This document shows, one piece after another, positions 1 through 64,000 of a stretch of DNA of 64,000 nucleotides (position 1 is its first letter; each line of letters begins with the position of its first letter). Position numbers and translations under genes: made by a program. The stretch is from Nitrospirota bacterium. Its GTDB lineage: Bacteria; Nitrospirota; UBA9217. The stretch lies in contig CAWFSF010000001.1 in the NCBI GenBank assembly GCA_963818475.1, positions 256,001-320,000 on the forward strand, in the 5' to 3' direction. Below the pieces are notes generated by a model. It did no database searches, was not told the DNA's origin, and was given only the letters and a program-made list of their open reading frames with translations.

Positions 1-356
1 TCGGTCGAAAGCGCGTGATTTCCCGTTACCCTGACCGATTCAACGATCGTCATCGGCAGCAGCGTGTACACGAGGCGCACGCCCTTGTCATCGGGAAAGG
101 CATCGACCCGGATGTCCGTGAACAGGCCCTTCAGGTACAGGAAAGCGATCCCGTCCCTGACGGCCTTTCGCGAAAAGGGATCGCCGGGCTTGAATCCCAC
201 GAGGGGCAGGAGCAATTCAGGGTGCGGCCAGGGAGCGCCGTGCTCATCAACAAGAGCGATCTGGGTGACCGGAAGACCGGAAAGATCAGCTGCTGCAGCT
301 GAAGAAGTGAGCACGAGCAGAGCCGCGCAGACCGCGCATAAGTGCAACAATTTCAT
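1..356 (-). CDS. POTRA-domain outer-membrane protein (BamA/TamA-like), N-terminal part, runs off window
   Basis: Manual translation from ATG at 356: MKLLHLCAVCAALLVLTSSAAAADLSG...FKPGDPFSRKAVRDGIAFLYLKGLFTDIRV...IVESVRVTGNHALS, i.e. signal peptide plus POTRA-like pattern. Confidence 0.65.
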   Translation of the reverse strand, partial: MKLLHLCAVCAALLVLTSSAAAADLSGLPVTQIALVDEHGAPWPHPELLLPLVGFKPGDPFSRKAVRDGIAFLYLKGLFTDIRVDAFPDDKGVRLVYTLLPMTIVESVRVTGNHALST

Positions 357-558
357 AAATAATTTTTAACACATCGAAGAAGGAATGTAAAGGATGATTC
401 CCCGGTGGCCTGAAAGGAATTCTCACGATGTCATATAAAAACGTCGCATTTGCCTCATATGATTTGCATCATTACCCATGACCGTTGTTATAGTACAATA
501 ACGACATTGAATCGTTCAATACCTGTCACGATACTTCTAGCTGAAGAAAAACCGTTCC

Positions 559-824
559 GTGGATTACAAACACCTTCATCGCATCTTGCCCATGGCGGGC
601 ATTTTCATCCTGCTGGCAGCACCGCCTGCTCGCCTCGTCGCGTGCCGGCTGAAGCGGCAGCGCCCTATCACAACCTGGGTGCCATGAGCCCCGGCGGAAA
701 AACGGAAATTGATGACATCAAACAGAAGCTGCGGATGCTGAACGAGAAACGCCTTAAAGGGGAGCTGTCAGGGCAAGAGTGTGAGAAGTTGAAGGATCAA
801 CTGCTTGATGAGAAGGGCTTCTAG
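559..824 (+). CDS. Small exported/lipoprotein-like protein with C-terminal SHOCT-like helix, probably frameshifted near 620
   Basis: Hydrophobic N-terminus (MAGIFILLAA) is in one frame; TACSPRR...QKLRMLNEKRLKGELSGQECEKLKDQLL is in ORF 450..824. Confidence 0.4.
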
Positions 825-853
825 GGCGCGGGGGAACGGAGGATCAAGGATTT

Positions 854-879
854 GTAGGGGCGGGTTTCAAACCCGCCCT
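854..879 (+). repeat. GTAG-type REP hairpin
   Basis: GTAG followed by stem GGGCGGGTTT-C-AAACCCGCCC. Confidence 0.7.
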
Positions 880-921
880 AAGCATAACCTCGGACGACAC
901 ATGGGGAAATAGCCGCAACGA

Positions 922-1149
922 TCACGAAGCTTTTTCCAGTCGCTCCGCAACCCAAACCTTGATGATCGACTGCCGGGGGACCCCAAGGCGTTTTGCCTCT
1001 TTGTCCAATAACTGGATCATCCACACGGGGAAGTCCACGTTCACGCGTTTCTGTTCATGCTCGGGCCTTCGCGCCTTTTTCAGATCCAGGTGCTTTGAAA
1101 TATCCGCACCCTCATCGAATTTTTTGTCAAAATCACGCGCTTTCACTTT
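922..1149 (-). CDS. brnA: BrnA/CopG-like antitoxin
   Basis: FDKKFDEG...KRVNVDFPVWMIQLLDKEAKRLGVPRQSIIKVWVAERL (ribbon-helix-helix); overlaps upstream BrnT. Confidence 0.85.
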   Translation of the reverse strand, partial: KVKARDFDKKFDEGADISKHLDLKKARRPEHEQKRVNVDFPVWMIQLLDKEAKRLGVPRQSIIKVWVAERLEKAS

Positions 1150-1402
1150 CATATATATCAACCTCCTCTTTCCTCGACCGCCGCACCGATATCAACCTTA
1201 CTTTCCCGTCTCGATAGGTGATGACGCCCGACCAGTGCTTTCCCGCTATCCTTCCAATCACCAGATAGCGCTGTTCGTCAATGGTTTGAACGGGAATTTC
1301 TATCAAATCGGGATCATCCCACAAAGCTTGAGCCTCATGGAAATCGAGCCCGTGTTTTTGCTTGTTGCTGTCGCTCTTTTTGGAGTCGAACTCAAATTCC
1401 AT
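1133..1402 (-). CDS. brnT: BrnT family RNase toxin
   Basis: MEFEFDSKKSDSNKQKHGLDFHEA...RYLVIGRI...VRLISVRRS. Confidence 0.9.
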   Translation of the reverse strand: MEFEFDSKKSDSNKQKHGLDFHEAQALWDDPDLIEIPVQTIDEQRYLVIGRIAGKHWSGVITYRDGKVRLISVRRSRKEEVDIYESESA

Positions 1403-1614
1403 GGTATAGAAATTATACCTTAATTATACCGGCGGTCAAGGGTTCTTTTCAAGGATGCGTCGGATTTCGCGCGTTCTACCCGACCTCCTGACGGTGAAAT
1501 CACGGGGGAACGGATGCTCCATGAAGTGAAACTCAACAGTTCCCAAAAACATCATTCACAACGATCGTTAAGTTTGTTGCGTCAGTTTCATATTGCTCTT
1601 CCTGTCCTACCGAC

Positions 1615-2184
1615 TCACGCAGTTTTCCGTTGAATGAGTCTCACAATATTCAAAAGTATCGCCACTATCGGTTTGAGTATGAACCCCACGGGTTTTAGCC
1701 ATTTGTACCTCTGGCGAAAATAATGACGCCCAAGTTTTTTCTGCCAGTCTTCTGCAACATCCTCACGTTCTCGGTGTTCTGGCGCACGTGTTGAATGAAT
1801 ATGATGCCCCAGTTCATGGTACAACACCTCTGTAAGTAATAAATCCTGAAACAAAGGGGCCTTAACAACCAGAATAGGCCAGCGGTGAATGATCTTATCG
1901 ACGAAAAGTTCGATCGTGGCTGCTTTCCCTTGACACTTGTAGTGATATAAACCGCGACACTCACGGACAGCTACTTTGCGCTTTCTCGATAAGGTTTTTT
2001 GTCTTCTTCGACTATGATTAAGCCCGTCGATATTTGTTAATATGACAGAATGGAGCCCATTAACATACTTCCCCGGGACGCCGTCAATAAGACGCTCAAC
2101 AGACCTGCGAACCCATGACGGTGGAGAATAATCTTTGTAACTTTCGCAAATTTCAATTTTTTGCTTATTGATCAACGCCGCCAA
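1615..2184 (-). CDS. Hypothetical protein with HExxH zincin-like motif
   Basis: VLYHELGHHIH...EDVAE; lower GC than the neighbouring RNB gene. Confidence 0.6.
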   Translation of the reverse strand: MAALINKQKIEICESYKDYSPPSWVRRSVERLIDGVPGKYVNGLHSVILTNIDGLNHSRRRQKTLSRKRKVAVRECRGLYHYKCQGKAATIELFVDKIIHRWPILVVKAPLFQDLLLTEVLYHELGHHIHSTRAPEHREREDVAEDWQKKLGRHYFRQRYKWLKPVGFILKPIVAILLNIVRLIQRKTA

Positions 2185-3669
2185 CTATTCCACCCGTTTG
2201 AAGTCGATATACCCGCGCTCAACATCCGTACGGACCAGCTGCACCCGCAGTTGATTGCCGACGTCAAGGCCGTCCTGACCGCTCGACAGCCTGCCTTCGA
2301 TGGGCGGATGGAGCAGCCGGACCCAGGTGCCTTTTGCCGCAGCGCCGGTGACGATGGCATCGAAGCGCTCGCCGACTCTGTTCTCCAGGAGCATGGCTGC
2401 CGCGGATTTTCTGACCTGCCGTTCGACCTTCTTCGCCGCATCCTCTTTTTCCGTGCAATGCTTTGCGAGCGATTCGAGCTCGCCATGCGCGTAGGGAAGC
2501 TCCTGCCCGCCGAGGGCGGACTTGAGCAGCCGCTGGGTAATAACGTCCGGAAAGCGGCGGTTCGGCGCCGTGGAATGGGCATAGTCCCTGACTGCGAGGC
2601 CGAAATGGCCGGTCGTGCTGTCGGCGGTTGATCCGGGAACCCGCACGGCATATTCACCGGGTCCCATCAGCTTGATCACGGACAAGGAAAGATCGGGAAA
2701 GCGTACGGGATCGGCTGCCCGCTCCTGCGTCAGGAATTGCTCCAGCGCTTTTGAGTCCGGCGCTGCCGGCAGCTTATAGCGCTTCTCCGCAGCAAGCTCG
2801 ACGATGCGGTCCCATCGTTTGGGCGTCCGCACAACGCGCCTGAGCGAAGGAAGCTTTTTGGCAAATAGAAAGCGCGACGTAACGCCGTTCGCGGCGACCA
2901 TGAAGTTCTCGATGATGTCATGGGCCCTTCCGCCCTTTTCAGCGGACACGTCCTTGAGCTCATCGGCATCGAACACCAGCCTCGCCTCCACGGTCTCGAG
3001 GGTCAAGGCGCCGTGGTCATGCCTGAAGGTTTTCATTTCCTGTGCCACCCGGTCCTGGAGCCAAAGGTTCTCAGCAAGGCCGTCCACCTCTCCGATCTCG
3101 ATCGGCATGGAACCCTTGCCGTCGAGCCAGTCGGCAAGGCTGTTGTAGCAGAGTTTCGCGCGGTTCTGGACCAGCGCCCCGTACACATCGGAGCGCCTGA
3201 GCGACCCGTCCGCCGCGATCTCCATTTCAACCACGACAGCATGCCGTTCTGATGCGTAATTAAGCGAGGTCAGATCGGTCGAAAGCTTCTCCGGCAGCAT
3301 GGGGAAGATCCGTGCCTCGGTATAGACCGACGTCGTGTTCTGGCGCGCGTGCGCATCGATGGCAGAATCTTTTTTGACCAGCGCATCCACATCGGCGATC
3401 GCGACAAATATCTTCGCTGCACCATCAGGCAATGCTTCGGCAACCGTGAGCTGGTCCAGGTCGCGGGAGTCGTCGTTGTCGATGGAGCACCAGATCAGAT
3501 GCCGCAGATCGCGGGTCTGACCTTCGGCAATGGCCACGTGCCCCTGCATGGTCTCGAGCTCTGCCAGCGCCTGGGTTGAGAACTCCGGCAACAGGCCCCG
3601 TTCGAGCATTGCTCGGCGGGCGATGCGCTGCAGGATGGTTCGGTGCTTTTTCGCGTTTGGATCAGTCAT
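2185..3669 (-). CDS. RNB-domain exoribonuclease (RNase II/R family)
   Basis: SIDNDDSRDLDQL, IENFMVAAN, HFGLAVRDYAHSTAPNRRFPD motifs; C-terminal S1-like domain. Confidence 0.9.
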   Translation of the reverse strand: MTDPNAKKHRTILQRIARRAMLERGLLPEFSTQALAELETMQGHVAIAEGQTRDLRHLIWCSIDNDDSRDLDQLTVAEALPDGAAKIFVAIADVDALVKKDSAIDAHARQNTTSVYTEARIFPMLPEKLSTDLTSLNYASERHAVVVEMEIAADGSLRRSDVYGALVQNRAKLCYNSLADWLDGKGSMPIEIGEVDGLAENLWLQDRVAQEMKTFRHDHGALTLETVEARLVFDADELKDVSAEKGGRAHDIIENFMVAANGVTSRFLFAKKLPSLRRVVRTPKRWDRIVELAAEKRYKLPAAPDSKALEQFLTQERAADPVRFPDLSLSVIKLMGPGEYAVRVPGSTADSTTGHFGLAVRDYAHSTAPNRRFPDVITQRLLKSALGGQELPYAHGELESLAKHCTEKEDAAKKVERQVRKSAAAMLLENRVGERFDAIVTGAAAKGTWVRLLHPPIEGRLSSGQDGLDVGNQLRVQLVRTDVERGYIDFKRVE

Positions 3670-3876
3670 AAGGGAACCTCGGAATGGATTTATATTACCG
3701 GCATGGGAAACGTTGAAGCGGATTCATTATATATAGTGACCGGAAAAAGCACAATAAAAGAAAAAGCGATTGAGACGCGGACAAAGCTGAAACCCGGACT
3801 TGTGAGCTGACCGTGAATCGGCTATAATATGCCACTTTTCAGCAGGAATATATTTCACCACAAGGAGGCACACTAC

Positions 3877-4605
3877 ATGTCAAGAAGCACCAGGATCAGC
3901 AGGATCGCGGCAACATTGTTTTTTGTATTATTTATTGCCGGGGTCGCGTTCTCAAACTCCAGCAGCGAACCAGGGGTATCCCCGGACGAGGCCCTGCAAA
4001 AGCTGATGGAAGGCAACCAACATTACGTGGATAACAAGCTGACCAATGCTGCGCAATGCGACGCTGCAGCACGGACCTCGCTGGCCAGGTCCCAGAAACC
4101 CTACGCCATCATCCTCACCTGTTCCGACTCCCGCGTCCCGCCGGAAATCATTTTCGATAAAGGTCTGGGTGAGATCTTTGTTGTCCGAGTTGCGGGAAAC
4201 ATACCCGATCCTGTCGTTCTCGGGAGCATCGAGTATGCCGCCGAGCATCTGGGCTCGACCCTGGTAATGGTGTTGGGACACGAGCGCTGCGGAGCGGTCA
4301 CTGCCACCGTGGATTCAAAAGGGAAGAGTACCGGCAGCGTAAACATTGACGCCATCGTCAAGGGCATTGAACCAAACGTCAAGGTAGCCGCACACGATTG
4401 CGACGCTTGCAAGGGTGTTGCAAAATGCGCCGAAACAAAGAAAAACGATTTTGTGGAATGCGTGATCGATGCCAATGCAAAAACAGTGGCTGCCGGCCTG
4501 ACAAAGAGATCCAAGATCCTCAAACATCTGGCCGAAGAGAAAAAGCTCAAGATCGTGGCCGCCAGGTATGATTTGGATGAAGGCACGGTAACACTGTTCA
4601 AGTAG
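3877..4605 (+). CDS. Beta-class carbonic anhydrase with signal peptide
   Basis: CSDSRVPPE, VRVAGN, GHERCGAV Zn ligands; SD AAGGAGG before ATG 3877. Confidence 0.93.
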   Translation: MSRSTRISRIAATLFFVLFIAGVAFSNSSSEPGVSPDEALQKLMEGNQHYVDNKLTNAAQCDAAARTSLARSQKPYAIILTCSDSRVPPEIIFDKGLGEIFVVRVAGNIPDPVVLGSIEYAAEHLGSTLVMVLGHERCGAVTATVDSKGKSTGSVNIDAIVKGIEPNVKVAAHDCDACKGVAKCAETKKNDFVECVIDANAKTVAAGLTKRSKILKHLAEEKKLKIVAARYDLDEGTVTLFK

Positions 4606-4794
4606 GATGAACGAAGCAGAGCGGGAAGAATAGCGAGGGTCGTGTTTCAACCTTGCTCAAAAGCAAGTTGGCACACGACCCTTATTTTTTGGCAGTTCGT
4701 TGTTTGAGTCCGGCAGGTTGGGCAAAAGATCTGTAGAAAAAGCCCGTTTGAATGATGACAAAATTTGAGAAACGACTTTCGCTACAGGTTCAAC
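3928..4794. repeat. Direct repeat copy 1 (~865 bp): carbonic anhydrase 3' part plus downstream DNA up to the cassette core site
   Basis: Near-identical to 7805-8668 with several substitutions and small indels. Confidence 0.95.
4637..4682 (+). terminator. Long hairpin downstream of carbonic anhydrase (probable terminator); second copy near 8509-8554
   Basis: AGGGTCGTGT...ACACGACCCT stem followed by TATTTTTT. Confidence 0.55.
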
Positions 4795-4846
4795 GCGGCG
4801 CTGACGCGCCGCCTCTGGCGCGTCGCAGTCGAGCGCCAGGTTGGTC
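4788..4846 (-). other. attC site (59 bp)
   Basis: Minus strand GACCAAC...GTTGAAC with imperfect GC-rich palindrome; 5 bp after the stop of 4852..5892. Confidence 0.85.
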
Positions 4847-4851
4847 CTAAA

Positions 4852-5892
4852 CTATTTGAGCCCCCAGTCTGTAAGATGGGGAAAGGACTGCCAGAGCGCG
4901 TAAAAAACTGTCATCATGAGAATTATAATGAGAACCAGCATCTGCCACGTTGAAGTACTGCTTTGCTGTTCTCTCAAAGACGGCTCAGAAAAATTTGTGG
5001 CAAGTTCAAGTTGTGGGTTTAACGTATTTACAATGGCAATAACCTGCTTGATCTCTGTTATATATTTCCCAAATGTTGAAAGTCCTATTTCATAAATATC
5101 ATTTCGCATAGTCCTGATTATAAGAAAAGAACGCTCAGACATATAAAGGTCTTTCATCTTCCCTTGAATAGCTATCACATCTGATAAAGGGATAATATCT
5201 CTTGTCGTCCAGCCGTTAGGCTTTCGGAGAGAAAAACAGTTGTAATCAAGGAAAATCAAGTTCGCTGAAGTGATGACTAAAGCTTTCCTAATTATCCTTT
5301 TACCGTTTATGAATTTGTTAGTAAACATGTTCAATGTTTTGTAGAACAAGACTTCCTCGCCTTCCCCTAAACTCAGTAAGTTTAGCAAAGCTGGAGGAAT
5401 TTTATCGCCCTTTACATGAGGTGATATTTTGGCAGGCGAAGCGGGAAGGGCATCCCCTTTTTTATAATCGCAATTCGAGCATGAACCGACTAAGTAAGAA
5501 TTATGGTAATGGCATGAGGGACATGTCTCAAAATATTGATTCCGAGTAATATCACTGATCAGTCGTTTAAACGATTTTTGAATCAGAAGGCGCACAACAA
5601 TAAAAGCTAAAAAAACGATGATGAAATAATTCTTAGTAGACGGGAAGATGATGGGGCCGTTCATAAAATCCAAATACGCAGATAAAACATAGGCCAGCAC
5701 ACCGATTACAACTGTTTTTTGTAGAAATTTTGATCCTTTTAAAGACTGCTCGATAGCAAAAACAATGAAAATCCTATAACTGCCAATTCCAGAAATAAAA
5801 AACAGAATGGCAGTGACGACACCTGCCATACTTAAAATATAATCACGTTGTGGGATTGTTAGATTCCTGACCTTCATGGATATCGCTCGCAA
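4852..5892 (-). CDS. Cassette-encoded membrane protein with Zn-ribbon and PH-like cytoplasmic region
   Basis: Low GC, N-terminal TM segments, CPSC-x10-CSNC, C-terminal TM; bounded by GTTAGTCC and attC. Confidence 0.7.
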   Translation of the reverse strand: MRAISMKVRNLTIPQRDYILSMAGVVTAILFFISGIGSYRIFIVFAIEQSLKGSKFLQKTVVIGVLAYVLSAYLDFMNGPIIFPSTKNYFIIVFLAFIVVRLLIQKSFKRLISDITRNQYFETCPSCHYHNSYLVGSCSNCDYKKGDALPASPAKISPHVKGDKIPPALLNLLSLGEGEEVLFYKTLNMFTNKFINGKRIIRKALVITSANLIFLDYNCFSLRKPNGWTTRDIIPLSDVIAIQGKMKDLYMSERSFLIIRTMRNDIYEIGLSTFGKYITEIKQVIAIVNTLNPQLELATNFSEPSLREQQSSTSTWQMLVLIIILMMTVFYALWQSFPHLTDWGLK

Positions 5893-5920
5893 TATTCAGT
5901 TCATTTTATGGACTAACACG

Positions 5921-5979
5921 GATTAACGCGCGCCTGACGCGCCGCCTTTGGCGCGTCGCTGTCGAGGCGCTTGTTGTAT
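5921..5979 (-). other. attC site (59 bp)
   Basis: Minus strand ATACAAC...GTTAATC; near-identical to 12483-12541. Confidence 0.85.
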
Positions 5980-5983
5980 TTGA

Positions 5984-6694
5984 TTACGATTGCATGTAGC
6001 CGTTTTGTTTGCTCTTAAAGTGGGTAATCAATCCTTGTTCAAAAAAGAACATTAAGTCGTTAAGGGACAATTTGCTGATGACATATTTCTTCCTATGCTT
6101 ACTAATTGTTGTCGTTCCTGACATATTCACAATCAATTTAGCTTCATGAACAAATTGCGATCTGACATCGTATAGATACTTTGAGAGATCGTCGATTGTG
6201 GCATTAGAGTTTGCGATTTCCAATTTTTGTAAAATCGTTGACTGATGCTGGTCAGCCAATGACTTAAAGAAGGCCATCGATTGCTGGATTGATCCAAATT
6301 CTCTTTTGTATTGACGGAAATAACCTTTCAGTTCTTCTTTGTCTTTAATAGGAAATGTTATAATTGATTTTTTCCTAACAAGGTAATCAAAGAATTCGAT
6401 ATACGGTTCACAGTGTAGAGACTCAATCAGGGAGAATATTGCAATGTACTTATAGGTATCTGTAAGATAATCAATCCTTTTATTCAAACCAGGAATCTTT
6501 ATCAGCCAATCACCCCGTTTAACCAGAAATAAATAAAATGATGCTGTTTTCAAAAAAAAATTCTTATCTTCATCTGTTGTTATGGTCTTATAATATTCAT
6601 CGAACACTTTCCGACTTCTAAAGTGACTTTTAAGGGCGAGATAGGAATATTTTAAAAATTTATCCTTTGCCTCCAAATATCGCATATCCTTCAT
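5984..6694 (-). CDS. Cassette-encoded HEPN-like protein (Apea-type)
   Basis: IFSLIESL...LYDVRSQFVHEA (Rx4H); low GC; followed by attC. Confidence 0.6.
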   Translation of the reverse strand: MKDMRYLEAKDKFLKYSYLALKSHFRSRKVFDEYYKTITTDEDKNFFLKTASFYLFLVKRGDWLIKIPGLNKRIDYLTDTYKYIAIFSLIESLHCEPYIEFFDYLVRKKSIITFPIKDKEELKGYFRQYKREFGSIQQSMAFFKSLADQHQSTILQKLEIANSNATIDDLSKYLYDVRSQFVHEAKLIVNMSGTTTISKHRKKYVISKLSLNDLMFFFEQGLITHFKSKQNGYMQS

Positions 6695-6712
6695 AAGCCA
6701 GCCTCTGGATAA

Positions 6713-7799
6713 ATCTTGGGGACGTTGTTGTTATTTGATATGATACATTATCTTCCAGATTTTTGTTCCATTCGCTGAATAGCTTTTGTAATTGCCGGTG
6801 TGCTGACTCCCACCTGTCGGGCTATGGCGGCAGCCGACAACCCCAGCTCTTCTCTACCCCGCATGGCAATGGTTGCCCGCGTTTCGCTTACAGCCCTGCG
6901 TTTTCCACCTCCACGCAGTTCAAGAGGATTGATCCCGCTCCTTCGGCATTCCTCCCCTATGATCTTCTTGATGGTTTTTCCCGCCCGGGTGTATTTGAGC
7001 TGGCGCAGGTGCCGTTCTTCCGTTTCTTTCAGGATCTGATAGACAAAATCACCGCCGCCAAGTATGCGCTGATCGAAATCTTCTTGCTGTCCTCTCCGGC
7101 GCATTGCCAGCACCTGTGACCATCCGCCCTGGCTTCGAATAAGGCCTCCGCCGGTCAGCTCCTTGACAGGACCCTGGTCAATTCCTTCCCGCATGAACCG
7201 GCGATACTCATTTGCAGCCTTCCGATGGGTGACCCCAAATTGGGACATCACTCCCTCGATATCCATCCACGGATACTTGGCCTTTCCGACGAGTGTTCTG
7301 TGGCCGCACCACGCATAACGGTCCAGTTCTTCGATGGTTTTAACGATTCCTGCGCGGACGGGATTAAGATGGATGTAACGAACAAGAGCCAGAAGGTAAT
7401 TGTCTTCATCGCAGAGAATGGATTTATAGCGGTTTTCAAACAGGTGCCCCGTCCTGTTATGGCGGCGGTTGTAGTACTGCGCGTACCAGGTGAGAAGCTT
7501 TCGCATGACGCAGGATATGCCATCCTTGCCGCTCTTGAAGAGAATGTGGACATGATTCCTCATCAACGCCCAGGCGTATACGGTGCTTTTCCCGTCAGCC
7601 ACATTGAGGCCGAGTCGCTCGAGGAAGAGGCCTCTGTCCTGATCGTCTTTGAATATGTCTGTTTTGTCGATGCCCCGAACCATGATGTGATGCAAGGCGC
7701 CGGGAACATCGAGGCGGGCTTGGCGCGGCATGGGTCTATTATAGTGAAAAGCGGTTCGCTGTCAAGAAATATATCAGATAGCAACAACGTCCCCAAGAT
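6713..7799. mobile_element. HUH (Y1/RAYT-like) element bounded by 29-bp inverted repeats
   Basis: 6713-6741 ATCTTGGGGACGTTGTTGTTATTTGATAT vs reverse complement of 7771-7799 ATCTTGGGGACGTTGTTGCTATCTGATAT (27/29). Confidence 0.8.
6748..7731 (-). CDS. REP-associated tyrosine transposase-like protein (Y1_Tnp plus C-terminal DnaA-C-like HTH)
   Basis: MPRQARLDVPGALHHIMVRG, LMRNHVH (HUH), GHLFENRYKS, YIHLNPVRAG. Confidence 0.9.
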   Translation of the reverse strand: MPRQARLDVPGALHHIMVRGIDKTDIFKDDQDRGLFLERLGLNVADGKSTVYAWALMRNHVHILFKSGKDGISCVMRKLLTWYAQYYNRRHNRTGHLFENRYKSILCDEDNYLLALVRYIHLNPVRAGIVKTIEELDRYAWCGHRTLVGKAKYPWMDIEGVMSQFGVTHRKAANEYRRFMREGIDQGPVKELTGGGLIRSQGGWSQVLAMRRRGQQEDFDQRILGGGDFVYQILKETEERHLRQLKYTRAGKTIKKIIGEECRRSGINPLELRGGGKRRAVSETRATIAMRGREELGLSAAAIARQVGVSTPAITKAIQRMEQKSGR

Positions 7800-7804
7800 G
7801 TCCG

Positions 7805-8482
7805 TTATTTATTGCCGGGGTCGCGTTCTCAAACTCCAGCAGCGAACCAGGGGTATCCCCGGACGAGGCCCTGCAAAAGCTGATGGAAGGCAACCAACAT
7901 TATGTGGATAACAAGCTGACCAATGCTGCGCAATGCGACGCTGCAGCACGGACCTCGCTGGCCAGGTCCCAGAAACCCTACGCCATCATCCTCACCTGTT
8001 CCGACTCCCGCGTCCCGCCGGAAATCATTTTCGATAAAGGTCTGGGTGAGATCTTTGTTGTCCGAGTTGCGGGAAACATACCCGATCCTGTCGTTCTCGG
8101 GAGCATCGAGTATGCCGCCGAGCATCTGGGCTCGACCCTGGTAATGGTGTTGGGACACGAGCGCTGCGGAGCGGTCACTGCCACCGTGGATTCAAAAGGG
8201 AAGAGTACCGGCAGCGTAAACATTGACGCCATCGTCAAGGGCATTGAACCAAACGTCAAGGTAGCCGCACACGATTGCGACGCTTGCAAGGGTGTTGCAA
8301 AATGCGCCGAAACAAAGAAAAACGATTTTGTGGAATGCGTGATCGATGCCAATGCAAAAACAGTGGCTGCCGGCCTGACAAAGAGATCCAAGATACTCAA
8401 ACATCTGTCCGAAGAGAAAAAGCTCAAGATCGTGGCCGCCAGGTATGATTTGGATGAAGGCACGGTAACACTGTTTAAGTAG
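7805..8482 (+). pseudogene. 5'-truncated second copy of carbonic anhydrase
   Basis: Begins within the signal-peptide codons; no promoter, RBS or start; rest of frame intact. Confidence 0.85.
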
Positions 8483-8668
8483 GGTGGAATTAAGCGGGAA
8501 GAATAGCGAGGGTCGTGTTTCAACCTTGCTCAAAAGCAAGTTGGCACACGACCCTTATTTTGTGGCAGTTCGTTGTTTGAGTCCGGCAGGTTGGGCAAAA
8601 GATCTGTAGAAAAAGCCCGTTTTGAATGATGACAAAATTTGAGAAACGACTTTCGCTACAAGTTCAAC
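7805..8668. repeat. Direct repeat copy 2 (~865 bp)
   Basis: Matches 3928-4794; homology stops exactly at GTTCAAC. Confidence 0.95.
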
Positions 8669-8717
8669 ACGGAGTTCACACGCCGCTTAGCGGTCGGCGT
8701 GGAACGACAGGTTATGC
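8662..8717 (-). other. attC site (56 bp, different sequence type)
   Basis: Minus strand GCATAAC...GTTGAAC; stop codon of 8712..11327 lies in TAAC. Confidence 0.8.
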
Positions 8718-11327
8718 TTTGTCATCCTTTTTTTTTATTATTTTCTCTTCAGACTTATGCTCATCTATTATCTGCTTAGCCTCGCGTTCATAGGACTCAG
8801 ATAGTTCGCGTAATGTGGCAGCAAATCTTGCAAAACCTGCAGCCTCCACGGCATTGGCTTTGTTTAGCCATTCTGCAGCCAATTCATATTCAGGTTTCCC
8901 AGTGGGATCAACCCAATGAACACCTCTTGAGTTATGAACTTCCGTGCGAAATCCCCTTCGCAGATCTTCTGCATCTCTTGCATTTAAGACTCTGGCAATC
9001 GCCTGATCAATCCACAATCCATCAGGATCGGCAGGGCAATTCAGCAAGACACCTCCAACGTGGATCATGGCTACTGCAAGGTGGCCAGAGTCTTTGCATT
9101 GTTTTTTAACAATAGCAAACCATGATTCAAATTCTTCAACAGAAAAACTGCCATCGTCCTGTAAACCTGGCGGCCGACGCCACTCGTGCAAGAGTCTCCA
9201 TGCATTGCTGGCAATAGCCGCTTTTTTCTCATCGACTTCCTCAGCCTGCTGATCTTCATTTTTAGATCGATAGATAAGCCGAATAACCTCAACAAAAAAT
9301 TCCGGCTTCGTAGCAAGGCGTTTTTCAAGCAACTTCGGTTCAGCACCATCAGGTCTAGTCAGCAACGGCAAGTAAGCCCATTCCACTTTGAAGAGATCAT
9401 TATCCTGGGCCTGCGGATCATTTTGCAGAGCCTTTATAAGCTCCGTAATATTATAGGAATCCATTGACTGCCCAGGCTCATTCGCTGAAACTGCGTCTAG
9501 TAGCGCTCTAACGGTTCGTGCTCTATCCAGTGGCATCTTGTTAAATAACCGAGAATACAGACAGCCGATTGCTGACAGTGGCCGTGAAACTTCCAGTAGT
9601 TTATCGATTGCATACAATGGATCGCTTTCAGTTTGGTAAGGATTGACAGGCACCTTTTGCCAGTACGTCTGTTCATATGTTCCTAGCCACTGAGTAGCTC
9701 GTACCCACGCGTCAGTCTCGAAAGGTAAATACATAAGGAATTGACAGCTCTGCGCCAACGACCATCTTGACCTATCGATTGCGTCAACCCACGCCCAGCC
9801 CCGCCCATGAAAACGGCTCAAAATAAAACTGGCAATGAATTGCCTATATTTGATATTTTCATTATCCAAATAATTGGGAAGTAACCCGATATCAATTTCT
9901 TTTTCATCGATTAAACCCAACGCCCGACCGATTTGGTTTGGCGATTCAACTGTCGCAGCAAACTTCAGAATACCCTGAAGTCCGCTTGTATGGATTAACG
10001 CACGAACCGCTTGAAAGCGCTTATCGTCGAGTTTCTTACGCTGCTCTTCCCAATTACCTCTCTCGTCATAGAGATCAAAATCTCTTTTACTGAAAAGTCT
10101 CTGATGCTGGCCTTCAAGACTTTGCGGAGCCAGCTTGTTTGCAGTAGTCTCAATTTGATCTACCTTGTCCGAACTCAACGCCCATTTTGCATCAGCAAAT
10201 TTGCGGTGTTTCTGCACAAAATCCATTAGACTTATCCAAATCGGCAACCGCTGATCTTCCGATAGTTCGGCGACCGCTGCAGATGCTAAATGCTCTAATA
10301 GCACATCAAATGAAGGCTTTGGCAAATTATCAATATTGCTGACAAGTTCTTTAAGCCTGTCCAAATTATCGCGAGCTATTTCGATGGCAAACTCAGCATA
10401 TACGGTCACCTGATCCCAATATTCTTGATTTGTAACTTTTGGTTGCCAGTCTTCGGGAAGTGTGATATGCCAACGGGGTTTGTAAGCACCACTAGATGTC
10501 TGATGTTGATTTGGTAGAAAAGCGATAACTACTTTCCATGCCACATCTGGAAAGTCTGCTTTAATCGCTTTAATTGACGAAATACGCTTGTCGATAGGCG
10601 CCAAGGTCTGTGGGTACCACGGCAACAATATCTGTACTATCGAATTGGCTGGACGATTCGCCCATCTACCCCCAGGATCATGTGCTGCGAGTTCCGCTAA
10701 AATGACGATTGATCGTGTTAGATATTTATCGCTCCAGGACAAGCTTTCTAACGCCCACAGCAAACCAGTCATATAGTTTCTGCCACTAATACCCTTACCT
10801 TCCTGTGCAAATAAATTATCAAAAGGGCATGGAGTTTGCTGCAATGCATCCTCGACTTGACTTAGGAATTCATCTGGAGCGGCCTCGGCCAAGGTCGGCA
10901 ATAAATCATTAATGCTACCCCAAAGTTTCCAATCCGCTTGTTTGAAAATGTCGCGAATAGTCAAAACGGCAATCAATTCTGCTTTATATCGAGAGACATT
11001 TACTAATTTATCGCCATAGTTCCCAAGCAGCGCCAAGGTTTCAGCTATTCCCTTACGTAGACCTAACGAGTGCTTGAGTATCTTCCCCTGTATGCTTGCA
11101 ACGTAACGCTCTTCGGCAGGCAACTCAAATTGTGGATCCAATTCTTTAAGTACCTCGACAGCGCATGCTTTGAATTTGTCTAAATGAGCATCAAATATTC
11201 TAGAACCAAAAGATTCAAAGAGCATTTTGCGGTCTGAAACCGCCCATTGACCGTTTCTAAGCGACAGTGGATTGCTCTGTTCTTGAAGGACTTCGCGTAG
11301 GTCACCTATCCAAGTGTTATAATCCAT
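8712..11327 (-). CDS. Large alpha-helical protein, C-terminal partner or part of the upstream nuclease-like ORF
   Basis: 871 aa, low GC, LPTLAEAAPDEFL and GLLWALESLSW motifs; overlaps upstream ORF by 11 bp. Confidence 0.7.
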   Translation of the reverse strand: MDYNTWIGDLREVLQEQSNPLSLRNGQWAVSDRKMLFESFGSRIFDAHLDKFKACAVEVLKELDPQFELPAEERYVASIQGKILKHSLGLRKGIAETLALLGNYGDKLVNVSRYKAELIAVLTIRDIFKQADWKLWGSINDLLPTLAEAAPDEFLSQVEDALQQTPCPFDNLFAQEGKGISGRNYMTGLLWALESLSWSDKYLTRSIVILAELAAHDPGGRWANRPANSIVQILLPWYPQTLAPIDKRISSIKAIKADFPDVAWKVVIAFLPNQHQTSSGAYKPRWHITLPEDWQPKVTNQEYWDQVTVYAEFAIEIARDNLDRLKELVSNIDNLPKPSFDVLLEHLASAAVAELSEDQRLPIWISLMDFVQKHRKFADAKWALSSDKVDQIETTANKLAPQSLEGQHQRLFSKRDFDLYDERGNWEEQRKKLDDKRFQAVRALIHTSGLQGILKFAATVESPNQIGRALGLIDEKEIDIGLLPNYLDNENIKYRQFIASFILSRFHGRGWAWVDAIDRSRWSLAQSCQFLMYLPFETDAWVRATQWLGTYEQTYWQKVPVNPYQTESDPLYAIDKLLEVSRPLSAIGCLYSRLFNKMPLDRARTVRALLDAVSANEPGQSMDSYNITELIKALQNDPQAQDNDLFKVEWAYLPLLTRPDGAEPKLLEKRLATKPEFFVEVIRLIYRSKNEDQQAEEVDEKKAAIASNAWRLLHEWRRPPGLQDDGSFSVEEFESWFAIVKKQCKDSGHLAVAMIHVGGVLLNCPADPDGLWIDQAIARVLNARDAEDLRRGFRTEVHNSRGVHWVDPTGKPEYELAAEWLNKANAVEAAGFARFAATLRELSESYEREAKQIIDEHKSEEKIIKKKDDKA

Positions 11328-12339
11328 CGATCAGCCTCTTTATAACTTCTAAATCGGATTCATTTCTTTCATCCCACTGACCAACTAGAGCGGCTATGGC
11401 CAAAGCAAGTGGGCTAACTTGTGAGGTCAAGTTACTTGTTGAGCGTGGCATATCTGGTTTTACAAACTCTGTCGGAATGCTTGCGGCCGCCCTTTGTTTG
11501 AAAGCGTCTCTTAAATCTTGAGGAAGCTTGTCAAGCGTTACAGTTCCTGCATCCTGATTCCAAGTCTCGACAATATCAACGACCCTCGACCAGGCCCACT
11601 GTGGATAGCTCGAGTTAAATTGAGAAATATGAGAGTGAAGCAACGATAAGACTACTCCTACCTCTTTACCTAGATCGTAACCTAGCAAATAGAATTTATT
11701 CAAAAATGCATATAGCACTTCATCAGAAACTTTCTTGCTGCCATTTGCACCTTTTAGATGATGTCGAAATACATCGAGTTTCTCTTTTGCTTTTGATGGG
11801 CTAAATCTTGTCTGGTTAACATTTCTAAAAAATTCAACACTGTCTTTGGTGTGCCGTGCTTGATCAAGTAACCACACTACGTTATGAGCATCTGTTTCAT
11901 TTAAAGGACCTGTAATTAGCGCTATAGCGTCTTTACGCTTGTCAAATAGCACAGTGTTATTAAAGTCGCTCCACGCTGCATGCATGACTTCGGCAAGAAC
12001 AGTATTGCCCTTGGTAAAACCAATTGAGTGCTTGATCTGCCCAAGGAGTTTGCATTCCTCTCTTGTGTTGCCATTTCCAACAAAAACGATAAGATCATCT
12101 GTATCAAAGCCGTCTATTTTTCCTTGAAGCTTTACTTGTCTTATCGGCCAACATGGCAGAGCGGGGGCGTATCCGCCGGTTAGCATTAGCGCAACAAAGG
12201 AAGCTTGAACGTGAGCTTCAAAATGAAATCCAACACCACCCGTCGAACGGGGATTGCTCAGCAGCTTTTTTGCTTTTGAGCTAATGCCACTATTCTTACG
12301 TCGACGCTTACTAGTTTTAGAAACAGATTTTCTTTTCAA
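11317..12339 (-). CDS. PD-(D/E)xK nuclease-like domain protein
   Basis: STGGVGFHFE...DTDDLIV...LLGQIKHS pattern, typical of effector nucleases at the N-terminus of defence proteins. Confidence 0.65.
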   Translation of the reverse strand: MKRKSVSKTSKRRRKNSGISSKAKKLLSNPRSTGGVGFHFEAHVQASFVALMLTGGYAPALPCWPIRQVKLQGKIDGFDTDDLIVFVGNGNTREECKLLGQIKHSIGFTKGNTVLAEVMHAAWSDFNNTVLFDKRKDAIALITGPLNETDAHNVVWLLDQARHTKDSVEFFRNVNQTRFSPSKAKEKLDVFRHHLKGANGSKKVSDEVLYAFLNKFYLLGYDLGKEVGVVLSLLHSHISQFNSSYPQWAWSRVVDIVETWNQDAGTVTLDKLPQDLRDAFKQRAAASIPTEFVKPDMPRSTSNLTSQVSPLALAIAALVGQWDERNESDLEVIKRLIDGL

Positions 12340-12358
12340 GTATTCCCCGCAATTAATT

Positions 12359-12386
12359 ATTAAAATATGTTTCCGTCGTCAGTCAA
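12359..12386 (-). promoter_or_regulatory. Cassette-internal sigma70-like promoter
   Basis: Minus strand TTGACT-N16-TTTAAT about 20 bp upstream of the nuclease ORF. Confidence 0.45.
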
Positions 12387-12482
12387 TTTTAGCTGAACTT
12401 GAATATTCAGACCTGGAATCAAAAAATGCACAATGATCATGTGCTTCTAAGACAGGATGCTACTGATATTCTCAGCTTCTTA

Positions 12483-12541
12483 TAATAACACGCGCCTGAC
12501 GCGCCGCCTTTGGCACGTCGCTGTCGAGGCGCAGGTTAGTT
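12483..12541 (-). other. attC site (59 bp)
   Basis: Minus strand AACTAAC...GTTATTA; stop codon of upstream gene lies in TAAC. Confidence 0.88.
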
Positions 12542-13498
12542 TCCTTGACGTTTCCGTTTTACAATATCTGCAATAAATTCTTGTGCGGCGGCTTCACCCT
12601 TTACAAAGAGAATATCGTAATATTGCTGATCCATTCCTTCTGTCACATCTGATTCTGATATATCGACGGTGTGTGCTCCGCATGCGAATGCAACGTCTCT
12701 TCTTTTCTTAATTTCTGATCGAGTAGCATCATCAGAGGTTGAATCGTTTAATGATTCGGATTGGATAGCTAGGCTAAAAAGACTTTCAAGGCAGGTCAAG
12801 CTTGATGCTTCCAAATTCTTTCCCATAGCCATGCACGAATCCTGAGCCTCTTGTCCATACTCTTTTTTCAGATGACGGCACAGGTGCCGTAATTTAAGAT
12901 AGATGGCAGCACTATTGGAATTCCAAAATGCAAGTTCGCGTGCCGGTCGTCCGCCGCATTTGTCCATCTCAGCAACTTGGGCAATCGCATCAAATCTTTG
13001 CTTTGGATAGCCGGTAAATTTATACGTGTTGGCTTTTTTAATTTGAGACAGAACTTTTTGATCCGCTCCTTCTTCTTGAAGTAATAGTGCATTTGAATAA
13101 TAGGAAAGAGCATTATCTTTATCATCTTGCAGTAGTCTTACGACATCTTCTTTAAATGGCTTTAAAGGTAAATTACGGCTCGGATCAAAATTATATGCAA
13201 GTAAGGATATCGTTGCTATGCCTTTTGGAGATTCTATTCGGCTGGCTGATTCTAAAATACCTTTGCCTATACTCGAAGTTGGATCGCTGGCCAACATTAT
13301 TATCCCAGTTCCCATCATCAAATTAGGGTTATTGCTTGCTTTAATTGAACCTAACTCTTTTCCAGAAAACTGCTTACAATTACCAGTTAGAGACCTCGCT
13401 GGTTGGCAGTCTTCAGACTCGGAGGCCTCTAAGGATGAAGTCAAAAGAAGTGATACCGACATGATGGCAATTAATAGGACTATTCGATGTATGTTCAT
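12536..13498 (-). CDS. Cassette-encoded secreted Cys-containing helical protein
   Basis: SD AGGAG before ATG 13498, signal peptide, several Cys. Confidence 0.7.
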   Translation of the reverse strand: MNIHRIVLLIAIMSVSLLLTSSLEASESEDCQPARSLTGNCKQFSGKELGSIKASNNPNLMMGTGIIMLASDPTSSIGKGILESASRIESPKGIATISLLAYNFDPSRNLPLKPFKEDVVRLLQDDKDNALSYYSNALLLQEEGADQKVLSQIKKANTYKFTGYPKQRFDAIAQVAEMDKCGGRPARELAFWNSNSAAIYLKLRHLCRHLKKEYGQEAQDSCMAMGKNLEASSLTCLESLFSLAIQSESLNDSTSDDATRSEIKKRRDVAFACGAHTVDISESDVTEGMDQQYYDILFVKGEAAAQEFIADIVKRKRQGN

Positions 13499-13509
13499 TT
13501 TTCTCCTAA

Positions 13510-13543
13510 GACTAACGCGCGTCACTGTAGGCGCAGGTTAATT
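13510..13543 (-). other. Internally deleted attC site (34 bp)
   Basis: AATTAAC-CTGCGCCTACAGTGACGCGC-GTTAGTC; 5' half matches the 59-bp type. Confidence 0.7.
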
Positions 13544-14017
13544 CCTTGTAATTTGTATCAATGCAAGAAAGCCAGAACCGAGTGGTTTATTTATAGGAAT
13601 AAGCTCCACTAAAACAAAATTCATCGTAAGAGTTGCTAACGACAGAAAACATACGAGAAATAAAACAATCCGAAGACTCACATGTTTGTTAATCGTTTTC
13701 AGACTCACATAGAAGATAACATCCAGGGAGATGAGAGAAATCAGGCCATCTTGAACCAAAGACCACATTGAAATATTTGAAGGCGCGGTTAGCTCATAAA
13801 GAGAGAATATCGCGACGATGATATTGAGGATTATGATTGATCGCAGTGTTATTTCTTTTTGCTGTTCAGATTTCTTGAAAAAGATTAGATAATAGGAAGC
13901 GACAGCTATGCCGATGAGAAATAGTATATATATCGTCCAAACGATGTTCCAGTGACCATAAAGATAGTCTCTGAATGTGTCACGGTAAGCAAGGATTATC
14001 TGATCCACCCCTCGCAT
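13538..14017 (-). CDS. Cassette-encoded 4-TM membrane protein (first cassette)
   Basis: Hydrophobic, low GC, SD AAGGAG; cassette start GTTAATTC is complementary to its end GAATTAAC. Confidence 0.75.
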   Translation of the reverse strand: MRGVDQIILAYRDTFRDYLYGHWNIVWTIYILFLIGIAVASYYLIFFKKSEQQKEITLRSIIILNIIVAIFSLYELTAPSNISMWSLVQDGLISLISLDVIFYVSLKTINKHVSLRIVLFLVCFLSLATLTMNFVLVELIPINKPLGSGFLALIQITRN

Positions 14018-14036
14018 TTGGCTCCTTTCATTTCAG

Positions 14037-14150
14037 AATTAACCAGTTATTGACTATAAGGAAGCAGGTTTATGATACCATAAACAAGTTTATGATAGCA
14101 TAAACCGGGTATTGCTATCATAAACTTTTGAGGTTTATGTTATGATAAAC
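14037..14150 (-). promoter_or_regulatory. attI-like entry site with four 18-bp palindromic boxes
   Basis: Core GTTAATT at 14043-14037; boxes of consensus GTTTATG-N4-CATAAAC at 14068, 14088, 14108, 14133. Confidence 0.55.
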
Positions 14151-14177
14151 TTTTCCAATTCGGTATTCCCCATTTCC

Positions 14178-15332
14178 CTACATTACTTCCACCATCTTCC
14201 TGAAATGGCGGCAGTTCTGCACCAGGTCAGGACCATGCCGGAACAACCCCCCGCCGATCAGGAAGATCAGGTCCTGCCCATAGGTCTCGAGCATGTCCGG
14301 CACCTTGTCGAGACTCATGCCCCCGCCCGGAGCGGGAAAGATGGATTTTAAATGGCCCATGGGCTCGCCGGTCGCAAACGCGATCTCTTTACACTCCTCA
14401 CGGCTGAAGGAAAAACGGCCGCCGAAGTTCGGGAAGATGGTCGCATCGGCACCTGCCAGCCGCGCAAGCTGGCCGAAGATGACGCCGTGCGAGATGCCGT
14501 TCCGGCTCGTGACAAAGCTCCCCTGCAGCGCGGGGTGTGTCAGGACCGGCAAGGCTAAAGAGTCGTCGTCAGCCAACTCCCTCATCAGGTCAAAACCGAT
14601 GAGCCCCGGCGCCACCATCATCCCGCCTGCCCCCGCCTGTTTTGCGATCCTGGCCCGCTTCACCACCTCGCGGTGCGGAGCCGTGATGTTCGGGATATAG
14701 AGGCAGGGCTGGCCTGTTTCCTTAATTCCTTTTTGAACAGCTGCAGCGCAGAGCCGCACCCGTTCTTCGAAGGGAGAGCAGCTTTGATCGCTCAGGCCGT
14801 GGTCATCCTTGATGATATCCATGCCTCCCAGCACGAACTGGTACGCCAGATCTGCAAGCTCCTGTGACGATAGCCCCATGGGCTTGAGCGCCGTGGAAAG
14901 AAGCGGCCGCTTCGGTACGTTCAGGAGCGTGCGGAGCCCTTGCCTGCCGAAGCGCGGCCCTTTGAAGGCACGAAGAAGGGATTCGGGAAGATCAAGATGC
15001 TCGACCCGTATGCCCGGCTTGATGCTGCTGTTGCCGAATACGACGTTCATGAACTGCGTCAGCTCTCCCGCAGCGATCTCGTTTGCATAACTGATGATCG
15101 CTTTGAAGCCGTCGCCGCCCCAGGTCCCGAAATGCTCGATCCTGCCGAACACATGGTCCCTGATGATGCCCTCCGGCACTTCCTCTGCAGGGAATTCCAC
15201 GGTCTGCTCAATGCAGATGTCCTCCGCCTTGACGCGGGCTTCCGCCTCGCTGCCGAAGAGGCGGTAGGTCACGGAGAACCGGTCGCCGGAGAACAGCGAT
15301 GCCGGGGTGCAGGTTGTCTGGATTATGGACAT
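14178..15332 (-). CDS. RuBisCO-like protein (form IV)
   Basis: CIEQTVE, LKPMGLS, DIIKDDHGL (KDDH rather than KDDE), FPAPGGG, LIGGG. Confidence 0.9.
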   Translation of the reverse strand: MSIIQTTCTPASLFSGDRFSVTYRLFGSEAEARVKAEDICIEQTVEFPAEEVPEGIIRDHVFGRIEHFGTWGGDGFKAIISYANEIAAGELTQFMNVVFGNSSIKPGIRVEHLDLPESLLRAFKGPRFGRQGLRTLLNVPKRPLLSTALKPMGLSSQELADLAYQFVLGGMDIIKDDHGLSDQSCSPFEERVRLCAAAVQKGIKETGQPCLYIPNITAPHREVVKRARIAKQAGAGGMMVAPGLIGFDLMRELADDDSLALPVLTHPALQGSFVTSRNGISHGVIFGQLARLAGADATIFPNFGGRFSFSREECKEIAFATGEPMGHLKSIFPAPGGGMSLDKVPDMLETYGQDLIFLIGGGLFRHGPDLVQNCRHFRKMVEVM

Positions 15333-15497
15333 GGAAAGGTTCCTTTGGATAAACAGGCGGACAACACGTCGCGACTACTATAGGATATGGCACGGGAAGA
15401 TTCAAGAAAAAAGAGGGACGGGTCGTTAAGGCTCATGCAGTTCATGCATGATGCATTCGTAAAAAGTCCAAGGTGATTTGTTTTCATCATCTAAGGA

Positions 15498-15643
15498 TGA
15501 TGGCCTCGTAAGAAGTCCCTAACTGCTGTCATTGCGAGGAGCGGAGCGACGCGGCAATCTCGATTTATCAGGCAGATACGGACTGCGAGATTGCTTCGCT
15601 ACGCTCGCAAAGACGGCTTTCTCGACTTTTTACGATTGTATCA
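15498..15643. repeat. Nested MITE/REP-like element
   Basis: Outer IR TGATGGCCTCGTAAGAAGTC / GACTTTTTACGATTGTATCA around inner GTCATTGCGAG...GCAATCTC / GAGATTGC...CTCGCAAAGAC doublet; extra outer end at 15449-15468. Confidence 0.7.
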
Positions 15644-15688
15644 AGGATACAGGCTGTTCAGATAATCGCTGTGGGAGGTCAGGCGCGG

Positions 15689-16195
15689 CTAGTCCCTGGG
15701 CGATCCGACCAGCTTTCCTTCTTCCTGGCTTTCCCGCTTTCTTGCCTCTGCAGCCTTCAGGAGGAGCACCTCATAAGCTTCCATTGCCTTCTTCGCGCCT
15801 GCCTCGTCTTTCTTAAGCTCGTAAGCGTCCTTCAGGGTTTCGTAGAAACGCATCTCGTTCACATAACTGCGTGAACGGCCGCCAATGCCGCTCTTCACCT
15901 GCGCCTCTTCCTCGGCGATCAACTGCTGAAGGACCGCGATGGCCGCGTCGGGATTGTTCTCGGCAATATGGGCCACCGCTGTCCGCAGGTCGAGGAACTG
16001 CAGCCGCTCCCGCATTTCGATCGCATAGGTCGGGTCCTTTTCCATACGGTCCTTGTCCCGCGCCATATAAATGGCGTTCCGCTCATGCGCGATAATGGCG
16101 CTCTCGGGCGCCGATACCCTCCGCATCGTATAGACCGCGAGCATGATCAAGACAACAAGGACGGACAGGATGGTTATTCTCACGTACGTTTTCAT
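15689..16195 (-). CDS. Membrane-anchored helical hypothetical protein
   Basis: SD AGGAGG, N-terminal TM, TPR-like helices. Confidence 0.7.
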   Translation of the reverse strand: MKTYVRITILSVLVVLIMLAVYTMRRVSAPESAIIAHERNAIYMARDKDRMEKDPTYAIEMRERLQFLDLRTAVAHIAENNPDAAIAVLQQLIAEEEAQVKSGIGGRSRSYVNEMRFYETLKDAYELKKDEAGAKKAMEAYEVLLLKAAEARKRESQEEGKLVGSPRD

Positions 16196-16452
16196 GGGGC
16201 CTCCTTGACAAGCGCAGTGTTCCCGAAATTATTTCAACCAGCAGCCTCCGATGGGTAAAACGATAGTACACGCGAGAAGAAAAGGCAAGTGCAAAGAAGA
16301 GGAATGGAGTTGCTAACCATTGAGACAAACCGGAACAAAGCAAAAGCCTTTTCTGCCGTTATCCGCGCTCATCAGATTTCGCTTAGAAGCGCCTACTTCT
16401 GGTATCCGCCTCCAAAAATTTTCCGGAGGTCTTGCCTGTGGGATTGCCCGGG

Positions 16453-19105
16453 TCAGGCAAGACTTTTTGCCACGATCTCATGAACGTCTTTGGACAGTCC
16501 CGGCGTTGCCAGGATCCGTTCGAGCTGCGCTTTCATCAGCGTCCGACGCGAAGCGTTGTACCGCTTCCAGAGCGTGAACGCGGATGCGAGCCGCGCCGCG
16601 ATCTGGGGGTTCATGGCATCCACCTGCAGGACCGTATCGGCAAGGAACGCGTATCCGTCCCCGCTCGCGTCATGAAAACGCACGGCATTGGCGGAGAAGG
16701 CACCGATCAGCGCACGCACCTTGTTGGGGTTCCTGAGGGAGAAGGCCGGATGCTGCGTCAGCGCCTTGACATTGTCCAGCGTCGTCGGCAGGGACGAGCC
16801 TGCCTGGATCGCAAGCCACTTGTCCATCACCAGCGGGTCCTGGTTCCACTTTTCGTAGAACTCGGCCAGGGCATCCTGCCGCTCCCGGCAATCGAGATTG
16901 GCGAGGCTTGCAAGCGCGGCGATCACCTCGGTCATGTTGTTGCCCTTGTGGAACTGCTCCATGCACAAGAGCCGCATTTCGCGCGTATCCAGTTCGGCAA
17001 GATAGCCGAGGCAGACGTTCCTGAGGCTCCGCTTGCCAACAGAGGCCGGGTCAAGGAGATAAGGGCCGTCGTCCCGCAAGGTCGTATGCAGCTCAAGAAA
17101 GTTGTCCTTCATTCGCGAGGCCAGGGTGCGGACCACGAATCGCCGCGCCTCGTGGACCGCTGCCGGATCGATCTCGTCCATGAATTCGGCAAGGTACGTT
17201 TCAGAAGGCAGCGTCAGCGCCATTGCCAAAAATCCATGGTCGAGCGCGGTGCTCTCCAGCGTCTTCCGGAAAGCCTCTATGAAACGGCTGCCCAGCACCA
17301 GTTTGTTTCCTGCCTGCTGTTCGCGAACAAGCGCAAGGATCGTCTTGATCGCCATCTGCTGGCATGCGTCCCAGCGGTTGAACTCGTCACTATCATTCGC
17401 CATGAGGAACATGAGCTCGTCATCGCTCCGCTCCATCTTGAGCTTGACCGGCGCGGAGAACCCCCGCAAGAGCGACAGAACCGGCTCATCAGGAACATCG
17501 GCAAAGACAAAGGTCTCTTCTGCCTTCCGCAGTTCAAGGACGCCGGAGCGGAGGCCCTCTTTTTCATGGGCCGGCTTCAGCGGCAGGTCGCGGCCGTCCT
17601 TGCCGAGCAGGCCCATTGCCAGCGGCATATGGAACGGGAGCTTTTCAGCCTGGCCCGGCGTGGTCGGGCAGGTCTGCGTTGACCGTCAGGGTAAAGGTCC
17701 GCGCCTCGGCGTCATAGAAGCGGCTGACCTGCAGTTCCGGCGTCCCTGCCTGCGTGTACCAGCGCTTGAACTGCGTCAGGTCGACGCCGCTCGCGTCTTC
17801 CATGGCCTTCACGAAGTCGTCGGTCGTGACCGCCTGGCCGTCGTGCCGTTCGAAGTAGAGGTCGGTGCCTTTCCGGAACCGCGCAGGGCCGAGCAGCGTA
17901 TGCATCATGCGGATCACCTCGGCGCCCTTGTTGTACACGGTCAGGGTGTAGAAGTTGTTGATCTCCACATAGGACTCGGGCCTTACCGGGTGCGCCATGG
18001 GGCCGCTGTCCTCGCGGAACTGGTGCGTGCGCAGGATGTTCACGTCGCTGATGCGCTTGACGCCCTTCGAGGTCATGTCCTCCATGAACTGCTGGTCCCG
18101 GAACACGGTGAAGCCTTCCTTGAGCGACAGCTGGAACCAGTCGCGGCAGGTGACCCGGTCGCCGGACCAGTTGTGGAAGTACTCGTGGCCCACCACGCCC
18201 ATGATGCCCTGGAAATCCGTGTCCGTTGCCGTCTCCTGTTTCGCCAGCACGTATTTGGAGTTGAAGATGTTCAGCCCCTTGTTCTCCATGGCGCCCATGT
18301 TGAAATCGTCGGTCGCCACGATCATGAAGAGGTCCAGGTCGTATTCCCTGCCGTACTGCTCTTCGTCCCACTGCATGGCCTTCTTGAGCGATCCCATGGC
18401 ATGGCCGCACTTGTCCTTGTTATGCTCCTGGACATAGATGTGGAGCGCGACCTCTTTGCCCGACATGGTCCTGAACCGGTCCTCGATGCGTACCAGGTCG
18501 CCTGCCACGAGCGCGAAGAGGTAGGCGGGCTTGAGCGACGGATCGTGCCATTTGGCAAAATGCTTTCCGTCCCTGAGTTCGCCGGAATCGATGAGGTTCC
18601 CGTTCGAGAGCAGCACCGGATACTTGGCTTTGTCCGCAACGATGGTGGTCATGAAACGGGCCATCACGTCCGGCCTGTCGAGGAAGTAGGTGATCCTGCG
18701 GAACCCTTCGGCCTCGCACTGGGTAAAGAAGTTCCTGCCCGACGTGTAGAGGCCGTTCAGCGCGGTGTTGTTCTTCGGGCTGATGGCCGTTTCTATCTCG
18801 AGCGTGAACTGCCCCGGCACTCCCGGGATAGTGAGTGATTCCTCATCCAGCGCAAATTCGCCGGGCCCGAGCTTCCTTCCGTCGAGCGACACCGAGAGCA
18901 GCTCCAGGTCCCTGCCGTCAAGCTTCAGCGGCCTGCTCCCGCTGCCGGGGCCATTGGCCGCCTGAACGATCAGAAGGGATTTGACCAGGGTGCGCTCCTC
19001 GCCCAGGTCGAACTGGAGGTTCGCGGTAAGAATGCGGTAATCCGGCGGCTGGTAGTCCTTGAGGTAGGTTACGGCATGGGACTTTGCAGCATGCGAGTCG
19101 TTCAT
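16453..19105 (-). CDS. pepN: Aminopeptidase N (frameshift near 17660)
   Basis: TQCEAEGFRRIT, GAMENKGLN, HEYFHNW, YNKGAEV; C-terminal NPNKVRALIGAF in ORF 16453..17628. Confidence 0.93.
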
Positions 19106-19317
19106 AGAGGGTTCCAGTCAGTGATATTTCGGTTGAATTTATTGCAATAAAGAAGACGCCTGTTCGGTCCCGGGATTTTACCTCAGAAGGATGAAGCAGG
19201 AAAAAACATTTCCGCAGATTGCGCGGATGGCCGCAGATTTTCGATAAAATTCCAGATTTTCTTAATCGGTGAAATCTGCGGAATCTGCGGATACGGTCCT
19301 GGCCTGAGACTCTTCCG

Positions 19318-19797
19318 CTAATCCACCACGATAACGGCTATGCCTGCGGCGTGGCTTATGACCTTGTTCGTAACGACACCAATAAGGTGGCGGCTGCCAT
19401 TGCCGCTGCTGTGCCGGCCGAGTACGATCGTATCGAACCCGCCGTCCTTTGCGGCTTCGAGAATGCTGTCGGCAGCGTCAAGGGAGTCGGATATGGTTTT
19501 CCTGCTGATCCCGGCCGCGCTGACCCCCCGGGCAACCAGCAGCTCCGTCGCCTTCCGGAACAGGGGCTCCATTTTCACCAACCGGTCGGCAAGCCATTTG
19601 TCGACCACCTTTTTCCGGTCTTTTTTCTCGTCATCGCTCAGGATATGCCCTTCGTCCCAGAAGATCGCCGGAAGGTTCGGCAGCACATGCACAAGCGTGA
19701 TCTGCAGATCTTTTGCTCCGGAAAACTGTTCTGCCGCATACTCGACCGACTTCATCGAGCTTTTTGATTCATCAAGCGCTATCAGCATTTTGCCCAT
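19318..19797 (-). CDS. Universal stress protein
   Basis: MLIALDES...ITLVHV...DTIVLGRH...GVVTNKV. Confidence 0.9.
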   Translation of the reverse strand: MGKMLIALDESKSSMKSVEYAAEQFSGAKDLQITLVHVLPNLPAIFWDEGHILSDDEKKDRKKVVDKWLADRLVKMEPLFRKATELLVARGVSAAGISRKTISDSLDAADSILEAAKDGGFDTIVLGRHSSGNGSRHLIGVVTNKVISHAAGIAVIVVD

Positions 19798-20225
19798 GCT
19801 AGCCTCCCTGCCGCTGTTCCTGCGGCATCGTTCTGTTCTCGTTGTTTCTTATAATTAAAGGATAGTCCAAATCAGGAAAAAAGGCAAGCAATCTGTCCTC
19901 GCTAAGCTGTCAGCTGATATCGCCCGTGCCGCACGCGCTAAATGTTCGACGATCCAGCGTTATGGCCGCATGCTAAAGCGTCCTCTGGACCGCTTGTTGC
20001 TCGAGCTTCTCCCTGCCATGAGTATGCCGTATCGTACTGCATAGGATCATCAGGAGGCCATATTTAATGAGCTCGATACCGATTGGATCGCGCTGGTCTA
20101 TCCAAACCGGCAGTGAAATAGGCCTTAGCAGCTTCGGAAAATACAGCTTGCTATTTACCGAGCTTTTCCCTAAAGTCTCACAAAATAGAGGAGTTCCCGA
20201 TATAAAAAATATATTATATTTTTTC

Positions 20226-20254
20226 TTGACAATTAACCTATAGGTTAATAGAAT
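20226..20254 (+). promoter_or_regulatory. Promoter with perfect 18-bp palindromic operator
   Basis: TTGACA-N17-TAGAAT; ATTAACCTATAGGTTAAT at 20232-20249. Confidence 0.7.
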
Positions 20255-20654
20255 GTATATACAAAAGATACGAACAAAAGAGGGCTGTGCCTGGCGGATA
20301 TACGCGGTGTGTTCGGACCGGGGCGATTGTCAAGTTGTGGAATTCCTTTCTGACCAACCTTCAAATTTAGAAGCCAACAGAGACAGACTAATTGCCCTCT
20401 TCGACTATGTAGTGGAAAAGGGGCCGCGTTTATTGCCGGAGGACAGGTGTCATCAGTTAGCGGATGATATCTGGGAGTTCATCGCCGGCAGGCTTCGCAT
20501 TGCCTGGTTTTACGATGAGGGAAAACTTATTGTCTGCACACATGGCTTTGTAAAGAAATCGCAAAAGACAAAAAAGTCGGACATACAAAGAGCAGTGGAT
20601 GCAAAAAAACTCTACTTTAAAGAAAAAGAACAAAACAACGTAATATCGACTTAA
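20253..20654 (+). CDS. RelE/HigB-like (Gp49/DUF891) toxin
   Basis: DDIWEFIAGRLRIAWFYDEGKLIVCTHGFVKKSQKT. Confidence 0.85.
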   Translation: MYIQKIRTKEGCAWRIYAVCSDRGDCQVVEFLSDQPSNLEANRDRLIALFDYVVEKGPRLLPEDRCHQLADDIWEFIAGRLRIAWFYDEGKLIVCTHGFVKKSQKTKKSDIQRAVDAKKLYFKEKEQNNVIST

Positions 20655-20671
20655 AAACGGGGAATAAAACG

Positions 20672-21070
20672 ATGAAGAAGAAATCTCTCGACGCACTGTT
20701 TGAATCTGTTAAAACAAAAGACACTTACTGGACGAGCAGGGCGATACTGGAGTTTACGTCAGATCTTTACCAACTCATGAAGCAACGGGGTAAGACCAAA
20801 GCAGACACGGCACGCGTTCTCAAAACCAGTCAGGCATATATGACGAAAGTCTTTAAAGGCGATGTCAATTTTACCATTGATTCCATGGTCCGTCTCACCC
20901 GGGCGCTGGGCGGGAAGGTTCATATCCACGTCGTTGCCGATAATGTCGATGTACGATGGTTCGATGTGATTAAAGGAGAAAAGAAAACAGCGGCGTCCTG
21001 GAAACCGAACGAGTTCGAAAAAATCACAAGCGAGGGATCGAACGATGTCAAAGAGCCCATTGCGGCTTGA
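20672..21070 (+). CDS. HigA-like HTH antitoxin with C-terminal extension (ChAD-like)
   Basis: ADTARVLKTSQAYMTKVFKGDVNFTIDSMVRL HTH followed by a ~40-aa aromatic-containing tail. Confidence 0.8.
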   Translation: MKKKSLDALFESVKTKDTYWTSRAILEFTSDLYQLMKQRGKTKADTARVLKTSQAYMTKVFKGDVNFTIDSMVRLTRALGGKVHIHVVADNVDVRWFDVIKGEKKTAASWKPNEFEKITSEGSNDVKEPIAA

Positions 21071-21494
21071 GAAATATTTCTGGACCGAAGTCACCTTAAA
21101 AGCAAATCCGAATTTCAAACCTGAGGATTTTAAGGATGGCAACATAGACTTCACCAGTAAATCAAACGTGAAAGTCGGGACGAGTAAAAAGAACCCGCAT
21201 GAATTTCAGGTCATGCTCAATGTTAAGATAGAGCCGGTGGATGAGCGGCCGCTGCCCTATGATGCTACACTCGAGCTGGTTGGGTTCTTCAACGTCGACA
21301 CTGTGATTGCCGCTGATGCAGCCACCAACCTTGCGCGCGTGACCGGCGCTTCAATCCTCTACAGCGCCGCTCGCGAATTTCTCCTTACTCTCATGAGCCG
21401 CGGCCCCTGGGAGCCGCTTATGCTGCCGACAATTTCGTTCACTGAGTTGGCGCAGAAGAAGCAGGGGAAAAAGGAGATGGCGGGAAAACTATAG
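21045..21494 (+). CDS. SecB-like chaperone
   Basis: PYDATLELVGFF...GASILYSAAREFLLTLMSRGPWEPLMLPTISF. Confidence 0.85.
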   Translation: MSKSPLRLEKYFWTEVTLKANPNFKPEDFKDGNIDFTSKSNVKVGTSKKNPHEFQVMLNVKIEPVDERPLPYDATLELVGFFNVDTVIAADAATNLARVTGASILYSAAREFLLTLMSRGPWEPLMLPTISFTELAQKKQGKKEMAGKL

Positions 21495-21781
21495 ATCAAT
21501 CAGGCGTCGAATATTTCAAGACCCTGCTCAACCGAAGTCCGATGTTATGCGTCGGATACCCCTGTAGGTTAAGCGGGGGGTACCCGGCGCGAACGATCCT
21601 CAGACCATGTCCCTTCCAATCGATTTAAACCATATTTAAACGTCCATTATGCTTGTAAATGGTCCTTGCACTACAAACTCAACAAGCTCGGATGAGCAGT
21701 GACCCTCCAAGTCTCTGCTTCCTTTGCCCAAAACTCATTTTCATATATTTTCTGAAAGGGATACTGAAATATCCTGGGGAC

Positions 21782-21917
21782 AGCCGTTCCTCCAAAGTGC
21801 TCTCCTCAGTGCTAATTCCGGTTGCGTATCCCTTGCCCTGTTTGCGCTCATGACCCTAGACGTACTTTCTCTTAGTGGCAGAGGGGCACGTCCGTCTCTT
21901 ACATATAAATGTTTCAT
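21782..21917 (-). pseudogene. Truncated Vsr-type (very-short-patch repair) endonuclease
   Basis: YVRDGRAPLP...TSRVMSANRARDTQPELALRRALWRNG, then similarity breaks off. Confidence 0.75.
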
Positions 21918-22106
21918 ATTGCTCGCTCGGATATCTTGCACATGCTTGTAACTTACTTGCATTTGTCGCATTGCTTATCAGACATTTATTATGGTATCAG
22001 CGTATCGATAGTACAGGGCTGTTGAAAATGCAAGTGGAAAGGACACAAGGAGCAGAAACAACAAAGGGGATGACATTCGTCATCCCCTTTCTCGAAGGCT
22101 TGATTC

Positions 22107-23219
22107 TTACTTTGCTTTCGCCTTTACCGGTTCATACGTGCAGAACGGCTCGGCCGCAAGATAGTCGCCGGATATGGCAAAGGCCCGGGCGCGGCAGCCG
22201 CCGCAGACCCGGCGGTACTCGCAGATGCCGCACTTGCCGTGGTAGTGATCGAGGTCGCGCATTTCGAGGAACAGCTTCGACTCTTCCCATATCTTCGAGA
22301 ACGGCTCTTTCCTGATGTCGCCGGCCTCTTCTTCGAGGAACCCGCAGATCTGGACCTTGCCCATGTGCGACACGAAGGCGAAGCTCTGGCCGCCCATGCA
22401 GCCCTTGGTCATGGCGTCGAAGCCGTGGGACGCCGGGGTGACGACCTTGCCCTTTTCCTTCTCGCCCTGGCGGAAGATGCGGTAGTAGTGCGGCGCGCAG
22501 GTGGGCTTGAACTGGATCGGCACCTTGTCGCGCATCTCGTAGAACCACTTGAGCGTGCTTTCATACTCCGCGGGCGGGATCTCCTGGTCGATCAGCTCCT
22601 TGCCGCGGCCCGTGGGAACGAGCAGGAAGGGGTGGTACGCGACCGCCCCCAGCCCGATCACCATCTCGAGCAGCTTCGGCAGGTCCTTGACGTTGTGCTT
22701 GGTGATGGTCGTGTTCACCTGGAACTCCATGCCGACCTTTTTGAAGTTCTCGATGGCCTTCATCACGCCTTCGAAGGCGCCTTCCACGCGGCGGAAGGCA
22801 TTGTGGCTCTTGGCGTCCAGGCCGTCGATCGAAAGCGACACGCGCATGATGCCCGAGTCCTTCATCTTCTGAGCAAGCTCCTCGGTCACGAGCAGACCGC
22901 AGGGGGCCATGACCATGCGCAGACCGATCTTCGTGCCGTATTTGGCGATATCGTAGATGTCCGCCCGCATCATGGGCTCGCCGCCGGTCAGGATGATGAT
23001 CGGATCGCTGAAGGACTTGACATCGTCCAGGAACCGGAAGCATTCTTCGGTGTTCAGTTCGCCGGGATAGGGTCCGTAGCGGGCTGCAGCGCGGCAATGG
23101 ACGCAGTTCAGGACGCAGCTCCGGGTGACCTCCCAGGCAATGAGCCTCGGCAGGTATTTCTTGGGGCCGCCGGGATGGCTCAGTACGTCCGGCTGATTGG
23201 TCGTAGAGGGATGAGACAT
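22107..23219 (-). CDS. ahbD: Radical SAM heme synthase (alternative heme pathway)
   Basis: LIAWEVTRSCVLNCVHCRAAA, FLLVPTGRG, PTCAPHYYR, SPASM cysteines. Confidence 0.85.
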   Translation of the reverse strand: MSHPSTTNQPDVLSHPGGPKKYLPRLIAWEVTRSCVLNCVHCRAAARYGPYPGELNTEECFRFLDDVKSFSDPIIILTGGEPMMRADIYDIAKYGTKIGLRMVMAPCGLLVTEELAQKMKDSGIMRVSLSIDGLDAKSHNAFRRVEGAFEGVMKAIENFKKVGMEFQVNTTITKHNVKDLPKLLEMVIGLGAVAYHPFLLVPTGRGKELIDQEIPPAEYESTLKWFYEMRDKVPIQFKPTCAPHYYRIFRQGEKEKGKVVTPASHGFDAMTKGCMGGQSFAFVSHMGKVQICGFLEEEAGDIRKEPFSKIWEESKLFLEMRDLDHYHGKCGICEYRRVCGGCRARAFAISGDYLAAEPFCTYEPVKAKAK

Positions 23220-23482
23220 GGTATATAAACTCCTTCATTGGAAATTGGAAGTTGAAGATTGGAAATTGCAAAAAAAAAGAGAGGGAGTTCGACACCGTCA
23301 ATTTAAAATTTCTAATTTTCAATCTTCACTTTTCAATTGTGCGTATCTCAGCGCACCCATTTTACCCAATCAGGCGGAAATAGTAAAGACCAAATTCATC
23401 CAGGTTGCAGGAGCGGCTATTGCGCAACCTCGTCCACATAACCCCGGCCAGGTGATGACATCGGGAAGGGCAGGTTTGAAGG

Positions 23483-24298
23483 TCAGAATTGCCAGTCCCT
23501 TTGCCAGTAAACGCCGAGCACTATCAGACCGAATACGATCCGGTAATATGCGAAGCTTTTGAAGTCATGTCTTGAAACGAATTTTAGAAAGGCTTTTACG
23601 ACGATGACCGCAGACAGGAATGCCGTAACAAAACCAACGATAAAGAACGGGACGTCCGACACTGAAAGGACAGCTCTGTTCCTGACCAGGTCATACCCGG
23701 TTGCGGCGAACATCGTCGGGATTGCCAGGAAGAACGAAAACTCCGCCGCGACCTTACGTTCCAGCCCGATGACCAGCCCGCCCATGATGGTAGCTCCAGA
23801 GCGGGAGACTCCCGGGAATAAGGAAAGACATTGGGCCAATCCGATCCCGGCTGCCTGTCTCAGCGTTAACTCATCGATGCTGTTCACATGACTGCACTGC
23901 GTCTTCCGTTCGATCAGGAGGATGGCAAACCCTCCGGCCACCAGAGCCGCCGCAACCGTGACCGGATTAAACAGATATGCCTTGATCGCCTTGTGCAAGA
24001 GGAGACCAAAAACAGCCGACGGCAAAAAGGCCACAATGAGATTCAAGGTGAATCTTCGGGCGTCTTCGCGCAGTGGTATTTCCCGGATGACACCTGACAG
24101 TTTTTCACGGTAGAGCCAGACTATCGATAGTATCGCCCCCAACTGGATGAATATCTCAAATACCTTGGCCCTCTCATCATCCAGTCCCAGCAGGTTACCC
24201 GCGAGAATAAGGTGACCCGTTGATGATACCGGGATGAACTCAGTGATCCCTTCCACGATGCCGAGGAACAATCCCTTGAAAAGAAGAAGCAGATCCAT
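23483..24298 (-). CDS. uppP: Undecaprenyl-diphosphate phosphatase
   Basis: EGITEFIPVSSTGHL, PGVSRSGATI. Confidence 0.95.
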   Translation of the reverse strand: MDLLLLFKGLFLGIVEGITEFIPVSSTGHLILAGNLLGLDDERAKVFEIFIQLGAILSIVWLYREKLSGVIREIPLREDARRFTLNLIVAFLPSAVFGLLLHKAIKAYLFNPVTVAAALVAGGFAILLIERKTQCSHVNSIDELTLRQAAGIGLAQCLSLFPGVSRSGATIMGGLVIGLERKVAAEFSFFLAIPTMFAATGYDLVRNRAVLSVSDVPFFIVGFVTAFLSAVIVVKAFLKFVSRHDFKSFAYYRIVFGLIVLGVYWQRDWQF

Positions 24299-24479
24299 GT
24301 TTGCGTATCTCCTGTTTTTTTGAAACGAAGCTGCACTATACCCGCTTTTGCACACTGTTTCAATAGATGCTCCGGAAAAACCGGCAAGAATTAGAAAATA
24401 AGAAAAAAAGCCCCCTGAAAAATTTCCAGGGGGCTTTGCACATGATCATCTATTTTTTAATGCTGATGCCGCATAAAAG

Positions 24480-26570
24480 CTACATCGGAAGAGTGCTCAT
24501 ATCATGGCAGCCACCGCAATTGTTGGTATACGGCACCGGCATCGGATCACTGGTCGGTGTAGCACTGCTCTTAAGAGGTACGTCGAACAGATGCGAGCTG
24601 ATGTCGCCCTGGAAATACTTTATCAACGCATTCGAGCTGTGCGTCTTGGCAGTCGTCGCATTGCTTCCCGCCCCGCTGCTCGAGGTCTTTGTGCTGTGAC
24701 AATCAATGCACTTGGTGCTCCCGCCCATGGATGTGCCGGTCTTTGCGGTCATATGCGCGACCACTTCCACGGTTATATGGCACGAGGTGCAAAGACTGTT
24801 ATCCGAGGTACCGGAAAGCTGGTGTTTGTCCGATCCCGGAGCGTGCGGATTATGACAGCTTGCGCACGTCTTGAGCGAATCACCGTTCCGGTACTTCTTC
24901 GTCTGGATGAAATCCGTATACTGCTGATGGTGAGACTTGGAATGCTTGTTGTCTCCCCAGAAATCGCCCGCGGAGACCGATGCGTCATGACGGCTCGTGT
25001 TTTGAGCCAGGAAGTCCGCTCTGCTGGTTCCCGCAACCATCATCTTGTTTTGCTGGTTGAGCGGCGAATCCTTCTTGATGTTGAAAGAATCATTACCCTG
25101 GGGCCTGCTGTGGCACTGGGCGCAGATGTTGCTCGCGCGCTCGGGCGTGATGTTCGACGGAGACACGATAAACTTGCCCGCGCCGCCTGCATTAACATGC
25201 TCGGAACCGGGGCCGTGGCAGGTTTCGCAGCCAATATTCATCTCCTGCGTTGTCCCGGACACCGGATGCATCTCCGCGTTCACGTCCAGAACCGCTTGAG
25301 CTACATATTGGGTCCCGCTGCCTCCGGTAACCACGGCAACGGAGTAGCCATTGTAGTGGCACGGCGCGCACTGGACGTCAAAGCTGTTTGACGCTGCCGG
25401 AATGGTCTTGAAGGTCATGTTTGCCGGAGTCGTGGGGGTGCCTGTCGTGGCGTCAAACTGCCCGGCGCCCAAAATACCGTTCACCCACCAGTCAAGATGA
25501 TAATCACGCCATACTTTCCGGGTCCGGGACGTGGAACTCTCGCTCCCGGCAGTATTGTACTGAAGCGGGATCATGTACAAGCTGCTCCCTACCACGGTCA
25601 TATACCGCTGCTTATAAAGGCCGCCGCCGTAGGTCATGGCAACCTCATGGGTCTGGGGGCTGTTCGGGTCGCTGGGATTGATGACGTTCGTGAACTCTGC
25701 CTTGTATTTGTTGTCTGCGGCATCCCTGTATACCCTCAACGTGGCGTACACGGTTCCGGATGAGGTTTTCGATGTCTTGAACTTGTCAAACTTGCGGGTC
25801 CCGTTGGCATCGGAGAAGTAAATCATGGTTCCGCCTGCGCCGGGGGTCCCAATCGTGGTGGTTGTGCCTGAGACGAACTCCTCCGAAAGCGCCGTGTTAA
25901 AGGTGCTGAATTCAGACAAGTCCTGCAGCCCGCTCGGAGCGCCTGGCGTCATGATGCCGAGTTTGTGCAAGGTCTGTTTTTCGGTTGTATACGTTGTGTG
26001 GCATCCCAGACAAGCCGACGATCCCACAAATGTGGCGGACGCGGAAGGCGTGGTGGAAACTTCGACCGACGTTTCCACGCCGTTCAGGGATGAGCCGGCC
26101 GCGGAATTGCGGCATTTGCTGCCGCCGGGCAAATGGGTCGCGTTCGCGGGCTTTACGTAGATGAAGTACTTATCCGCTGCGACCAGATCTTCAGTGAACA
26201 CGACCTTTCCGGAAGCATCTGTTACCGCATTCTTATACGTGGAGACCCCTCCACCGGCAGGCGTATAATTCCCGTTGATCAAATCTTCGAGAGGCTCATC
26301 TGCCGCAAGCGCCGAGGTGGTGTAGGTTCCGTTCGACATCACGAGAGGAACGGTGCTTATTTCGGAGACATCAGCCGCTGGTATCGCATATACCGTGGCC
26401 CCTTCCACACTTGTTCCTGCCGTGTCCTTAACAACGAACGTCGGCTTGATCGGCGCTGCTGCCGGCGTATCGCTATTGTTGCCGCTGCAGCCCGCAAAGG
26501 CCAGCGCAGAGATGAGGACTAATGCCATCACACTGCTCAGCTTGTGTCGTGTTCGTGTACTCATTAGCAT
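24480..26570 (-). CDS. Octaheme c-type cytochrome lipoprotein
   Basis: Lipobox FAGC; 8 CxxCH motifs; GGGLYKQRY motif. Confidence 0.9.
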   Translation of the reverse strand: MLMSTRTRHKLSSVMALVLISALAFAGCSGNNSDTPAAAPIKPTFVVKDTAGTSVEGATVYAIPAADVSEISTVPLVMSNGTYTTSALAADEPLEDLINGNYTPAGGGVSTYKNAVTDASGKVVFTEDLVAADKYFIYVKPANATHLPGGSKCRNSAAGSSLNGVETSVEVSTTPSASATFVGSSACLGCHTTYTTEKQTLHKLGIMTPGAPSGLQDLSEFSTFNTALSEEFVSGTTTTIGTPGAGGTMIYFSDANGTRKFDKFKTSKTSSGTVYATLRVYRDAADNKYKAEFTNVINPSDPNSPQTHEVAMTYGGGLYKQRYMTVVGSSLYMIPLQYNTAGSESSTSRTRKVWRDYHLDWWVNGILGAGQFDATTGTPTTPANMTFKTIPAASNSFDVQCAPCHYNGYSVAVVTGGSGTQYVAQAVLDVNAEMHPVSGTTQEMNIGCETCHGPGSEHVNAGGAGKFIVSPSNITPERASNICAQCHSRPQGNDSFNIKKDSPLNQQNKMMVAGTSRADFLAQNTSRHDASVSAGDFWGDNKHSKSHHQQYTDFIQTKKYRNGDSLKTCASCHNPHAPGSDKHQLSGTSDNSLCTSCHITVEVVAHMTAKTGTSMGGSTKCIDCHSTKTSSSGAGSNATTAKTHSSNALIKYFQGDISSHLFDVPLKSSATPTSDPMPVPYTNNCGGCHDMSTLPM

Positions 26571-26829
26571 ATTCTCCTTTTTAAATGGCAATCATTACCG
26601 CTTCAACTGCTGCTTGGATTCTTTTCTGTTGTTCTCCTTATTCTCACCCCCTGCATTATCGTAGTCTCGTCACTATACCTGCGATAGCCGTTTATTCTCG
26701 ATACGCATAGTAATGGTCAGAAGCAATTGATCAAGTGACATTCTCTACAACAAAAGAGTGTGCATTGAACTGAATTTCACATGAGGAAAAATGCGTTCCA
26801 TTCCGGATAGCAGGGCCGGGCTGATCATG

Positions 26830-26913
26830 TCAGACGCTCCCCACATACAGCAGAACTCGGAGCATACCGGCAACATAGAGCAGGATCAAAATGATAAGAA
26901 ACTTTTTTTGCAC
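26830..26913 (-). CDS. Putative 27-aa hydrophobic small protein
   Basis: SD GGAGG then GTG; MQKKFLIILILLYVAGMLRVLLYVGSV. Confidence 0.35.
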   Translation of the reverse strand: MQKKFLIILILLYVAGMLRVLLYVGSV

Positions 26914-27294
26914 ACGATCCTCCCTGCAACGTTATGAGAATCACCATCCGATAAAAAGGAAATCAGCACGCTCTGACTATACAACTCGGATACAGCACGC
27001 ACAAGAGAAGCGTTCTTCAGGAATATTCACAGGATGTGAAGAATATTTCACAGGGGGGGGTACATAGGAAGGGACGAAAAAACGGATGACGGGAGCGAGA
27101 ATGCGATTCAGCCCTCGATCCTGACGATTCGTTTGCAGAACACATCTAGCAGGTCGATGGTGGAGGCGTTGAAACGCTATGCTTCCCGCGGGGAGCTGTC
27201 AAGTAACGTTCTTTTCAATGAGTGCGAAAGGAGGTGAGATGAAACCAACACAGGGCGTCTGCGTTCGGATAGCGGTCAGGACAAGGTGAAGAAC

Positions 27295-27948
27295 TTATTG
27301 ATCGGTGAGATGTTTATCAATCATTTTGAGGCACTGTGCGGCCTTATCGCCTTCCCCGGTCAGGACATAGGACTTTTCACGGTCCTGCCCTATGATCCCG
27401 GCCTCCCTCAGGATCTTCAGGTGGAAGAGTACTTTCGTGTGGTCCTCGATGGAAAGCTCGCGCGCAAGCTCCATGAGCCGCATAGCTTTTCTGGATACGA
27501 TCAAACGAATGATCTGCGTGCGAATGGGGTTCGAGAGCGCGCTCAGGACGGCGTCGAGGTCTTTGCTCCCGCCGCATTCCTGAACACGGGCCTCTTCCAG
27601 GACGCGCCTTACGGTGGTAAGGAGTTCATTGATCTTGAAGGGTTTCGAAATATAGTCATAGGCGCCTCGCTTCATGGCATCCACGGCATTTTCGACGGTC
27701 GCAAACGCGGTTATCATGATGACTTTCGACCGGGGCGCCACTTTCCTTATTTCCACGAGTGCGTCGGCGCCGCCGCCATTCGGCATGATCATGTCCAGCA
27801 GGATCACGTCGTACGCTCCGGGGGCCGCCTTCATCACGGCTTCGCTGCCCGATGAGGCCTCGTCAATATGATACCCCGCGCCCTTCAATATATCGACAAG
27901 GTGGGCTCTGAGCTCGTTATCGTCGTCAACGACCAGAATACGCTTCAT
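27295..27948 (-). CDS. Response regulator with ArsR-like HTH
   Basis: REC domain (VVDD, LLDMIMP, KP) plus LSALSNPIRTQII...HLKILREAG. Confidence 0.9.
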   Translation of the reverse strand: MKRILVVDDDNELRAHLVDILKGAGYHIDEASSGSEAVMKAAPGAYDVILLDMIMPNGGGADALVEIRKVAPRSKVIMITAFATVENAVDAMKRGAYDYISKPFKINELLTTVRRVLEEARVQECGGSKDLDAVLSALSNPIRTQIIRLIVSRKAMRLMELARELSIEDHTKVLFHLKILREAGIIGQDREKSYVLTGEGDKAAQCLKMIDKHLTDQ

Positions 27949-27957
27949 AATTATTTC

Positions 27958-29380
27958 TTATTTCCTCTCCGGGATCGTGATCGTAACTATAGTTCCCTTG
28001 CCCTTCATGCTGGAGACATCGATCGTTCCGTGGTGATCTTTTATGATGCCGTAACAGATGGAGAGGCCGAGCCCCGTTCCCGATCCTGGTTCCTTTGTGG
28101 TAAAAAAGGGATCGAAGACCCGGGTGAGATTTCCTTCCGGGATTCCCGGCCCCGTGTCCTCGATGCGGACGCGAACATCCGCCTTTGAGCGCGAGGTCAC
28201 GATGGAGATCGTCCCCCCTTTGGGCATTGCTTCCACCGCATTGGACAGGATGTTGATAATGACCTGCTCCAGCTTGCCCGGCATCACCGAGCACCTCCGG
28301 GACAGCGGCCAGATCCTGCCGGATAAGGATATTCCTGAGTTTGTATTGCAGGAGCGTCATCGCTCCCCGAATGATGCTATTCATGTTCACGGGAGAGAAT
28401 TCCGATTCGCGCTGGCGTGAGAACTGCAAGAGCTCACGGGCGATCATGGATGCCTTATCGATGTTTCGCTCCACCGCGTCGAGCTTTTCGACGATCTCGC
28501 CCCCGCTGGTGACGGCTGCAAATTTCAGTTTCAGCGTCTGGATCCCCAGCGATGCGTTGGTCAATGGATTATTGATCTCATGCGCGATCCCCGCCGCGAG
28601 CTGTCCGAGCGAAGTCAGTTTTTCCGTCTGAACAAGATGCCTTGTCTGCTGCTCGATCCTCTTGCGCATTTCAATGTTGAAAACGTTCAGCGCCTTGATG
28701 ATAAAGTAGGTGATAACAATGGCGGTGAGCCCCCGTAAGAGTTCGATCGGGAAGGGAAGGGGGATGATCGAGAACCGGGTGACAAAAACGCCGGCAAAGA
28801 CGCCGTAAAATATAAAAGCAACCCCGGCGTACCATAAATGGCGCGAGACAGACCGGCTCAAAACCTTTATTTCGTGTGAATACGCCATCAGCCCGTAAGC
28901 GGTGAGCGATGCTCCGGTAAGACAAAAAATCAAGCGCGCGCTCTTCTCCGTTTGCCCCAGGAACCTCATGGTCATGGTGGAGTCGCGCGACGTTATGAAG
29001 GCAACCCATGCAAGGACGAGTACCGCGGGGATAAAATTGGACCAGAGCGAACGTTTATTGCGGGTACTGAGCGTCAGGGCGAGGCCGAACTGAAGCAAAA
29101 ATAAAAAGGACAGGACCAGAACGACAAGGGAAACGAGTTTCGCATTGAGGAGCTCCTCCATCGAGAGATGGGCACCCTCGATCAACGGGTACAATGCCAA
29201 CAGTTCGTGCAAGCCATGCGTGAGGCCGAACATGCCGAGCAGCCAGAGGCTGTCGGCAAGCTTTAAGTCGCTGCCCTTCATGTCCTTGACGAAGATGGCG
29301 AAGCTCAGGAAGAGGAACGCGGACCCATAGAGGAAATAGATAAAATATTCCGTCGGGATATTTATGAAATAATTAAGCAT
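27958..29380 (-). CDS. Membrane sensor histidine kinase (frameshift near 28285)
   Basis: Multi-TM N-terminus, AHEINNPL, then HATPase in ORF 27958..28287. Confidence 0.88.
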
Positions 29381-29590
29381 GAAGTTCCAGCCCCGGCAAG
29401 TCGCAGGGTTGAATTTGAAGATGACTCATAAAGAATTATACGAATGAAAAACAAGGAATGCAAGTCTTATCGGGTCGTTACCGGGTCTTCCGAAGGTTAT
29501 TCCCTGTCCGGTCGGCTGCTGAAAACCTTAAAACGTCATTGCGAGGAACGACATCTGCAGCGAGGTGATCCAGGAATGCGCGCGGACAGG

Positions 29591-32158
29591 CTACCGTGCG
29601 TCAAGGACGTCCCGTATCTTCTGCGACAGGTCCCTGAGCGAAGCCGGCTTGGTGATGAACTGCATGCCTTCCTCAAGCACGCCCCTGCTGTTGATCACGT
29701 CGGCGGTATACCCGCTCATAAAAAGGGCCTTCACGCCGGGCCGCATTCTCCTGACCTCGTCATAGACCTGTTTTCCATTTTTTTTCGGCATGATCACATC
29801 GAGGATCAGCAGGTCTATCCGGTCCTTATGGTCCGTGAACAGCTCGACCGCTTCCTTCCCGTCCGCGGCCATGATGACCGTGTACCCCAGGTGCTCCAGC
29901 ATTGTCCTGGTGATCCGCCTCACGCCTTCATCGTCGTCCGTGACCAGGACCGTTTCCGTGCCGCCTCTGAGCAGGGCGGGCCGGGCGGGCGCTGCCTGCT
30001 CTGTCCTGGCGGTATCGAGCGGGAAATAGAGCGTGAAGGTCGTGCCTTTGCCCGGCTCGCTCTCGCAATCAATATAGCCGTTGTGCTGTTTGACGATGCC
30101 GTATACGATCGAAAGCCCCAGCCCGGTGCCCTTCCCCGTCTCCTTGGTGGTGAAGAAGGGCTCGAAGACCCTCCGCTTCGTCCGTGCGTCCATGCCGGAG
30201 CCGGAATCTTTGACCGTAACGAGCACATAGGTCCCGGCCTTGCCATACCCGTTCTGCGCGATGTACTGGTCGTCGATCTCGGCAACACTCGTCGTTATCA
30301 GCAGCGTCCCACCGTGCGGCATGGCGTCCCGGGCGTTCACCGCCAGGTTCATCAGGACCTGCTCCATCTGGCCCGCATCGGCCAGGATGGTCAGGTCCGC
30401 GTCGGAAAGCCTTGTTCTCAGCTCGATCTCTTCGCCGATCAGCCGATGCAGCATATTCAACACAACCCGGATGCTTTCATTGATATCGACCGGCCTGGCG
30501 CTCGTGATCTGCTTCCTGCTGAAGGCAAGCAGGTTCTGGGTCAGGTTCGCCGCCCGCCTCGATGCGGCAAGGATCTGGTCCAGAAAACCGCGTGTCTGCT
30601 CATTCTCCGCGATGGTCATACCGAGCAGGTCGGTATAGCCGATGATGCTCGTCAGGATATTATTGAAGTCGTGGGCGATCCCGCCGGTCAGGGTCCCGAC
30701 CGCCTCCAGTTTCTGCGCATGCCGCAGCTGTTCTTCCAGTTTTTTATGCTCCGTGATGTCGCGCCCCACCCCCAGCAGGGCCATGACCTCTCCGTCCGCG
30801 CTCTTCAGGGGCACGGCCCGGGTCTCTACCCAGCGGCGCGTCCCCTTCAGGCCGATGAACTCGAATTCCAGGTTCCCCGATCCTCCCTGGAAGACACTGT
30901 CGGTAAGGGCCTGCATGCTCGCCGCATACTCGGGGACCACCAGCGGGTAGATCGATTTCCCCGCCACCTGCTCAAGCGAGTCTGCCTCGATCATGCGAAG
31001 GCCAGCCGGGTTCATCTCGAGGAGCGTCCCGTCCGCCGCGAGCAGCGTTACGCAATCCTGCTCGGCATCGATAAGGGTCCTGAGCTTGCTCTCGCTCCGG
31101 GCCAGGTCCTCTTCGATGCGTTTGCGTTCGGGCACGTCCTGCAGGGTCTCGATAACGACGAGGAGCTCGCCCTCGCTGTTGTAGATCGGTGCGGCATCGA
31201 AAACGATATACCGGTTCTTTCCGTTGATGTTCAGGTACCAGCCTTCGGCGTGCACCCCGTTCTCAACGAGGGACGAGCGCGAGTTCTTGCTGTACAGCGT
31301 GGAAAGTTCGTCATAGGAGCCGTCGACGACGATATCGGCCAGCGTCGGGCGTTTCTCGTCATAAAAGGGCATCCAGTGGTCATCGGTGCCGATCACGTCG
31401 CGGGCGGGAAGGCCTGTCAGTTCTTCGCAGGCCTTGTTCCAGATAACGACCTTGTGGTGGGGGTCGATCACGAAGGTCGCCACAGCGGAGTTCTGCACCA
31501 GGTTCTCGGCAAAGGCCTTCTGGTTCTCGAGAAGCGCTTCCATATGCTTTCGCTGCGTGATATCCCGCACCACGTGGATCAGGCCGACCATCTGGTTGTC
31601 GTTGTTGAACCGGGGGATGGCCCTCGTCTCGACATACATGTTCAGGTGAGGTTCGAACGATTCCGCAGCGACCGGCCGGGCCAGGGCGATGCTCCGGCAG
31701 CTCGGACAGTCCGCGGGAGGGCAGTCCGTGCCGTGAAAAAGCTTGAAGCATTTTGCCTTCCCCTTGGCGTCTGCAGACAGGTCAAGCCGCTCCCGTGCCG
31801 CACGGTTCGCGCGAATGATCGTAAAGTCCTTGTCATGGATGGTGATCATGTCGGTGATCGTGTTGAAAGTGTCTTCCCAGTCATGGGCGGATTGCGCGTT
31901 CATTTCCTCGGCGCGCGCTTTTTCCCTGAGCGCGGCCTTCTTCAGCGGCCTGACAACGATGCGCCAGAAGACCGGGAGGATCACGAGGGCCAGGACAACG
32001 GCATCAAGGAGCGCGGTGGGCAATGCAGGGGCTTGGGGAAATATCGCGGTGAGCAGGAGCATGATGATCAGCTCCGCGAAAAAAATGGTCGCGATCATCA
32101 CGCCGGCAAGGCGCAAGGGTGATGAGAAGAAGCCTTCGCGGCGTTCAACGGTCTTCAT
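29591..32158 (-). CDS. Hybrid PAS sensor kinase / response regulator
   Basis: Three PAS-like domains, AHDFNNIL, GTGLGL, C-terminal REC. Confidence 0.92.
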   Translation of the reverse strand: MKTVERREGFFSSPLRLAGVMIATIFFAELIIMLLLTAIFPQAPALPTALLDAVVLALVILPVFWRIVVRPLKKAALREKARAEEMNAQSAHDWEDTFNTITDMITIHDKDFTIIRANRAARERLDLSADAKGKAKCFKLFHGTDCPPADCPSCRSIALARPVAAESFEPHLNMYVETRAIPRFNNDNQMVGLIHVVRDITQRKHMEALLENQKAFAENLVQNSAVATFVIDPHHKVVIWNKACEELTGLPARDVIGTDDHWMPFYDEKRPTLADIVVDGSYDELSTLYSKNSRSSLVENGVHAEGWYLNINGKNRYIVFDAAPIYNSEGELLVVIETLQDVPERKRIEEDLARSESKLRTLIDAEQDCVTLLAADGTLLEMNPAGLRMIEADSLEQVAGKSIYPLVVPEYAASMQALTDSVFQGGSGNLEFEFIGLKGTRRWVETRAVPLKSADGEVMALLGVGRDITEHKKLEEQLRHAQKLEAVGTLTGGIAHDFNNILTSIIGYTDLLGMTIAENEQTRGFLDQILAASRRAANLTQNLLAFSRKQITSARPVDINESIRVVLNMLHRLIGEEIELRTRLSDADLTILADAGQMEQVLMNLAVNARDAMPHGGTLLITTSVAEIDDQYIAQNGYGKAGTYVLVTVKDSGSGMDARTKRRVFEPFFTTKETGKGTGLGLSIVYGIVKQHNGYIDCESEPGKGTTFTLYFPLDTARTEQAAPARPALLRGGTETVLVTDDDEGVRRITRTMLEHLGYTVIMAADGKEAVELFTDHKDRIDLLILDVIMPKKNGKQVYDEVRRMRPGVKALFMSGYTADVINSRGVLEEGMQFITKPASLRDLSQKIRDVLDAR

Positions 32159-32482
32159 GGCAAGGTCTCCGGTCGTTTGGTTGTGGCGAAGGATCGGTTG
32201 TTATGAGGTACGGGCAATGCGTCATGGTGCTGAAGGAGGTCAGAAAACGATGGCACGCAAAATTTCAAATGTTCAAACCCGGTCATGCCCTGACTTCTGA
32301 GTTGCGCAACAATGACATACAATGCAACTTTCTGCCGTAGTATACCCGTTTTTTTCGCGTTCAACAACCCGATTTATTGCAGGATCAAGAGGTCTGTGCG
32401 CTTTTGTCCTGAACGTGCAATTAGGATGATGAGGCAAAAGAGGGGCGCTTTTCATCTATGGGGAGAACGAGGAGAACGGAAT

Positions 32483-32606
32483 TAATACAAACGCATTTAG
32501 ATTCGTTACTGATTTGCCCCTCACCTTTGTCCTCTCCCCAGCGGGGAGAGGGTAGGGCAGAGGGGGGACTTTCCTGGATGTAACAATATTTAATTCGTTT
32601 GCATTA
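32483..32606. mobile_element. MITE-like element copy 1 (~124 bp) with internal CCCTCTCCC...GGGGAGAGGG hairpin
   Basis: Near-identical to 34584-34706; imperfect TIR TAATACAAACGCATT / AATTCGTTTGCATTA. Confidence 0.75.
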
Positions 32607-32649
32607 ATATGACTATCTCTCGGAGGGATCTTTCAGGTGATCGTAGGGA

Positions 32650-33525
32650 TCATGCCGCCATCAAACCGAGATATTTCCTCGGATTGTCCGAGGCGAACTG
32701 CAGCGCCCGCTCCTGAGAAACGCCGAGCGAGACCAGGTTCTTTATTGCATCGGCAAGGCAGATGCCGCTGCCGAGCAGCACCCCGCCGGCGCCGCGGATG
32801 GGACCGCTGCCCCAACCAGGCCCCTTGACCGAATCCGATACGAGCAGGATCCGTTCAGGCGGCTTCATGTCGAAAAGCATCTTCAGGCTCTGAGGGTGGA
32901 GGTGGGCCATATCAACGATGATCTCGACATAGATATCGTCGTCCATGAGCCCGAACCCGGCAAGGCCCGGTTCGCGGTGATGGAACCCGCGCATGGCATT
33001 GAACAGGTGCGTAATGCCTGTTGCGCCGGCGCGCTTTCCTTCCTCGGCCTGTTCATAGGTCGCGTCGCTGTGGCCCATGTGAACAAGGAAACCCATCGCA
33101 CGGCAGGCCTCGATGACGTGAAGCGCGCCGGGAAGCTCCGGCGCGATCGTGACAATACGGATCAGGTCCTCGAAATCCTCGACCAGGCGGGTCAGGGCTT
33201 CGACGGAGGGCTCGGAAAAGCCGGTCCGGTCGAGGGATCCGGACCGTTCGGGATTCAGGAACGGCCCCTCAAGATGGATCCCCTGAATGCGTGCGCCCGA
33301 ACGCTGGGCCGACATGGCGCTCCGGATCGCGGTCATGCTCTCGCGCATGGTCTCGATCGCCCCCGGGTAGACCGTCGGCAGAAGGACCGACGTCCCGCGC
33401 TCTCCGTGAATGTTTGCCAGCTGGAGGATATCGTCCTGGCGCCGCGTGCGCGTGTCGTAGGTCTCCGCGCCGTGCACGTGGATATCGACAAGCTGCTGAC
33501 TGGTTTCGGTCGTTGTCCGGGCCAT
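32650..33525 (-). CDS. nagA: N-acetylglucosamine-6-phosphate deacetylase
   Basis: DIHVHG, HLEGPFL, TIAPE, GHSDA, THLFNAM. Confidence 0.9.
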   Translation of the reverse strand: MARTTTETSQQLVDIHVHGAETYDTRTRRQDDILQLANIHGERGTSVLLPTVYPGAIETMRESMTAIRSAMSAQRSGARIQGIHLEGPFLNPERSGSLDRTGFSEPSVEALTRLVEDFEDLIRIVTIAPELPGALHVIEACRAMGFLVHMGHSDATYEQAEEGKRAGATGITHLFNAMRGFHHREPGLAGFGLMDDDIYVEIIVDMAHLHPQSLKMLFDMKPPERILLVSDSVKGPGWGSGPIRGAGGVLLGSGICLADAIKNLVSLGVSQERALQFASDNPRKYLGLMAA

Positions 33526-33660
33526 CGGAACCTCGCATTGATTCTGGCTGAAGGTGGTTAGACCGATGGCTGAAAGTAAGACGGAAAATCGCGCCCTCGG
33601 TGACTGAGCACCCAATCATCTTTACCTTCAGTCCTCAACCTTCAGCCTATCCACCTGATT

Positions 33661-33912
33661 TTACGTAATCATCCCTCGTTTGGAGAAGAACTCGCTCAGG
33701 GCGAGCCGCACCACCGCGCCGCGGTCCCAAGGCTGTTTCAGCTCCTTCGTCAGCTCGGCAGCCACCACATCCAGGGCCGGGATATGCTCATCCTCAAGCT
33801 GGATCGTAACCTCCACAAGCCCGTGCTCATGCGGTTCATGTTCGTCATGCCCTTGCCCGTGGCCGCAGTGCTCGTCATGGCGGTGGTGAGCATGTTCGTG
33901 CTTGTCATTCAT
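33661..33912 (-). CDS. His-rich small protein with ribbon-helix-helix-like C-terminus
   Basis: HEHAHHRHDEHCGHGQGHDEHEPHEH followed by RGAVVRLALSEF. Confidence 0.7.
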   Translation of the reverse strand: MNDKHEHAHHRHDEHCGHGQGHDEHEPHEHGLVEVTIQLEDEHIPALDVVAAELTKELKQPWDRGAVVRLALSEFFSKRGMIT

Positions 33913-34050
33913 AAGGCGCCTCGCTTATATATAACTGAAATGATACTCATATTGTACCCGCTAGAAAATAAAAATTCCAGAAAATGTTAAGCACGAAAGA
34001 ACAGTTGGCAGATACGATCCGTGTCAACTGCCGTCGTCAGCTTAAAGACT

Positions 34051-34080
34051 TTGACAACTTCCCCTTGCCTGGACTATAAT
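34051..34080 (+). promoter_or_regulatory. Consensus sigma70 promoter
   Basis: TTGACA-N18-TATAAT. Confidence 0.65.
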
Positions 34081-34145
34081 AGCGCTTTGTTCAAAAGGGC
34101 TGCATGCCCCGGCGTACACTCTCTGACAGCAATGGAGGCCACGGA

Positions 34146-34391
34146 ATGAACCAGGTATGGATTGCAGTTATCGCAGCGCTCATCATGGCAGGAGGACTGG
34201 GAGGGCTTTACTATCTCTTCATCAAGCAGAACGCGGTGATCGACGTCAAGGCGCTTCAGTTCGCTTCGATCGTGCTCGTTCTGCCGCTGATGCTCGCACT
34301 CGGCGCGCTGAACATTCTCCGCAGCGATACCATCGGACCGCTCATCGGCGTGGTCATCGGCTATGTGCTGTCAAGGCCTTGGAAAGAGTAA
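34146..34391 (+). CDS. Small membrane protein
   Basis: SD GGAGG, three hydrophobic segments. Confidence 0.7.
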   Translation: MNQVWIAVIAALIMAGGLGGLYYLFIKQNAVIDVKALQFASIVLVLPLMLALGALNILRSDTIGPLIGVVIGYVLSRPWKE

Positions 34392-34583
34392 CCGCGGCGC
34401 AGAGCAGCGGGGACAAGCCGGAATTAAGAACCAGAGCAGTTGCGTCACTCGCAGAGCACGCAGAGGACGCAGAATTAAATCAAAAGTTTAGACTTAGTTT
34501 TTAAACCAGGCGATGTTCGAATTTTTCTCTGCGGACTCTGCGGTCTGCGAGAAAACTCTTCCCCTTTTCAACTTCTTCGTTAC

Positions 34584-34706
34584 TAATACAAACGCATTTA
34601 TATTCGTTACTGATTTGCCCCTCACCTTTGTCCTCTCCCCAGCGGGGAGAGGGTAGGGCGAGGGGGGACTTTCCTGGATGTAACAATATTTAATTCGTTT
34701 GCATTA
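34584..34706. mobile_element. MITE-like element copy 2
   Basis: Matches 32483-32606; its end coincides with the TAA stop of the AEC gene. An inverted partial relative lies near 60585-60643. Confidence 0.75.
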
Positions 34707-35631
34707 AAACAGCAAACTCATCATCACCGGCATAGTGAAGAACAGCGCTGCCGTCGAAACCGCAATGCAGCCCGCCGCCAGCGGCACATCCAGACCGAAC
34801 TCATCGGCGATCACGAGCGAGAGCACCATCACCGGCATGGCGCCTTCGATCGTCACGGCCCGGAGCGTATCTCCAGTGAGCCCTGCTCGGGAACCGATCC
34901 ACCAGGCCAGAACCGGCGCCAGGACCAGTTTCAGAAGCAGCGCCGGCACGGCGATCACCATCCGCCGCAGGTCCTTGAAATCGAGCGCCAGCCCCACCGT
35001 AAAGGTCATGATCGGAATGACCGCCCTGCCCATGAGCCCGGCCGCATCCTGCACCACCAGCGGAACCGCGAGGCCGAGGACCTGCACGAGCCCTCCGGCG
35101 GCAACGCCCCAGAGCGGCGGCAGTTTGAGCACCCGCAGGAGCGACGCGCCGAAGGATACGTTCTTCCCGCTTCCGTACCGGGCAGCGGCAAATACCCCGA
35201 CGGTCAGCAGGATCGGCGTTGCCGCCAGCAGATCGTAGATGATCGCCACGTACCCGAATTGCGCGCCGAGCATGCCGGTGATCACCGGGAGGCCCAGGTA
35301 AGTCACATTGCCGAAGCCCGCCGCAAGGATCATGACGCCGAAGGCCGGGCGGTCGATCTCCTTGAACCACGGGAGCAGGCGGTACACGACATAGGCCGCC
35401 GCCATCCCGATGAGCGTCACCAGTGCACCGGTTACGGGGATGGCAAGGAAGCTTTTGTCGATCGCCGCCGGTGAAATAAGATTAAAGGCCAGCGCAGGCA
35501 GAAAAAAATTGAGCACCGTCACGCTCAGAGTATGCCGCAACCGGTGCCGGTCGATCCCGCCCGGGTCGAAGAACCGCCAGACGTAGCCCGCAGCAATGAT
35601 CAGCGCGAATGAATACAGGACTTTGTTGATA
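34704..35631 (-). CDS. AEC (auxin efflux carrier)-family transporter
   Basis: FFLPALAF, FGNVTYLGLP, KLVLAP, EGAMP; frame extends upstream of 35540, start codon uncertain. Confidence 0.85.
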
Positions 35632-35845
35632 CCGTGCTCCTTTGTACAGTAACTGCTCAGGACAATATATTATCCGCAGATTGCGCAGATTACACAGATT
35701 AAAGCAAACCTAAATTGTGTTTTTAAAATCTGCGGCCATCTGCGTCGCTTAGAAGCGCCTACTTTTGGAATCTGCGGATAAAGGGTTTTTTTCTTGGGTG
35801 TAACGCCGGACGTGGCGGCATGGCCTGCGTTGTCTGGACCAGCTG

Positions 35846-37114
35846 TTACACCGTATGCTTTTTTTCCTCATGCGGCAGGAACGGGATCGTCAGCATGCCG
35901 GGGATGGTCAGGAAGCAGACAATAAGGAAGAACGCCTTGTAGCCCACCGCCTGCTGAAGCCAGCCGCTCACGAAGCCCGGCAGCATCATGCCGAGCGCCA
36001 TGATCCCGGTAGAGATGGCATAGTGGGAGGTCTTGTACTTTCCCTGCGCCGAGTACATGAGGTAGACCGTGAACACGGTGAAGCCCATGCCGTAGCCGAA
36101 CTGCTCCAGCGCCACGAGCGGATAGATCAGACCGATCGACGGCTGGTGATAGGCCATGTACACAAAAAAGAGGTCCGGCAGATGCATGGCCAGCACCAGG
36201 GGCCAGACAGCCCGCCTGAATCCGAACCTCGAGAGCACCCAGCCGCCGAGGATCCCGCCGATCACGAGCGATAGAATACCCACGGTCCCGTACACGAGGC
36301 CGACGTCCGATGTGGAGAGCCCCAGCCCCCCAGCGCTCGGCTTGTCCAGCAGGAACGGAGAGACCAGCTTGAGCAGCATGGCCTCGCCGAGCCGGTAGCA
36401 CAGGATAAAGGCGATGATCACGCCCACGCGCTTCTGCTTGAAGTAGGCAGCGAAGACCTCGGGAAATGACGCCCCTGAAGCAGCCTTTGCTGAAGAACGG
36501 CCATCCGCAGCGGGATAAGGAAGCATGAGCCGGTGGTAACCGAAGGCCAGAAGGAAGATCGAGCCGGCGATCCCAAGGACCAGGGTCCAGCTCAGCGGGA
36601 TGTTGCCTGTCGCTGTTTCGAACCTGCCTGCAACATAGACCAGGAATCCGGACCCGAAGATCATGGCAATCCGGTAGAATGCCGCACGCAGTCCCACAAA
36701 AAGCGCCTGGTCCTTTTCCGTGAGCGCCAGCATGTAGAAGCCGTCGGTCGCGATATCATAGGTGGCGGAGATGAACGCGCCGACGACGAAGGCAGCCAGG
36801 GACAGGGCGAAGAACCCTGAACTGTTCAGGGCGTAGGCAACGATGAAAAGCGAGAGCCCCATGGCAAGCTGGGTCGAGAGGATCCAGTTCCGCTTGGTGG
36901 AGTAGAGGTCCACCAGCGGGCCCCAGAACATCTTGATGACCCAGGGAAGGTAGAGCCAGCTTGTCCAGAAAGCGATATGCGCATTATCGATGCCCATGCG
37001 CTTGTACAGGATGACCGAGACGGTGTTGATGAGCACATAGGGAAGGCCCTCGGCAAAATAGAGGGTGGGCAGGAACGCCCAGGGGTTGCGGACAGGAACG
37101 GGTTGTTTATTCAT
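35846..37114 (-). CDS. AmpG-like MFS permease
   Basis: LYFAEGLPY, LPWVIKMFWGP, SATYDIATDGFY. Confidence 0.85.
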   Translation of the reverse strand: MNKQPVPVRNPWAFLPTLYFAEGLPYVLINTVSVILYKRMGIDNAHIAFWTSWLYLPWVIKMFWGPLVDLYSTKRNWILSTQLAMGLSLFIVAYALNSSGFFALSLAAFVVGAFISATYDIATDGFYMLALTEKDQALFVGLRAAFYRIAMIFGSGFLVYVAGRFETATGNIPLSWTLVLGIAGSIFLLAFGYHRLMLPYPAADGRSSAKAASGASFPEVFAAYFKQKRVGVIIAFILCYRLGEAMLLKLVSPFLLDKPSAGGLGLSTSDVGLVYGTVGILSLVIGGILGGWVLSRFGFRRAVWPLVLAMHLPDLFFVYMAYHQPSIGLIYPLVALEQFGYGMGFTVFTVYLMYSAQGKYKTSHYAISTGIMALGMMLPGFVSGWLQQAVGYKAFFLIVCFLTIPGMLTIPFLPHEEKKHTV

Positions 37115-37305
37115 GCAGGCAAGACTATCAGATTAGCGAGCGAACATCCAGAAAAAAAACAGGCAGGGAAGAAGCCCTGCCTGTTTGGATTAAGAAAATA
37201 TTTTTACCGCAGAGACGCGGAGACTCAGAGAAAAGCTTACAATAGGTATGATCTTCTCGGCGCCTCAGCGCCTCTGCGGTGAATCTTAGGTTCAGTTTTC
37301 CCCGG

Positions 37306-37758
37306 TCACTTCCCGGGCGCCGGGCTATCCGCCTTTTTCTCCTCCAGCTGCTGGAGCTTCGCCATATCGAGCGCTTTCTTCGCATCCGGCACCAGGGCGC
37401 TGTCGGGATACATTTTCAGGAACTCATCGAACGCATGGATCGCTCCTGACGTATCGCCCTTCGCAGCACGGTCAAGCCCTTCCTTGAACCCGGCAAGCTC
37501 CTCCTCGTTGATCGCCTCCTCGCCTTTCTTGCCTTTCCAGTAAAGCTTGGCATGCGTGTCCTCTTTCGCACCGCGAACTCCGGCCACGCTCGTGCTCAGG
37601 GAAACGGACTTTTTCGGCACGAGCAGGCTCACCTTCTGCTGCATGCTCTTGAGCCATTCGGAAAAACCCGATTCCTTCTTCGCCGCTTCCTCTGCGATCG
37701 CCATGGTGCTGAGCCCAAAAAGGACAACAAGGACCGCCGTATATATTTTCTTATTCAT
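37306..37758 (-). CDS. Secreted TPR-containing protein
   Basis: Signal peptide, VAGVRG, FDEFLKMYPDSALVPDA. Confidence 0.75.
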   Translation of the reverse strand: MNKKIYTAVLVVLFGLSTMAIAEEAAKKESGFSEWLKSMQQKVSLLVPKKSVSLSTSVAGVRGAKEDTHAKLYWKGKKGEEAINEEELAGFKEGLDRAAKGDTSGAIHAFDEFLKMYPDSALVPDAKKALDMAKLQQLEEKKADSPAPGK

Positions 37759-38019
37759 AATGCCTCCTTTTTCATAAAAGGCTTGATGACAAAATCTTTC
37801 ACCGCAGAGGGCGCAGAGGACATCTTGTCATAATGCCATTTTTCATTCCGCAAACCATACAAAGGAAAGAGCAATTTGCCACAAAATGCACATAAGGCAC
37901 AGCAGGGAAAAAGGGCTTAAGAAAATGTTCCGACTTTCGCCTTCCTCTGTGTCTCCGTGCCTCCGTGGTAAAAGCCGCTCATTCCGCAATCCGAAATCCG
38001 CAATCCGCAATCCGAAATA

Positions 38020-41000
38020 TTATTTCACCACTCCCAGATCCGAAGCAAGGTCGCTGTTCCGGCGGATCACCCGCGGATCTCTCGCGGCCGCCTGTTTGAA
38101 GAGCTTTTTTGCCTCTTCCTTGTTATTCATGCGCAGCAGGACACGCGACAGGTTCACCATGGTCCCGGGATCGTCCGGAGCGACCCGGAGCGACGACTCG
38201 TAGGCCTGCTTCGCATCGTCGAGCCGCTCCTGCAGGAAACTGATGTTGCCGATATTGTTCAGCGCATCGGCGTTCTCCTTGTCGATGGCCAGCATTTTCT
38301 GGAACTGCTGCAGCGCCTCGGCATAGAGCCCGTTCTCTCCGTACACGATCCCGAGCTCGGCGAGCGCGGCAAGGTCATCGGGATTCTTCTTGAGCATCTC
38401 GATATAGCCGGCGGAAAGGGCGTTCAGCCGCTGCCGGCCCAGCGCTTCGAGCTCGTCAGCGAACCGGGCGTCGATCTCCTGCCGCTTCGCTGCTCCAACC
38501 TTGCCATCTCCGCCCGGCAGCGTCACCGGTTTGAAGAGTTCCCAGGCTTTCTGCGTAACGATGATCTCGGCCTTGCCCCTGGCAGCCCAGTCCCGGTACT
38601 CTTCAGCCGCCTTCTGCCACGCCCGGGTGAATGACGATCCGACCATGGTCATTTCCACGGGGATCCAGACCGTTCCCTGGTGCAGGACCAGCAGTTCGTC
38701 GGGGAAACCCAGCGTCATGCGGTCCTTCTCGGTCACGCCGGTGTTGAACATGATGAACACATGGCCCGGCACATCGATGAACGCCGTGCCGACGCCGAGG
38801 TTCTCCATGCAGGCGGCGAAGAGGATCGAAAGGTCGTCGCAGTCGCCGCTCTTGCGGGAAAGCGTGTCGCGCGGATACTGGAGATAGTCCACGCTCGCTG
38901 CGTTCTCCGAGAACTCCTGGAAGGGGCTGGTGGGATCGACGATATAGTTCACCCCCAGCACGCCCAGCGCCCCGTAGATGCCGCGGGCGTAGACCAGCGA
39001 GGAATGCAGGTTCGGGAAAGCATCAACATACTGCTGGACAACGGACCGGCTGAACTCGACCACCGGCGGGTCCTTGGGCGTCACATAGGCCCCGAGCTTG
39101 GCCTTCTGGTCCCAGCGCATGGCGTGCCGCTCGTAGAGCGTGATGGGGAAACTGCGCGTCACGGTCCGGGCCTCGCCGGCCATGTAATAGGTGAGCGCGA
39201 GCTCGCTCTGGATCGGCGTGTTCTCGGTCACGTCCAGGATCTTATTGCTGAAGACCGGCTTGAGGTCCAGTTTGACCTCCTGGTTCGCTGCAATATCCTG
39301 AAGCTGGATCTCCGAGGGATAGTCCATGTAGTCCTTGATCGAGAAACTGAGCTTGGCCGACGGGAACGCATTGCCTGAATTGTTCCTGATAGTGACCGCC
39401 CCGATCGCGTTCGATTCATAGTACTTGTACGCGGAGGAGAAGATCTCCCCGATCTCCACCTTGGCGATCTCGAGCGGGGGAAGAGACAGGGCCGCCTTCG
39501 GCGTCGTGGCAAAGACCACGTCGCTGGCCTGGCTTTCATCGCCCTCCTTGCCCACGGACGTGAGCTGGTAATAATACAGCGTCTCGTCAACGAGCGGAGC
39601 GTCCAGGAACACTGTTTTTTCGACCTTGGCCACCGGTTCGAAACCCTCGGTAGGATGCTTGGACCGGTAAACCCTGTAGAAGCTCATGAACGGCTCGGTG
39701 TTGGGGGTCCACGAAAGTGTGATCTGCTTCTCCAGCGCCTCGATGCTGATCTTGCGGGGTGTTGCCGGGACAAGCCTCGGCGTCGAAGCAGAGACCGGAG
39801 AAGAGAGGGCGCTTTCGTTCCCTTCGCGCGCCTGGCTGGCCACCGCGTAGGTGAAGGTCTTGTTGCTCGGCAGGTTTTTGTCCGCGAAGAACGGCTCCTT
39901 GGTCACGCCCGCAGCCGTGAAGGGGCCTGCGGCTGATTCGGCGCGGTAGACCGTATAGTGGTCCAGATAGGTCTCGATGTTCGGCTTCCAGCTCACCTGG
40001 ATCTCGTTCGGCCGCGCCTGCGCAGCCGTGTCGCGCGGCACGGCAGGAGTGTGGCGCAGGGTGAAGGCCTGCACCCGCTTGTTGCCGCCGTCGCCGACAT
40101 AGAGCCGCACGCCCGCTTCCAGGGCAAGCCCCAGGGGCGCTTTGAACTCCCCGGGGCCGCTGCCCGGACTCCCGAACTTCCGGAGGAACTTCCCGCTGTT
40201 GTCAAAGACCTGAACGCGCGCGTTCCCTGCATCGAGCACATAAACCTCGTTGTCAGGCGAGATAATGATATTCTCGGGGTGGTCGAACTCCCCGTCCCCG
40301 GGGCCTTCTTTGCCGGATTCCCACAGGAGCGCGCCGTTGCTGTCGTATTTGCCGAATCGGTTGTTGCCGCGGTCCACGACATAGATATTGCCCGCACGGT
40401 CGACGGTCAGGTCGACGGGTTCGCGGAACTGGCCGCGCAGCGCGCCGCTCTTGCCGAAGGTGCCGAGGAACATCCCTTTGGGGCTGAAGACCTGGACCCT
40501 GTTGTTGCCGGTGTCGGCCACGCAGATGTTTCCCTTGGGGCTGAGCGCAATACCCGAGGGCCCGTCGAACTGTCCCTCGCCCGACCCGGACTTGCCGATC
40601 ACGTGCAGCAGCGTTCCTTCGCTGTTGTATTTCTGGATGCGGTCGTTGTCCGTATCAGCGACCCAGAAGTTCCCGGCATCGTCTACAGCCATGCCGCGCG
40701 GGCTTTTGAGCATGCCGGGCTCCGATCCCCGCGCCCCGAAGCGTGCTGCGCCGGAGACACCGACTGCGCCAAGAGAGTCCTTCGTGAGACCCCAGAGCCC
40801 CTTGTTGATCGCCAGGCCTGAAACCGTTTCAGCCATCACACCTGAAAGCTCTTCTGCGGGAAGCGGCGAGGACGGCGCAAGGGACGGCTGGGTGCCTGCT
40901 TCGCAGGCGAACACCTGGAGCGTGTTCTTTTTTGCATCGAGGACATAGACCTTGTCGCCGGCATCGACCTTGATGCCGGTAGCCAGGCGGAACTGGCCAG

Positions 41001-41832
41001 GCCCGTCCCCCTCGGTCCCGAGCGAACCCAGGAGCTTGCCTGCGGCGTCGAACTTCTTGAGTTTGTAATTGTCGCTGTCGGCAACAAAGATATTGCCGGA
41101 CCCGTCAACAGCCAGGCCCCGGGGGTCGTCAAAGCCCTCGGAGTTCCTGCCTTTGGCCCCGAACATGAAAACCTGTTTTCCGGTTGGATCGAACACGCGA
41201 ATGGTATTCTGGGCCGAGTCCAGGACATAGAGCTTGTTCTGCGCATCCACAGCCAGATCAACAGGGGCCTTCATCTCTTCCTTCTCGGTCTTGAACGTCA
41301 CCTGGTTCAGAAAAATACCGTCTGAGGAAAAGACCTGCACCCGGGCATTGCCCGTATCAGCCACATAGACCAGGCCGTTTGCGGCAACGATGCCGGAAGG
41401 ATCGCTGAATTGTTTGGGACCGCTTCCCTTGCTGCCGAACATGCGCACGAACTTGCCGCCCTGATCGAAGATCTGGATGCGGCCGTTGCCCCCGTCGACG
41501 ACATAGACCTTTCCCTGCTCGTTCACGGCAATGCCCGAGGGGTACTTGAACTGGCCGGGAGCGTCGCCCTTGCTTCCCCAGACCAGGAGGCTCTTTCCGC
41601 TCTGGTCAAGCACCACGACACGGTGCGCCTCGGTATCGGCGACAAAGATCCGATCGCCTGCCAGGGCAAGCGCCCGGGGGCCGTTCAGCATGCGCTGTCC
41701 TTCAGGTTTTTTGTACTCGCCGATCTCGTTGATGAATTCGATCTGCTGATAAGCGAAAAGAGGAAGGGAACTGCCGACGAAAAACATCACGAAAAAAAGA
41801 AAACTGGTAGAGAAGGACCGCTTACTGAACAC
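38020..41832 (-). CDS. Secreted NHL-repeat / FN3 / transglutaminase-like / TPR protein
   Basis: About 12 NHL repeats, two FN3 domains, SGDCDDLSILF...VPGHVF, C-terminal TPRs; SD GGAGG before GTG 41832. Confidence 0.85.
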   Translation of the reverse strand: MFSKRSFSTSFLFFVMFFVGSSLPLFAYQQIEFINEIGEYKKPEGQRMLNGPRALALAGDRIFVADTEAHRVVVLDQSGKSLLVWGSKGDAPGQFKYPSGIAVNEQGKVYVVDGGNGRIQIFDQGGKFVRMFGSKGSGPKQFSDPSGIVAANGLVYVADTGNARVQVFSSDGIFLNQVTFKTEKEEMKAPVDLAVDAQNKLYVLDSAQNTIRVFDPTGKQVFMFGAKGRNSEGFDDPRGLAVDGSGNIFVADSDNYKLKKFDAAGKLLGSLGTEGDGPGQFRLATGIKVDAGDKVYVLDAKKNTLQVFACEAGTQPSLAPSSPLPAEELSGVMAETVSGLAINKGLWGLTKDSLGAVGVSGAARFGARGSEPGMLKSPRGMAVDDAGNFWVADTDNDRIQKYNSEGTLLHVIGKSGSGEGQFDGPSGIALSPKGNICVADTGNNRVQVFSPKGMFLGTFGKSGALRGQFREPVDLTVDRAGNIYVVDRGNNRFGKYDSNGALLWESGKEGPGDGEFDHPENIIISPDNEVYVLDAGNARVQVFDNSGKFLRKFGSPGSGPGEFKAPLGLALEAGVRLYVGDGGNKRVQAFTLRHTPAVPRDTAAQARPNEIQVSWKPNIETYLDHYTVYRAESAAGPFTAAGVTKEPFFADKNLPSNKTFTYAVASQAREGNESALSSPVSASTPRLVPATPRKISIEALEKQITLSWTPNTEPFMSFYRVYRSKHPTEGFEPVAKVEKTVFLDAPLVDETLYYYQLTSVGKEGDESQASDVVFATTPKAALSLPPLEIAKVEIGEIFSSAYKYYESNAIGAVTIRNNSGNAFPSAKLSFSIKDYMDYPSEIQLQDIAANQEVKLDLKPVFSNKILDVTENTPIQSELALTYYMAGEARTVTRSFPITLYERHAMRWDQKAKLGAYVTPKDPPVVEFSRSVVQQYVDAFPNLHSSLVYARGIYGALGVLGVNYIVDPTSPFQEFSENAASVDYLQYPRDTLSRKSGDCDDLSILFAACMENLGVGTAFIDVPGHVFIMFNTGVTEKDRMTLGFPDELLVLHQGTVWIPVEMTMVGSSFTRAWQKAAEEYRDWAARGKAEIIVTQKAWELFKPVTLPGGDGKVGAAKRQEIDARFADELEALGRQRLNALSAGYIEMLKKNPDDLAALAELGIVYGENGLYAEALQQFQKMLAIDKENADALNNIGNISFLQERLDDAKQAYESSLRVAPDDPGTMVNLSRVLLRMNNKEEAKKLFKQAAARDPRVIRRNSDLASDLGVVK

Positions 41833-42040
41833 TGCCACACCTCCTGCATACACCTGTGCGGCCGGACGGCATTCCGGCACATTGCGTAATGCGGTGCAGT
41901 CTACCACAAAAAGCGCGGGGAGACAATAAAAAGTATGGTGCACAGGATTTCCTGTTTAATTTGCTTTAAAAATCATTCTGTTTGACTTCCCGGTGTGCAT
42001 TTGATAAGGTTTGAAAAACGTTGCCCGGAGGCAAATAAAA

Positions 42041-43901
42041 ATGCGCTCAAAATACGTCCTGCTCTTCACGGTTGCGGTCACCCTGCTCGCAGTGCTCATG
42101 ACATCAGGAACAGTTCTGGCAGCGCCTATCGAGGTGAACGTACCTGGTGCTTATCGCAATATTCAAGATGCGATAGACTACGCCGCAAGCCCAGTTCTCG
42201 TTACACCCCGAGAACACTTACTCAATACTGGTAGAACCAAGCTCGACACACTATACCGTCCCTACCGGGGGTCTTGTGCTGAGAAGCAGTATCCCGGTCA
42301 GGGGCCGCGAAACAGCCAGAACCATCATAGACGGAGGGGGCGGCACATATGCTGTTACTGCCACTGGCGTGACCGGTGTCAGTTTCAAAAATTTCACCAT
42401 CATGAATGCCAGCAACGGCATCCTGGTAACAGGAAATTCAGCGATCACCATCGCTAATAATGTATTTGTGAGCTTGACGAACACTGCCGTAATTATCCAG
42501 AGTTCAGCTGCCTCGTCAGTGAGCAACAACACCTTTTATCAGAACGGGGCTGCCATCTCAAGAGATACGGATTTGGGAGCGGCAATTACCAATAACATTT
42601 TCTACAACAGTGCCAATACGACCCAGATCGTCCAAAACGCTGCAGAAACCACCATTACCTATAACCTCTTTTTCCCTGATCTGAACGGGCCTAAGGGTAC
42701 ATCCTATATTCCTAATGTTACCTTTCCAGATCCTGACCCGCTGTTTGTCGATCCTGCACACAATGATTTCCATATCAAGTCAAACCCCACCTCCACATCT
42801 CCCTGCATTGATCAAGGGAGTCCTGCCGTAACTGAGGATTCTATAGATGGGACAACAAGCGATATCGGAGCCTATGGCGGACCCAATGCAGACACCATCC
42901 CCTTTCCAGTAGAGGGATCGGACGTAACGGCCATCGCGACCGTCGATTCCATATCAGTAAGCTGGCCTGCAAATACAAATACAAGCTATGTTGTTAATGA
43001 CATAAACCACTTTGACCACGTGACAACGGGTGGCTACAACCTCTACTACAGCCTCGAATCCGGCCAATCTGGCACACCCTATCAGAACAAGCTCACCCTT
43101 GCGAGCACGGTCACGAGCACCGTGATCAGCGGTTTGACCACGACGATCGCTCAACCTGACGCGCCGGTCATAAATCCTCTGGGTTTTGACAACCAAACCC
43201 TGCTGGTCAGCTGGTCCCCGGTATCAGGCGCAACAGGATACATAGTATACTACTCGCTTTCAACAGACTTGACGAATTCGCTGAATACTGGTGTCATCAA
43301 GGACACATCTCATAAGCTTAGTGGCCTGGTCAACGGCACTGATTATACCGTATGGGTGAGAGCAGTTGCCCAGCCCAAGTACTACCTTGCTGTCACCGCC
43401 TTTGACTACACGGCAGGGACACACACACCTGGCATTGCCCATGAAAGCGCATACTCTTCTCCTGAGACCGTTATCACCGTCGGGCCGCAGGTCGACGGGC
43501 CGCTTTCAGACCCCGTCACTGGATTTCCCGAAGCTTTTCACTATAATCCCGACCTGCCGAACAAGGGCTGCTTCATTGCCACTGCCGCCTACGGATACTA
43601 CGACGCGCCACAAGTGCAGGCGCTCCGTGATTTCAGGGACCGCTATCTTGAAACGAATTCTGCAGGCAGGGCATTTGTTAGATGGTATTACGAATACGGA
43701 CCGATCGGAGCTGCTGCGCTTAATGAACACCCTTGGCTCAAACCCGTGGTGCGGACAGCGCTCCTGCCTGCTGTAGGCGGAGCACTCTTCCTGACCAGGG
43801 CGTCGACGGTGACGCAGTTGGTGGCCCTGTTACTGTTCACCCTCATGATCGCAGTGCTGGTTATGTACATAAAAGGTGTCGTGCGTGGAGGTTCACGTTG
43901 A
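42041..43901 (+). CDS. Beta-helix plus FN3 protein with CFI-box C-terminal domain (frameshifted near 42200-42280)
   Basis: YRNIQDAIDYA, NNTFYQN repeats, DIGAYGG, GCFIATAAYG...LRDFRDRYL, C-terminal TM. Confidence 0.8.
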
Positions 43902-44563
43902 AAAATATCATTCTCATTCTGCTTTGCATCCTACTACCTGCAGCTGCCTCTGCAGAATCCCTTGATGCCGATCGCCCGCACTGGTCCCTGGAGGTCAAGG
44001 GCGGTGTTTTCATTCCTGATGTCGCCGACTGGGCCACGTTCTACGGTGACCGTTCAACAGGCCAGTTCGAGGGAACCCTGGCGTACAAGGTCTTGAGGCA
44101 GGTAGAAGTGGGTGTGTCAGTTGGCCGCATCCGCGACGGAGGACAGGGCTACGCGCAACTTCATTCAGAAGCTACCGGTACAGCAACCTATGGAGGCCAT
44201 ATAAATTACCAGCTCTTTCCCGTAAATGCTTTCGTGGTCCTTCGCGGAGTGTTCACCGAGAACCAGTGGATCGTCCCCTATGTCGGAGGCGGCTGGACCC
44301 GGATGTACTACCAAGAGGAACTCAGTCAACAGCCGACGGTCAAGGGCTATACTGACGGATCTCATGCGCGGGCCGGTCTTCAGTTCCTTTTGGACGCGCT
44401 TGACGAGCGCGCGGCAGCGAACATGCTTCTGGATTACGGCGTCTACCATACCTATTTCTTTGTCGAGGCTCAGCGCACCAGAGCGATGATCAACGAGGTC
44501 TCGGGCGGATCGGTCAATCTCGGCGGCACGAGCTGGCTAGGCGGGTTGTTGTTCGAGTTTTAG
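43898..44563 (+). CDS. Outer-membrane beta-barrel protein (MXAN_2562-like)
   Basis: TTG overlaps upstream stop; signal peptide, VPYVGGG, GLQFLLDALD, C-terminal LFEF. Confidence 0.75.
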   Translation: MKNIILILLCILLPAAASAESLDADRPHWSLEVKGGVFIPDVADWATFYGDRSTGQFEGTLAYKVLRQVEVGVSVGRIRDGGQGYAQLHSEATGTATYGGHINYQLFPVNAFVVLRGVFTENQWIVPYVGGGWTRMYYQEELSQQPTVKGYTDGSHARAGLQFLLDALDERAAANMLLDYGVYHTYFFVEAQRTRAMINEVSGGSVNLGGTSWLGGLLFEF

Positions 44564-44899
44564 GAAACCTAAAAACCCTACTATCACGATCGCGCGATGA
44601 TTCGGTATGCCCCTTTTACCTGCCATAAAACTACTTGAGGCAGGAGATCCATGAGCTCGTGATGCGGAAGTTACAGGGACAGCGAACGATCGGCACAAGA
44701 TAAATTCGCGAAATATGGGTCCCGATTTACGTGGCATAAGGGGAGATGATAGCAAGAAGGGACAGCATGTCAATTCCAAAACCTGAGAACTATATGAACT
44801 TGCATCATCTAACCTTGACAGATCTGTAAAAAAAGTCTTTTTAGCCCCTTTTGTGCTTTTTGTGACTTATATGGCAAATCTCGATTTCTTGTGACCTCA

Positions 44900-45508
44900 T
44901 CAAATATACTCCTCCTGATTTTCCCGCACTTCCTCTTCCGGCGGAGGAGCAAGAAGGCGCTCAAGTTTTTTGTCTCTTCCGATTCGCCCGGCAAGCTCTC
45001 GGGTCTTTTCTTTTTCTTCGTCAGTCATGAGGCCAAAGAGGGTCACAACATCGTGGGCGTCCTTGTAGCCTGAAGCGAACAGCTTCATAGCAACGAGGTA
45101 GGGTTTGCTCAGAACAGGGAAAGGGACAGCTTCTATTCGGACGGCTTTTTCAATACCCTCCCTTTCCCATTTATATCGCGCTATCAGCAGATCAATCCGC
45201 TCATATTCACCTTCGGCGTCGTCTATAAAAATAATATCGTGTTTTAAAGGGTCATCAGGGATTTTGCTGCCGCGTACAAAGCGCGCGGAAAATCTTTCTG
45301 GAAGATGTTTTACGAGAAGAGCATGGAAGGCGGAGGAATCGGCATTGGAGATGGCGTCGGAGTAAACGCAGAGATCCACGTCGAGGGTCGTTCGTTCCAC
45401 GCCATGCAGGATGACGGCAGTTCCCCCAACAAGCACGATATCGAACTTAGCGGGGATTGCGTTCGTAATGTCGCGGATTATCTTTAAGGTATCGTCTATA
45501 GATTTCAT
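44900..45508 (-). CDS. Nucleotidyltransferase (AbiEii/DUF6036-like)
   Basis: LVGGTAVILHGVERTTLDVDL...LVAMKL...KDAHDV. Confidence 0.8.
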   Translation of the reverse strand: MKSIDDTLKIIRDITNAIPAKFDIVLVGGTAVILHGVERTTLDVDLCVYSDAISNADSSAFHALLVKHLPERFSARFVRGSKIPDDPLKHDIIFIDDAEGEYERIDLLIARYKWEREGIEKAVRIEAVPFPVLSKPYLVAMKLFASGYKDAHDVVTLFGLMTDEEKEKTRELAGRIGRDKKLERLLAPPPEEEVRENQEEYI

Positions 45509-45650
45509 ATTCCGAAACCTTTTCGCCCCGCGCCTTGAGGGCGACGAATTGCAGGAAACGATCATGCATGGTGCGCAGCCGTTCAATGGGAGACAAATTG
45601 AGGAAATCTTTTTGCTCCTCATCTTTTCTGATTTCCATGATCGACTTCAT
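45447..45650 (-). CDS. Small partner protein upstream of the nucleotidyltransferase
   Basis: FLNLSPIERL helix; overlapping two-gene layout. Confidence 0.65.
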   Translation of the reverse strand: MKSIMEIRKDEEQKDFLNLSPIERLRTMHDRFLQFVALKARGEKVSEYEIYRRYLKDNPRHYERNPR

Positions 45651-45771
45651 AAAAATAGACTATCAAATTAAGATTAAATATACAAGGCAATTATGGGGAG
45701 TGCAAGCTATTGCCGTCAAGAATAGAAGTTCAAGTCTGAACCCAATAAAGGGTGGAGTTTACAGGGAGCCC

Positions 45772-46440
45772 TTACGGCCAAGTTTTGCCATTTGATATGT
45801 GCTCCTGGGCAGCCACCAACCTGCTGATGGTCGCATAGTTCAATCCCAGATGATCCGCGATCTCCCTCTGAAGATATCCATGTTTCTCTACTGCCTCCGC
45901 TATTCGACGGTCCCGCTTGCGCTTGTCGCGCAGAAGGGCCTCCGGAAACAGTTTTTCCAGGGCCGGCCTCTTCAGGTATTTTTGACTCCGGGTGATCTCG
46001 GGCACCTCTTTGTGTTTTCTGAGATGATCTGTAAAGCGGTCTGCAAAATCCTCTTCACCGAGGATTGCCTGGCCCCGCATGTTGATCCAGACAGATTGCT
46101 TGCCGATTCCCCCTTTGACGAACTGCCGGTATTCCTGCTCCGCCTTTCCCCGCTTCCCGCTAAACTGGCCCAATACCCAGTCTATGGTGAGGCACGGATG
46201 TGCCTTTGATCTGCCCGCCGTGGCCAGGAAACTGGACCAGGGATAGGCCTCCGGCGTCTCGACCATCCTCGCCCGCACAGGATTCAGGACCACATAGCGG
46301 CAAACCTCAAGAAGATGACTGTCCTTCTGAATCAGGATGGCTTTATATCGTCCCTGGAACAGGTGGCCGGTCCTGCCATGCCAATTGTTAAAGAGCTGCG
46401 TGTAAACGTCGTTCAGTTGTCTCATGCCAATGGATAAATG
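45772..46440 (-). pseudogene. N-terminally truncated RAYT-like transposase
   Basis: LSIGMRQLNDVYTQ, GHLFQGRYKA, YVVLNPVRA present; the HUH-containing N-terminus is missing. Confidence 0.8.
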
Positions 46441-46448
46441 CCCCAGCG

Positions 46449-47240
46449 CTACTTCTTTGACAAGATCTTTCTAAGGTCCTTTACTTCTGCTTTCAAAGCC
46501 TCGATTTGGTTTTGCTGTTCTTTTATGGCCTGGAGAAGCACGGGGGTCATTTTGCTGTAATCCATCCCGGTGACATACTCTGTGTCTTTTTCATCCCAAA
46601 CCACTATTTCCGGTATATATTTGCCCACTTCCTCGCCGATAAATCCGATATCATGTTTTCCACCATGCTCAGCATCCCAATCATAATACACTCCGCGAAG
46701 GCCCAAAACAATGCCTAGCGCATTGTCAACTTCTTTTATATTTCGCTTCCATCTTATAGAAGAAGTCGCACCGTAATTTACGCCAGGGCCAGTAGCGTTG
46801 AAATCATACTGTTTTCCTTCACCCCTGACCCCGGTGCCGTTCGCTAAGGGTGCTGTTGCTATTCCATAGACGCCGGCACCTCCAAGTTCATTAGTTATCT
46901 CCCCCTTGACACCGGACCCATTGATCGAGCCGCTGGAGCCAAATATTCCAATAGATCCACTTCCCATAACACCAGTTCCAGAGTAAGCAGTGCCACTTCC
47001 GTAAACGCCCATGTTGCTACCTACACTCCAGATGCCTGTTCCAGTAGTGCCGCTACCGCCTACGCTTAGTTTTGAAGCAGGTGAAGATGTACCTACTCCA
47101 ATATTACCAGTCACATTCAAATTCGTTCCCACCTCGAGTTTGCCGCTCACGATGAGATCACCGTTTGCCGCATAAAGAAGCCCTGTGGTAAAAAATGATA
47201 CCGTCATTACTGCCGTTACCATCGCGATTCTGAGTTTCAT
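46449..47240 (-). CDS. Secreted Gly-rich fibre-like protein with S74-type intramolecular chaperone domain
   Basis: Signal peptide, GNIGVGTSSP, GVYG repeats, TSSIRWKRNI, IGFIGEEV, LLQAIKEQQ coiled coil. Confidence 0.8.
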   Translation of the reverse strand: MKLRIAMVTAVMTVSFFTTGLLYAANGDLIVSGKLEVGTNLNVTGNIGVGTSSPASKLSVGGSGTTGTGIWSVGSNMGVYGSGTAYSGTGVMGSGSIGIFGSSGSINGSGVKGEITNELGGAGVYGIATAPLANGTGVRGEGKQYDFNATGPGVNYGATSSIRWKRNIKEVDNALGIVLGLRGVYYDWDAEHGGKHDIGFIGEEVGKYIPEIVVWDEKDTEYVTGMDYSKMTPVLLQAIKEQQNQIEALKAEVKDLRKILSKK

Positions 47241-47637
47241 TGTCTCCCCCTAAGTTTAAGTATTCCCATTATTGTTAATCTGCACAATCGGTTATTATAA
47301 ATATCATCTGCTAAAACCATAAAGCCCTATTCACACTTCAGTGACGGTGAGGAAGCAAATGACTTCGTCGGACCGCTCACAAGCCTGAATAGAGTGGCAA
47401 TCGCATAAAAAAAACTGCACGTATTTAAAAGTAAAGCAACCGAGGCACAAAACACCTCATTTTACGGAGCGCTCTTGGTAGCTATTCAACTTAAAGCAAC
47501 GTAGGAAACAACGTCCCTAATGTTGCTCAGCGAAAGCAAGTTGCACTTGACAAGGGGGCTATAGGATGTCCCCAAGATGCTTTTTCCCCAATATTTTAGA
47601 AGGCGAAGAAGACCGGGTGACTATTGCTGGATTAGCA

Positions 47638-47907
47638 TCATCGACTAAACAGTGTGATCATACCCTTTGCTAAACCAGAGACTATCATGCAGATAAAACT
47701 AATAATCGTAAGCCAGAACCAAGAGCCCACTCTATTCTGTTCCCGTTTCGTATCTCGATAATATTCTACAAAAACAATATCTGGCCGCAATCCGAATAGT
47801 CTGTGCTTGATAATTTTCTTCCGATACAAATAGTCCGCCATAACCATGAAAGAAAAATAACCAAGCAACAGAAATATAAATGCTATCCAGCCGAGAATAT
47901 TCGCCAT
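47638..47907 (-). CDS. Putative Rhs immunity protein (2 TM)
   Basis: Small, low GC, directly downstream of the Rhs C-terminus. Confidence 0.65.
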   Translation of the reverse strand: MANILGWIAFIFLLLGYFSFMVMADYLYRKKIIKHRLFGLRPDIVFVEYYRDTKREQNRVGSWFWLTIISFICMIVSGLAKGMITLFSR

Positions 47908-47925
47908 GATTTATTCCTTATCCGG

Positions 47926-50900
47926 TTACAAGCTACAGCATTTATCCACTATCGTAGGAGGTTCCGTGAATTTATAAATGCAAATAACGAATATTTTTAC
48001 TCCCCAACCAGCACCAACTCCGAGATTTGACCAGTTAGAACCTAATGTGTTTTCACCTGAAACTGGCCCGAACGCCGCTTCGACTGTTGCGCCCGCATAA
48101 CCTGAGGGACAATTCTTTTTATCACCGATTGTGACAGAACCACCCCCGCTATAACCGACACCCAAACCAAAACACATTTTTTCCCATCGAACACGCCATC
48201 TATTTTTACCATCGCAGCACCAGTTAGTGCCTTTTCCATAGCCAATTAACAGCATGCCCTCAGCTTCAATTCCAGACCCAGCAATACTGCTTGAAGCCAA
48301 TCCCCGAACGTCCGTTGATTTTATCGGATTATTTTCGACGTAATTATACGGTTTCAATATTTGAGCAAAATAAGCTGCGGTAGATGCATTCACCAATAAG
48401 GGATCCGATTCTAAATATCGGCCAATGACTGGGTTATAGTCGCGGAAGTAATTATAGTGCAGGCTTGTTTCCTGATCATAGTACTGCCCAGGAAAACGGA
48501 GGTTGTTGGTGATCGTGCTGACGGTGATCGTCGCTTCACCGAACGGTTTATAGTCCGCAGCCCACACGACGGTGCCTGTCGAGTCCGTCATCTTCTGCGG
48601 GGTGGCAAGATGATCGTTGTGGCAATAGTACGTATTCGCCCCTTCCATCTTCGCCAACGGCTGATCATTCAAGTATACATATTCCGCTGCGATAGTTCCA
48701 GCGCTATTTGATTCTGCAATGATCTGTCCACTCAGGCTGTAATGGAAGATCGTGGTTGCTCCGTTCACGACCTTCTTCACCCTCTGGCCGTTGCCATTGT
48801 AGGTGTAGTTTGCCGTCATTGACCCGTCGTTCACCTGGATCAATCGCTGATTCTGATTGTAGACGTACTGGCGCGCCGCTTCTCGTTGTCGTATTTCCGT
48901 TGTTGTCGTATCCGAAGGACAATCCATTGGCGGTGTTCAGCTTGTTGGTATTCTGGTAGTAGGTGTAGGCACCCGCATTCTCGGTCTGCCTGTTCCCTAC
49001 CCCGTCATAAGTCCAGCCCAAACTGCCCCATATGCCCGATGATGTGGCTGTCCAAAGCCGGTCAAGATTATCATAGGTGAAGCTCTTGTTCTTTGAAGCA
49101 TCGAGGCTGTCCGTAATGGCCGTTATGTTCCCATTGCTGTCATATCCGGTATAGCTGAGGCTCAGTGCCGCCCCTGCCGTTATGGAGCTGATCCTGTACT
49201 GATTATCGTATCCGATCGTGCCGCTCAGGCCATTGCCGTAGGTGATCGCATTCATGCCGCCGAAGGGTTTGTAGGTGATGTTGGATGCGAGATTGGCTGC
49301 ACCGTTGAGTACACTGACTGCTCGGTCGTTGGTGTAGTTGTAGGTGATAACCTTGCCTGACGGGTAGGTCATGGTCTTCATGTTCCCGTTCATGTCATAG
49401 GTGTATTGTGTCACGTACTGAACGGTATCGATCACCTTGGTTTCTTTTTTGACCTGCCCTTTTGGCGTGTACTCGTAGCTGGTCGTTCCGATGCATCGGT
49501 CATGGAACAGAGACGGCCCTTGCCGTTTACGCAGGTGTCGTAGGAATAGACACGTGTCTGTATCAGCGGGATAGTCGATCGTCGTGAGCCGATTCAGTGC
49601 GTCGTAGGAATACGAAATCATGACTCCCTTGGCGTCGGTTTTGGATATGAGGTCCCCGGCCGGATCGTAAACGTAGGTCGTCGTCCCGGTATCCGGAGAA
49701 ATGACCTGGTATACTCGGCCTTTGTCGTCATAAATGTAGGTGGTAGCATTGTTGTTGGCATCGGTGACCGTGGTCAGGTTGTTATTTGAGTTGTAGCCGT
49801 AGCCGGTGGTAATCGTACTGGGCTGGATGGTTGCTACCAGCCGGCTCAGAGCATCGTACTGATACGTCGTACTTGCGGCGTTCGGATTGCGGAGGGAGGT
49901 GCGGTTACCCCGTGAATCATAACCATATTCCGTGTAGGTGCTGTCAGGATTCGTGATTCTTTTAAGCTTGTTCAAAGCATCATACTGGTAGCTCAGGCTC
50001 TTCTGGAGAGAATTACCTGCATCCCTGATCTCTTCCGTGAGCCTGTTCCCCTCGGAATCATAGGTATAGTTGAAACTGTTGCCAAGGCTGTCGCTGATGC
50101 TGGCGAGATTGCTGTTGGCATCATATCCGTAGGTTATAGTGTTCCCTTCCGGCAGGGTAATATGATCGATCTTGTTCGCCCCTCCGCAGGAGGTGCATCC
50201 TCCCGCGACATAGGCATATTGCGTGGGGTTGGTGTCGCCTGCTGCGGTGACCGTAAGCACGCGTCCGTTTTCGTCATAGGTATAGGCAGTGCTGTTGCCG
50301 TTCGGGTCAAGGACGTTCCGGGGATTGCCGAGGGCATCGTGATCGGAATAGGTCGTTGTGCCGATCAGCGGCTGGGTCGTTGAGGTCAGATACCCGGTTG
50401 TCGGATCATAGGCATAGCTCGTAAGGTCCGTCACATCGGTCCTGGGGCCGTCGATGCTCGTGAGCTTGCCGTTGGTATAACCATAGGTCGTGGTATAGGA
50501 GTAGGCCGTGCCGCTGCCGAGAAGTCCGGCATCGGTCGTGGTCAGGAGATTGCCGGTCGCGTTGTCATAGGTGTTGGTGACGGTCTTGTTTTGATTCGGG
50601 TCAACTATGCTCTTGACGATCTCCTGGGCCAGCTTGTGGAATGTAGCAGTTGTGGCTAACGGATCGATCTCATACTGGTAGATGTACGTCGTGGTCTTCT
50701 GAATAGCAGCCCAGTCACTCGGGCTGGCTTTGCTTGCTTCTGTTTTGGTCTTTAAGTTGCCGTAGGCATCATAGGTGTAATCGTTAGCTGACCTGAGCAC
50801 AAGGACCGGTACGGAAGGACTTCCCGTGTTTTCCCAGTATTCTTCTCGGGTGATCTTTGTCTGGCTGTTTCTTGCATAGGTCGTGACGTTGCCTACGGTG

Positions 50901-51997
50901 TCGGTCTCTTTTACGACCTGGCCGTTCTCTCCGAACTCTACGGTCCGAATGTTCGTGTTCAGAACAGTGCCGGAGCTGTCTTTGATCGTGGTCGTGACTT
51001 TTGTCTTTGCATAAGGCGTGATGTACTCGAAGTCGATTACGCCTGTTCCGTGGGTCTGCCTGGTCACCCGTCCGTTGGTGTAGGTATTTACATACTCGCC
51101 TTTGCCTTCGTCCACGCTCGTCATGAGATGCATGTTGTTGGGGTTGGTATATCCGTAGGTGATGCTTGCCTCGGGACCGGTGACTGAGGTAAGGTTGCCG
51201 ATGTTGTCGTGACCGTAGTTAACCGTCCTTCTGCTGTCTGTGATGCTGCTGAGCCTGCCGTTAAGGTCGTATGCGAAGGTTACTTGTGCGCCGGTCAGGT
51301 TCCCGGAGGCGTTTTTTTCCTCTATTTTATAGATCTTGTAATCGTAAGCCACGATGAGCGGGGTCGTCCCGACATTGTAGAGCAGAAGGCCCATGAGACC
51401 GTCACGGACCTGGGCGGTATAGGTGATCGTGATGGAGGCTCCTGTTGCGTCTATAAGCTGGATAAGCCGGCCCTGGGGATCATAAATGTCCCTGGCCCCG
51501 CTTTTGTCGGTGAAGGTGTAGCTGTCGTCAGCGTTCTGGACAAGGGTGCCGCTTTCGCCGAGGGGAGTGATGTAGCCTCCTACGCTCCAGGTGAACCGCC
51601 GTTTCCAGCCGCATTCTTTTCTGAGGGTGACGGAGCCGTCGGGGTAGGTGTAGAGTCTGCGGTCGTAGTTGACGGCCCAGCCGTAGCCCAGGGGGCTGTC
51701 GTAGCCGGAGCGGCTGTTGTAGATCCGCCGAACCGCGATGGGGTAGAGGTTTCCGATGGTAAGATCGGTGCGGGAGGTGGTTTCAGCGCCGGCCAGCAGG
51801 TTGATGGGTTTGCCGGCAAGACCGGGGATATAGCCGTTCATGCTGGGAGCAGGATCGTCTGCGCAGGCGGCGATATCGTCGGTGTCGATTGGCGTATTAA
51901 TGGCGGTGTTATCAGTGCCCAAGGCTAGGGCTGGCATCGGGAACAAAGCACCAAGACAAAGAAAAAGAATGAATAAGGCCACAATGTTCCTGCGCAT
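47926..51997 (-). CDS. Rhs/YD-repeat protein with signal peptide and variable C-terminus (frameshifts near 49550, 49495, 48885)
   Basis: SPLGYGW, many YD repeats, NLRFPGQYYD...HYNYFRDY, NPIKSTDVRGL core end; SD GAGGAGG. Confidence 0.9.
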
Positions 51998-52053
51998 GCA
52001 AATCCTCCTCGTAAAACCACACTTCATCATCGAGAATCTATACGGAACTTTGA

Positions 52054-52647
52054 TCATTGACATTGACCTGGACCGGGATCGGGGCCGCCAGCACTACCGC
52101 CAAAGGGATCAAGACAAAAAGGATTACCGCAGCAGGGGTCGTCTGGCTTGTCGCAGCAGGGATCACTCGATCCAGAACAGCCAATTTTGTATTGGCAGTA
52201 TAAGATGTCGCCACCTCGGCAACCAAATGTATCGGTGTGTGTATAAGAGCCATATGCATTGAAAAACGAAGCAGCATAATACTCAAAATCGCAAGTAGAA
52301 TCACTGACTTCAGACGTGCCATCACAATACGTATCAACAGTAGTCATGTACCAATAATAACGATAAGTGATCGGCCAGAAGCCTTGCTGCCATTGTTTAG
52401 GACAATGTGGGCTAAACTCTACCCATGATGTCGTTCGAGAAGCAAGGACGGGTCCGTTATTACACCTTTGCCATATTTTGTAGTCATCCCCCACTTGTTC
52501 AGCCCACAGCTCACACCCTGCCGGGACCGGATCCCCGCATTCTGCATAAACAGGTGTTAAAAAACCAAAACCGCATACCATGACAATGAGGATCAGTTGC
52601 ATCATCCTCAGCTTTATTCGACTTCGGAATATTAGTTTTCTTCCCAT
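52054..52647 (-). CDS. Secreted Cys-rich protein
   Basis: SD AGGAGG, signal peptide, about 16 Cys including DPCC twice. Confidence 0.75.
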   Translation of the reverse strand: MGRKLIFRSRIKLRMMQLILIVMVCGFGFLTPVYAECGDPVPAGCELWAEQVGDDYKIWQRCNNGPVLASRTTSWVEFSPHCPKQWQQGFWPITYRYYWYMTTVDTYCDGTSEVSDSTCDFEYYAASFFNAYGSYTHTDTFGCRGGDILYCQYKIGCSGSSDPCCDKPDDPCCGNPFCLDPFGGSAGGPDPGPGQCQ

Positions 52648-52887
52648 AATTCCTCCTGAAACAATGGATTACAGCTCACAAGGACATATAAAAAATGAAG
52701 AACTGATCTGTGCAGATCCTGTGATTAATAACTCATCTTTAAAATTCCTTGAGCAACAGCACTTATCCCAGTGTCCGGGCTCACCGCTTGAATTGTTGCT
52801 TCATTGTCCTAGCGACCAGTTTATGATAACCAGAATTTAAGGAAATAGGGTGACACTCCAAAGTTAGGTTTTGAAAGGAGTGTCATC

Positions 52888-54450
52888 ATGAAACCAGAAA
52901 AGAGTATACAGCAAGGCGAGAGGAAAAGGAAGTTCCCGAAGCGAAGCAAGAGGTATGGATCCGATTTCAAGCTTCAAGTAGTCAAGAAATTTGTAGAAGA
53001 GAGCATCCCGGTTTCGGTGATTCTTCAGGAATCCGGGTTGAGCAGTGGGACGGTAGGGCGTTGGGTGCGCGCTTATCGTGCTGACGGTGAAGCCGGACTC
53101 GCCACGCACTACCGGGGCAAGGGCCGCAGCCTTCCCTCCCCGGTGAAGCAGAAAATCGTCGAACTCAAAAAAGCCAACCCTCCCTTCGGCATCAAGCGCA
53201 TATCACAGGTTTTAAAGAGAGCATTCTTCCTTTCCGCCAGCCCCGAGACCGTCAGAAAGACACTTCACGAATCATCCCTGATAACCGCCCCACCCAAGAA
53301 GCGGCAGCACAACATCACCCGTCCCCGGTTTTTCGAACGAACAGCGCCGAACCAGCTTTGGCAGACGGATATCTTCACGTTCCGCCTTGGCGGCCACTAT
53401 GCGTACCTGATCGGCTACATCGACGATTACTCCCGCTATGTAACCGGGCTCGAGCTTTTCAGAAGCCAGACAGGGCAAAACGTTATCGAGATATACCGGC
53501 GGGCGGCCGCCGAGTACAACCCGCCGAAAGAGATGCTTACGGACAATGGGCGACAGTATACGAGCTGGCACGGGAAGAGCCGTTTCGAAGCGGAGCTCAA
53601 GAAAGACAAGATCCACCACATCAAATCGCGGCCTCACCACCCGATGACGCTGGGCAAGATCGAGCGGTTCTGGAAAACCATCTACCTGGAGTTCCTGAGC
53701 CGGGCTCAGTTCGCGAGCTTCGAGGACGCGGCGGAACGGATACGGCAGTGGGTGAAATACTACAACCACAAACGGCCGCACCAGGGTATCGGCGGCCTGT
53801 GCCCCGCGGACCGGTACTTCGAGATCCAGAGCGAGCTTAAGCAGACAATCGAGCAAGGCATCCAGGAGAACCTCCTGGAGATGGCGCTCCGGGGCAAACC
53901 GCGTCTGCCGTTCTACATGGTGGGCCGCATGGAGGGTCAGTCAGTGGTGCTGCGGGCAGAAAAGGGCAAACTGCGGCTGTCGGTTGACGACGAGGAAGAT
54001 GACACCACGCAGGAAGTAGTCTACAATCTAAACGAAGAAGGAGCCGGCCATGGAGAAGGCGGAGAAGATAAAAAGCGAGAAGAAGCGGCAACCGACGAAC
54101 CACGGGGCGATGGAGAAATGCCGGGCGGTGCTGGCGGTGTGGACGGAGCGTCGGAGGCCGGCGGAGATATGCCGGGAGCTGGGGATACCGTGGATGGTGC
54201 TGGCGCAGTGGCAGAAGCGGGCGATGGAGGGGATGCTTCAGGCGCTGGAACCCCGGGTGAGACTGGACAAGGGGCCGGCGCTCTCCCCGCGCCTCCAGTC
54301 AATGCTGGAGAAAAAGCGCCTGACGCTTCCGGCCTCGATCCGGCTGGAAAAGACGCTGTCGAAGGCGCAGGAAGCAAGGAAAGCGGAGGCGCCGTCAAAG
54401 GATCAGAAGCCCTCCGGCGAAGCCCCGCAGACAGCGGGACGCAAGGCTGA
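52888..54450 (+). CDS. DDE (rve) transposase, IS481-like
   Basis: HTH, WQTDIF, LTDNGRQY, GKIERFW, YNHKRPHQGIG. Confidence 0.9.
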   Translation: MKPEKSIQQGERKRKFPKRSKRYGSDFKLQVVKKFVEESIPVSVILQESGLSSGTVGRWVRAYRADGEAGLATHYRGKGRSLPSPVKQKIVELKKANPPFGIKRISQVLKRAFFLSASPETVRKTLHESSLITAPPKKRQHNITRPRFFERTAPNQLWQTDIFTFRLGGHYAYLIGYIDDYSRYVTGLELFRSQTGQNVIEIYRRAAAEYNPPKEMLTDNGRQYTSWHGKSRFEAELKKDKIHHIKSRPHHPMTLGKIERFWKTIYLEFLSRAQFASFEDAAERIRQWVKYYNHKRPHQGIGGLCPADRYFEIQSELKQTIEQGIQENLLEMALRGKPRLPFYMVGRMEGQSVVLRAEKGKLRLSVDDEEDDTTQEVVYNLNEEGAGHGEGGEDKKREEAATDEPRGDGEMPGGAGGVDGASEAGGDMPGAGDTVDGAGAVAEAGDGGDASGAGTPGETGQGAGALPAPPVNAGEKAPDASGLDPAGKDAVEGAGSKESGGAVKGSEALRRSPADSGTQG

Positions 54451-54460
54451 TAACCCGTAA
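54050..54460 (+). CDS. HTH accessory protein overlapping the transposase tail
   Basis: SD GAAGGAG; AVLAVWTERRRPAEICRELGI. Confidence 0.6.
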   Translation: MEKAEKIKSEKKRQPTNHGAMEKCRAVLAVWTERRRPAEICRELGIPWMVLAQWQKRAMEGMLQALEPRVRLDKGPALSPRLQSMLEKKRLTLPASIRLEKTLSKAQEARKAEAPSKDQKPSGEAPQTAGRKADNP

Positions 54461-54477
54461 CGGAAAGGCCGGTGCGT

Positions 54478-54855
54478 ATGAGCGACTCAGCAGACAAAGA
54501 GCTTGCCCTAAAACGAGCCGCGGTGATCTTTGCGGTCAGGAGCGGCCAGATCACAGCCGAGGAAGGCGCGCGGAGACTCGGCGTGTCCCGGAAGACCTAC
54601 TATGAGTGGGAGAAACGGGCATTACAGGCGATGACGGAGGCTCTGGAGGACAAGACCCCGGGAAGGCCGAGTATACCGCAGGACGAGGAGAAGCAGCGTT
54701 TGCAAGACGAGATCATCGAGCTTCAGAACAAGCTCTTTGTCGCTGAGAAGACCGTGGAAGTGCGGGACATGCTGCATGCCTATGAGCTGCATAACGCCAA
54801 AACAAAGAAAGGCATGTCCGAGGAAAAAAAACGAAAGCAAAGGAAGAAACCATAA
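54478..54855 (+). CDS. HTH protein (OrfA-like)
   Basis: GQITAEEGARRLGVSRKTYYEWE...PGRP, coiled coil. Confidence 0.8.
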   Translation: MSDSADKELALKRAAVIFAVRSGQITAEEGARRLGVSRKTYYEWEKRALQAMTEALEDKTPGRPSIPQDEEKQRLQDEIIELQNKLFVAEKTVEVRDMLHAYELHNAKTKKGMSEEKKRKQRKKP

Positions 54856-54860
54856 CCCGT

Positions 54861-55907
54861 ATGCTTGCTGTTATTGATCAGATGAGGGAGAAGACCTGTA
54901 TGTCCTACCAGGCGATCTGCAGCGCCGTGAGGCTGCCCTACCCGAGCTTTATACGGTGGCGTCGAAGGCAGAAGAACGCCACGCCTCTCGTGCGGCAGCC
55001 GGGGCCTCCCAAGGTCAAGCCGCCGGATCTTGAGAAACTTGGACTGGATATAGCAGGGTTGTCTCACGGGCAAGACCGGACGCAGGGCACGGGCGCACTC
55101 TACGGTCGCTACGCATCCTCCGTATCAAGGCGTGAGCTGCAGCGCATGATAGAAATGGCACGGCATGATCTCAATACGTTACACCGTCAGAATCTGCGGC
55201 GGATCAGCTGGAACGTGCCGAACGTCGCATGGTCCATGGACCCCTGCGAATACGACGGACGAGATGCGGCCGGAGCCAAAGTGTACCTGAACCATATGCA
55301 GGACCTTGCGTCCCGCTACAAGTTCACACCCATGACAGGAGACGTTCCCTGCGGCGAAGAGATATCCGGCTATCTCGCGGCGACCTTCGACCGCTTCGGG
55401 GCGCCCCTATTCCTCAAACGGGACAATGGCGGCAATCTGAACCATGCGGCGATCAATGCCGTGCTCGAGGACTACTTCGTCCTGCCCTTGAACAGCCCGG
55501 TCCATTATCCACCTTACAACGGGGCGATCGAAGAGGCGCAAACCGAGCTGAAAAACGGGCTTGCTGCAAAGCTCGCGTATAAGACCAGCTGCCAGCGCGA
55601 ACACATGGAAGCGTATGCATCGACGGTTGAACATGACCTCAACCACCAACCTCGTCCTTGCCTACACGGCAGCAACGCCTGCCAAGTGTACTTCACGAAC
55701 AAAAGAACGGTTACCAAATGGGAAAGGAGGGATGCCTATGCTTGGATGACAAACTTGCAGGATGATATACTATGCAGTAAAGGAGGTGTTCACCCGCAAG
55801 CGGCCTGGCGGATCGCCGTCGAGGCCTGGCTGAGGATGAAAGGGCTTATTACAGTTACGATCAACGGAAAAGTGTCACCCAATTTTCTCTCAAATTTTTA
55901 TCATTAA
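54861..55907 (+). CDS. Second DDE integrase-core protein (OrfB-like)
   Basis: WSMDP, DLASRY, LKRDNGGNL, PPYNGAIE. Confidence 0.85.
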   Translation: MLAVIDQMREKTCMSYQAICSAVRLPYPSFIRWRRRQKNATPLVRQPGPPKVKPPDLEKLGLDIAGLSHGQDRTQGTGALYGRYASSVSRRELQRMIEMARHDLNTLHRQNLRRISWNVPNVAWSMDPCEYDGRDAAGAKVYLNHMQDLASRYKFTPMTGDVPCGEEISGYLAATFDRFGAPLFLKRDNGGNLNHAAINAVLEDYFVLPLNSPVHYPPYNGAIEEAQTELKNGLAAKLAYKTSCQREHMEAYASTVEHDLNHQPRPCLHGSNACQVYFTNKRTVTKWERRDAYAWMTNLQDDILCSKGGVHPQAAWRIAVEAWLRMKGLITVTINGKVSPNFLSNFYH

Positions 55908-57997
55908 CTGCTGGCGTGCACAGTCACATCGCCCAGAATTCGAGACGTCAATGCAGGCGCTGTCTGGTTATATCTACTCGATATTTCCGCAGCAGTGAGT
56001 GACCGGTTGTAAATTACGATTTCGTCCATCAACCCTCCGTAGGGACCAGAAAAAGCGTTTCCGAAACTGCTGGAAGGGTATACATGTGTTCGTAAACTTG
56101 TCTGGCCGGTTTTAACATAGGCGCCGTTTAGATACAGTTTCGGAGTTTTATTTTCATATACAACGACGATATGATTCCAGCCGGATAAATTGCCCGCGTA
56201 GACAAGAAGCGATTGCACATAATCGCCCCCATGCTCGAACACGCTGATGCCAGTGGTTCCTATTGACAAACCTGCCCCTGCATCAGTGGCTCCGCCACTT
56301 GCCGGCACTACAGCATATCTTTGCCCTGACACACCTGAGTAAGACGGATAAGAGTTAGATTCACCCGTAAACTCGATGGTCAATGTCGGAGAGGTCCAAA
56401 GTTCTATGGTAAAGTTATCCGGTGCTGTGACCTGAAGAGAGTTGGGTGTAGATACTGCGTCGTCAATTCCGTCGAACATGCCGGAATAGCTGCCAAAATG
56501 AGCATCAGAACTAAATGCTGGATTAAGCGAAGGTACTCCGTGATTAGCGTACCCGGAAGAGTCGTCCCAATTCCCATCCATGTGCCAAAGGCCTATAATC
56601 CCGGGATCAATCGTTATGCTAATCGATGCGGTATTGGTCGCAGCGTCAACAGCAGAAGCTGTTATGGTGTTATTACCTGCGATGATCCCTGATATTGTGC
56701 AGGTCCATGATGTTGCCGTGGGATAGGATACAGGGCCAACCGAAGCTGAAGTATTTATCGACAGCGACACGACACTATTCGCTTCCATCGTTCCAGTAAA
56801 AACTTGACTATTGCTGCTTACAGGTGAGTTTAAGGGATCTATTGTGATAAATGTCTGATTGTCGATTGTAAACGTTTTCTGATCAAAACCTAAGTTTCCC
56901 GCAGCATCTGTTGAGTCTACGCGTACTACATGAACACCATCTGAAAGCGTATCGAGTATGGTGCCCGATACTTTTGACACAATTATTCCGTCAACTGTTA
57001 CGACTGCATTCCCTTCACTATTGGTATATAAGAGAAGCGGATTTCTCTCCTTTGTTGTGGAAGCAACGGGTGAAGAAATGATAACCACAGGACCGACAGT
57101 ATCAAGAATGATGTCACCCTGGATCATGGTATTGCTCGTGTTCCCGGCGCTGTCCTTGTATCTGGCGTACACCGTCTTGGTGCCGTCGCCTGTTGAGAGC
57201 GTCCAGGTAGTAGTGGTAGCGTAGCTTCCTAACGCTGACCAGGTGCTGTTGTCGTTGCTGAACTGCATCTGGGAGACGCAGCTCGTTGCGTCTGTGGCTG
57301 TTAGGGTCAAGGTGACTGAAGTGCCTGTTGTATACGTTGCTCCGCTGCTGATCAGTACCGTTCCCAAGGGAGGCGTCGTGTCGACAGTGAACGTTACTGC
57401 AGAAAACACAGGACCTCCGAAACTATCCGTTGTGTCAATGCGCACTACATGCGCGCCATCGGCCAATGGGTCAAGCGTACTTCCTGAAGCCTTTGATACT
57501 GCCGTACCATCAACCTTAACAATCGCTGTTCCACAGCATGCTGAGTAAATTAACTGAGGAGCATTGTTTTTTGTCAACACGGCAGTGGGTGAAGAAATGG
57601 TTACTAGGGGGGAAGATATTATCTTGAAATCGCCAATCGTCGTAGTACCGGTAGTGGCTGTGAGCACCCCATTGATGTAGGTGCTTCCGATAACTGAGGA
57701 GAAATCTGTATTATAACCGCCTTGAAAGGTAACGGTAACATCACGATTGATAGTGAAACCGTCAAATGTTGTATTTTTGACCTTTATAATATCGGCATTA
57801 CTGGCATTTTGATAAGCTTCCGAAAGTGTTTGATAATATCTTGGCGGATTAGTTGTTGAAATCTGGACAGGGGGCAGGTCTGCTGCTGCGGCCCAGCGGA
57901 TGAACCCTAAAATAATCACGAGAACAGAACCGAGGAGTACTAAAAAGAAACGATTCGACTTCACCTGTGACCTCTTCATTTCGGCTATTTCCTCCAT
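55904..57997 (-). CDS. Secreted Ig-like repeat plus LamG-like jellyroll protein
   Basis: Signal peptide, DTTPP, LSTGDGTKTVYARYKD, LWHMDG, WNHIVVV...KLYLNG, MDEIVIYNRSL. Confidence 0.8.
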   Translation of the reverse strand: MEEIAEMKRSQVKSNRFFLVLLGSVLVIILGFIRWAAAADLPPVQISTTNPPRYYQTLSEAYQNASNADIIKVKNTTFDGFTINRDVTVTFQGGYNTDFSSVIGSTYINGVLTATTGTTTIGDFKIISSPLVTISSPTAVLTKNNAPQLIYSACCGTAIVKVDGTAVSKASGSTLDPLADGAHVVRIDTTDSFGGPVFSAVTFTVDTTPPLGTVLISSGATYTTGTSVTLTLTATDATSCVSQMQFSNDNSTWSALGSYATTTTWTLSTGDGTKTVYARYKDSAGNTSNTMIQGDIILDTVGPVVIISSPVASTTKERNPLLLYTNSEGNAVVTVDGIIVSKVSGTILDTLSDGVHVVRVDSTDAAGNLGFDQKTFTIDNQTFITIDPLNSPVSSNSQVFTGTMEANSVVSLSINTSASVGPVSYPTATSWTCTISGIIAGNNTITASAVDAATNTASISITIDPGIIGLWHMDGNWDDSSGYANHGVPSLNPAFSSDAHFGSYSGMFDGIDDAVSTPNSLQVTAPDNFTIELWTSPTLTIEFTGESNSYPSYSGVSGQRYAVVPASGGATDAGAGLSIGTTGISVFEHGGDYVQSLLVYAGNLSGWNHIVVVYENKTPKLYLNGAYVKTGQTSLRTHVYPSSSFGNAFSGPYGGLMDEIVIYNRSLTAAEISSRYNQTAPALTSRILGDVTVHASS

Positions 57998-58373
57998 CAG
58001 TCCTCCTGGTCGTTTTTCTAATCATGAACCTACCCGATGCACCCTCTTCCCGGACAGAGGAACGGATGCATTCTTTTATACGATGCGGATAATAATATAG
58101 CTGCATCATTCTGTCCAGAAAATAAACGAGTTAATTTCAGGTTGTCAAATTATAATTTGAGGTGCACAGTTAGCTGCATAGTGCATTTACGAACGAACCT
58201 TTATGTCACAAGCAACGGAGTTAGCTGCAAATTAAGGATTTGATGCCCTAAGTGGGAAGTTTGCGCATCTTGCGCATGACGGCTTAGATGTCTTGAGCCC
58301 ACTTTTGGAGGCAGGTGAACGTGTTTGTTCGTGAGGATGCAGGAGTAGATGGAGCAGCGATGAAACGATGGTG

Positions 58374-59774
58374 TTAACGCTTTTCTTTCCTTTCTTCCGT
58401 CAGCGATCCGCCGATCTCCCTCTCCTGCTTAAATTGTCTCTTTTGCCGGTACATGAGGGAATCCGCTTTTGTCATGAGTTCATCGAGGGAACAACGCTGC
58501 TTCGGATCGTAATGTGCGATGCCGAGGCTGAGGGAAAGCTGGTATGAACGGCCGCTTTGCGCATTATGCGCAGCCACGTTCCGCAGAAAGTGTTCTGTGA
58601 CGGTGAGCTCGACATCCGTTTCGGAAGGTTCTGCGAAAACAACGGCAAATTCGTCGCCTCCCAGCCTTGCGATGATGTCGGATTCCCTGAAGGTTTTTCT
58701 CAAGAGGTTTGCCGTGTCACGCAATGCGGAATCTCCCTCTTTATGGCTGAACCGGTCGTTGATTCCCTTCATGTCGTCGAGATCCAGATAGAGGAGCGCC
58801 ATCTTTCTGCTTTCGCGGTTTGCCACATGCAGTTCGTGCTCCGCCGCCGCGAGGAACCCCCGCCTGTTAAGCAGCCCCGTAAGCTCGTCTGTAATGGCCG
58901 CTTCCTGCAGCTTTTCCTCCAGTTTTTTGTGTTCGGAGACGTTCCGGCATACTTCGACGGAGAACTTGATGCTTCCGTCGCGGGCAACGATGGGCGTGCA
59001 GCTTATGAGATAATGGCCTTTCAGGGTTTCCAGGAATCTCTCCTCGACCTGTTCCTTCCCCGTGGCGATAGCCATGCTGCCGGGACAGTTGGAAATCGGT
59101 TTTTCCAGGCCGCACATGGTTTTATAGCATCGCTTTCCAATAAGCTCATTCCGTTCGATCCCCAGTCTTGCGGCCAATGCCTTATTTGCCCGTCTAATCG
59201 TGTGCTGATTGTCTATCACCGCAACGATATCCGGCATGGCGTCAAATGTCTGTTCCCATTCTTCCTTGTCGAACTTGACCTGTTCCTCCGCCTTTTTACG
59301 GGCGCTAATATCCATGGAAGAACCGATCATGCCCGTGACGACGCCCTTTCCGTCTCTCAGTGCCGTGAGCAGCAGGAGCGCATGAAACTCCTCACCGGAC
59401 TTTCTCTTCAACAGCACCTCGACTTCGTGTTCTCCCTTTTCCCTGAGCGGTGCGATGACGTCATGCTCGAGGAAGGCCAGTTGATTCTCGGGATAAATAA
59501 TCGATATGTGTTTGCCCAACGCTTCTTCCTCGGAATAGGAATACAGCCTTGTAGCGCCTTTGTTCCAGCTGGTGATAGTACCGTTAAGGTCGGTTGTGAT
59601 AACTGCCTCACGGATCTGGTTTAGGAGGTACGCTTGCCTCTGGATTATTTCCTTGTCCCTGATCCGTCGTGGAATATCACGCCCTATCGTTGATGGACCG
59701 GTGATTTTTCCTAAAGAATCCTTGAGGGGGGATCTGGGGGGCGCGCTCGCTGGTATTTTGTTCCGATTCTTCAT
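58374..59774 (-). CDS. PAS-domain diguanylate cyclase
   Basis: Two PAS domains, DELTGLLNRR, ARLGGDEF. Confidence 0.92.
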   Translation of the reverse strand: MKNRNKIPASAPPRSPLKDSLGKITGPSTIGRDIPRRIRDKEIIQRQAYLLNQIREAVITTDLNGTITSWNKGATRLYSYSEEEALGKHISIIYPENQLAFLEHDVIAPLREKGEHEVEVLLKRKSGEEFHALLLLTALRDGKGVVTGMIGSSMDISARKKAEEQVKFDKEEWEQTFDAMPDIVAVIDNQHTIRRANKALAARLGIERNELIGKRCYKTMCGLEKPISNCPGSMAIATGKEQVEERFLETLKGHYLISCTPIVARDGSIKFSVEVCRNVSEHKKLEEKLQEAAITDELTGLLNRRGFLAAAEHELHVANRESRKMALLYLDLDDMKGINDRFSHKEGDSALRDTANLLRKTFRESDIIARLGGDEFAVVFAEPSETDVELTVTEHFLRNVAAHNAQSGRSYQLSLSLGIAHYDPKQRCSLDELMTKADSLMYRQKRQFKQEREIGGSLTEERKEKR

Positions 59775-59943
59775 GTGATCCTCACTGAATGGTTCAATTA
59801 TAGCACGGGTACATAAACAAGCCGGGCAGGGTAGGATCGGTAATATTCGAGAACGACCAGGTCCAAAGACCTGGTAACCCTGAGCACGGCGAACGAAACC
59901 TTCCCTTCACCCTCCAAAACCATCTTATGCCATCAAAACCACC

Positions 59944-59972
59944 TTGACTTATTATAATTAATAAGTTATTAT
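59944..59972 (+). promoter_or_regulatory. TA promoter with palindromic operator, likely leaderless mRNA
   Basis: TTGACT-N17-TATTAT; ACTTATTA-TAAT-TAATAAGT; ATG 9 nt after -10, no SD. Confidence 0.6.
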
Positions 59973-59981
59973 AAATACCGA

Positions 59982-60254
59982 ATGTGGCGGATACGAGAAC
60001 ATCACGACATTGATAAAGTTTGCCGCAAGCTTCCGCCGGCGGTTGTCAAGAAATATGAGCTCTGGAAAAATCTTGTTTTCCGTCACGGTCCTGACAAATT
60101 GAGAGAATTTCCCGGGTTTCATGAGGAAAAACTGAAGGGTGATCGTACGGGGCAGCGCTCATCGCGCTTAAGTTTGCAGTACCGGGTCATCTATACTGTT
60201 GACCAGGAAATCGTGACGGTTCTTGTTTTAGAGATAACTCCGCACAATTACTAG
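59982..60254 (+). CDS. HigB/RelE-like toxin
   Basis: PGFHEEKLKGDRTGQRSSRLSLQYRVIY. Confidence 0.85.
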   Translation: MWRIREHHDIDKVCRKLPPAVVKKYELWKNLVFRHGPDKLREFPGFHEEKLKGDRTGQRSSRLSLQYRVIYTVDQEIVTVLVLEITPHNY

Positions 60255-60262
60255 GAGGACAC

Positions 60263-60541
60263 GTGAAGGTTCGTAAGAAAAATGAATTTGTTCCGGCAAA
60301 ATCTCATGCCAAATTAACAACGGGTGAGGTCATCAGGATGCTTCGGGAATTAAAGGGCTGGACCCAGGTGGAACTTGCCAGGCACTCCCGTATAAACTCC
60401 ACCAATATCAGCTTATTGGAAAATGACCGGGTGGTGATCGGTAAAAAGCGCGTCGAGCAGCTTGCAAAGGCCTTTGATGTCCACCCCGCCATCATCATGT
60501 TCCCGGAGTATGAGGCCAAGGAAATTCAAAAGGCGGCATAG
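60263..60541 (+). CDS. Xre-HTH antitoxin (HigA-like)
   Basis: RELKGWTQVELARHS...NISLLEND. Confidence 0.85.
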   Translation: MKVRKKNEFVPAKSHAKLTTGEVIRMLRELKGWTQVELARHSRINSTNISLLENDRVVIGKKRVEQLAKAFDVHPAIIMFPEYEAKEIQKAA

Positions 60542-60646
60542 CGTCGATCGAGCATTGAAAACGGATCAACTCAGTATCGTTCTATATTGCTGCATCCAGG
60601 GAAGTCCCCCCCTCACCCAACCCTCTCCCTCAAGGGGAGAGGACTA

Positions 60647-61322
60647 CTATAAGGTTTTCACCACTTCCCCATCCCTGATCTCGATGGTCCTGCCTGCCCG
60701 CTTCGCATTTTCCTCGCTGTGCGTCACCATGACGATCGTATGGCCGTCCTTGTGCAGGCCTTCCAGCATTTCGAGCACCTTGTCCCCGGTCTTCGTGTCG
60801 AGGTTGCCCGTCGGCTCGTCGGCGAGGATGAGCGCGGGCTGGTTCACGAGCGCCCGGGCGATCGCGACGCGCTCCTGCTCCCCGCCCGAGAGCTGGGACG
60901 GCAGCCGGCCCGCCTTGGCGTCCAGGCCGACGCGCGACAGCGCCTCAAGCGCCTTGGCGTCGGCCGGTCCCGTTCAGCCCCGGCTGGATCGTGAGCGGCA
61001 GCATCACGTTCTCGATGGCCGTGAGATAGGGCACGAGATAGAAGGACTGGAACACGAAGCCCAGGTACTCGCGCCGGAAATCGGACAGCTTGTTCGGCCC
61101 CAGGCCGCCCAGGTCGATCCCGTCGATGGAGACCACGCCCGACGAGGCTTTGCTCAGCCCGCCGACCAGCGACAGGAGCGTGCTCTTGCCCGAACCGGAC
61201 GGCCCCATGACGGCCACGAACTCTCCCGAGTCGATGCCGAGCGAGACGCCCTTGAGCGCGGCGTACTCTTCATCGCCGGCGTGGAATATTTTTTTTACGT
61301 TGTTCAGTTCAATGAATGACAT
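60647..61322 (-). CDS. ABC transporter ATP-binding protein, LolD/MacB type (frameshift near 60970)
   Basis: [25 protein letters not shown]. Confidence 0.9.
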
Positions 61323-61428
61323 GTACTACCTTCAACTTGTAATTCACATCGACGCTAACAATCTAAGTACACGCTGCAAATTCTTCCTGACCACTCGTAC
61401 TCTTTGTCTGCATCGCATGCGTTCGGTC

Positions 61429-62599
61429 CTACAGTGTCTTCAGCGCCTCGACCGGATCGAGCCTGTCCTGCCCGCACCGCCGGATAGATGCTTGCCAGCA
61501 AGCCCGACGACGACCGACGCAGCGATCGCCCCTGCGGCAAGCAGCGGGATCGAACGCGAAGGTCAGGTTGTAGGCGCTCATCAGATAGGGCGCCACGAAC
61601 CGCGGACTGACGATGCCGATGGCGTAGCCCGACGACGCCAGCCAGCAGGCTCACGATGAACGCCTCGGTCAGAAGCACCTGGATGATGTGGCCGGTGCGG
61701 AACCCGATGGCCCGGAACAGCCCGATCTCCTGCACCCGCTCCTTGACCGATGCGGTCATGGCAAAGAAGATGATCATGCCGGCAACGATCAGCAAGCAGC
61801 GCCGAGATGCCGAGCGAGAATTTGTGGAAGTAATGCATGGCCTGCATCTTGAGCTCCACGGTCTCCTTGACCGCCACTGCCCGGGCGCCCGGCAGCACCG
61901 CGTTCACCTGGCCCACCATGTCCTCGATGGGGCAGCCGCTGCAGAGGGCCGACAGCTCGATCAGGCTCACCGCGTTCCCTTTGTTGAACTGCTTCTGGAC
62001 CCAGGCGATATCGGTGAAGATCAGGCCGTCGTCCTGGGACCCGGTGTTGTCCAGCACGCCGGACACGCGAAGGCTCCCGCTGCCGATGGCGATGCTGTCG
62101 CCGGGAGCGAGCTGGAGCTTCGCTGCAGCGTCCTTGCCGATCAGGGCCTCTCCGCTCTGCCGCGGGGTTCATGCCCGAGGCGACGCGCCACCATTTTTTG
62201 AGCCGCTGTTCCGCCTTGAAGTCCACGCCCGCGACCAGCACCCGGGTCCCCTTCACCTCGGTCTGGACCAGGAGCTTCGGCGCCATGGTGCTGATGTTCT
62301 CCTTGTTCTTGATGGTGCGTGATCCTGTCCACATCAAGCGTGGTAAGCTCCCTGCCGCCCGTGTTCACCGCCGAGACCGTGAGGCCGCCGTAGGAGAGCG
62401 GCAGGCCTTCGGACGCCGGAAGCACCAGGATGTTCGCGCCGAACTCGTCCAGCGCATGCATGACCTCGCGGTTCATGGCATCGCCGACCGAGGTCATGGC
62501 AACGGCCGCGCCGATGCCGATGGCAAGGCCCGAGACAAGGAAGAACGTCCTGCCTTTTTTCCTGCGCAGGTTGTTCAGAGAAATATCGAGAAGCTTCAT
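61429..62599 (-). CDS. ABC permease, FtsX/MacB type (several frameshifts)
   Basis: LNNLRRKKGR, DEFGANIL, ELSALCSGCPIE, SVKERVQEIGLFRAIGF. Confidence 0.8.
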
Positions 62600-62755
62600 G
62601 AGTGCGCTCCAGACTTTTATGACTGATAGCCAGACATTACGCAGATAGAGATGCCGCAGTTTATTAAACATTCAAGTTTGTCTTAATCTGAAATCCGTCA
62701 TCTGCGTGATTCTGTGCAAGTAGTTACGGTTCATTCCAAACTCCGCAATCCGAAA

Positions 62756-63392
62756 TTAGAAATACTGCGCTCCCGCCTCCAGGTCCTTCGCCTTCAGCAC
62801 CAGGGTCTGGCCGTCGGTCGTCTTGTTGATCGGGATCGGATTGCAGCCGCCTGTCACCTTGCCGATCTCGGCAGGCGTGAATCCCATGCCGCAGTTGTTG
62901 CAGACCACGGAGCCGCCTTCCTGCCGGTACCCCAGCTTGGCATGATTGCAGGCAACACAGGCGTCAAAGGCCGTCCGGATGCTGCCGTCCGCGGCCTTCA
63001 TCACGAAAAAGGTGATCGTCTTTCCGCCCGCGGCATAGGAGTAAGAAGTGCGCGTTGCCGTCCTGCACGTCCGCCAGTGCGATCTTCACCTCGCCGCCCT
63101 GCTCGGTCACGGGTGCGGCCGGACGTTCGCGCTGAGGCGTCCCGCTGCGGAGCGAACTGGGATGCTTGCCCATGCCTTTTGCGCGGACGTCCTTGAACAG
63201 CAGGCCGCCGACGACCACGAGCACGACGATTGAGGCGATCACGGCCGGCTTTACCCAGGTCCGTTCCTGTGACATGACGCGCGCCTTCTTGTCGTTCAGC
63301 GAGGCAGCAGATCCTGAAAGATCGCTCCCGCAGGATTTACAGAACTTCGATTGTTCCTTCATTTGTTTTCCGCATTTGCCGCACTTGTTCAT
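62756..63392 (-). CDS. DUF2318-type Cys-rich (putative Fe-S) membrane protein with Zn-ribbon (frameshift near 63040)
   Basis: CGKC...CKSC; AFDACVAC...VCNNCG...GGCNPIP. Confidence 0.8.
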
Positions 63393-63407
63393 TTCATATT
63401 CTCCTTT

Positions 63408-64000
63408 TTACAGTTCGGTTATGCTCCCATTCTGGTACCTGCAGGGAGGCGATGCTCTTGTTGTCCTTTACGATGTCCACCTGGACGTGGCAGCCGAAGT
63501 CCGTCAGCTTTGCGGACACGCTGTCCGCTCCATGCTTGTCCTGCCAGTACTTGAGGCCGGCTGCTTCAGCCGCTTTTGACTGGTCTTTTGGCTGGCCTGA
63601 CGTTGCTGCCGGACCCTTGGTCTTGCAGCACGGGCCTGCTGGCACGGACTGTTTCTGCTGCTGTTGCGCCTGCCATGCTGCAGCCGCCTCCGCATCCGGC
63701 TTTGCTCGCCGCATCCTGCGGCGCTGCCGTTCTCGGCCAGCGCGATCCGGATCGTGGACTCTACCCGATATATTCCTGGAGCCAGTTGTTGACCGCAGCG
63801 CGCGCAGTCATCGGATCGGCCCCGGACGGTACGACCTTCTCGGTGATGAATTTCCTGATCAGCAGGTCGCGCTCCAGAGCGCGCTCGAAAGCGGCCTCAC
63901 TGCCGTACTGCGACTGCATTTCTTTTTCGAACGCTTTTTCATCAAGGCCGGATGCGGACCGCGCTGATGCGATCGCGCCGTCGACCTCATCACGGGAAAC
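63408..64000 (-). CDS. SurA N-terminal-like protein with Cys-rich linker, partial and frameshifted
   Basis: VSRDEVD...FERALERDLLIRKF; GPCC; TDFGCHVQVDI. Confidence 0.55.

Follow-up and report, generated by a model that had tools for sequence, protein, structure and literature searches.

Among the described systems closest to the locus reported here, ISCR1 has an accepted model: an aberrant rolling circle yields a free circle with a truncated 3'-CS, which is rescued by homologous recombination (PMC6834847, PMC3575428). The complex class 1 integrons explained in this way carry an HUH element between the cassette array and a truncated duplicate of the downstream conserved segment (PMC6834847, PMC3575428). 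A Y1 HUH element, ISHahl1 of the IS200/605 family, lies beside an integrase-less cluster of attC sites (CALIN) in Halorhodospira halochloris, and its authors speculate that an element of this kind might mobilize a CALIN without an integrase (PMC7923331). TIRtrons, whose TIRYT proteins (Di Nocera 2013) correspond to TnpA-Y1 subclass 2.1 (Quentin 2018), have no demonstrated mobility or function in these two papers, whose accounts describe no rearrangement, flank duplication or link with attC arrays (PMC3733652, PMC6006769).

Here, we analyzed a 64,000-nucleotide stretch of a Nitrospirota genome (the window), in which an HUH element lies next to a truncated second copy of the segment downstream of the array, as ISCR elements do. 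The layout resembles a known route of resistance-gene movement, of which this sequence alone cannot give proof. A direct duplication with a mobile element at its joint, and non-contiguous flanks around one element, are also features of IS-mediated segmental duplication and of recombination between IS copies. Such events usually leave IS copies bracketing the duplicated segment, whereas here there is one element copy and the duplicated copies have diverged. Compared with ISCR1, which is IS91-like with unlike ends (oriIS and terIS) and no inverted repeats (PMC3575428), this locus has a Y1 TIRYT with terminal inverted repeats (TIRs) of ~40 nt. The carried block would be two attC cassettes themselves, the array is an integrase-less CALIN on the chromosome, and the duplicated segment is a carbonic anhydrase (CA) gene plus an IS remnant, not qacEdelta1/sul1. 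ISHahl1 likewise sits directly beside an integrase-less attC array, but it carries both tnpA and tnpB, ends in hairpins instead of inverted repeats and follows the last attC site; its description reports no duplication or joint of the kind seen here (PMC7923331).

Results

A CALIN occupies the region, with an RNase II-type exonuclease gene (RNB and S1 domains; 2185-3669, minus strand; Pfam RNB, E=3.5e-77) on its left and a RuBisCO-like protein (RLP) gene (14178-15332, minus strand; Pfam RuBisCO_large, E=7e-30) on its right. These genes are the conserved borders of a variable locus, and the RNB-RLP interval is a hotspot of this Nitrospirota-type genome. Four attC sites with R''/R' boxes, an imperfect palindrome and an ORF stop beside R'' lie in 4788-12541; the genome's attC family comprises 28 aligned sites with the ends ...YAAC and GTTRnnn. 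Because ORF stops abut attC sites only on the minus strand, the array runs from right to left and the common 7-mer is R' GTTGAAC. The order and coordinates of element and cassettes given in an earlier note on this DNA hold, but its reading direction is reversed.

On the minus strand, attC1 (4788-4846; R' GTTGAAC at 4794-4788, R'' GACCAAC at 4846-4840) folds as single-stranded DNA at -25.3 kcal/mol (z=-5.2) and is matched by the genome's own attC profile (nhmmer, E=1e-13). It is followed by cassette c1 (4852-5892), encoding a 346-aa membrane protein with a Cys-rich loop, attC2 (5921-5979; R' GTTAATC; E=1e-15 with the same profile in nhmmer) and cassette c2 (5984-6694; 236 aa), whose upstream attC boundary is missing. 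Neither cassette protein has a family match in Pfam, NCBIfam or PADLOC; the HEPN label previously given to c2 finds an echo in an Rx4H motif (RSQFVH), visible by eye only, but not in these databases. To the right lie attC_X (8662-8717; R' GTTGAAC at 8668-8662), which is of another attC sequence type (nhmmer, E=2e-11), and the attC-bounded cassette cX (8712-12339), with ORFs at 8712-11327 (871 aa) and 11317-12339 (340 aa). Further on come attC4 (12483-12541, minus strand), two more ORFs (12536-13525 and 13538-14017) and a 34-nt attC-like stub (13508-13541). Pfam searches found no tyrosine recombinase among the 43 window ORFs scanned, which are all the large ORFs within ~20 kb of the array. In the genome, which is 91% complete, the best match to the integron integrase model TIGR02249 scores 105 bits, below the cut-off of 265; a degraded intI fragment lies elsewhere (C6:86498-86686).

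The RNase II-type gene is 89-90% identical in the same-genus genomes G003 and G004, with homology ending at window positions 3764 and 3686, respectively, and the RLP gene is 87% identical in G004. The proposal that CA is a stable host anchor did not survive the comparison with these relatives: RNB and RLP lie 2.9 kb apart in G004 without CA between them, and in G003 CA is found elsewhere, beside an scpA-like gene. Cassette cX is 92% identical in G011, from another genus (window 8665-12462 against 7763-11556 of locus L033), and is attC-bounded there too. This homology stops inside R' of attC_X, which is a canonical integrase boundary.

The full beta-CA gene (3877-4605, plus strand; Pfam Pro_CA, E=5.9e-38) is listed as an ORF from 3829 to 4605, but translation probably begins at the ATG at 3877, which is preceded by AAGGAGG and from which the G003 homologue (242 aa) aligns. 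From codon 18 onward the gene is part of a plus-strand direct repeat comprising the 3' part of CA and about 190 bp. The first copy (3928-4794) runs through the stop codon, a terminator, an IS remnant and an R' core; the second (7805-8668) contains the 5'-truncated gene CA', the terminator, an IS remnant (8604-8661) and the R' core. CA' lacks the promoter, ribosome-binding site and first 17 codons. Over 868 columns the copies are 98.387% identical. Of the 11 substitutions between them, only four lie within the 680 bases of coding sequence; indels of 4 nt and 1 nt make up the remaining differences. The similarity of the two copies breaks off at GTTCAAC (4788-4794 and 8662-8668), the R' core of two different attC sites. 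The two diverged CA copies of about 865 bp described earlier are confirmed. The repeats enclose the two cassettes together with an element of 1.1 kb that is bounded by inverted repeats (IRs) of 29 bp.

The 57 bp beside the core of attC1 (4731-4787, plus strand) abut its R' and retain both terminal repeats of an insertion sequence whose interior is lost. The remnant ends match a 1.83-kb element present in this genome at C3:154577-156376 and C6:2038831-2040632, with a DUF772 transposase (E=3.9e-15). The short segments beside each core site are remnants of this DUF772 IS, which targets attC R' sites and always lies directly after their R' core. IS1111-type elements and group IIC introns are other elements that target attC sites. 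This IS is a by-product of the analysis that may equal the main finding in worth.

The element between the repeats (6707-7804, minus strand) carries a gene at 6748-7731 and IRs at 6713-6741 and 7771-7799, with its tnpA-upstream end (LE) at 7804 and the other end (RE) at about 6707. The predicted protein matches Pfam Y1_Tnp (39.4 bits; cut-off 23) and, towards its C-terminus at residues 282-325, HTH_23 (25.5 bits; cut-off 24.6); 13 homologues all share HUH (H60, H62) and Y119. Of the 29 IR positions, 27 pair (E=2.5e-5 in a search of the whole genome), and a gene with terminal inverted repeats recurs in the paralogues and at 60 LE and 55 RE ends of homologues, from which we built a family consensus. 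Its RE reads CCCC-N3-4-GTTCCC, and the TIR core of this lineage, GGGGACGT, agrees at 6 of 8 positions with the published motif GGGGWSAS (PMC3733652, PMC6006769) and has an outer extension, GGRAAC-N3-4. The TIRs are ~29-40 nt long, with no self-complementary stretch by eye. A Y1 HUH core with a C-terminal HTH_23-type domain, GGGG-starting TIRs flanking the gene instead of REP hairpins, and low copy number are described for TIRtrons (PMC3733652, PMC6006769), and by its sequence features the element is predicted to be a TIRtron encoding a TIRYT (Y1 HUH subclass 2.1). The earlier label RAYT was dropped: the protein scores 63.8 bits against the cut-off of 80 for the NCBIfam equivalog NF047646, and the IR searches of the genome given below show no REPs dispersed in many copies. 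IS200/IS605 was rejected because that family has subterminal hairpins without TIRs (PMC7923331), and ISCR/IS91 because the Pfam scan (E<=0.01) returned only Y1_Tnp and HTH families and the ends are inverted repeats. No other copy of the element in the genome exceeds 82% protein identity. Across the 4.66 Mb, blastn-short with both IRs picked up the ends of the paralogues themselves and a single solo copy (C6:637314-637339).

CA' begins 5 nt after the right IR, as previously noted, but because the family IR extends ~10 nt further out, these nucleotides (7800-7804) belong to the element and CA' starts exactly at its terminus. At the other end, the left IR lies 18 nt from the c2 ATG, as the earlier note had it, and the element edge 12 nt from it, including AGAGG; the expected cassette start is indeed missing, with no R' box upstream of c2.

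A joint exactly at LE would be produced by duplication in place, in which LE attacks CA on the sister chromatid to create a tandem copy from 3928 to LE, and an attC1 x attC_X deletion then removes the second c1, c2 and element. The joint of CA' with attC_X, a canonical R' crossover, and the degraded intI fragment would fit such a history, but the 91%-complete genome has no integrase above the cut-off. Copies made in this way would start identical and quickly recombine away, leaving the 1.6% divergence unexplained. With the G003 CA as outgroup, both copies carry derived states, which points to two lineages and not to a fresh copy made in place; the divergence itself argues for the same. We therefore consider in-place duplication very improbable, and it could not produce the second case described below, where a different element precedes the truncated copy.

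Flanking duplications were found at 2 of 92 assessable homologue loci, the one reported here and L043 (the same as L084). The proposed association of such elements with truncated duplicated flanks has one independent case but is rare. L043 has a 468-bp repeat of 95-96% identity, and its element (38% identity) differs from ours. Polarity is shared: in both cases LE borders the truncated copy, and the full copy lies downstream of RE. The presumed joint sites share no motif with RE or with each other. The DNA flanking LE in 60 homologue copies contains no target motif, and insertion at an arbitrary CA site would thus be unremarkable. At L040 the TIRtron flanks are also non-contiguous: a truncated DUF772 transposase gene borders LE, and the final 90 codons of a transporter gene border RE. 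This suggests that recombination or rearrangement at TIRtrons recurs. Many copies, including L039, L060 and the RE of L043, have tandem stutters of the outermost 9-14 nt, possibly from repeated nick-and-join at the element ends.

A misassembly deserves consideration, since the genome was obtained by binning, has 6.2% contamination and holds another pair of sequences, 7.3 kb at 97.6% identity on two contigs, and L043 comes from a fragmented assembly of 390 contigs. If two coexisting strains carried the element at different places in this locus, the assembler could have switched between them inside the 1.1 kb, which agrees with the strain-level difference of the CA copies. However, even then all junctions would have to be present in real molecules, and the same coincidence of two element sites would be needed twice. 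The assembly also resolves repeats of 1.9-3.1 kb at 99.9-100% identity inside contigs: three 1.92-kb copies (100% identity) are placed inside a 7-kb span, and two contigs share an exact repeat of 3.1 kb. Because these are placed, the reads are probably longer than the element and bridge it, and the resolved repeats are a sign that long reads could span the 4.7-kb structure. A chimera is accordingly unlikely in our judgment.

Discussion

The reading that we tentatively favor over the others is that the region is a real recombinant of two diverged (~98.4%) alleles of one CALIN, with the TIRtron as the new joint. We infer two lineages that differ in the position of the element. In lineage A, the TIRtron would lie just upstream of c2, in the cassette-strand order TIRtron-c2-attC2-c1-attC1-flank(CA)-RNB. 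In lineage B, the array would end in ...cX-attC_X-flank(CA), with the same element, oriented alike, inserted in CA at 3927|3928. Two homologous crossovers, one in the element and one beyond it, would join the left part of B to the right part of A and give cX-attC_X-CA'(truncated)-TIRtron-c2-c1-CA(full)-RNB, thereby restoring an intact CA. Alleles differing in their last cassettes are to be expected, and the 7.3-kb pair in the bin indicates that a sister strain is around. The joint lies exactly at the outer LE terminus, as would an ordinary insertion joint, which supports insertion followed by recombination. Against this, two lineages would both need this low-copy element, at two sites close together and with one orientation, and the coincidence is needed again for L043. 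The truncated copy is at LE in both cases, although this route predicts LE only half the time. Neither parental allele was found: metagenome contigs gave no match to the flank pattern, and the flank, c1 and c2 were unmatched in 40 relatives.

An ISCR1-like route would proceed through a circle. The TIRYT would nick at LE, miss RE and read through c2, c1 and the 867-bp flank, and a 3.9-kb circle would close (LE to 3928); the circle, from a sister strain, would then enter a recipient whose array ended in attC_X, through RecA recombination at the CA flank. The anatomy is compatible with a circle of element, c2, c1 and the first 867 bp of the flank, the copies have diverged, and L043 has the same geometry. 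This route needs the fewest steps, yields the exact observed order, and explains the single-copy element and the shared polarity of the two cases. The end stutters can be read as repeated nick-and-join, and the ISCR1 model offers a published HUH precedent (PMC6834847). Conversely, the protein is a Y1 enzyme of the IS200/RAYT clade with no IS91/ISCR-type family match, and the account in PMC5027513 has characterized Y1 enzymes excising with both ends. The presumed stop sites (...AATAAATAA| and ...CCTCTGT|) are unlike the RE consensus, duplication is rare among homologues, no circle was seen, and mobility is not demonstrated in the published descriptions of TIRtrons (PMC3733652, PMC6006769). Circle formation with integration by homology, as the earlier note proposed, is thus possible but unproven from the sequence, and ordinary transposition followed by inter-strain recombination fits equally well and yields the same product. 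That TIRYT enzymes read through RE and close circles with downstream DNA, which enter sister strains by homologous recombination, seems doubtful to us. Nor is the idea undescribed, as had been supposed, given the ISCR1 model (PMC6834847) and the speculation on IS200/605 beside a CALIN (PMC7923331).

If circles do form, whole blocks of attC cassettes would be transferred independently of an integrase, a first activity would be assigned to TIRtrons, and these elements would be the chromosomal counterpart of ISCR1. If ordinary transposition and recombination between strains account for the locus, it would merely be a well-documented case in which an element provides a cassette array with portable homology. 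That a TIRtron sits exactly where a duplicated array flank is joined, in two cases and with one polarity, provides a testable handle on both TIRtron function and the spread of CALINs.

Results

The window belongs to a genome bin (G000) of 4.66 Mb in 7 contigs, 91% complete and 6.2% contaminated. Across 2185-15332 it carries, in this order, the RNase II-type gene RNB, the beta-carbonic anhydrase gene CA (3877-4605), a cluster of attC sites and cassettes, and the RuBisCO-like gene RLP. A lineage-specific nhmmer profile, made from the genome's own sites, places attC sites at 4788-4846 (attC1), 5921-5979 (attC2), 8662-8717 (attC_X) and 12483-12541 (attC4); they form imperfect hairpins when folded and are members of a family of about 50 sites that is spread through the genome in small groups. 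Since every cassette ORF is encoded by the minus strand and has its stop abutting an attC site, the array reads from right to left and CA is at its distal end. No integron integrase in the genome scores above the TIGR02249 cut-off, which makes the array a CALIN, an integrase-less attC cluster. Between the last cassette ORF and RLP, 3-4 copies of a palindromic GTTTATG-N-CATAAAC-like box (14040-14160) may serve as an operator or be a decayed attI-like region. Elsewhere in the window, two copies of a 118-nt repeat, each containing a long hairpin, lie 2.1 kb from one another (32486-32603 and 34587-34703). A second array on another contig (C6:77000-88500) has attC sites at 79.3-84.4 kb, a degraded N-terminal remnant of intI at 86498-86686 and, among its cassettes, a Y1 gene of 38% identity (80629-81405).

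The earlier note had treated CA as a host anchor; its place in the locus is not conserved in two relatives of the same genus. RNB and RLP are 2.9 kb apart in G004, with a cytochrome-like gene between them. In G003 a sensor kinase and other cassettes come after RNB, and the CA gene lies elsewhere, adjoining an scpA-like gene in DNA that is syntenic with C6:2.22 Mb of the source genome. G003 is also missing, between flanking homologies (2810 to 2836 of locus L029), the 1.8 kb at window 404-2174 that holds a toxin-antitoxin pair of the BrnT/CopG type together with a 189-aa ORF.

Part of CA is present twice, in direct repeats at 3928-4794 and 7805-8668 that share 98.387% identity over 868 columns; 11 substitutions and two indels, of 4 nt and of 1 nt, set them apart. 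Copy 1 belongs to the full gene; copy 2 (CA') is without promoter, ribosome-binding site and 17 codons. Each copy stops at GTTCAAC, which is the cassette-strand R' core GTTGAAC of attC1 and attC_X, and past this shared core the two sites are unlike each other. The space between the copies is filled by cassette c1, attC2, cassette c2 and a 1.1-kb element. With the G003 CA as outgroup, derived states are found in both copies, which, together with the 1.6% divergence, favours an origin from two lineages and speaks against a fresh in-place duplication. The instability that direct 867-bp repeats should have argues likewise.

The cassette past CA', cX, comprises two genes (871 and 340 aa, no family) and is 92% identical in G011, a member of another genus (window 8665-12462 against 7763-11556 of locus L033), where attC sites likewise stand on its borders. 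The homology ends within the R' core box of attC_X, a canonical cassette boundary. For c2, the HEPN label proposed earlier found no match in Pfam, NCBIfam or PADLOC. The reported lack of an R' box upstream of c2 was confirmed.

The element (6707-7804, minus strand) has 29-bp inverted repeats at 6713-6741 and 7771-7799 that are identical at 27 of 29 positions. Its 327-aa transposase passes Pfam Y1_Tnp and HTH_23. It had been taken for a RAYT, but it scores below the NCBIfam RAYT equivalog cut-off (63.8 bits versus 80) and is not REP-associated; the descriptions that fit, in the passages of these papers bearing on the group, are those of TIRtrons and their TIRYT transposases (Di Nocera et al., PMC3733652) and of subclass 2.1 (Quentin et al., PMC6006769). 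A hairpin-ended IS200/IS605 identity was rejected. An end consensus was built from 60 ends upstream of tnpA (LE) and 55 opposite ends (RE) of homologues from several phyla. The common core is GGGGACGTTG / CAACGTCCCC, and an outer extension, GGRAAC-N3-4, precedes the core at LE; at RE the core is followed by the complement of this extension. The spacings reported earlier, 5 bp from one inverted repeat to CA' and 18 bp from the other to the c2 ATG, are correct; given the family end extension, the 5 nt at 7800-7804 lie inside the element, so that CA' begins exactly at the LE terminus and 12 nt separate the c2 ATG from the terminus at RE. Many homologous copies carry tandem stutters of their outermost 9-14 nt, in 2-4 repeats that include a GGGG/CCCC run (for example loci L039, L047, L057, L060, L062 and L065, and the RE of L043), as though TIRtron ends were nicked and then joined again out of register.

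Three further TIRtron paralogues (65-80% protein identity, each with its own terminal inverted repeats) and one solo terminal inverted repeat are present in the genome. The paralogue at C5:626.5 kb is orthologous and syntenic with a G003 copy (92% over 7.7 kb), and some TIRtron copies are therefore old and immobile. It was considered as a case of flank duplication and set aside, the variable DNA at its LE being RHS orphan modules. Y1 fragments and a TIRtron adjoin RHS genes and RHS orphan C-terminal modules at window 45772-46425, C5:618.5-635.6 kb and L037 9876-13587, in G000 as well as in G003.

At E<=1e-60, homologues are present in 25 of the 61 family genomes; outside the window there are 52 matches, at 41-82% identity. 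Our family sample comprised 44 loci, 4 from the source genome and 40 of 48 matches in relatives; the wider sample comprised the best 80 of 576 relatives in a species-representative collection, and six loci were common to both. Both flanks reached at least 300 bp in 33 family and 64 wider loci, or 92 unique loci. A phylum search of 401 genomes gave 17 further places; the one checked (G251:C30) proved to be L082, and most others are assumed to lie within the 80. In fragmented MAGs, many copies of the element lie at contig ends.

The survey for truncated, duplicated host genes beside homologues, proposed in the earlier note, gave one further case: two of the 92 assessable loci, the window and L043 (the same locus as L084), have a clear flanking direct repeat. 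In L043 (6001-8107) a gene for a 172-aa membrane protein is complete just downstream of RE, and its first 468 bp are repeated against LE at 95-96% identity, with a different Y1 element (38% identity) before the truncated copy. Both gene copies begin within 2 nt of a Y1 element end, that of the TIRtron RE or of the 38%-identity element. Read on the tnpA strand, the order common to the window and L043 is truncated copy, LE, element, RE, a block where present, and full copy. A third locus, L040 (7763-9420), holds a TIRtron with non-contiguous flanks, both of them unrelated truncated genes: at LE, a DUF772 transposase cut off after approximately 90 codons and, at RE, the final 90 codons of what looks by eye like a POT-type peptide transporter gene. 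The flank repeats of L098, L105 and L126 (104-218 bp, 84-89%) were discarded, as none begins at the element and the upstream copies stop 93-154 nt before the tnpA start; those of L098, the one inspected, lie 75 nt from LE and represent paralogous genes' 3' ends. In L145 the repeats reflect an internally repetitive gene.

Adjacency to attC sites, also proposed earlier, was seen within the flanks examined in six of the 44 family loci (the window, C5:526-530 kb of G000, L040, L045, L049 and, weakly, L052) and in none of the 80 wider loci; this zero says little, because the profile is lineage-specific and these loci come from other phyla. Within G000, three of about ten Y1 loci have an attC site within 2 kb.

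Discussion

The duplication would be an artefact if the assembly had joined two strains. Two contigs share a 7.3-kb stretch at 97.6% identity (C6:1629393-1636722 and C5:279258-286592), possibly from a second strain in the bin, which lends this some weight. Against it, contigs of the assembly run through exact repeats of 1.9-3.1 kb, for example three identical 1.92-kb copies within 7 kb, which we read as long reads able to bridge the 1.1-kb element. We regard a chimera as unlikely. Only one public run contains any of the stretch (7% of its words); it yields 15 short low-depth contigs, none of which crosses a junction; a 335-nt contig among them matches copy 2 at 8137-8471, with both copy-2-specific bases. 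Neither of two metagenome scans turned up a close relative: the flank-plus-core pattern gave no match, and the one for CA picked up 2 contigs of 82% identity that carry neither RNB nor attC.

A sister-chromatid event in place, with a subsequent deletion between two attC sites, is very unlikely: it does not fit the diverged copies, the lack of an integrase or L043. Two routes lead to precisely the product seen here. Ordinary insertion and recombination between two lineages ranks first, as a tentative reading. One lineage would have carried the element upstream of c2 and the other the same element, in the same orientation, inserted into CA; recombination inside the element and beyond it would then have joined the two alleles. 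This route uses established steps only, and it fits joint sites that lack any motif and the hybrid flanks of L040. Its cost is a two-site coincidence, needed twice. A second CA 5' part, as a marker of a joint between RE and the CA 5' end, is absent from the genome.

The route favoured by the earlier note, in which read-through from RE is followed by circle closure at LE and homologous integration, takes fewer steps and predicts the common polarity of the window and L043. Against it, no circle was observed, the enzyme is not of the IS91 kind, and the presumed stop sites match neither RE nor each other; we consider this route somewhat doubtful, and place it below insertion and recombination. It corresponds to the ISCR1 model as retold in passages of PMC6834847. 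The mechanism had been put forward as undescribed, yet for complex class 1 integrons it is the textbook explanation, and its extension to IS200/605 and CALINs is speculation already in print, in part of PMC7923331. In the portions of the literature that our searches returned, we found neither a TIRtron at a rearrangement joint nor one linked to attC arrays.

A further mobile element touches the array. Next to either core site, the 57 bp (4731-4787 and 8604-8661) consist of both terminal repeats of a DUF772 (IS5/IS1182-like) insertion sequence from which the interior has been lost. Full copies of 1.83 kb, with the transposase split into two ORFs, lie at C3:154577-156376 and C6:2038831-2040632, a 564-bp derivative at C6:1781045-1781608, and a copy from another genus in L040 (about 9100-9420). 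Every copy seen lies immediately after an attC-like site's R' core (GTTGAAC or GTTGAAG) and turns the same end to it, and we propose this element as a candidate attC-targeting DDE element. An insertion sequence of the DUF772 type specific for attC R' sites was not found in those same portions of the literature. As for TIRtrons, their link with arrays in this family is real but modest, and may simply reflect common residence in variable DNA.
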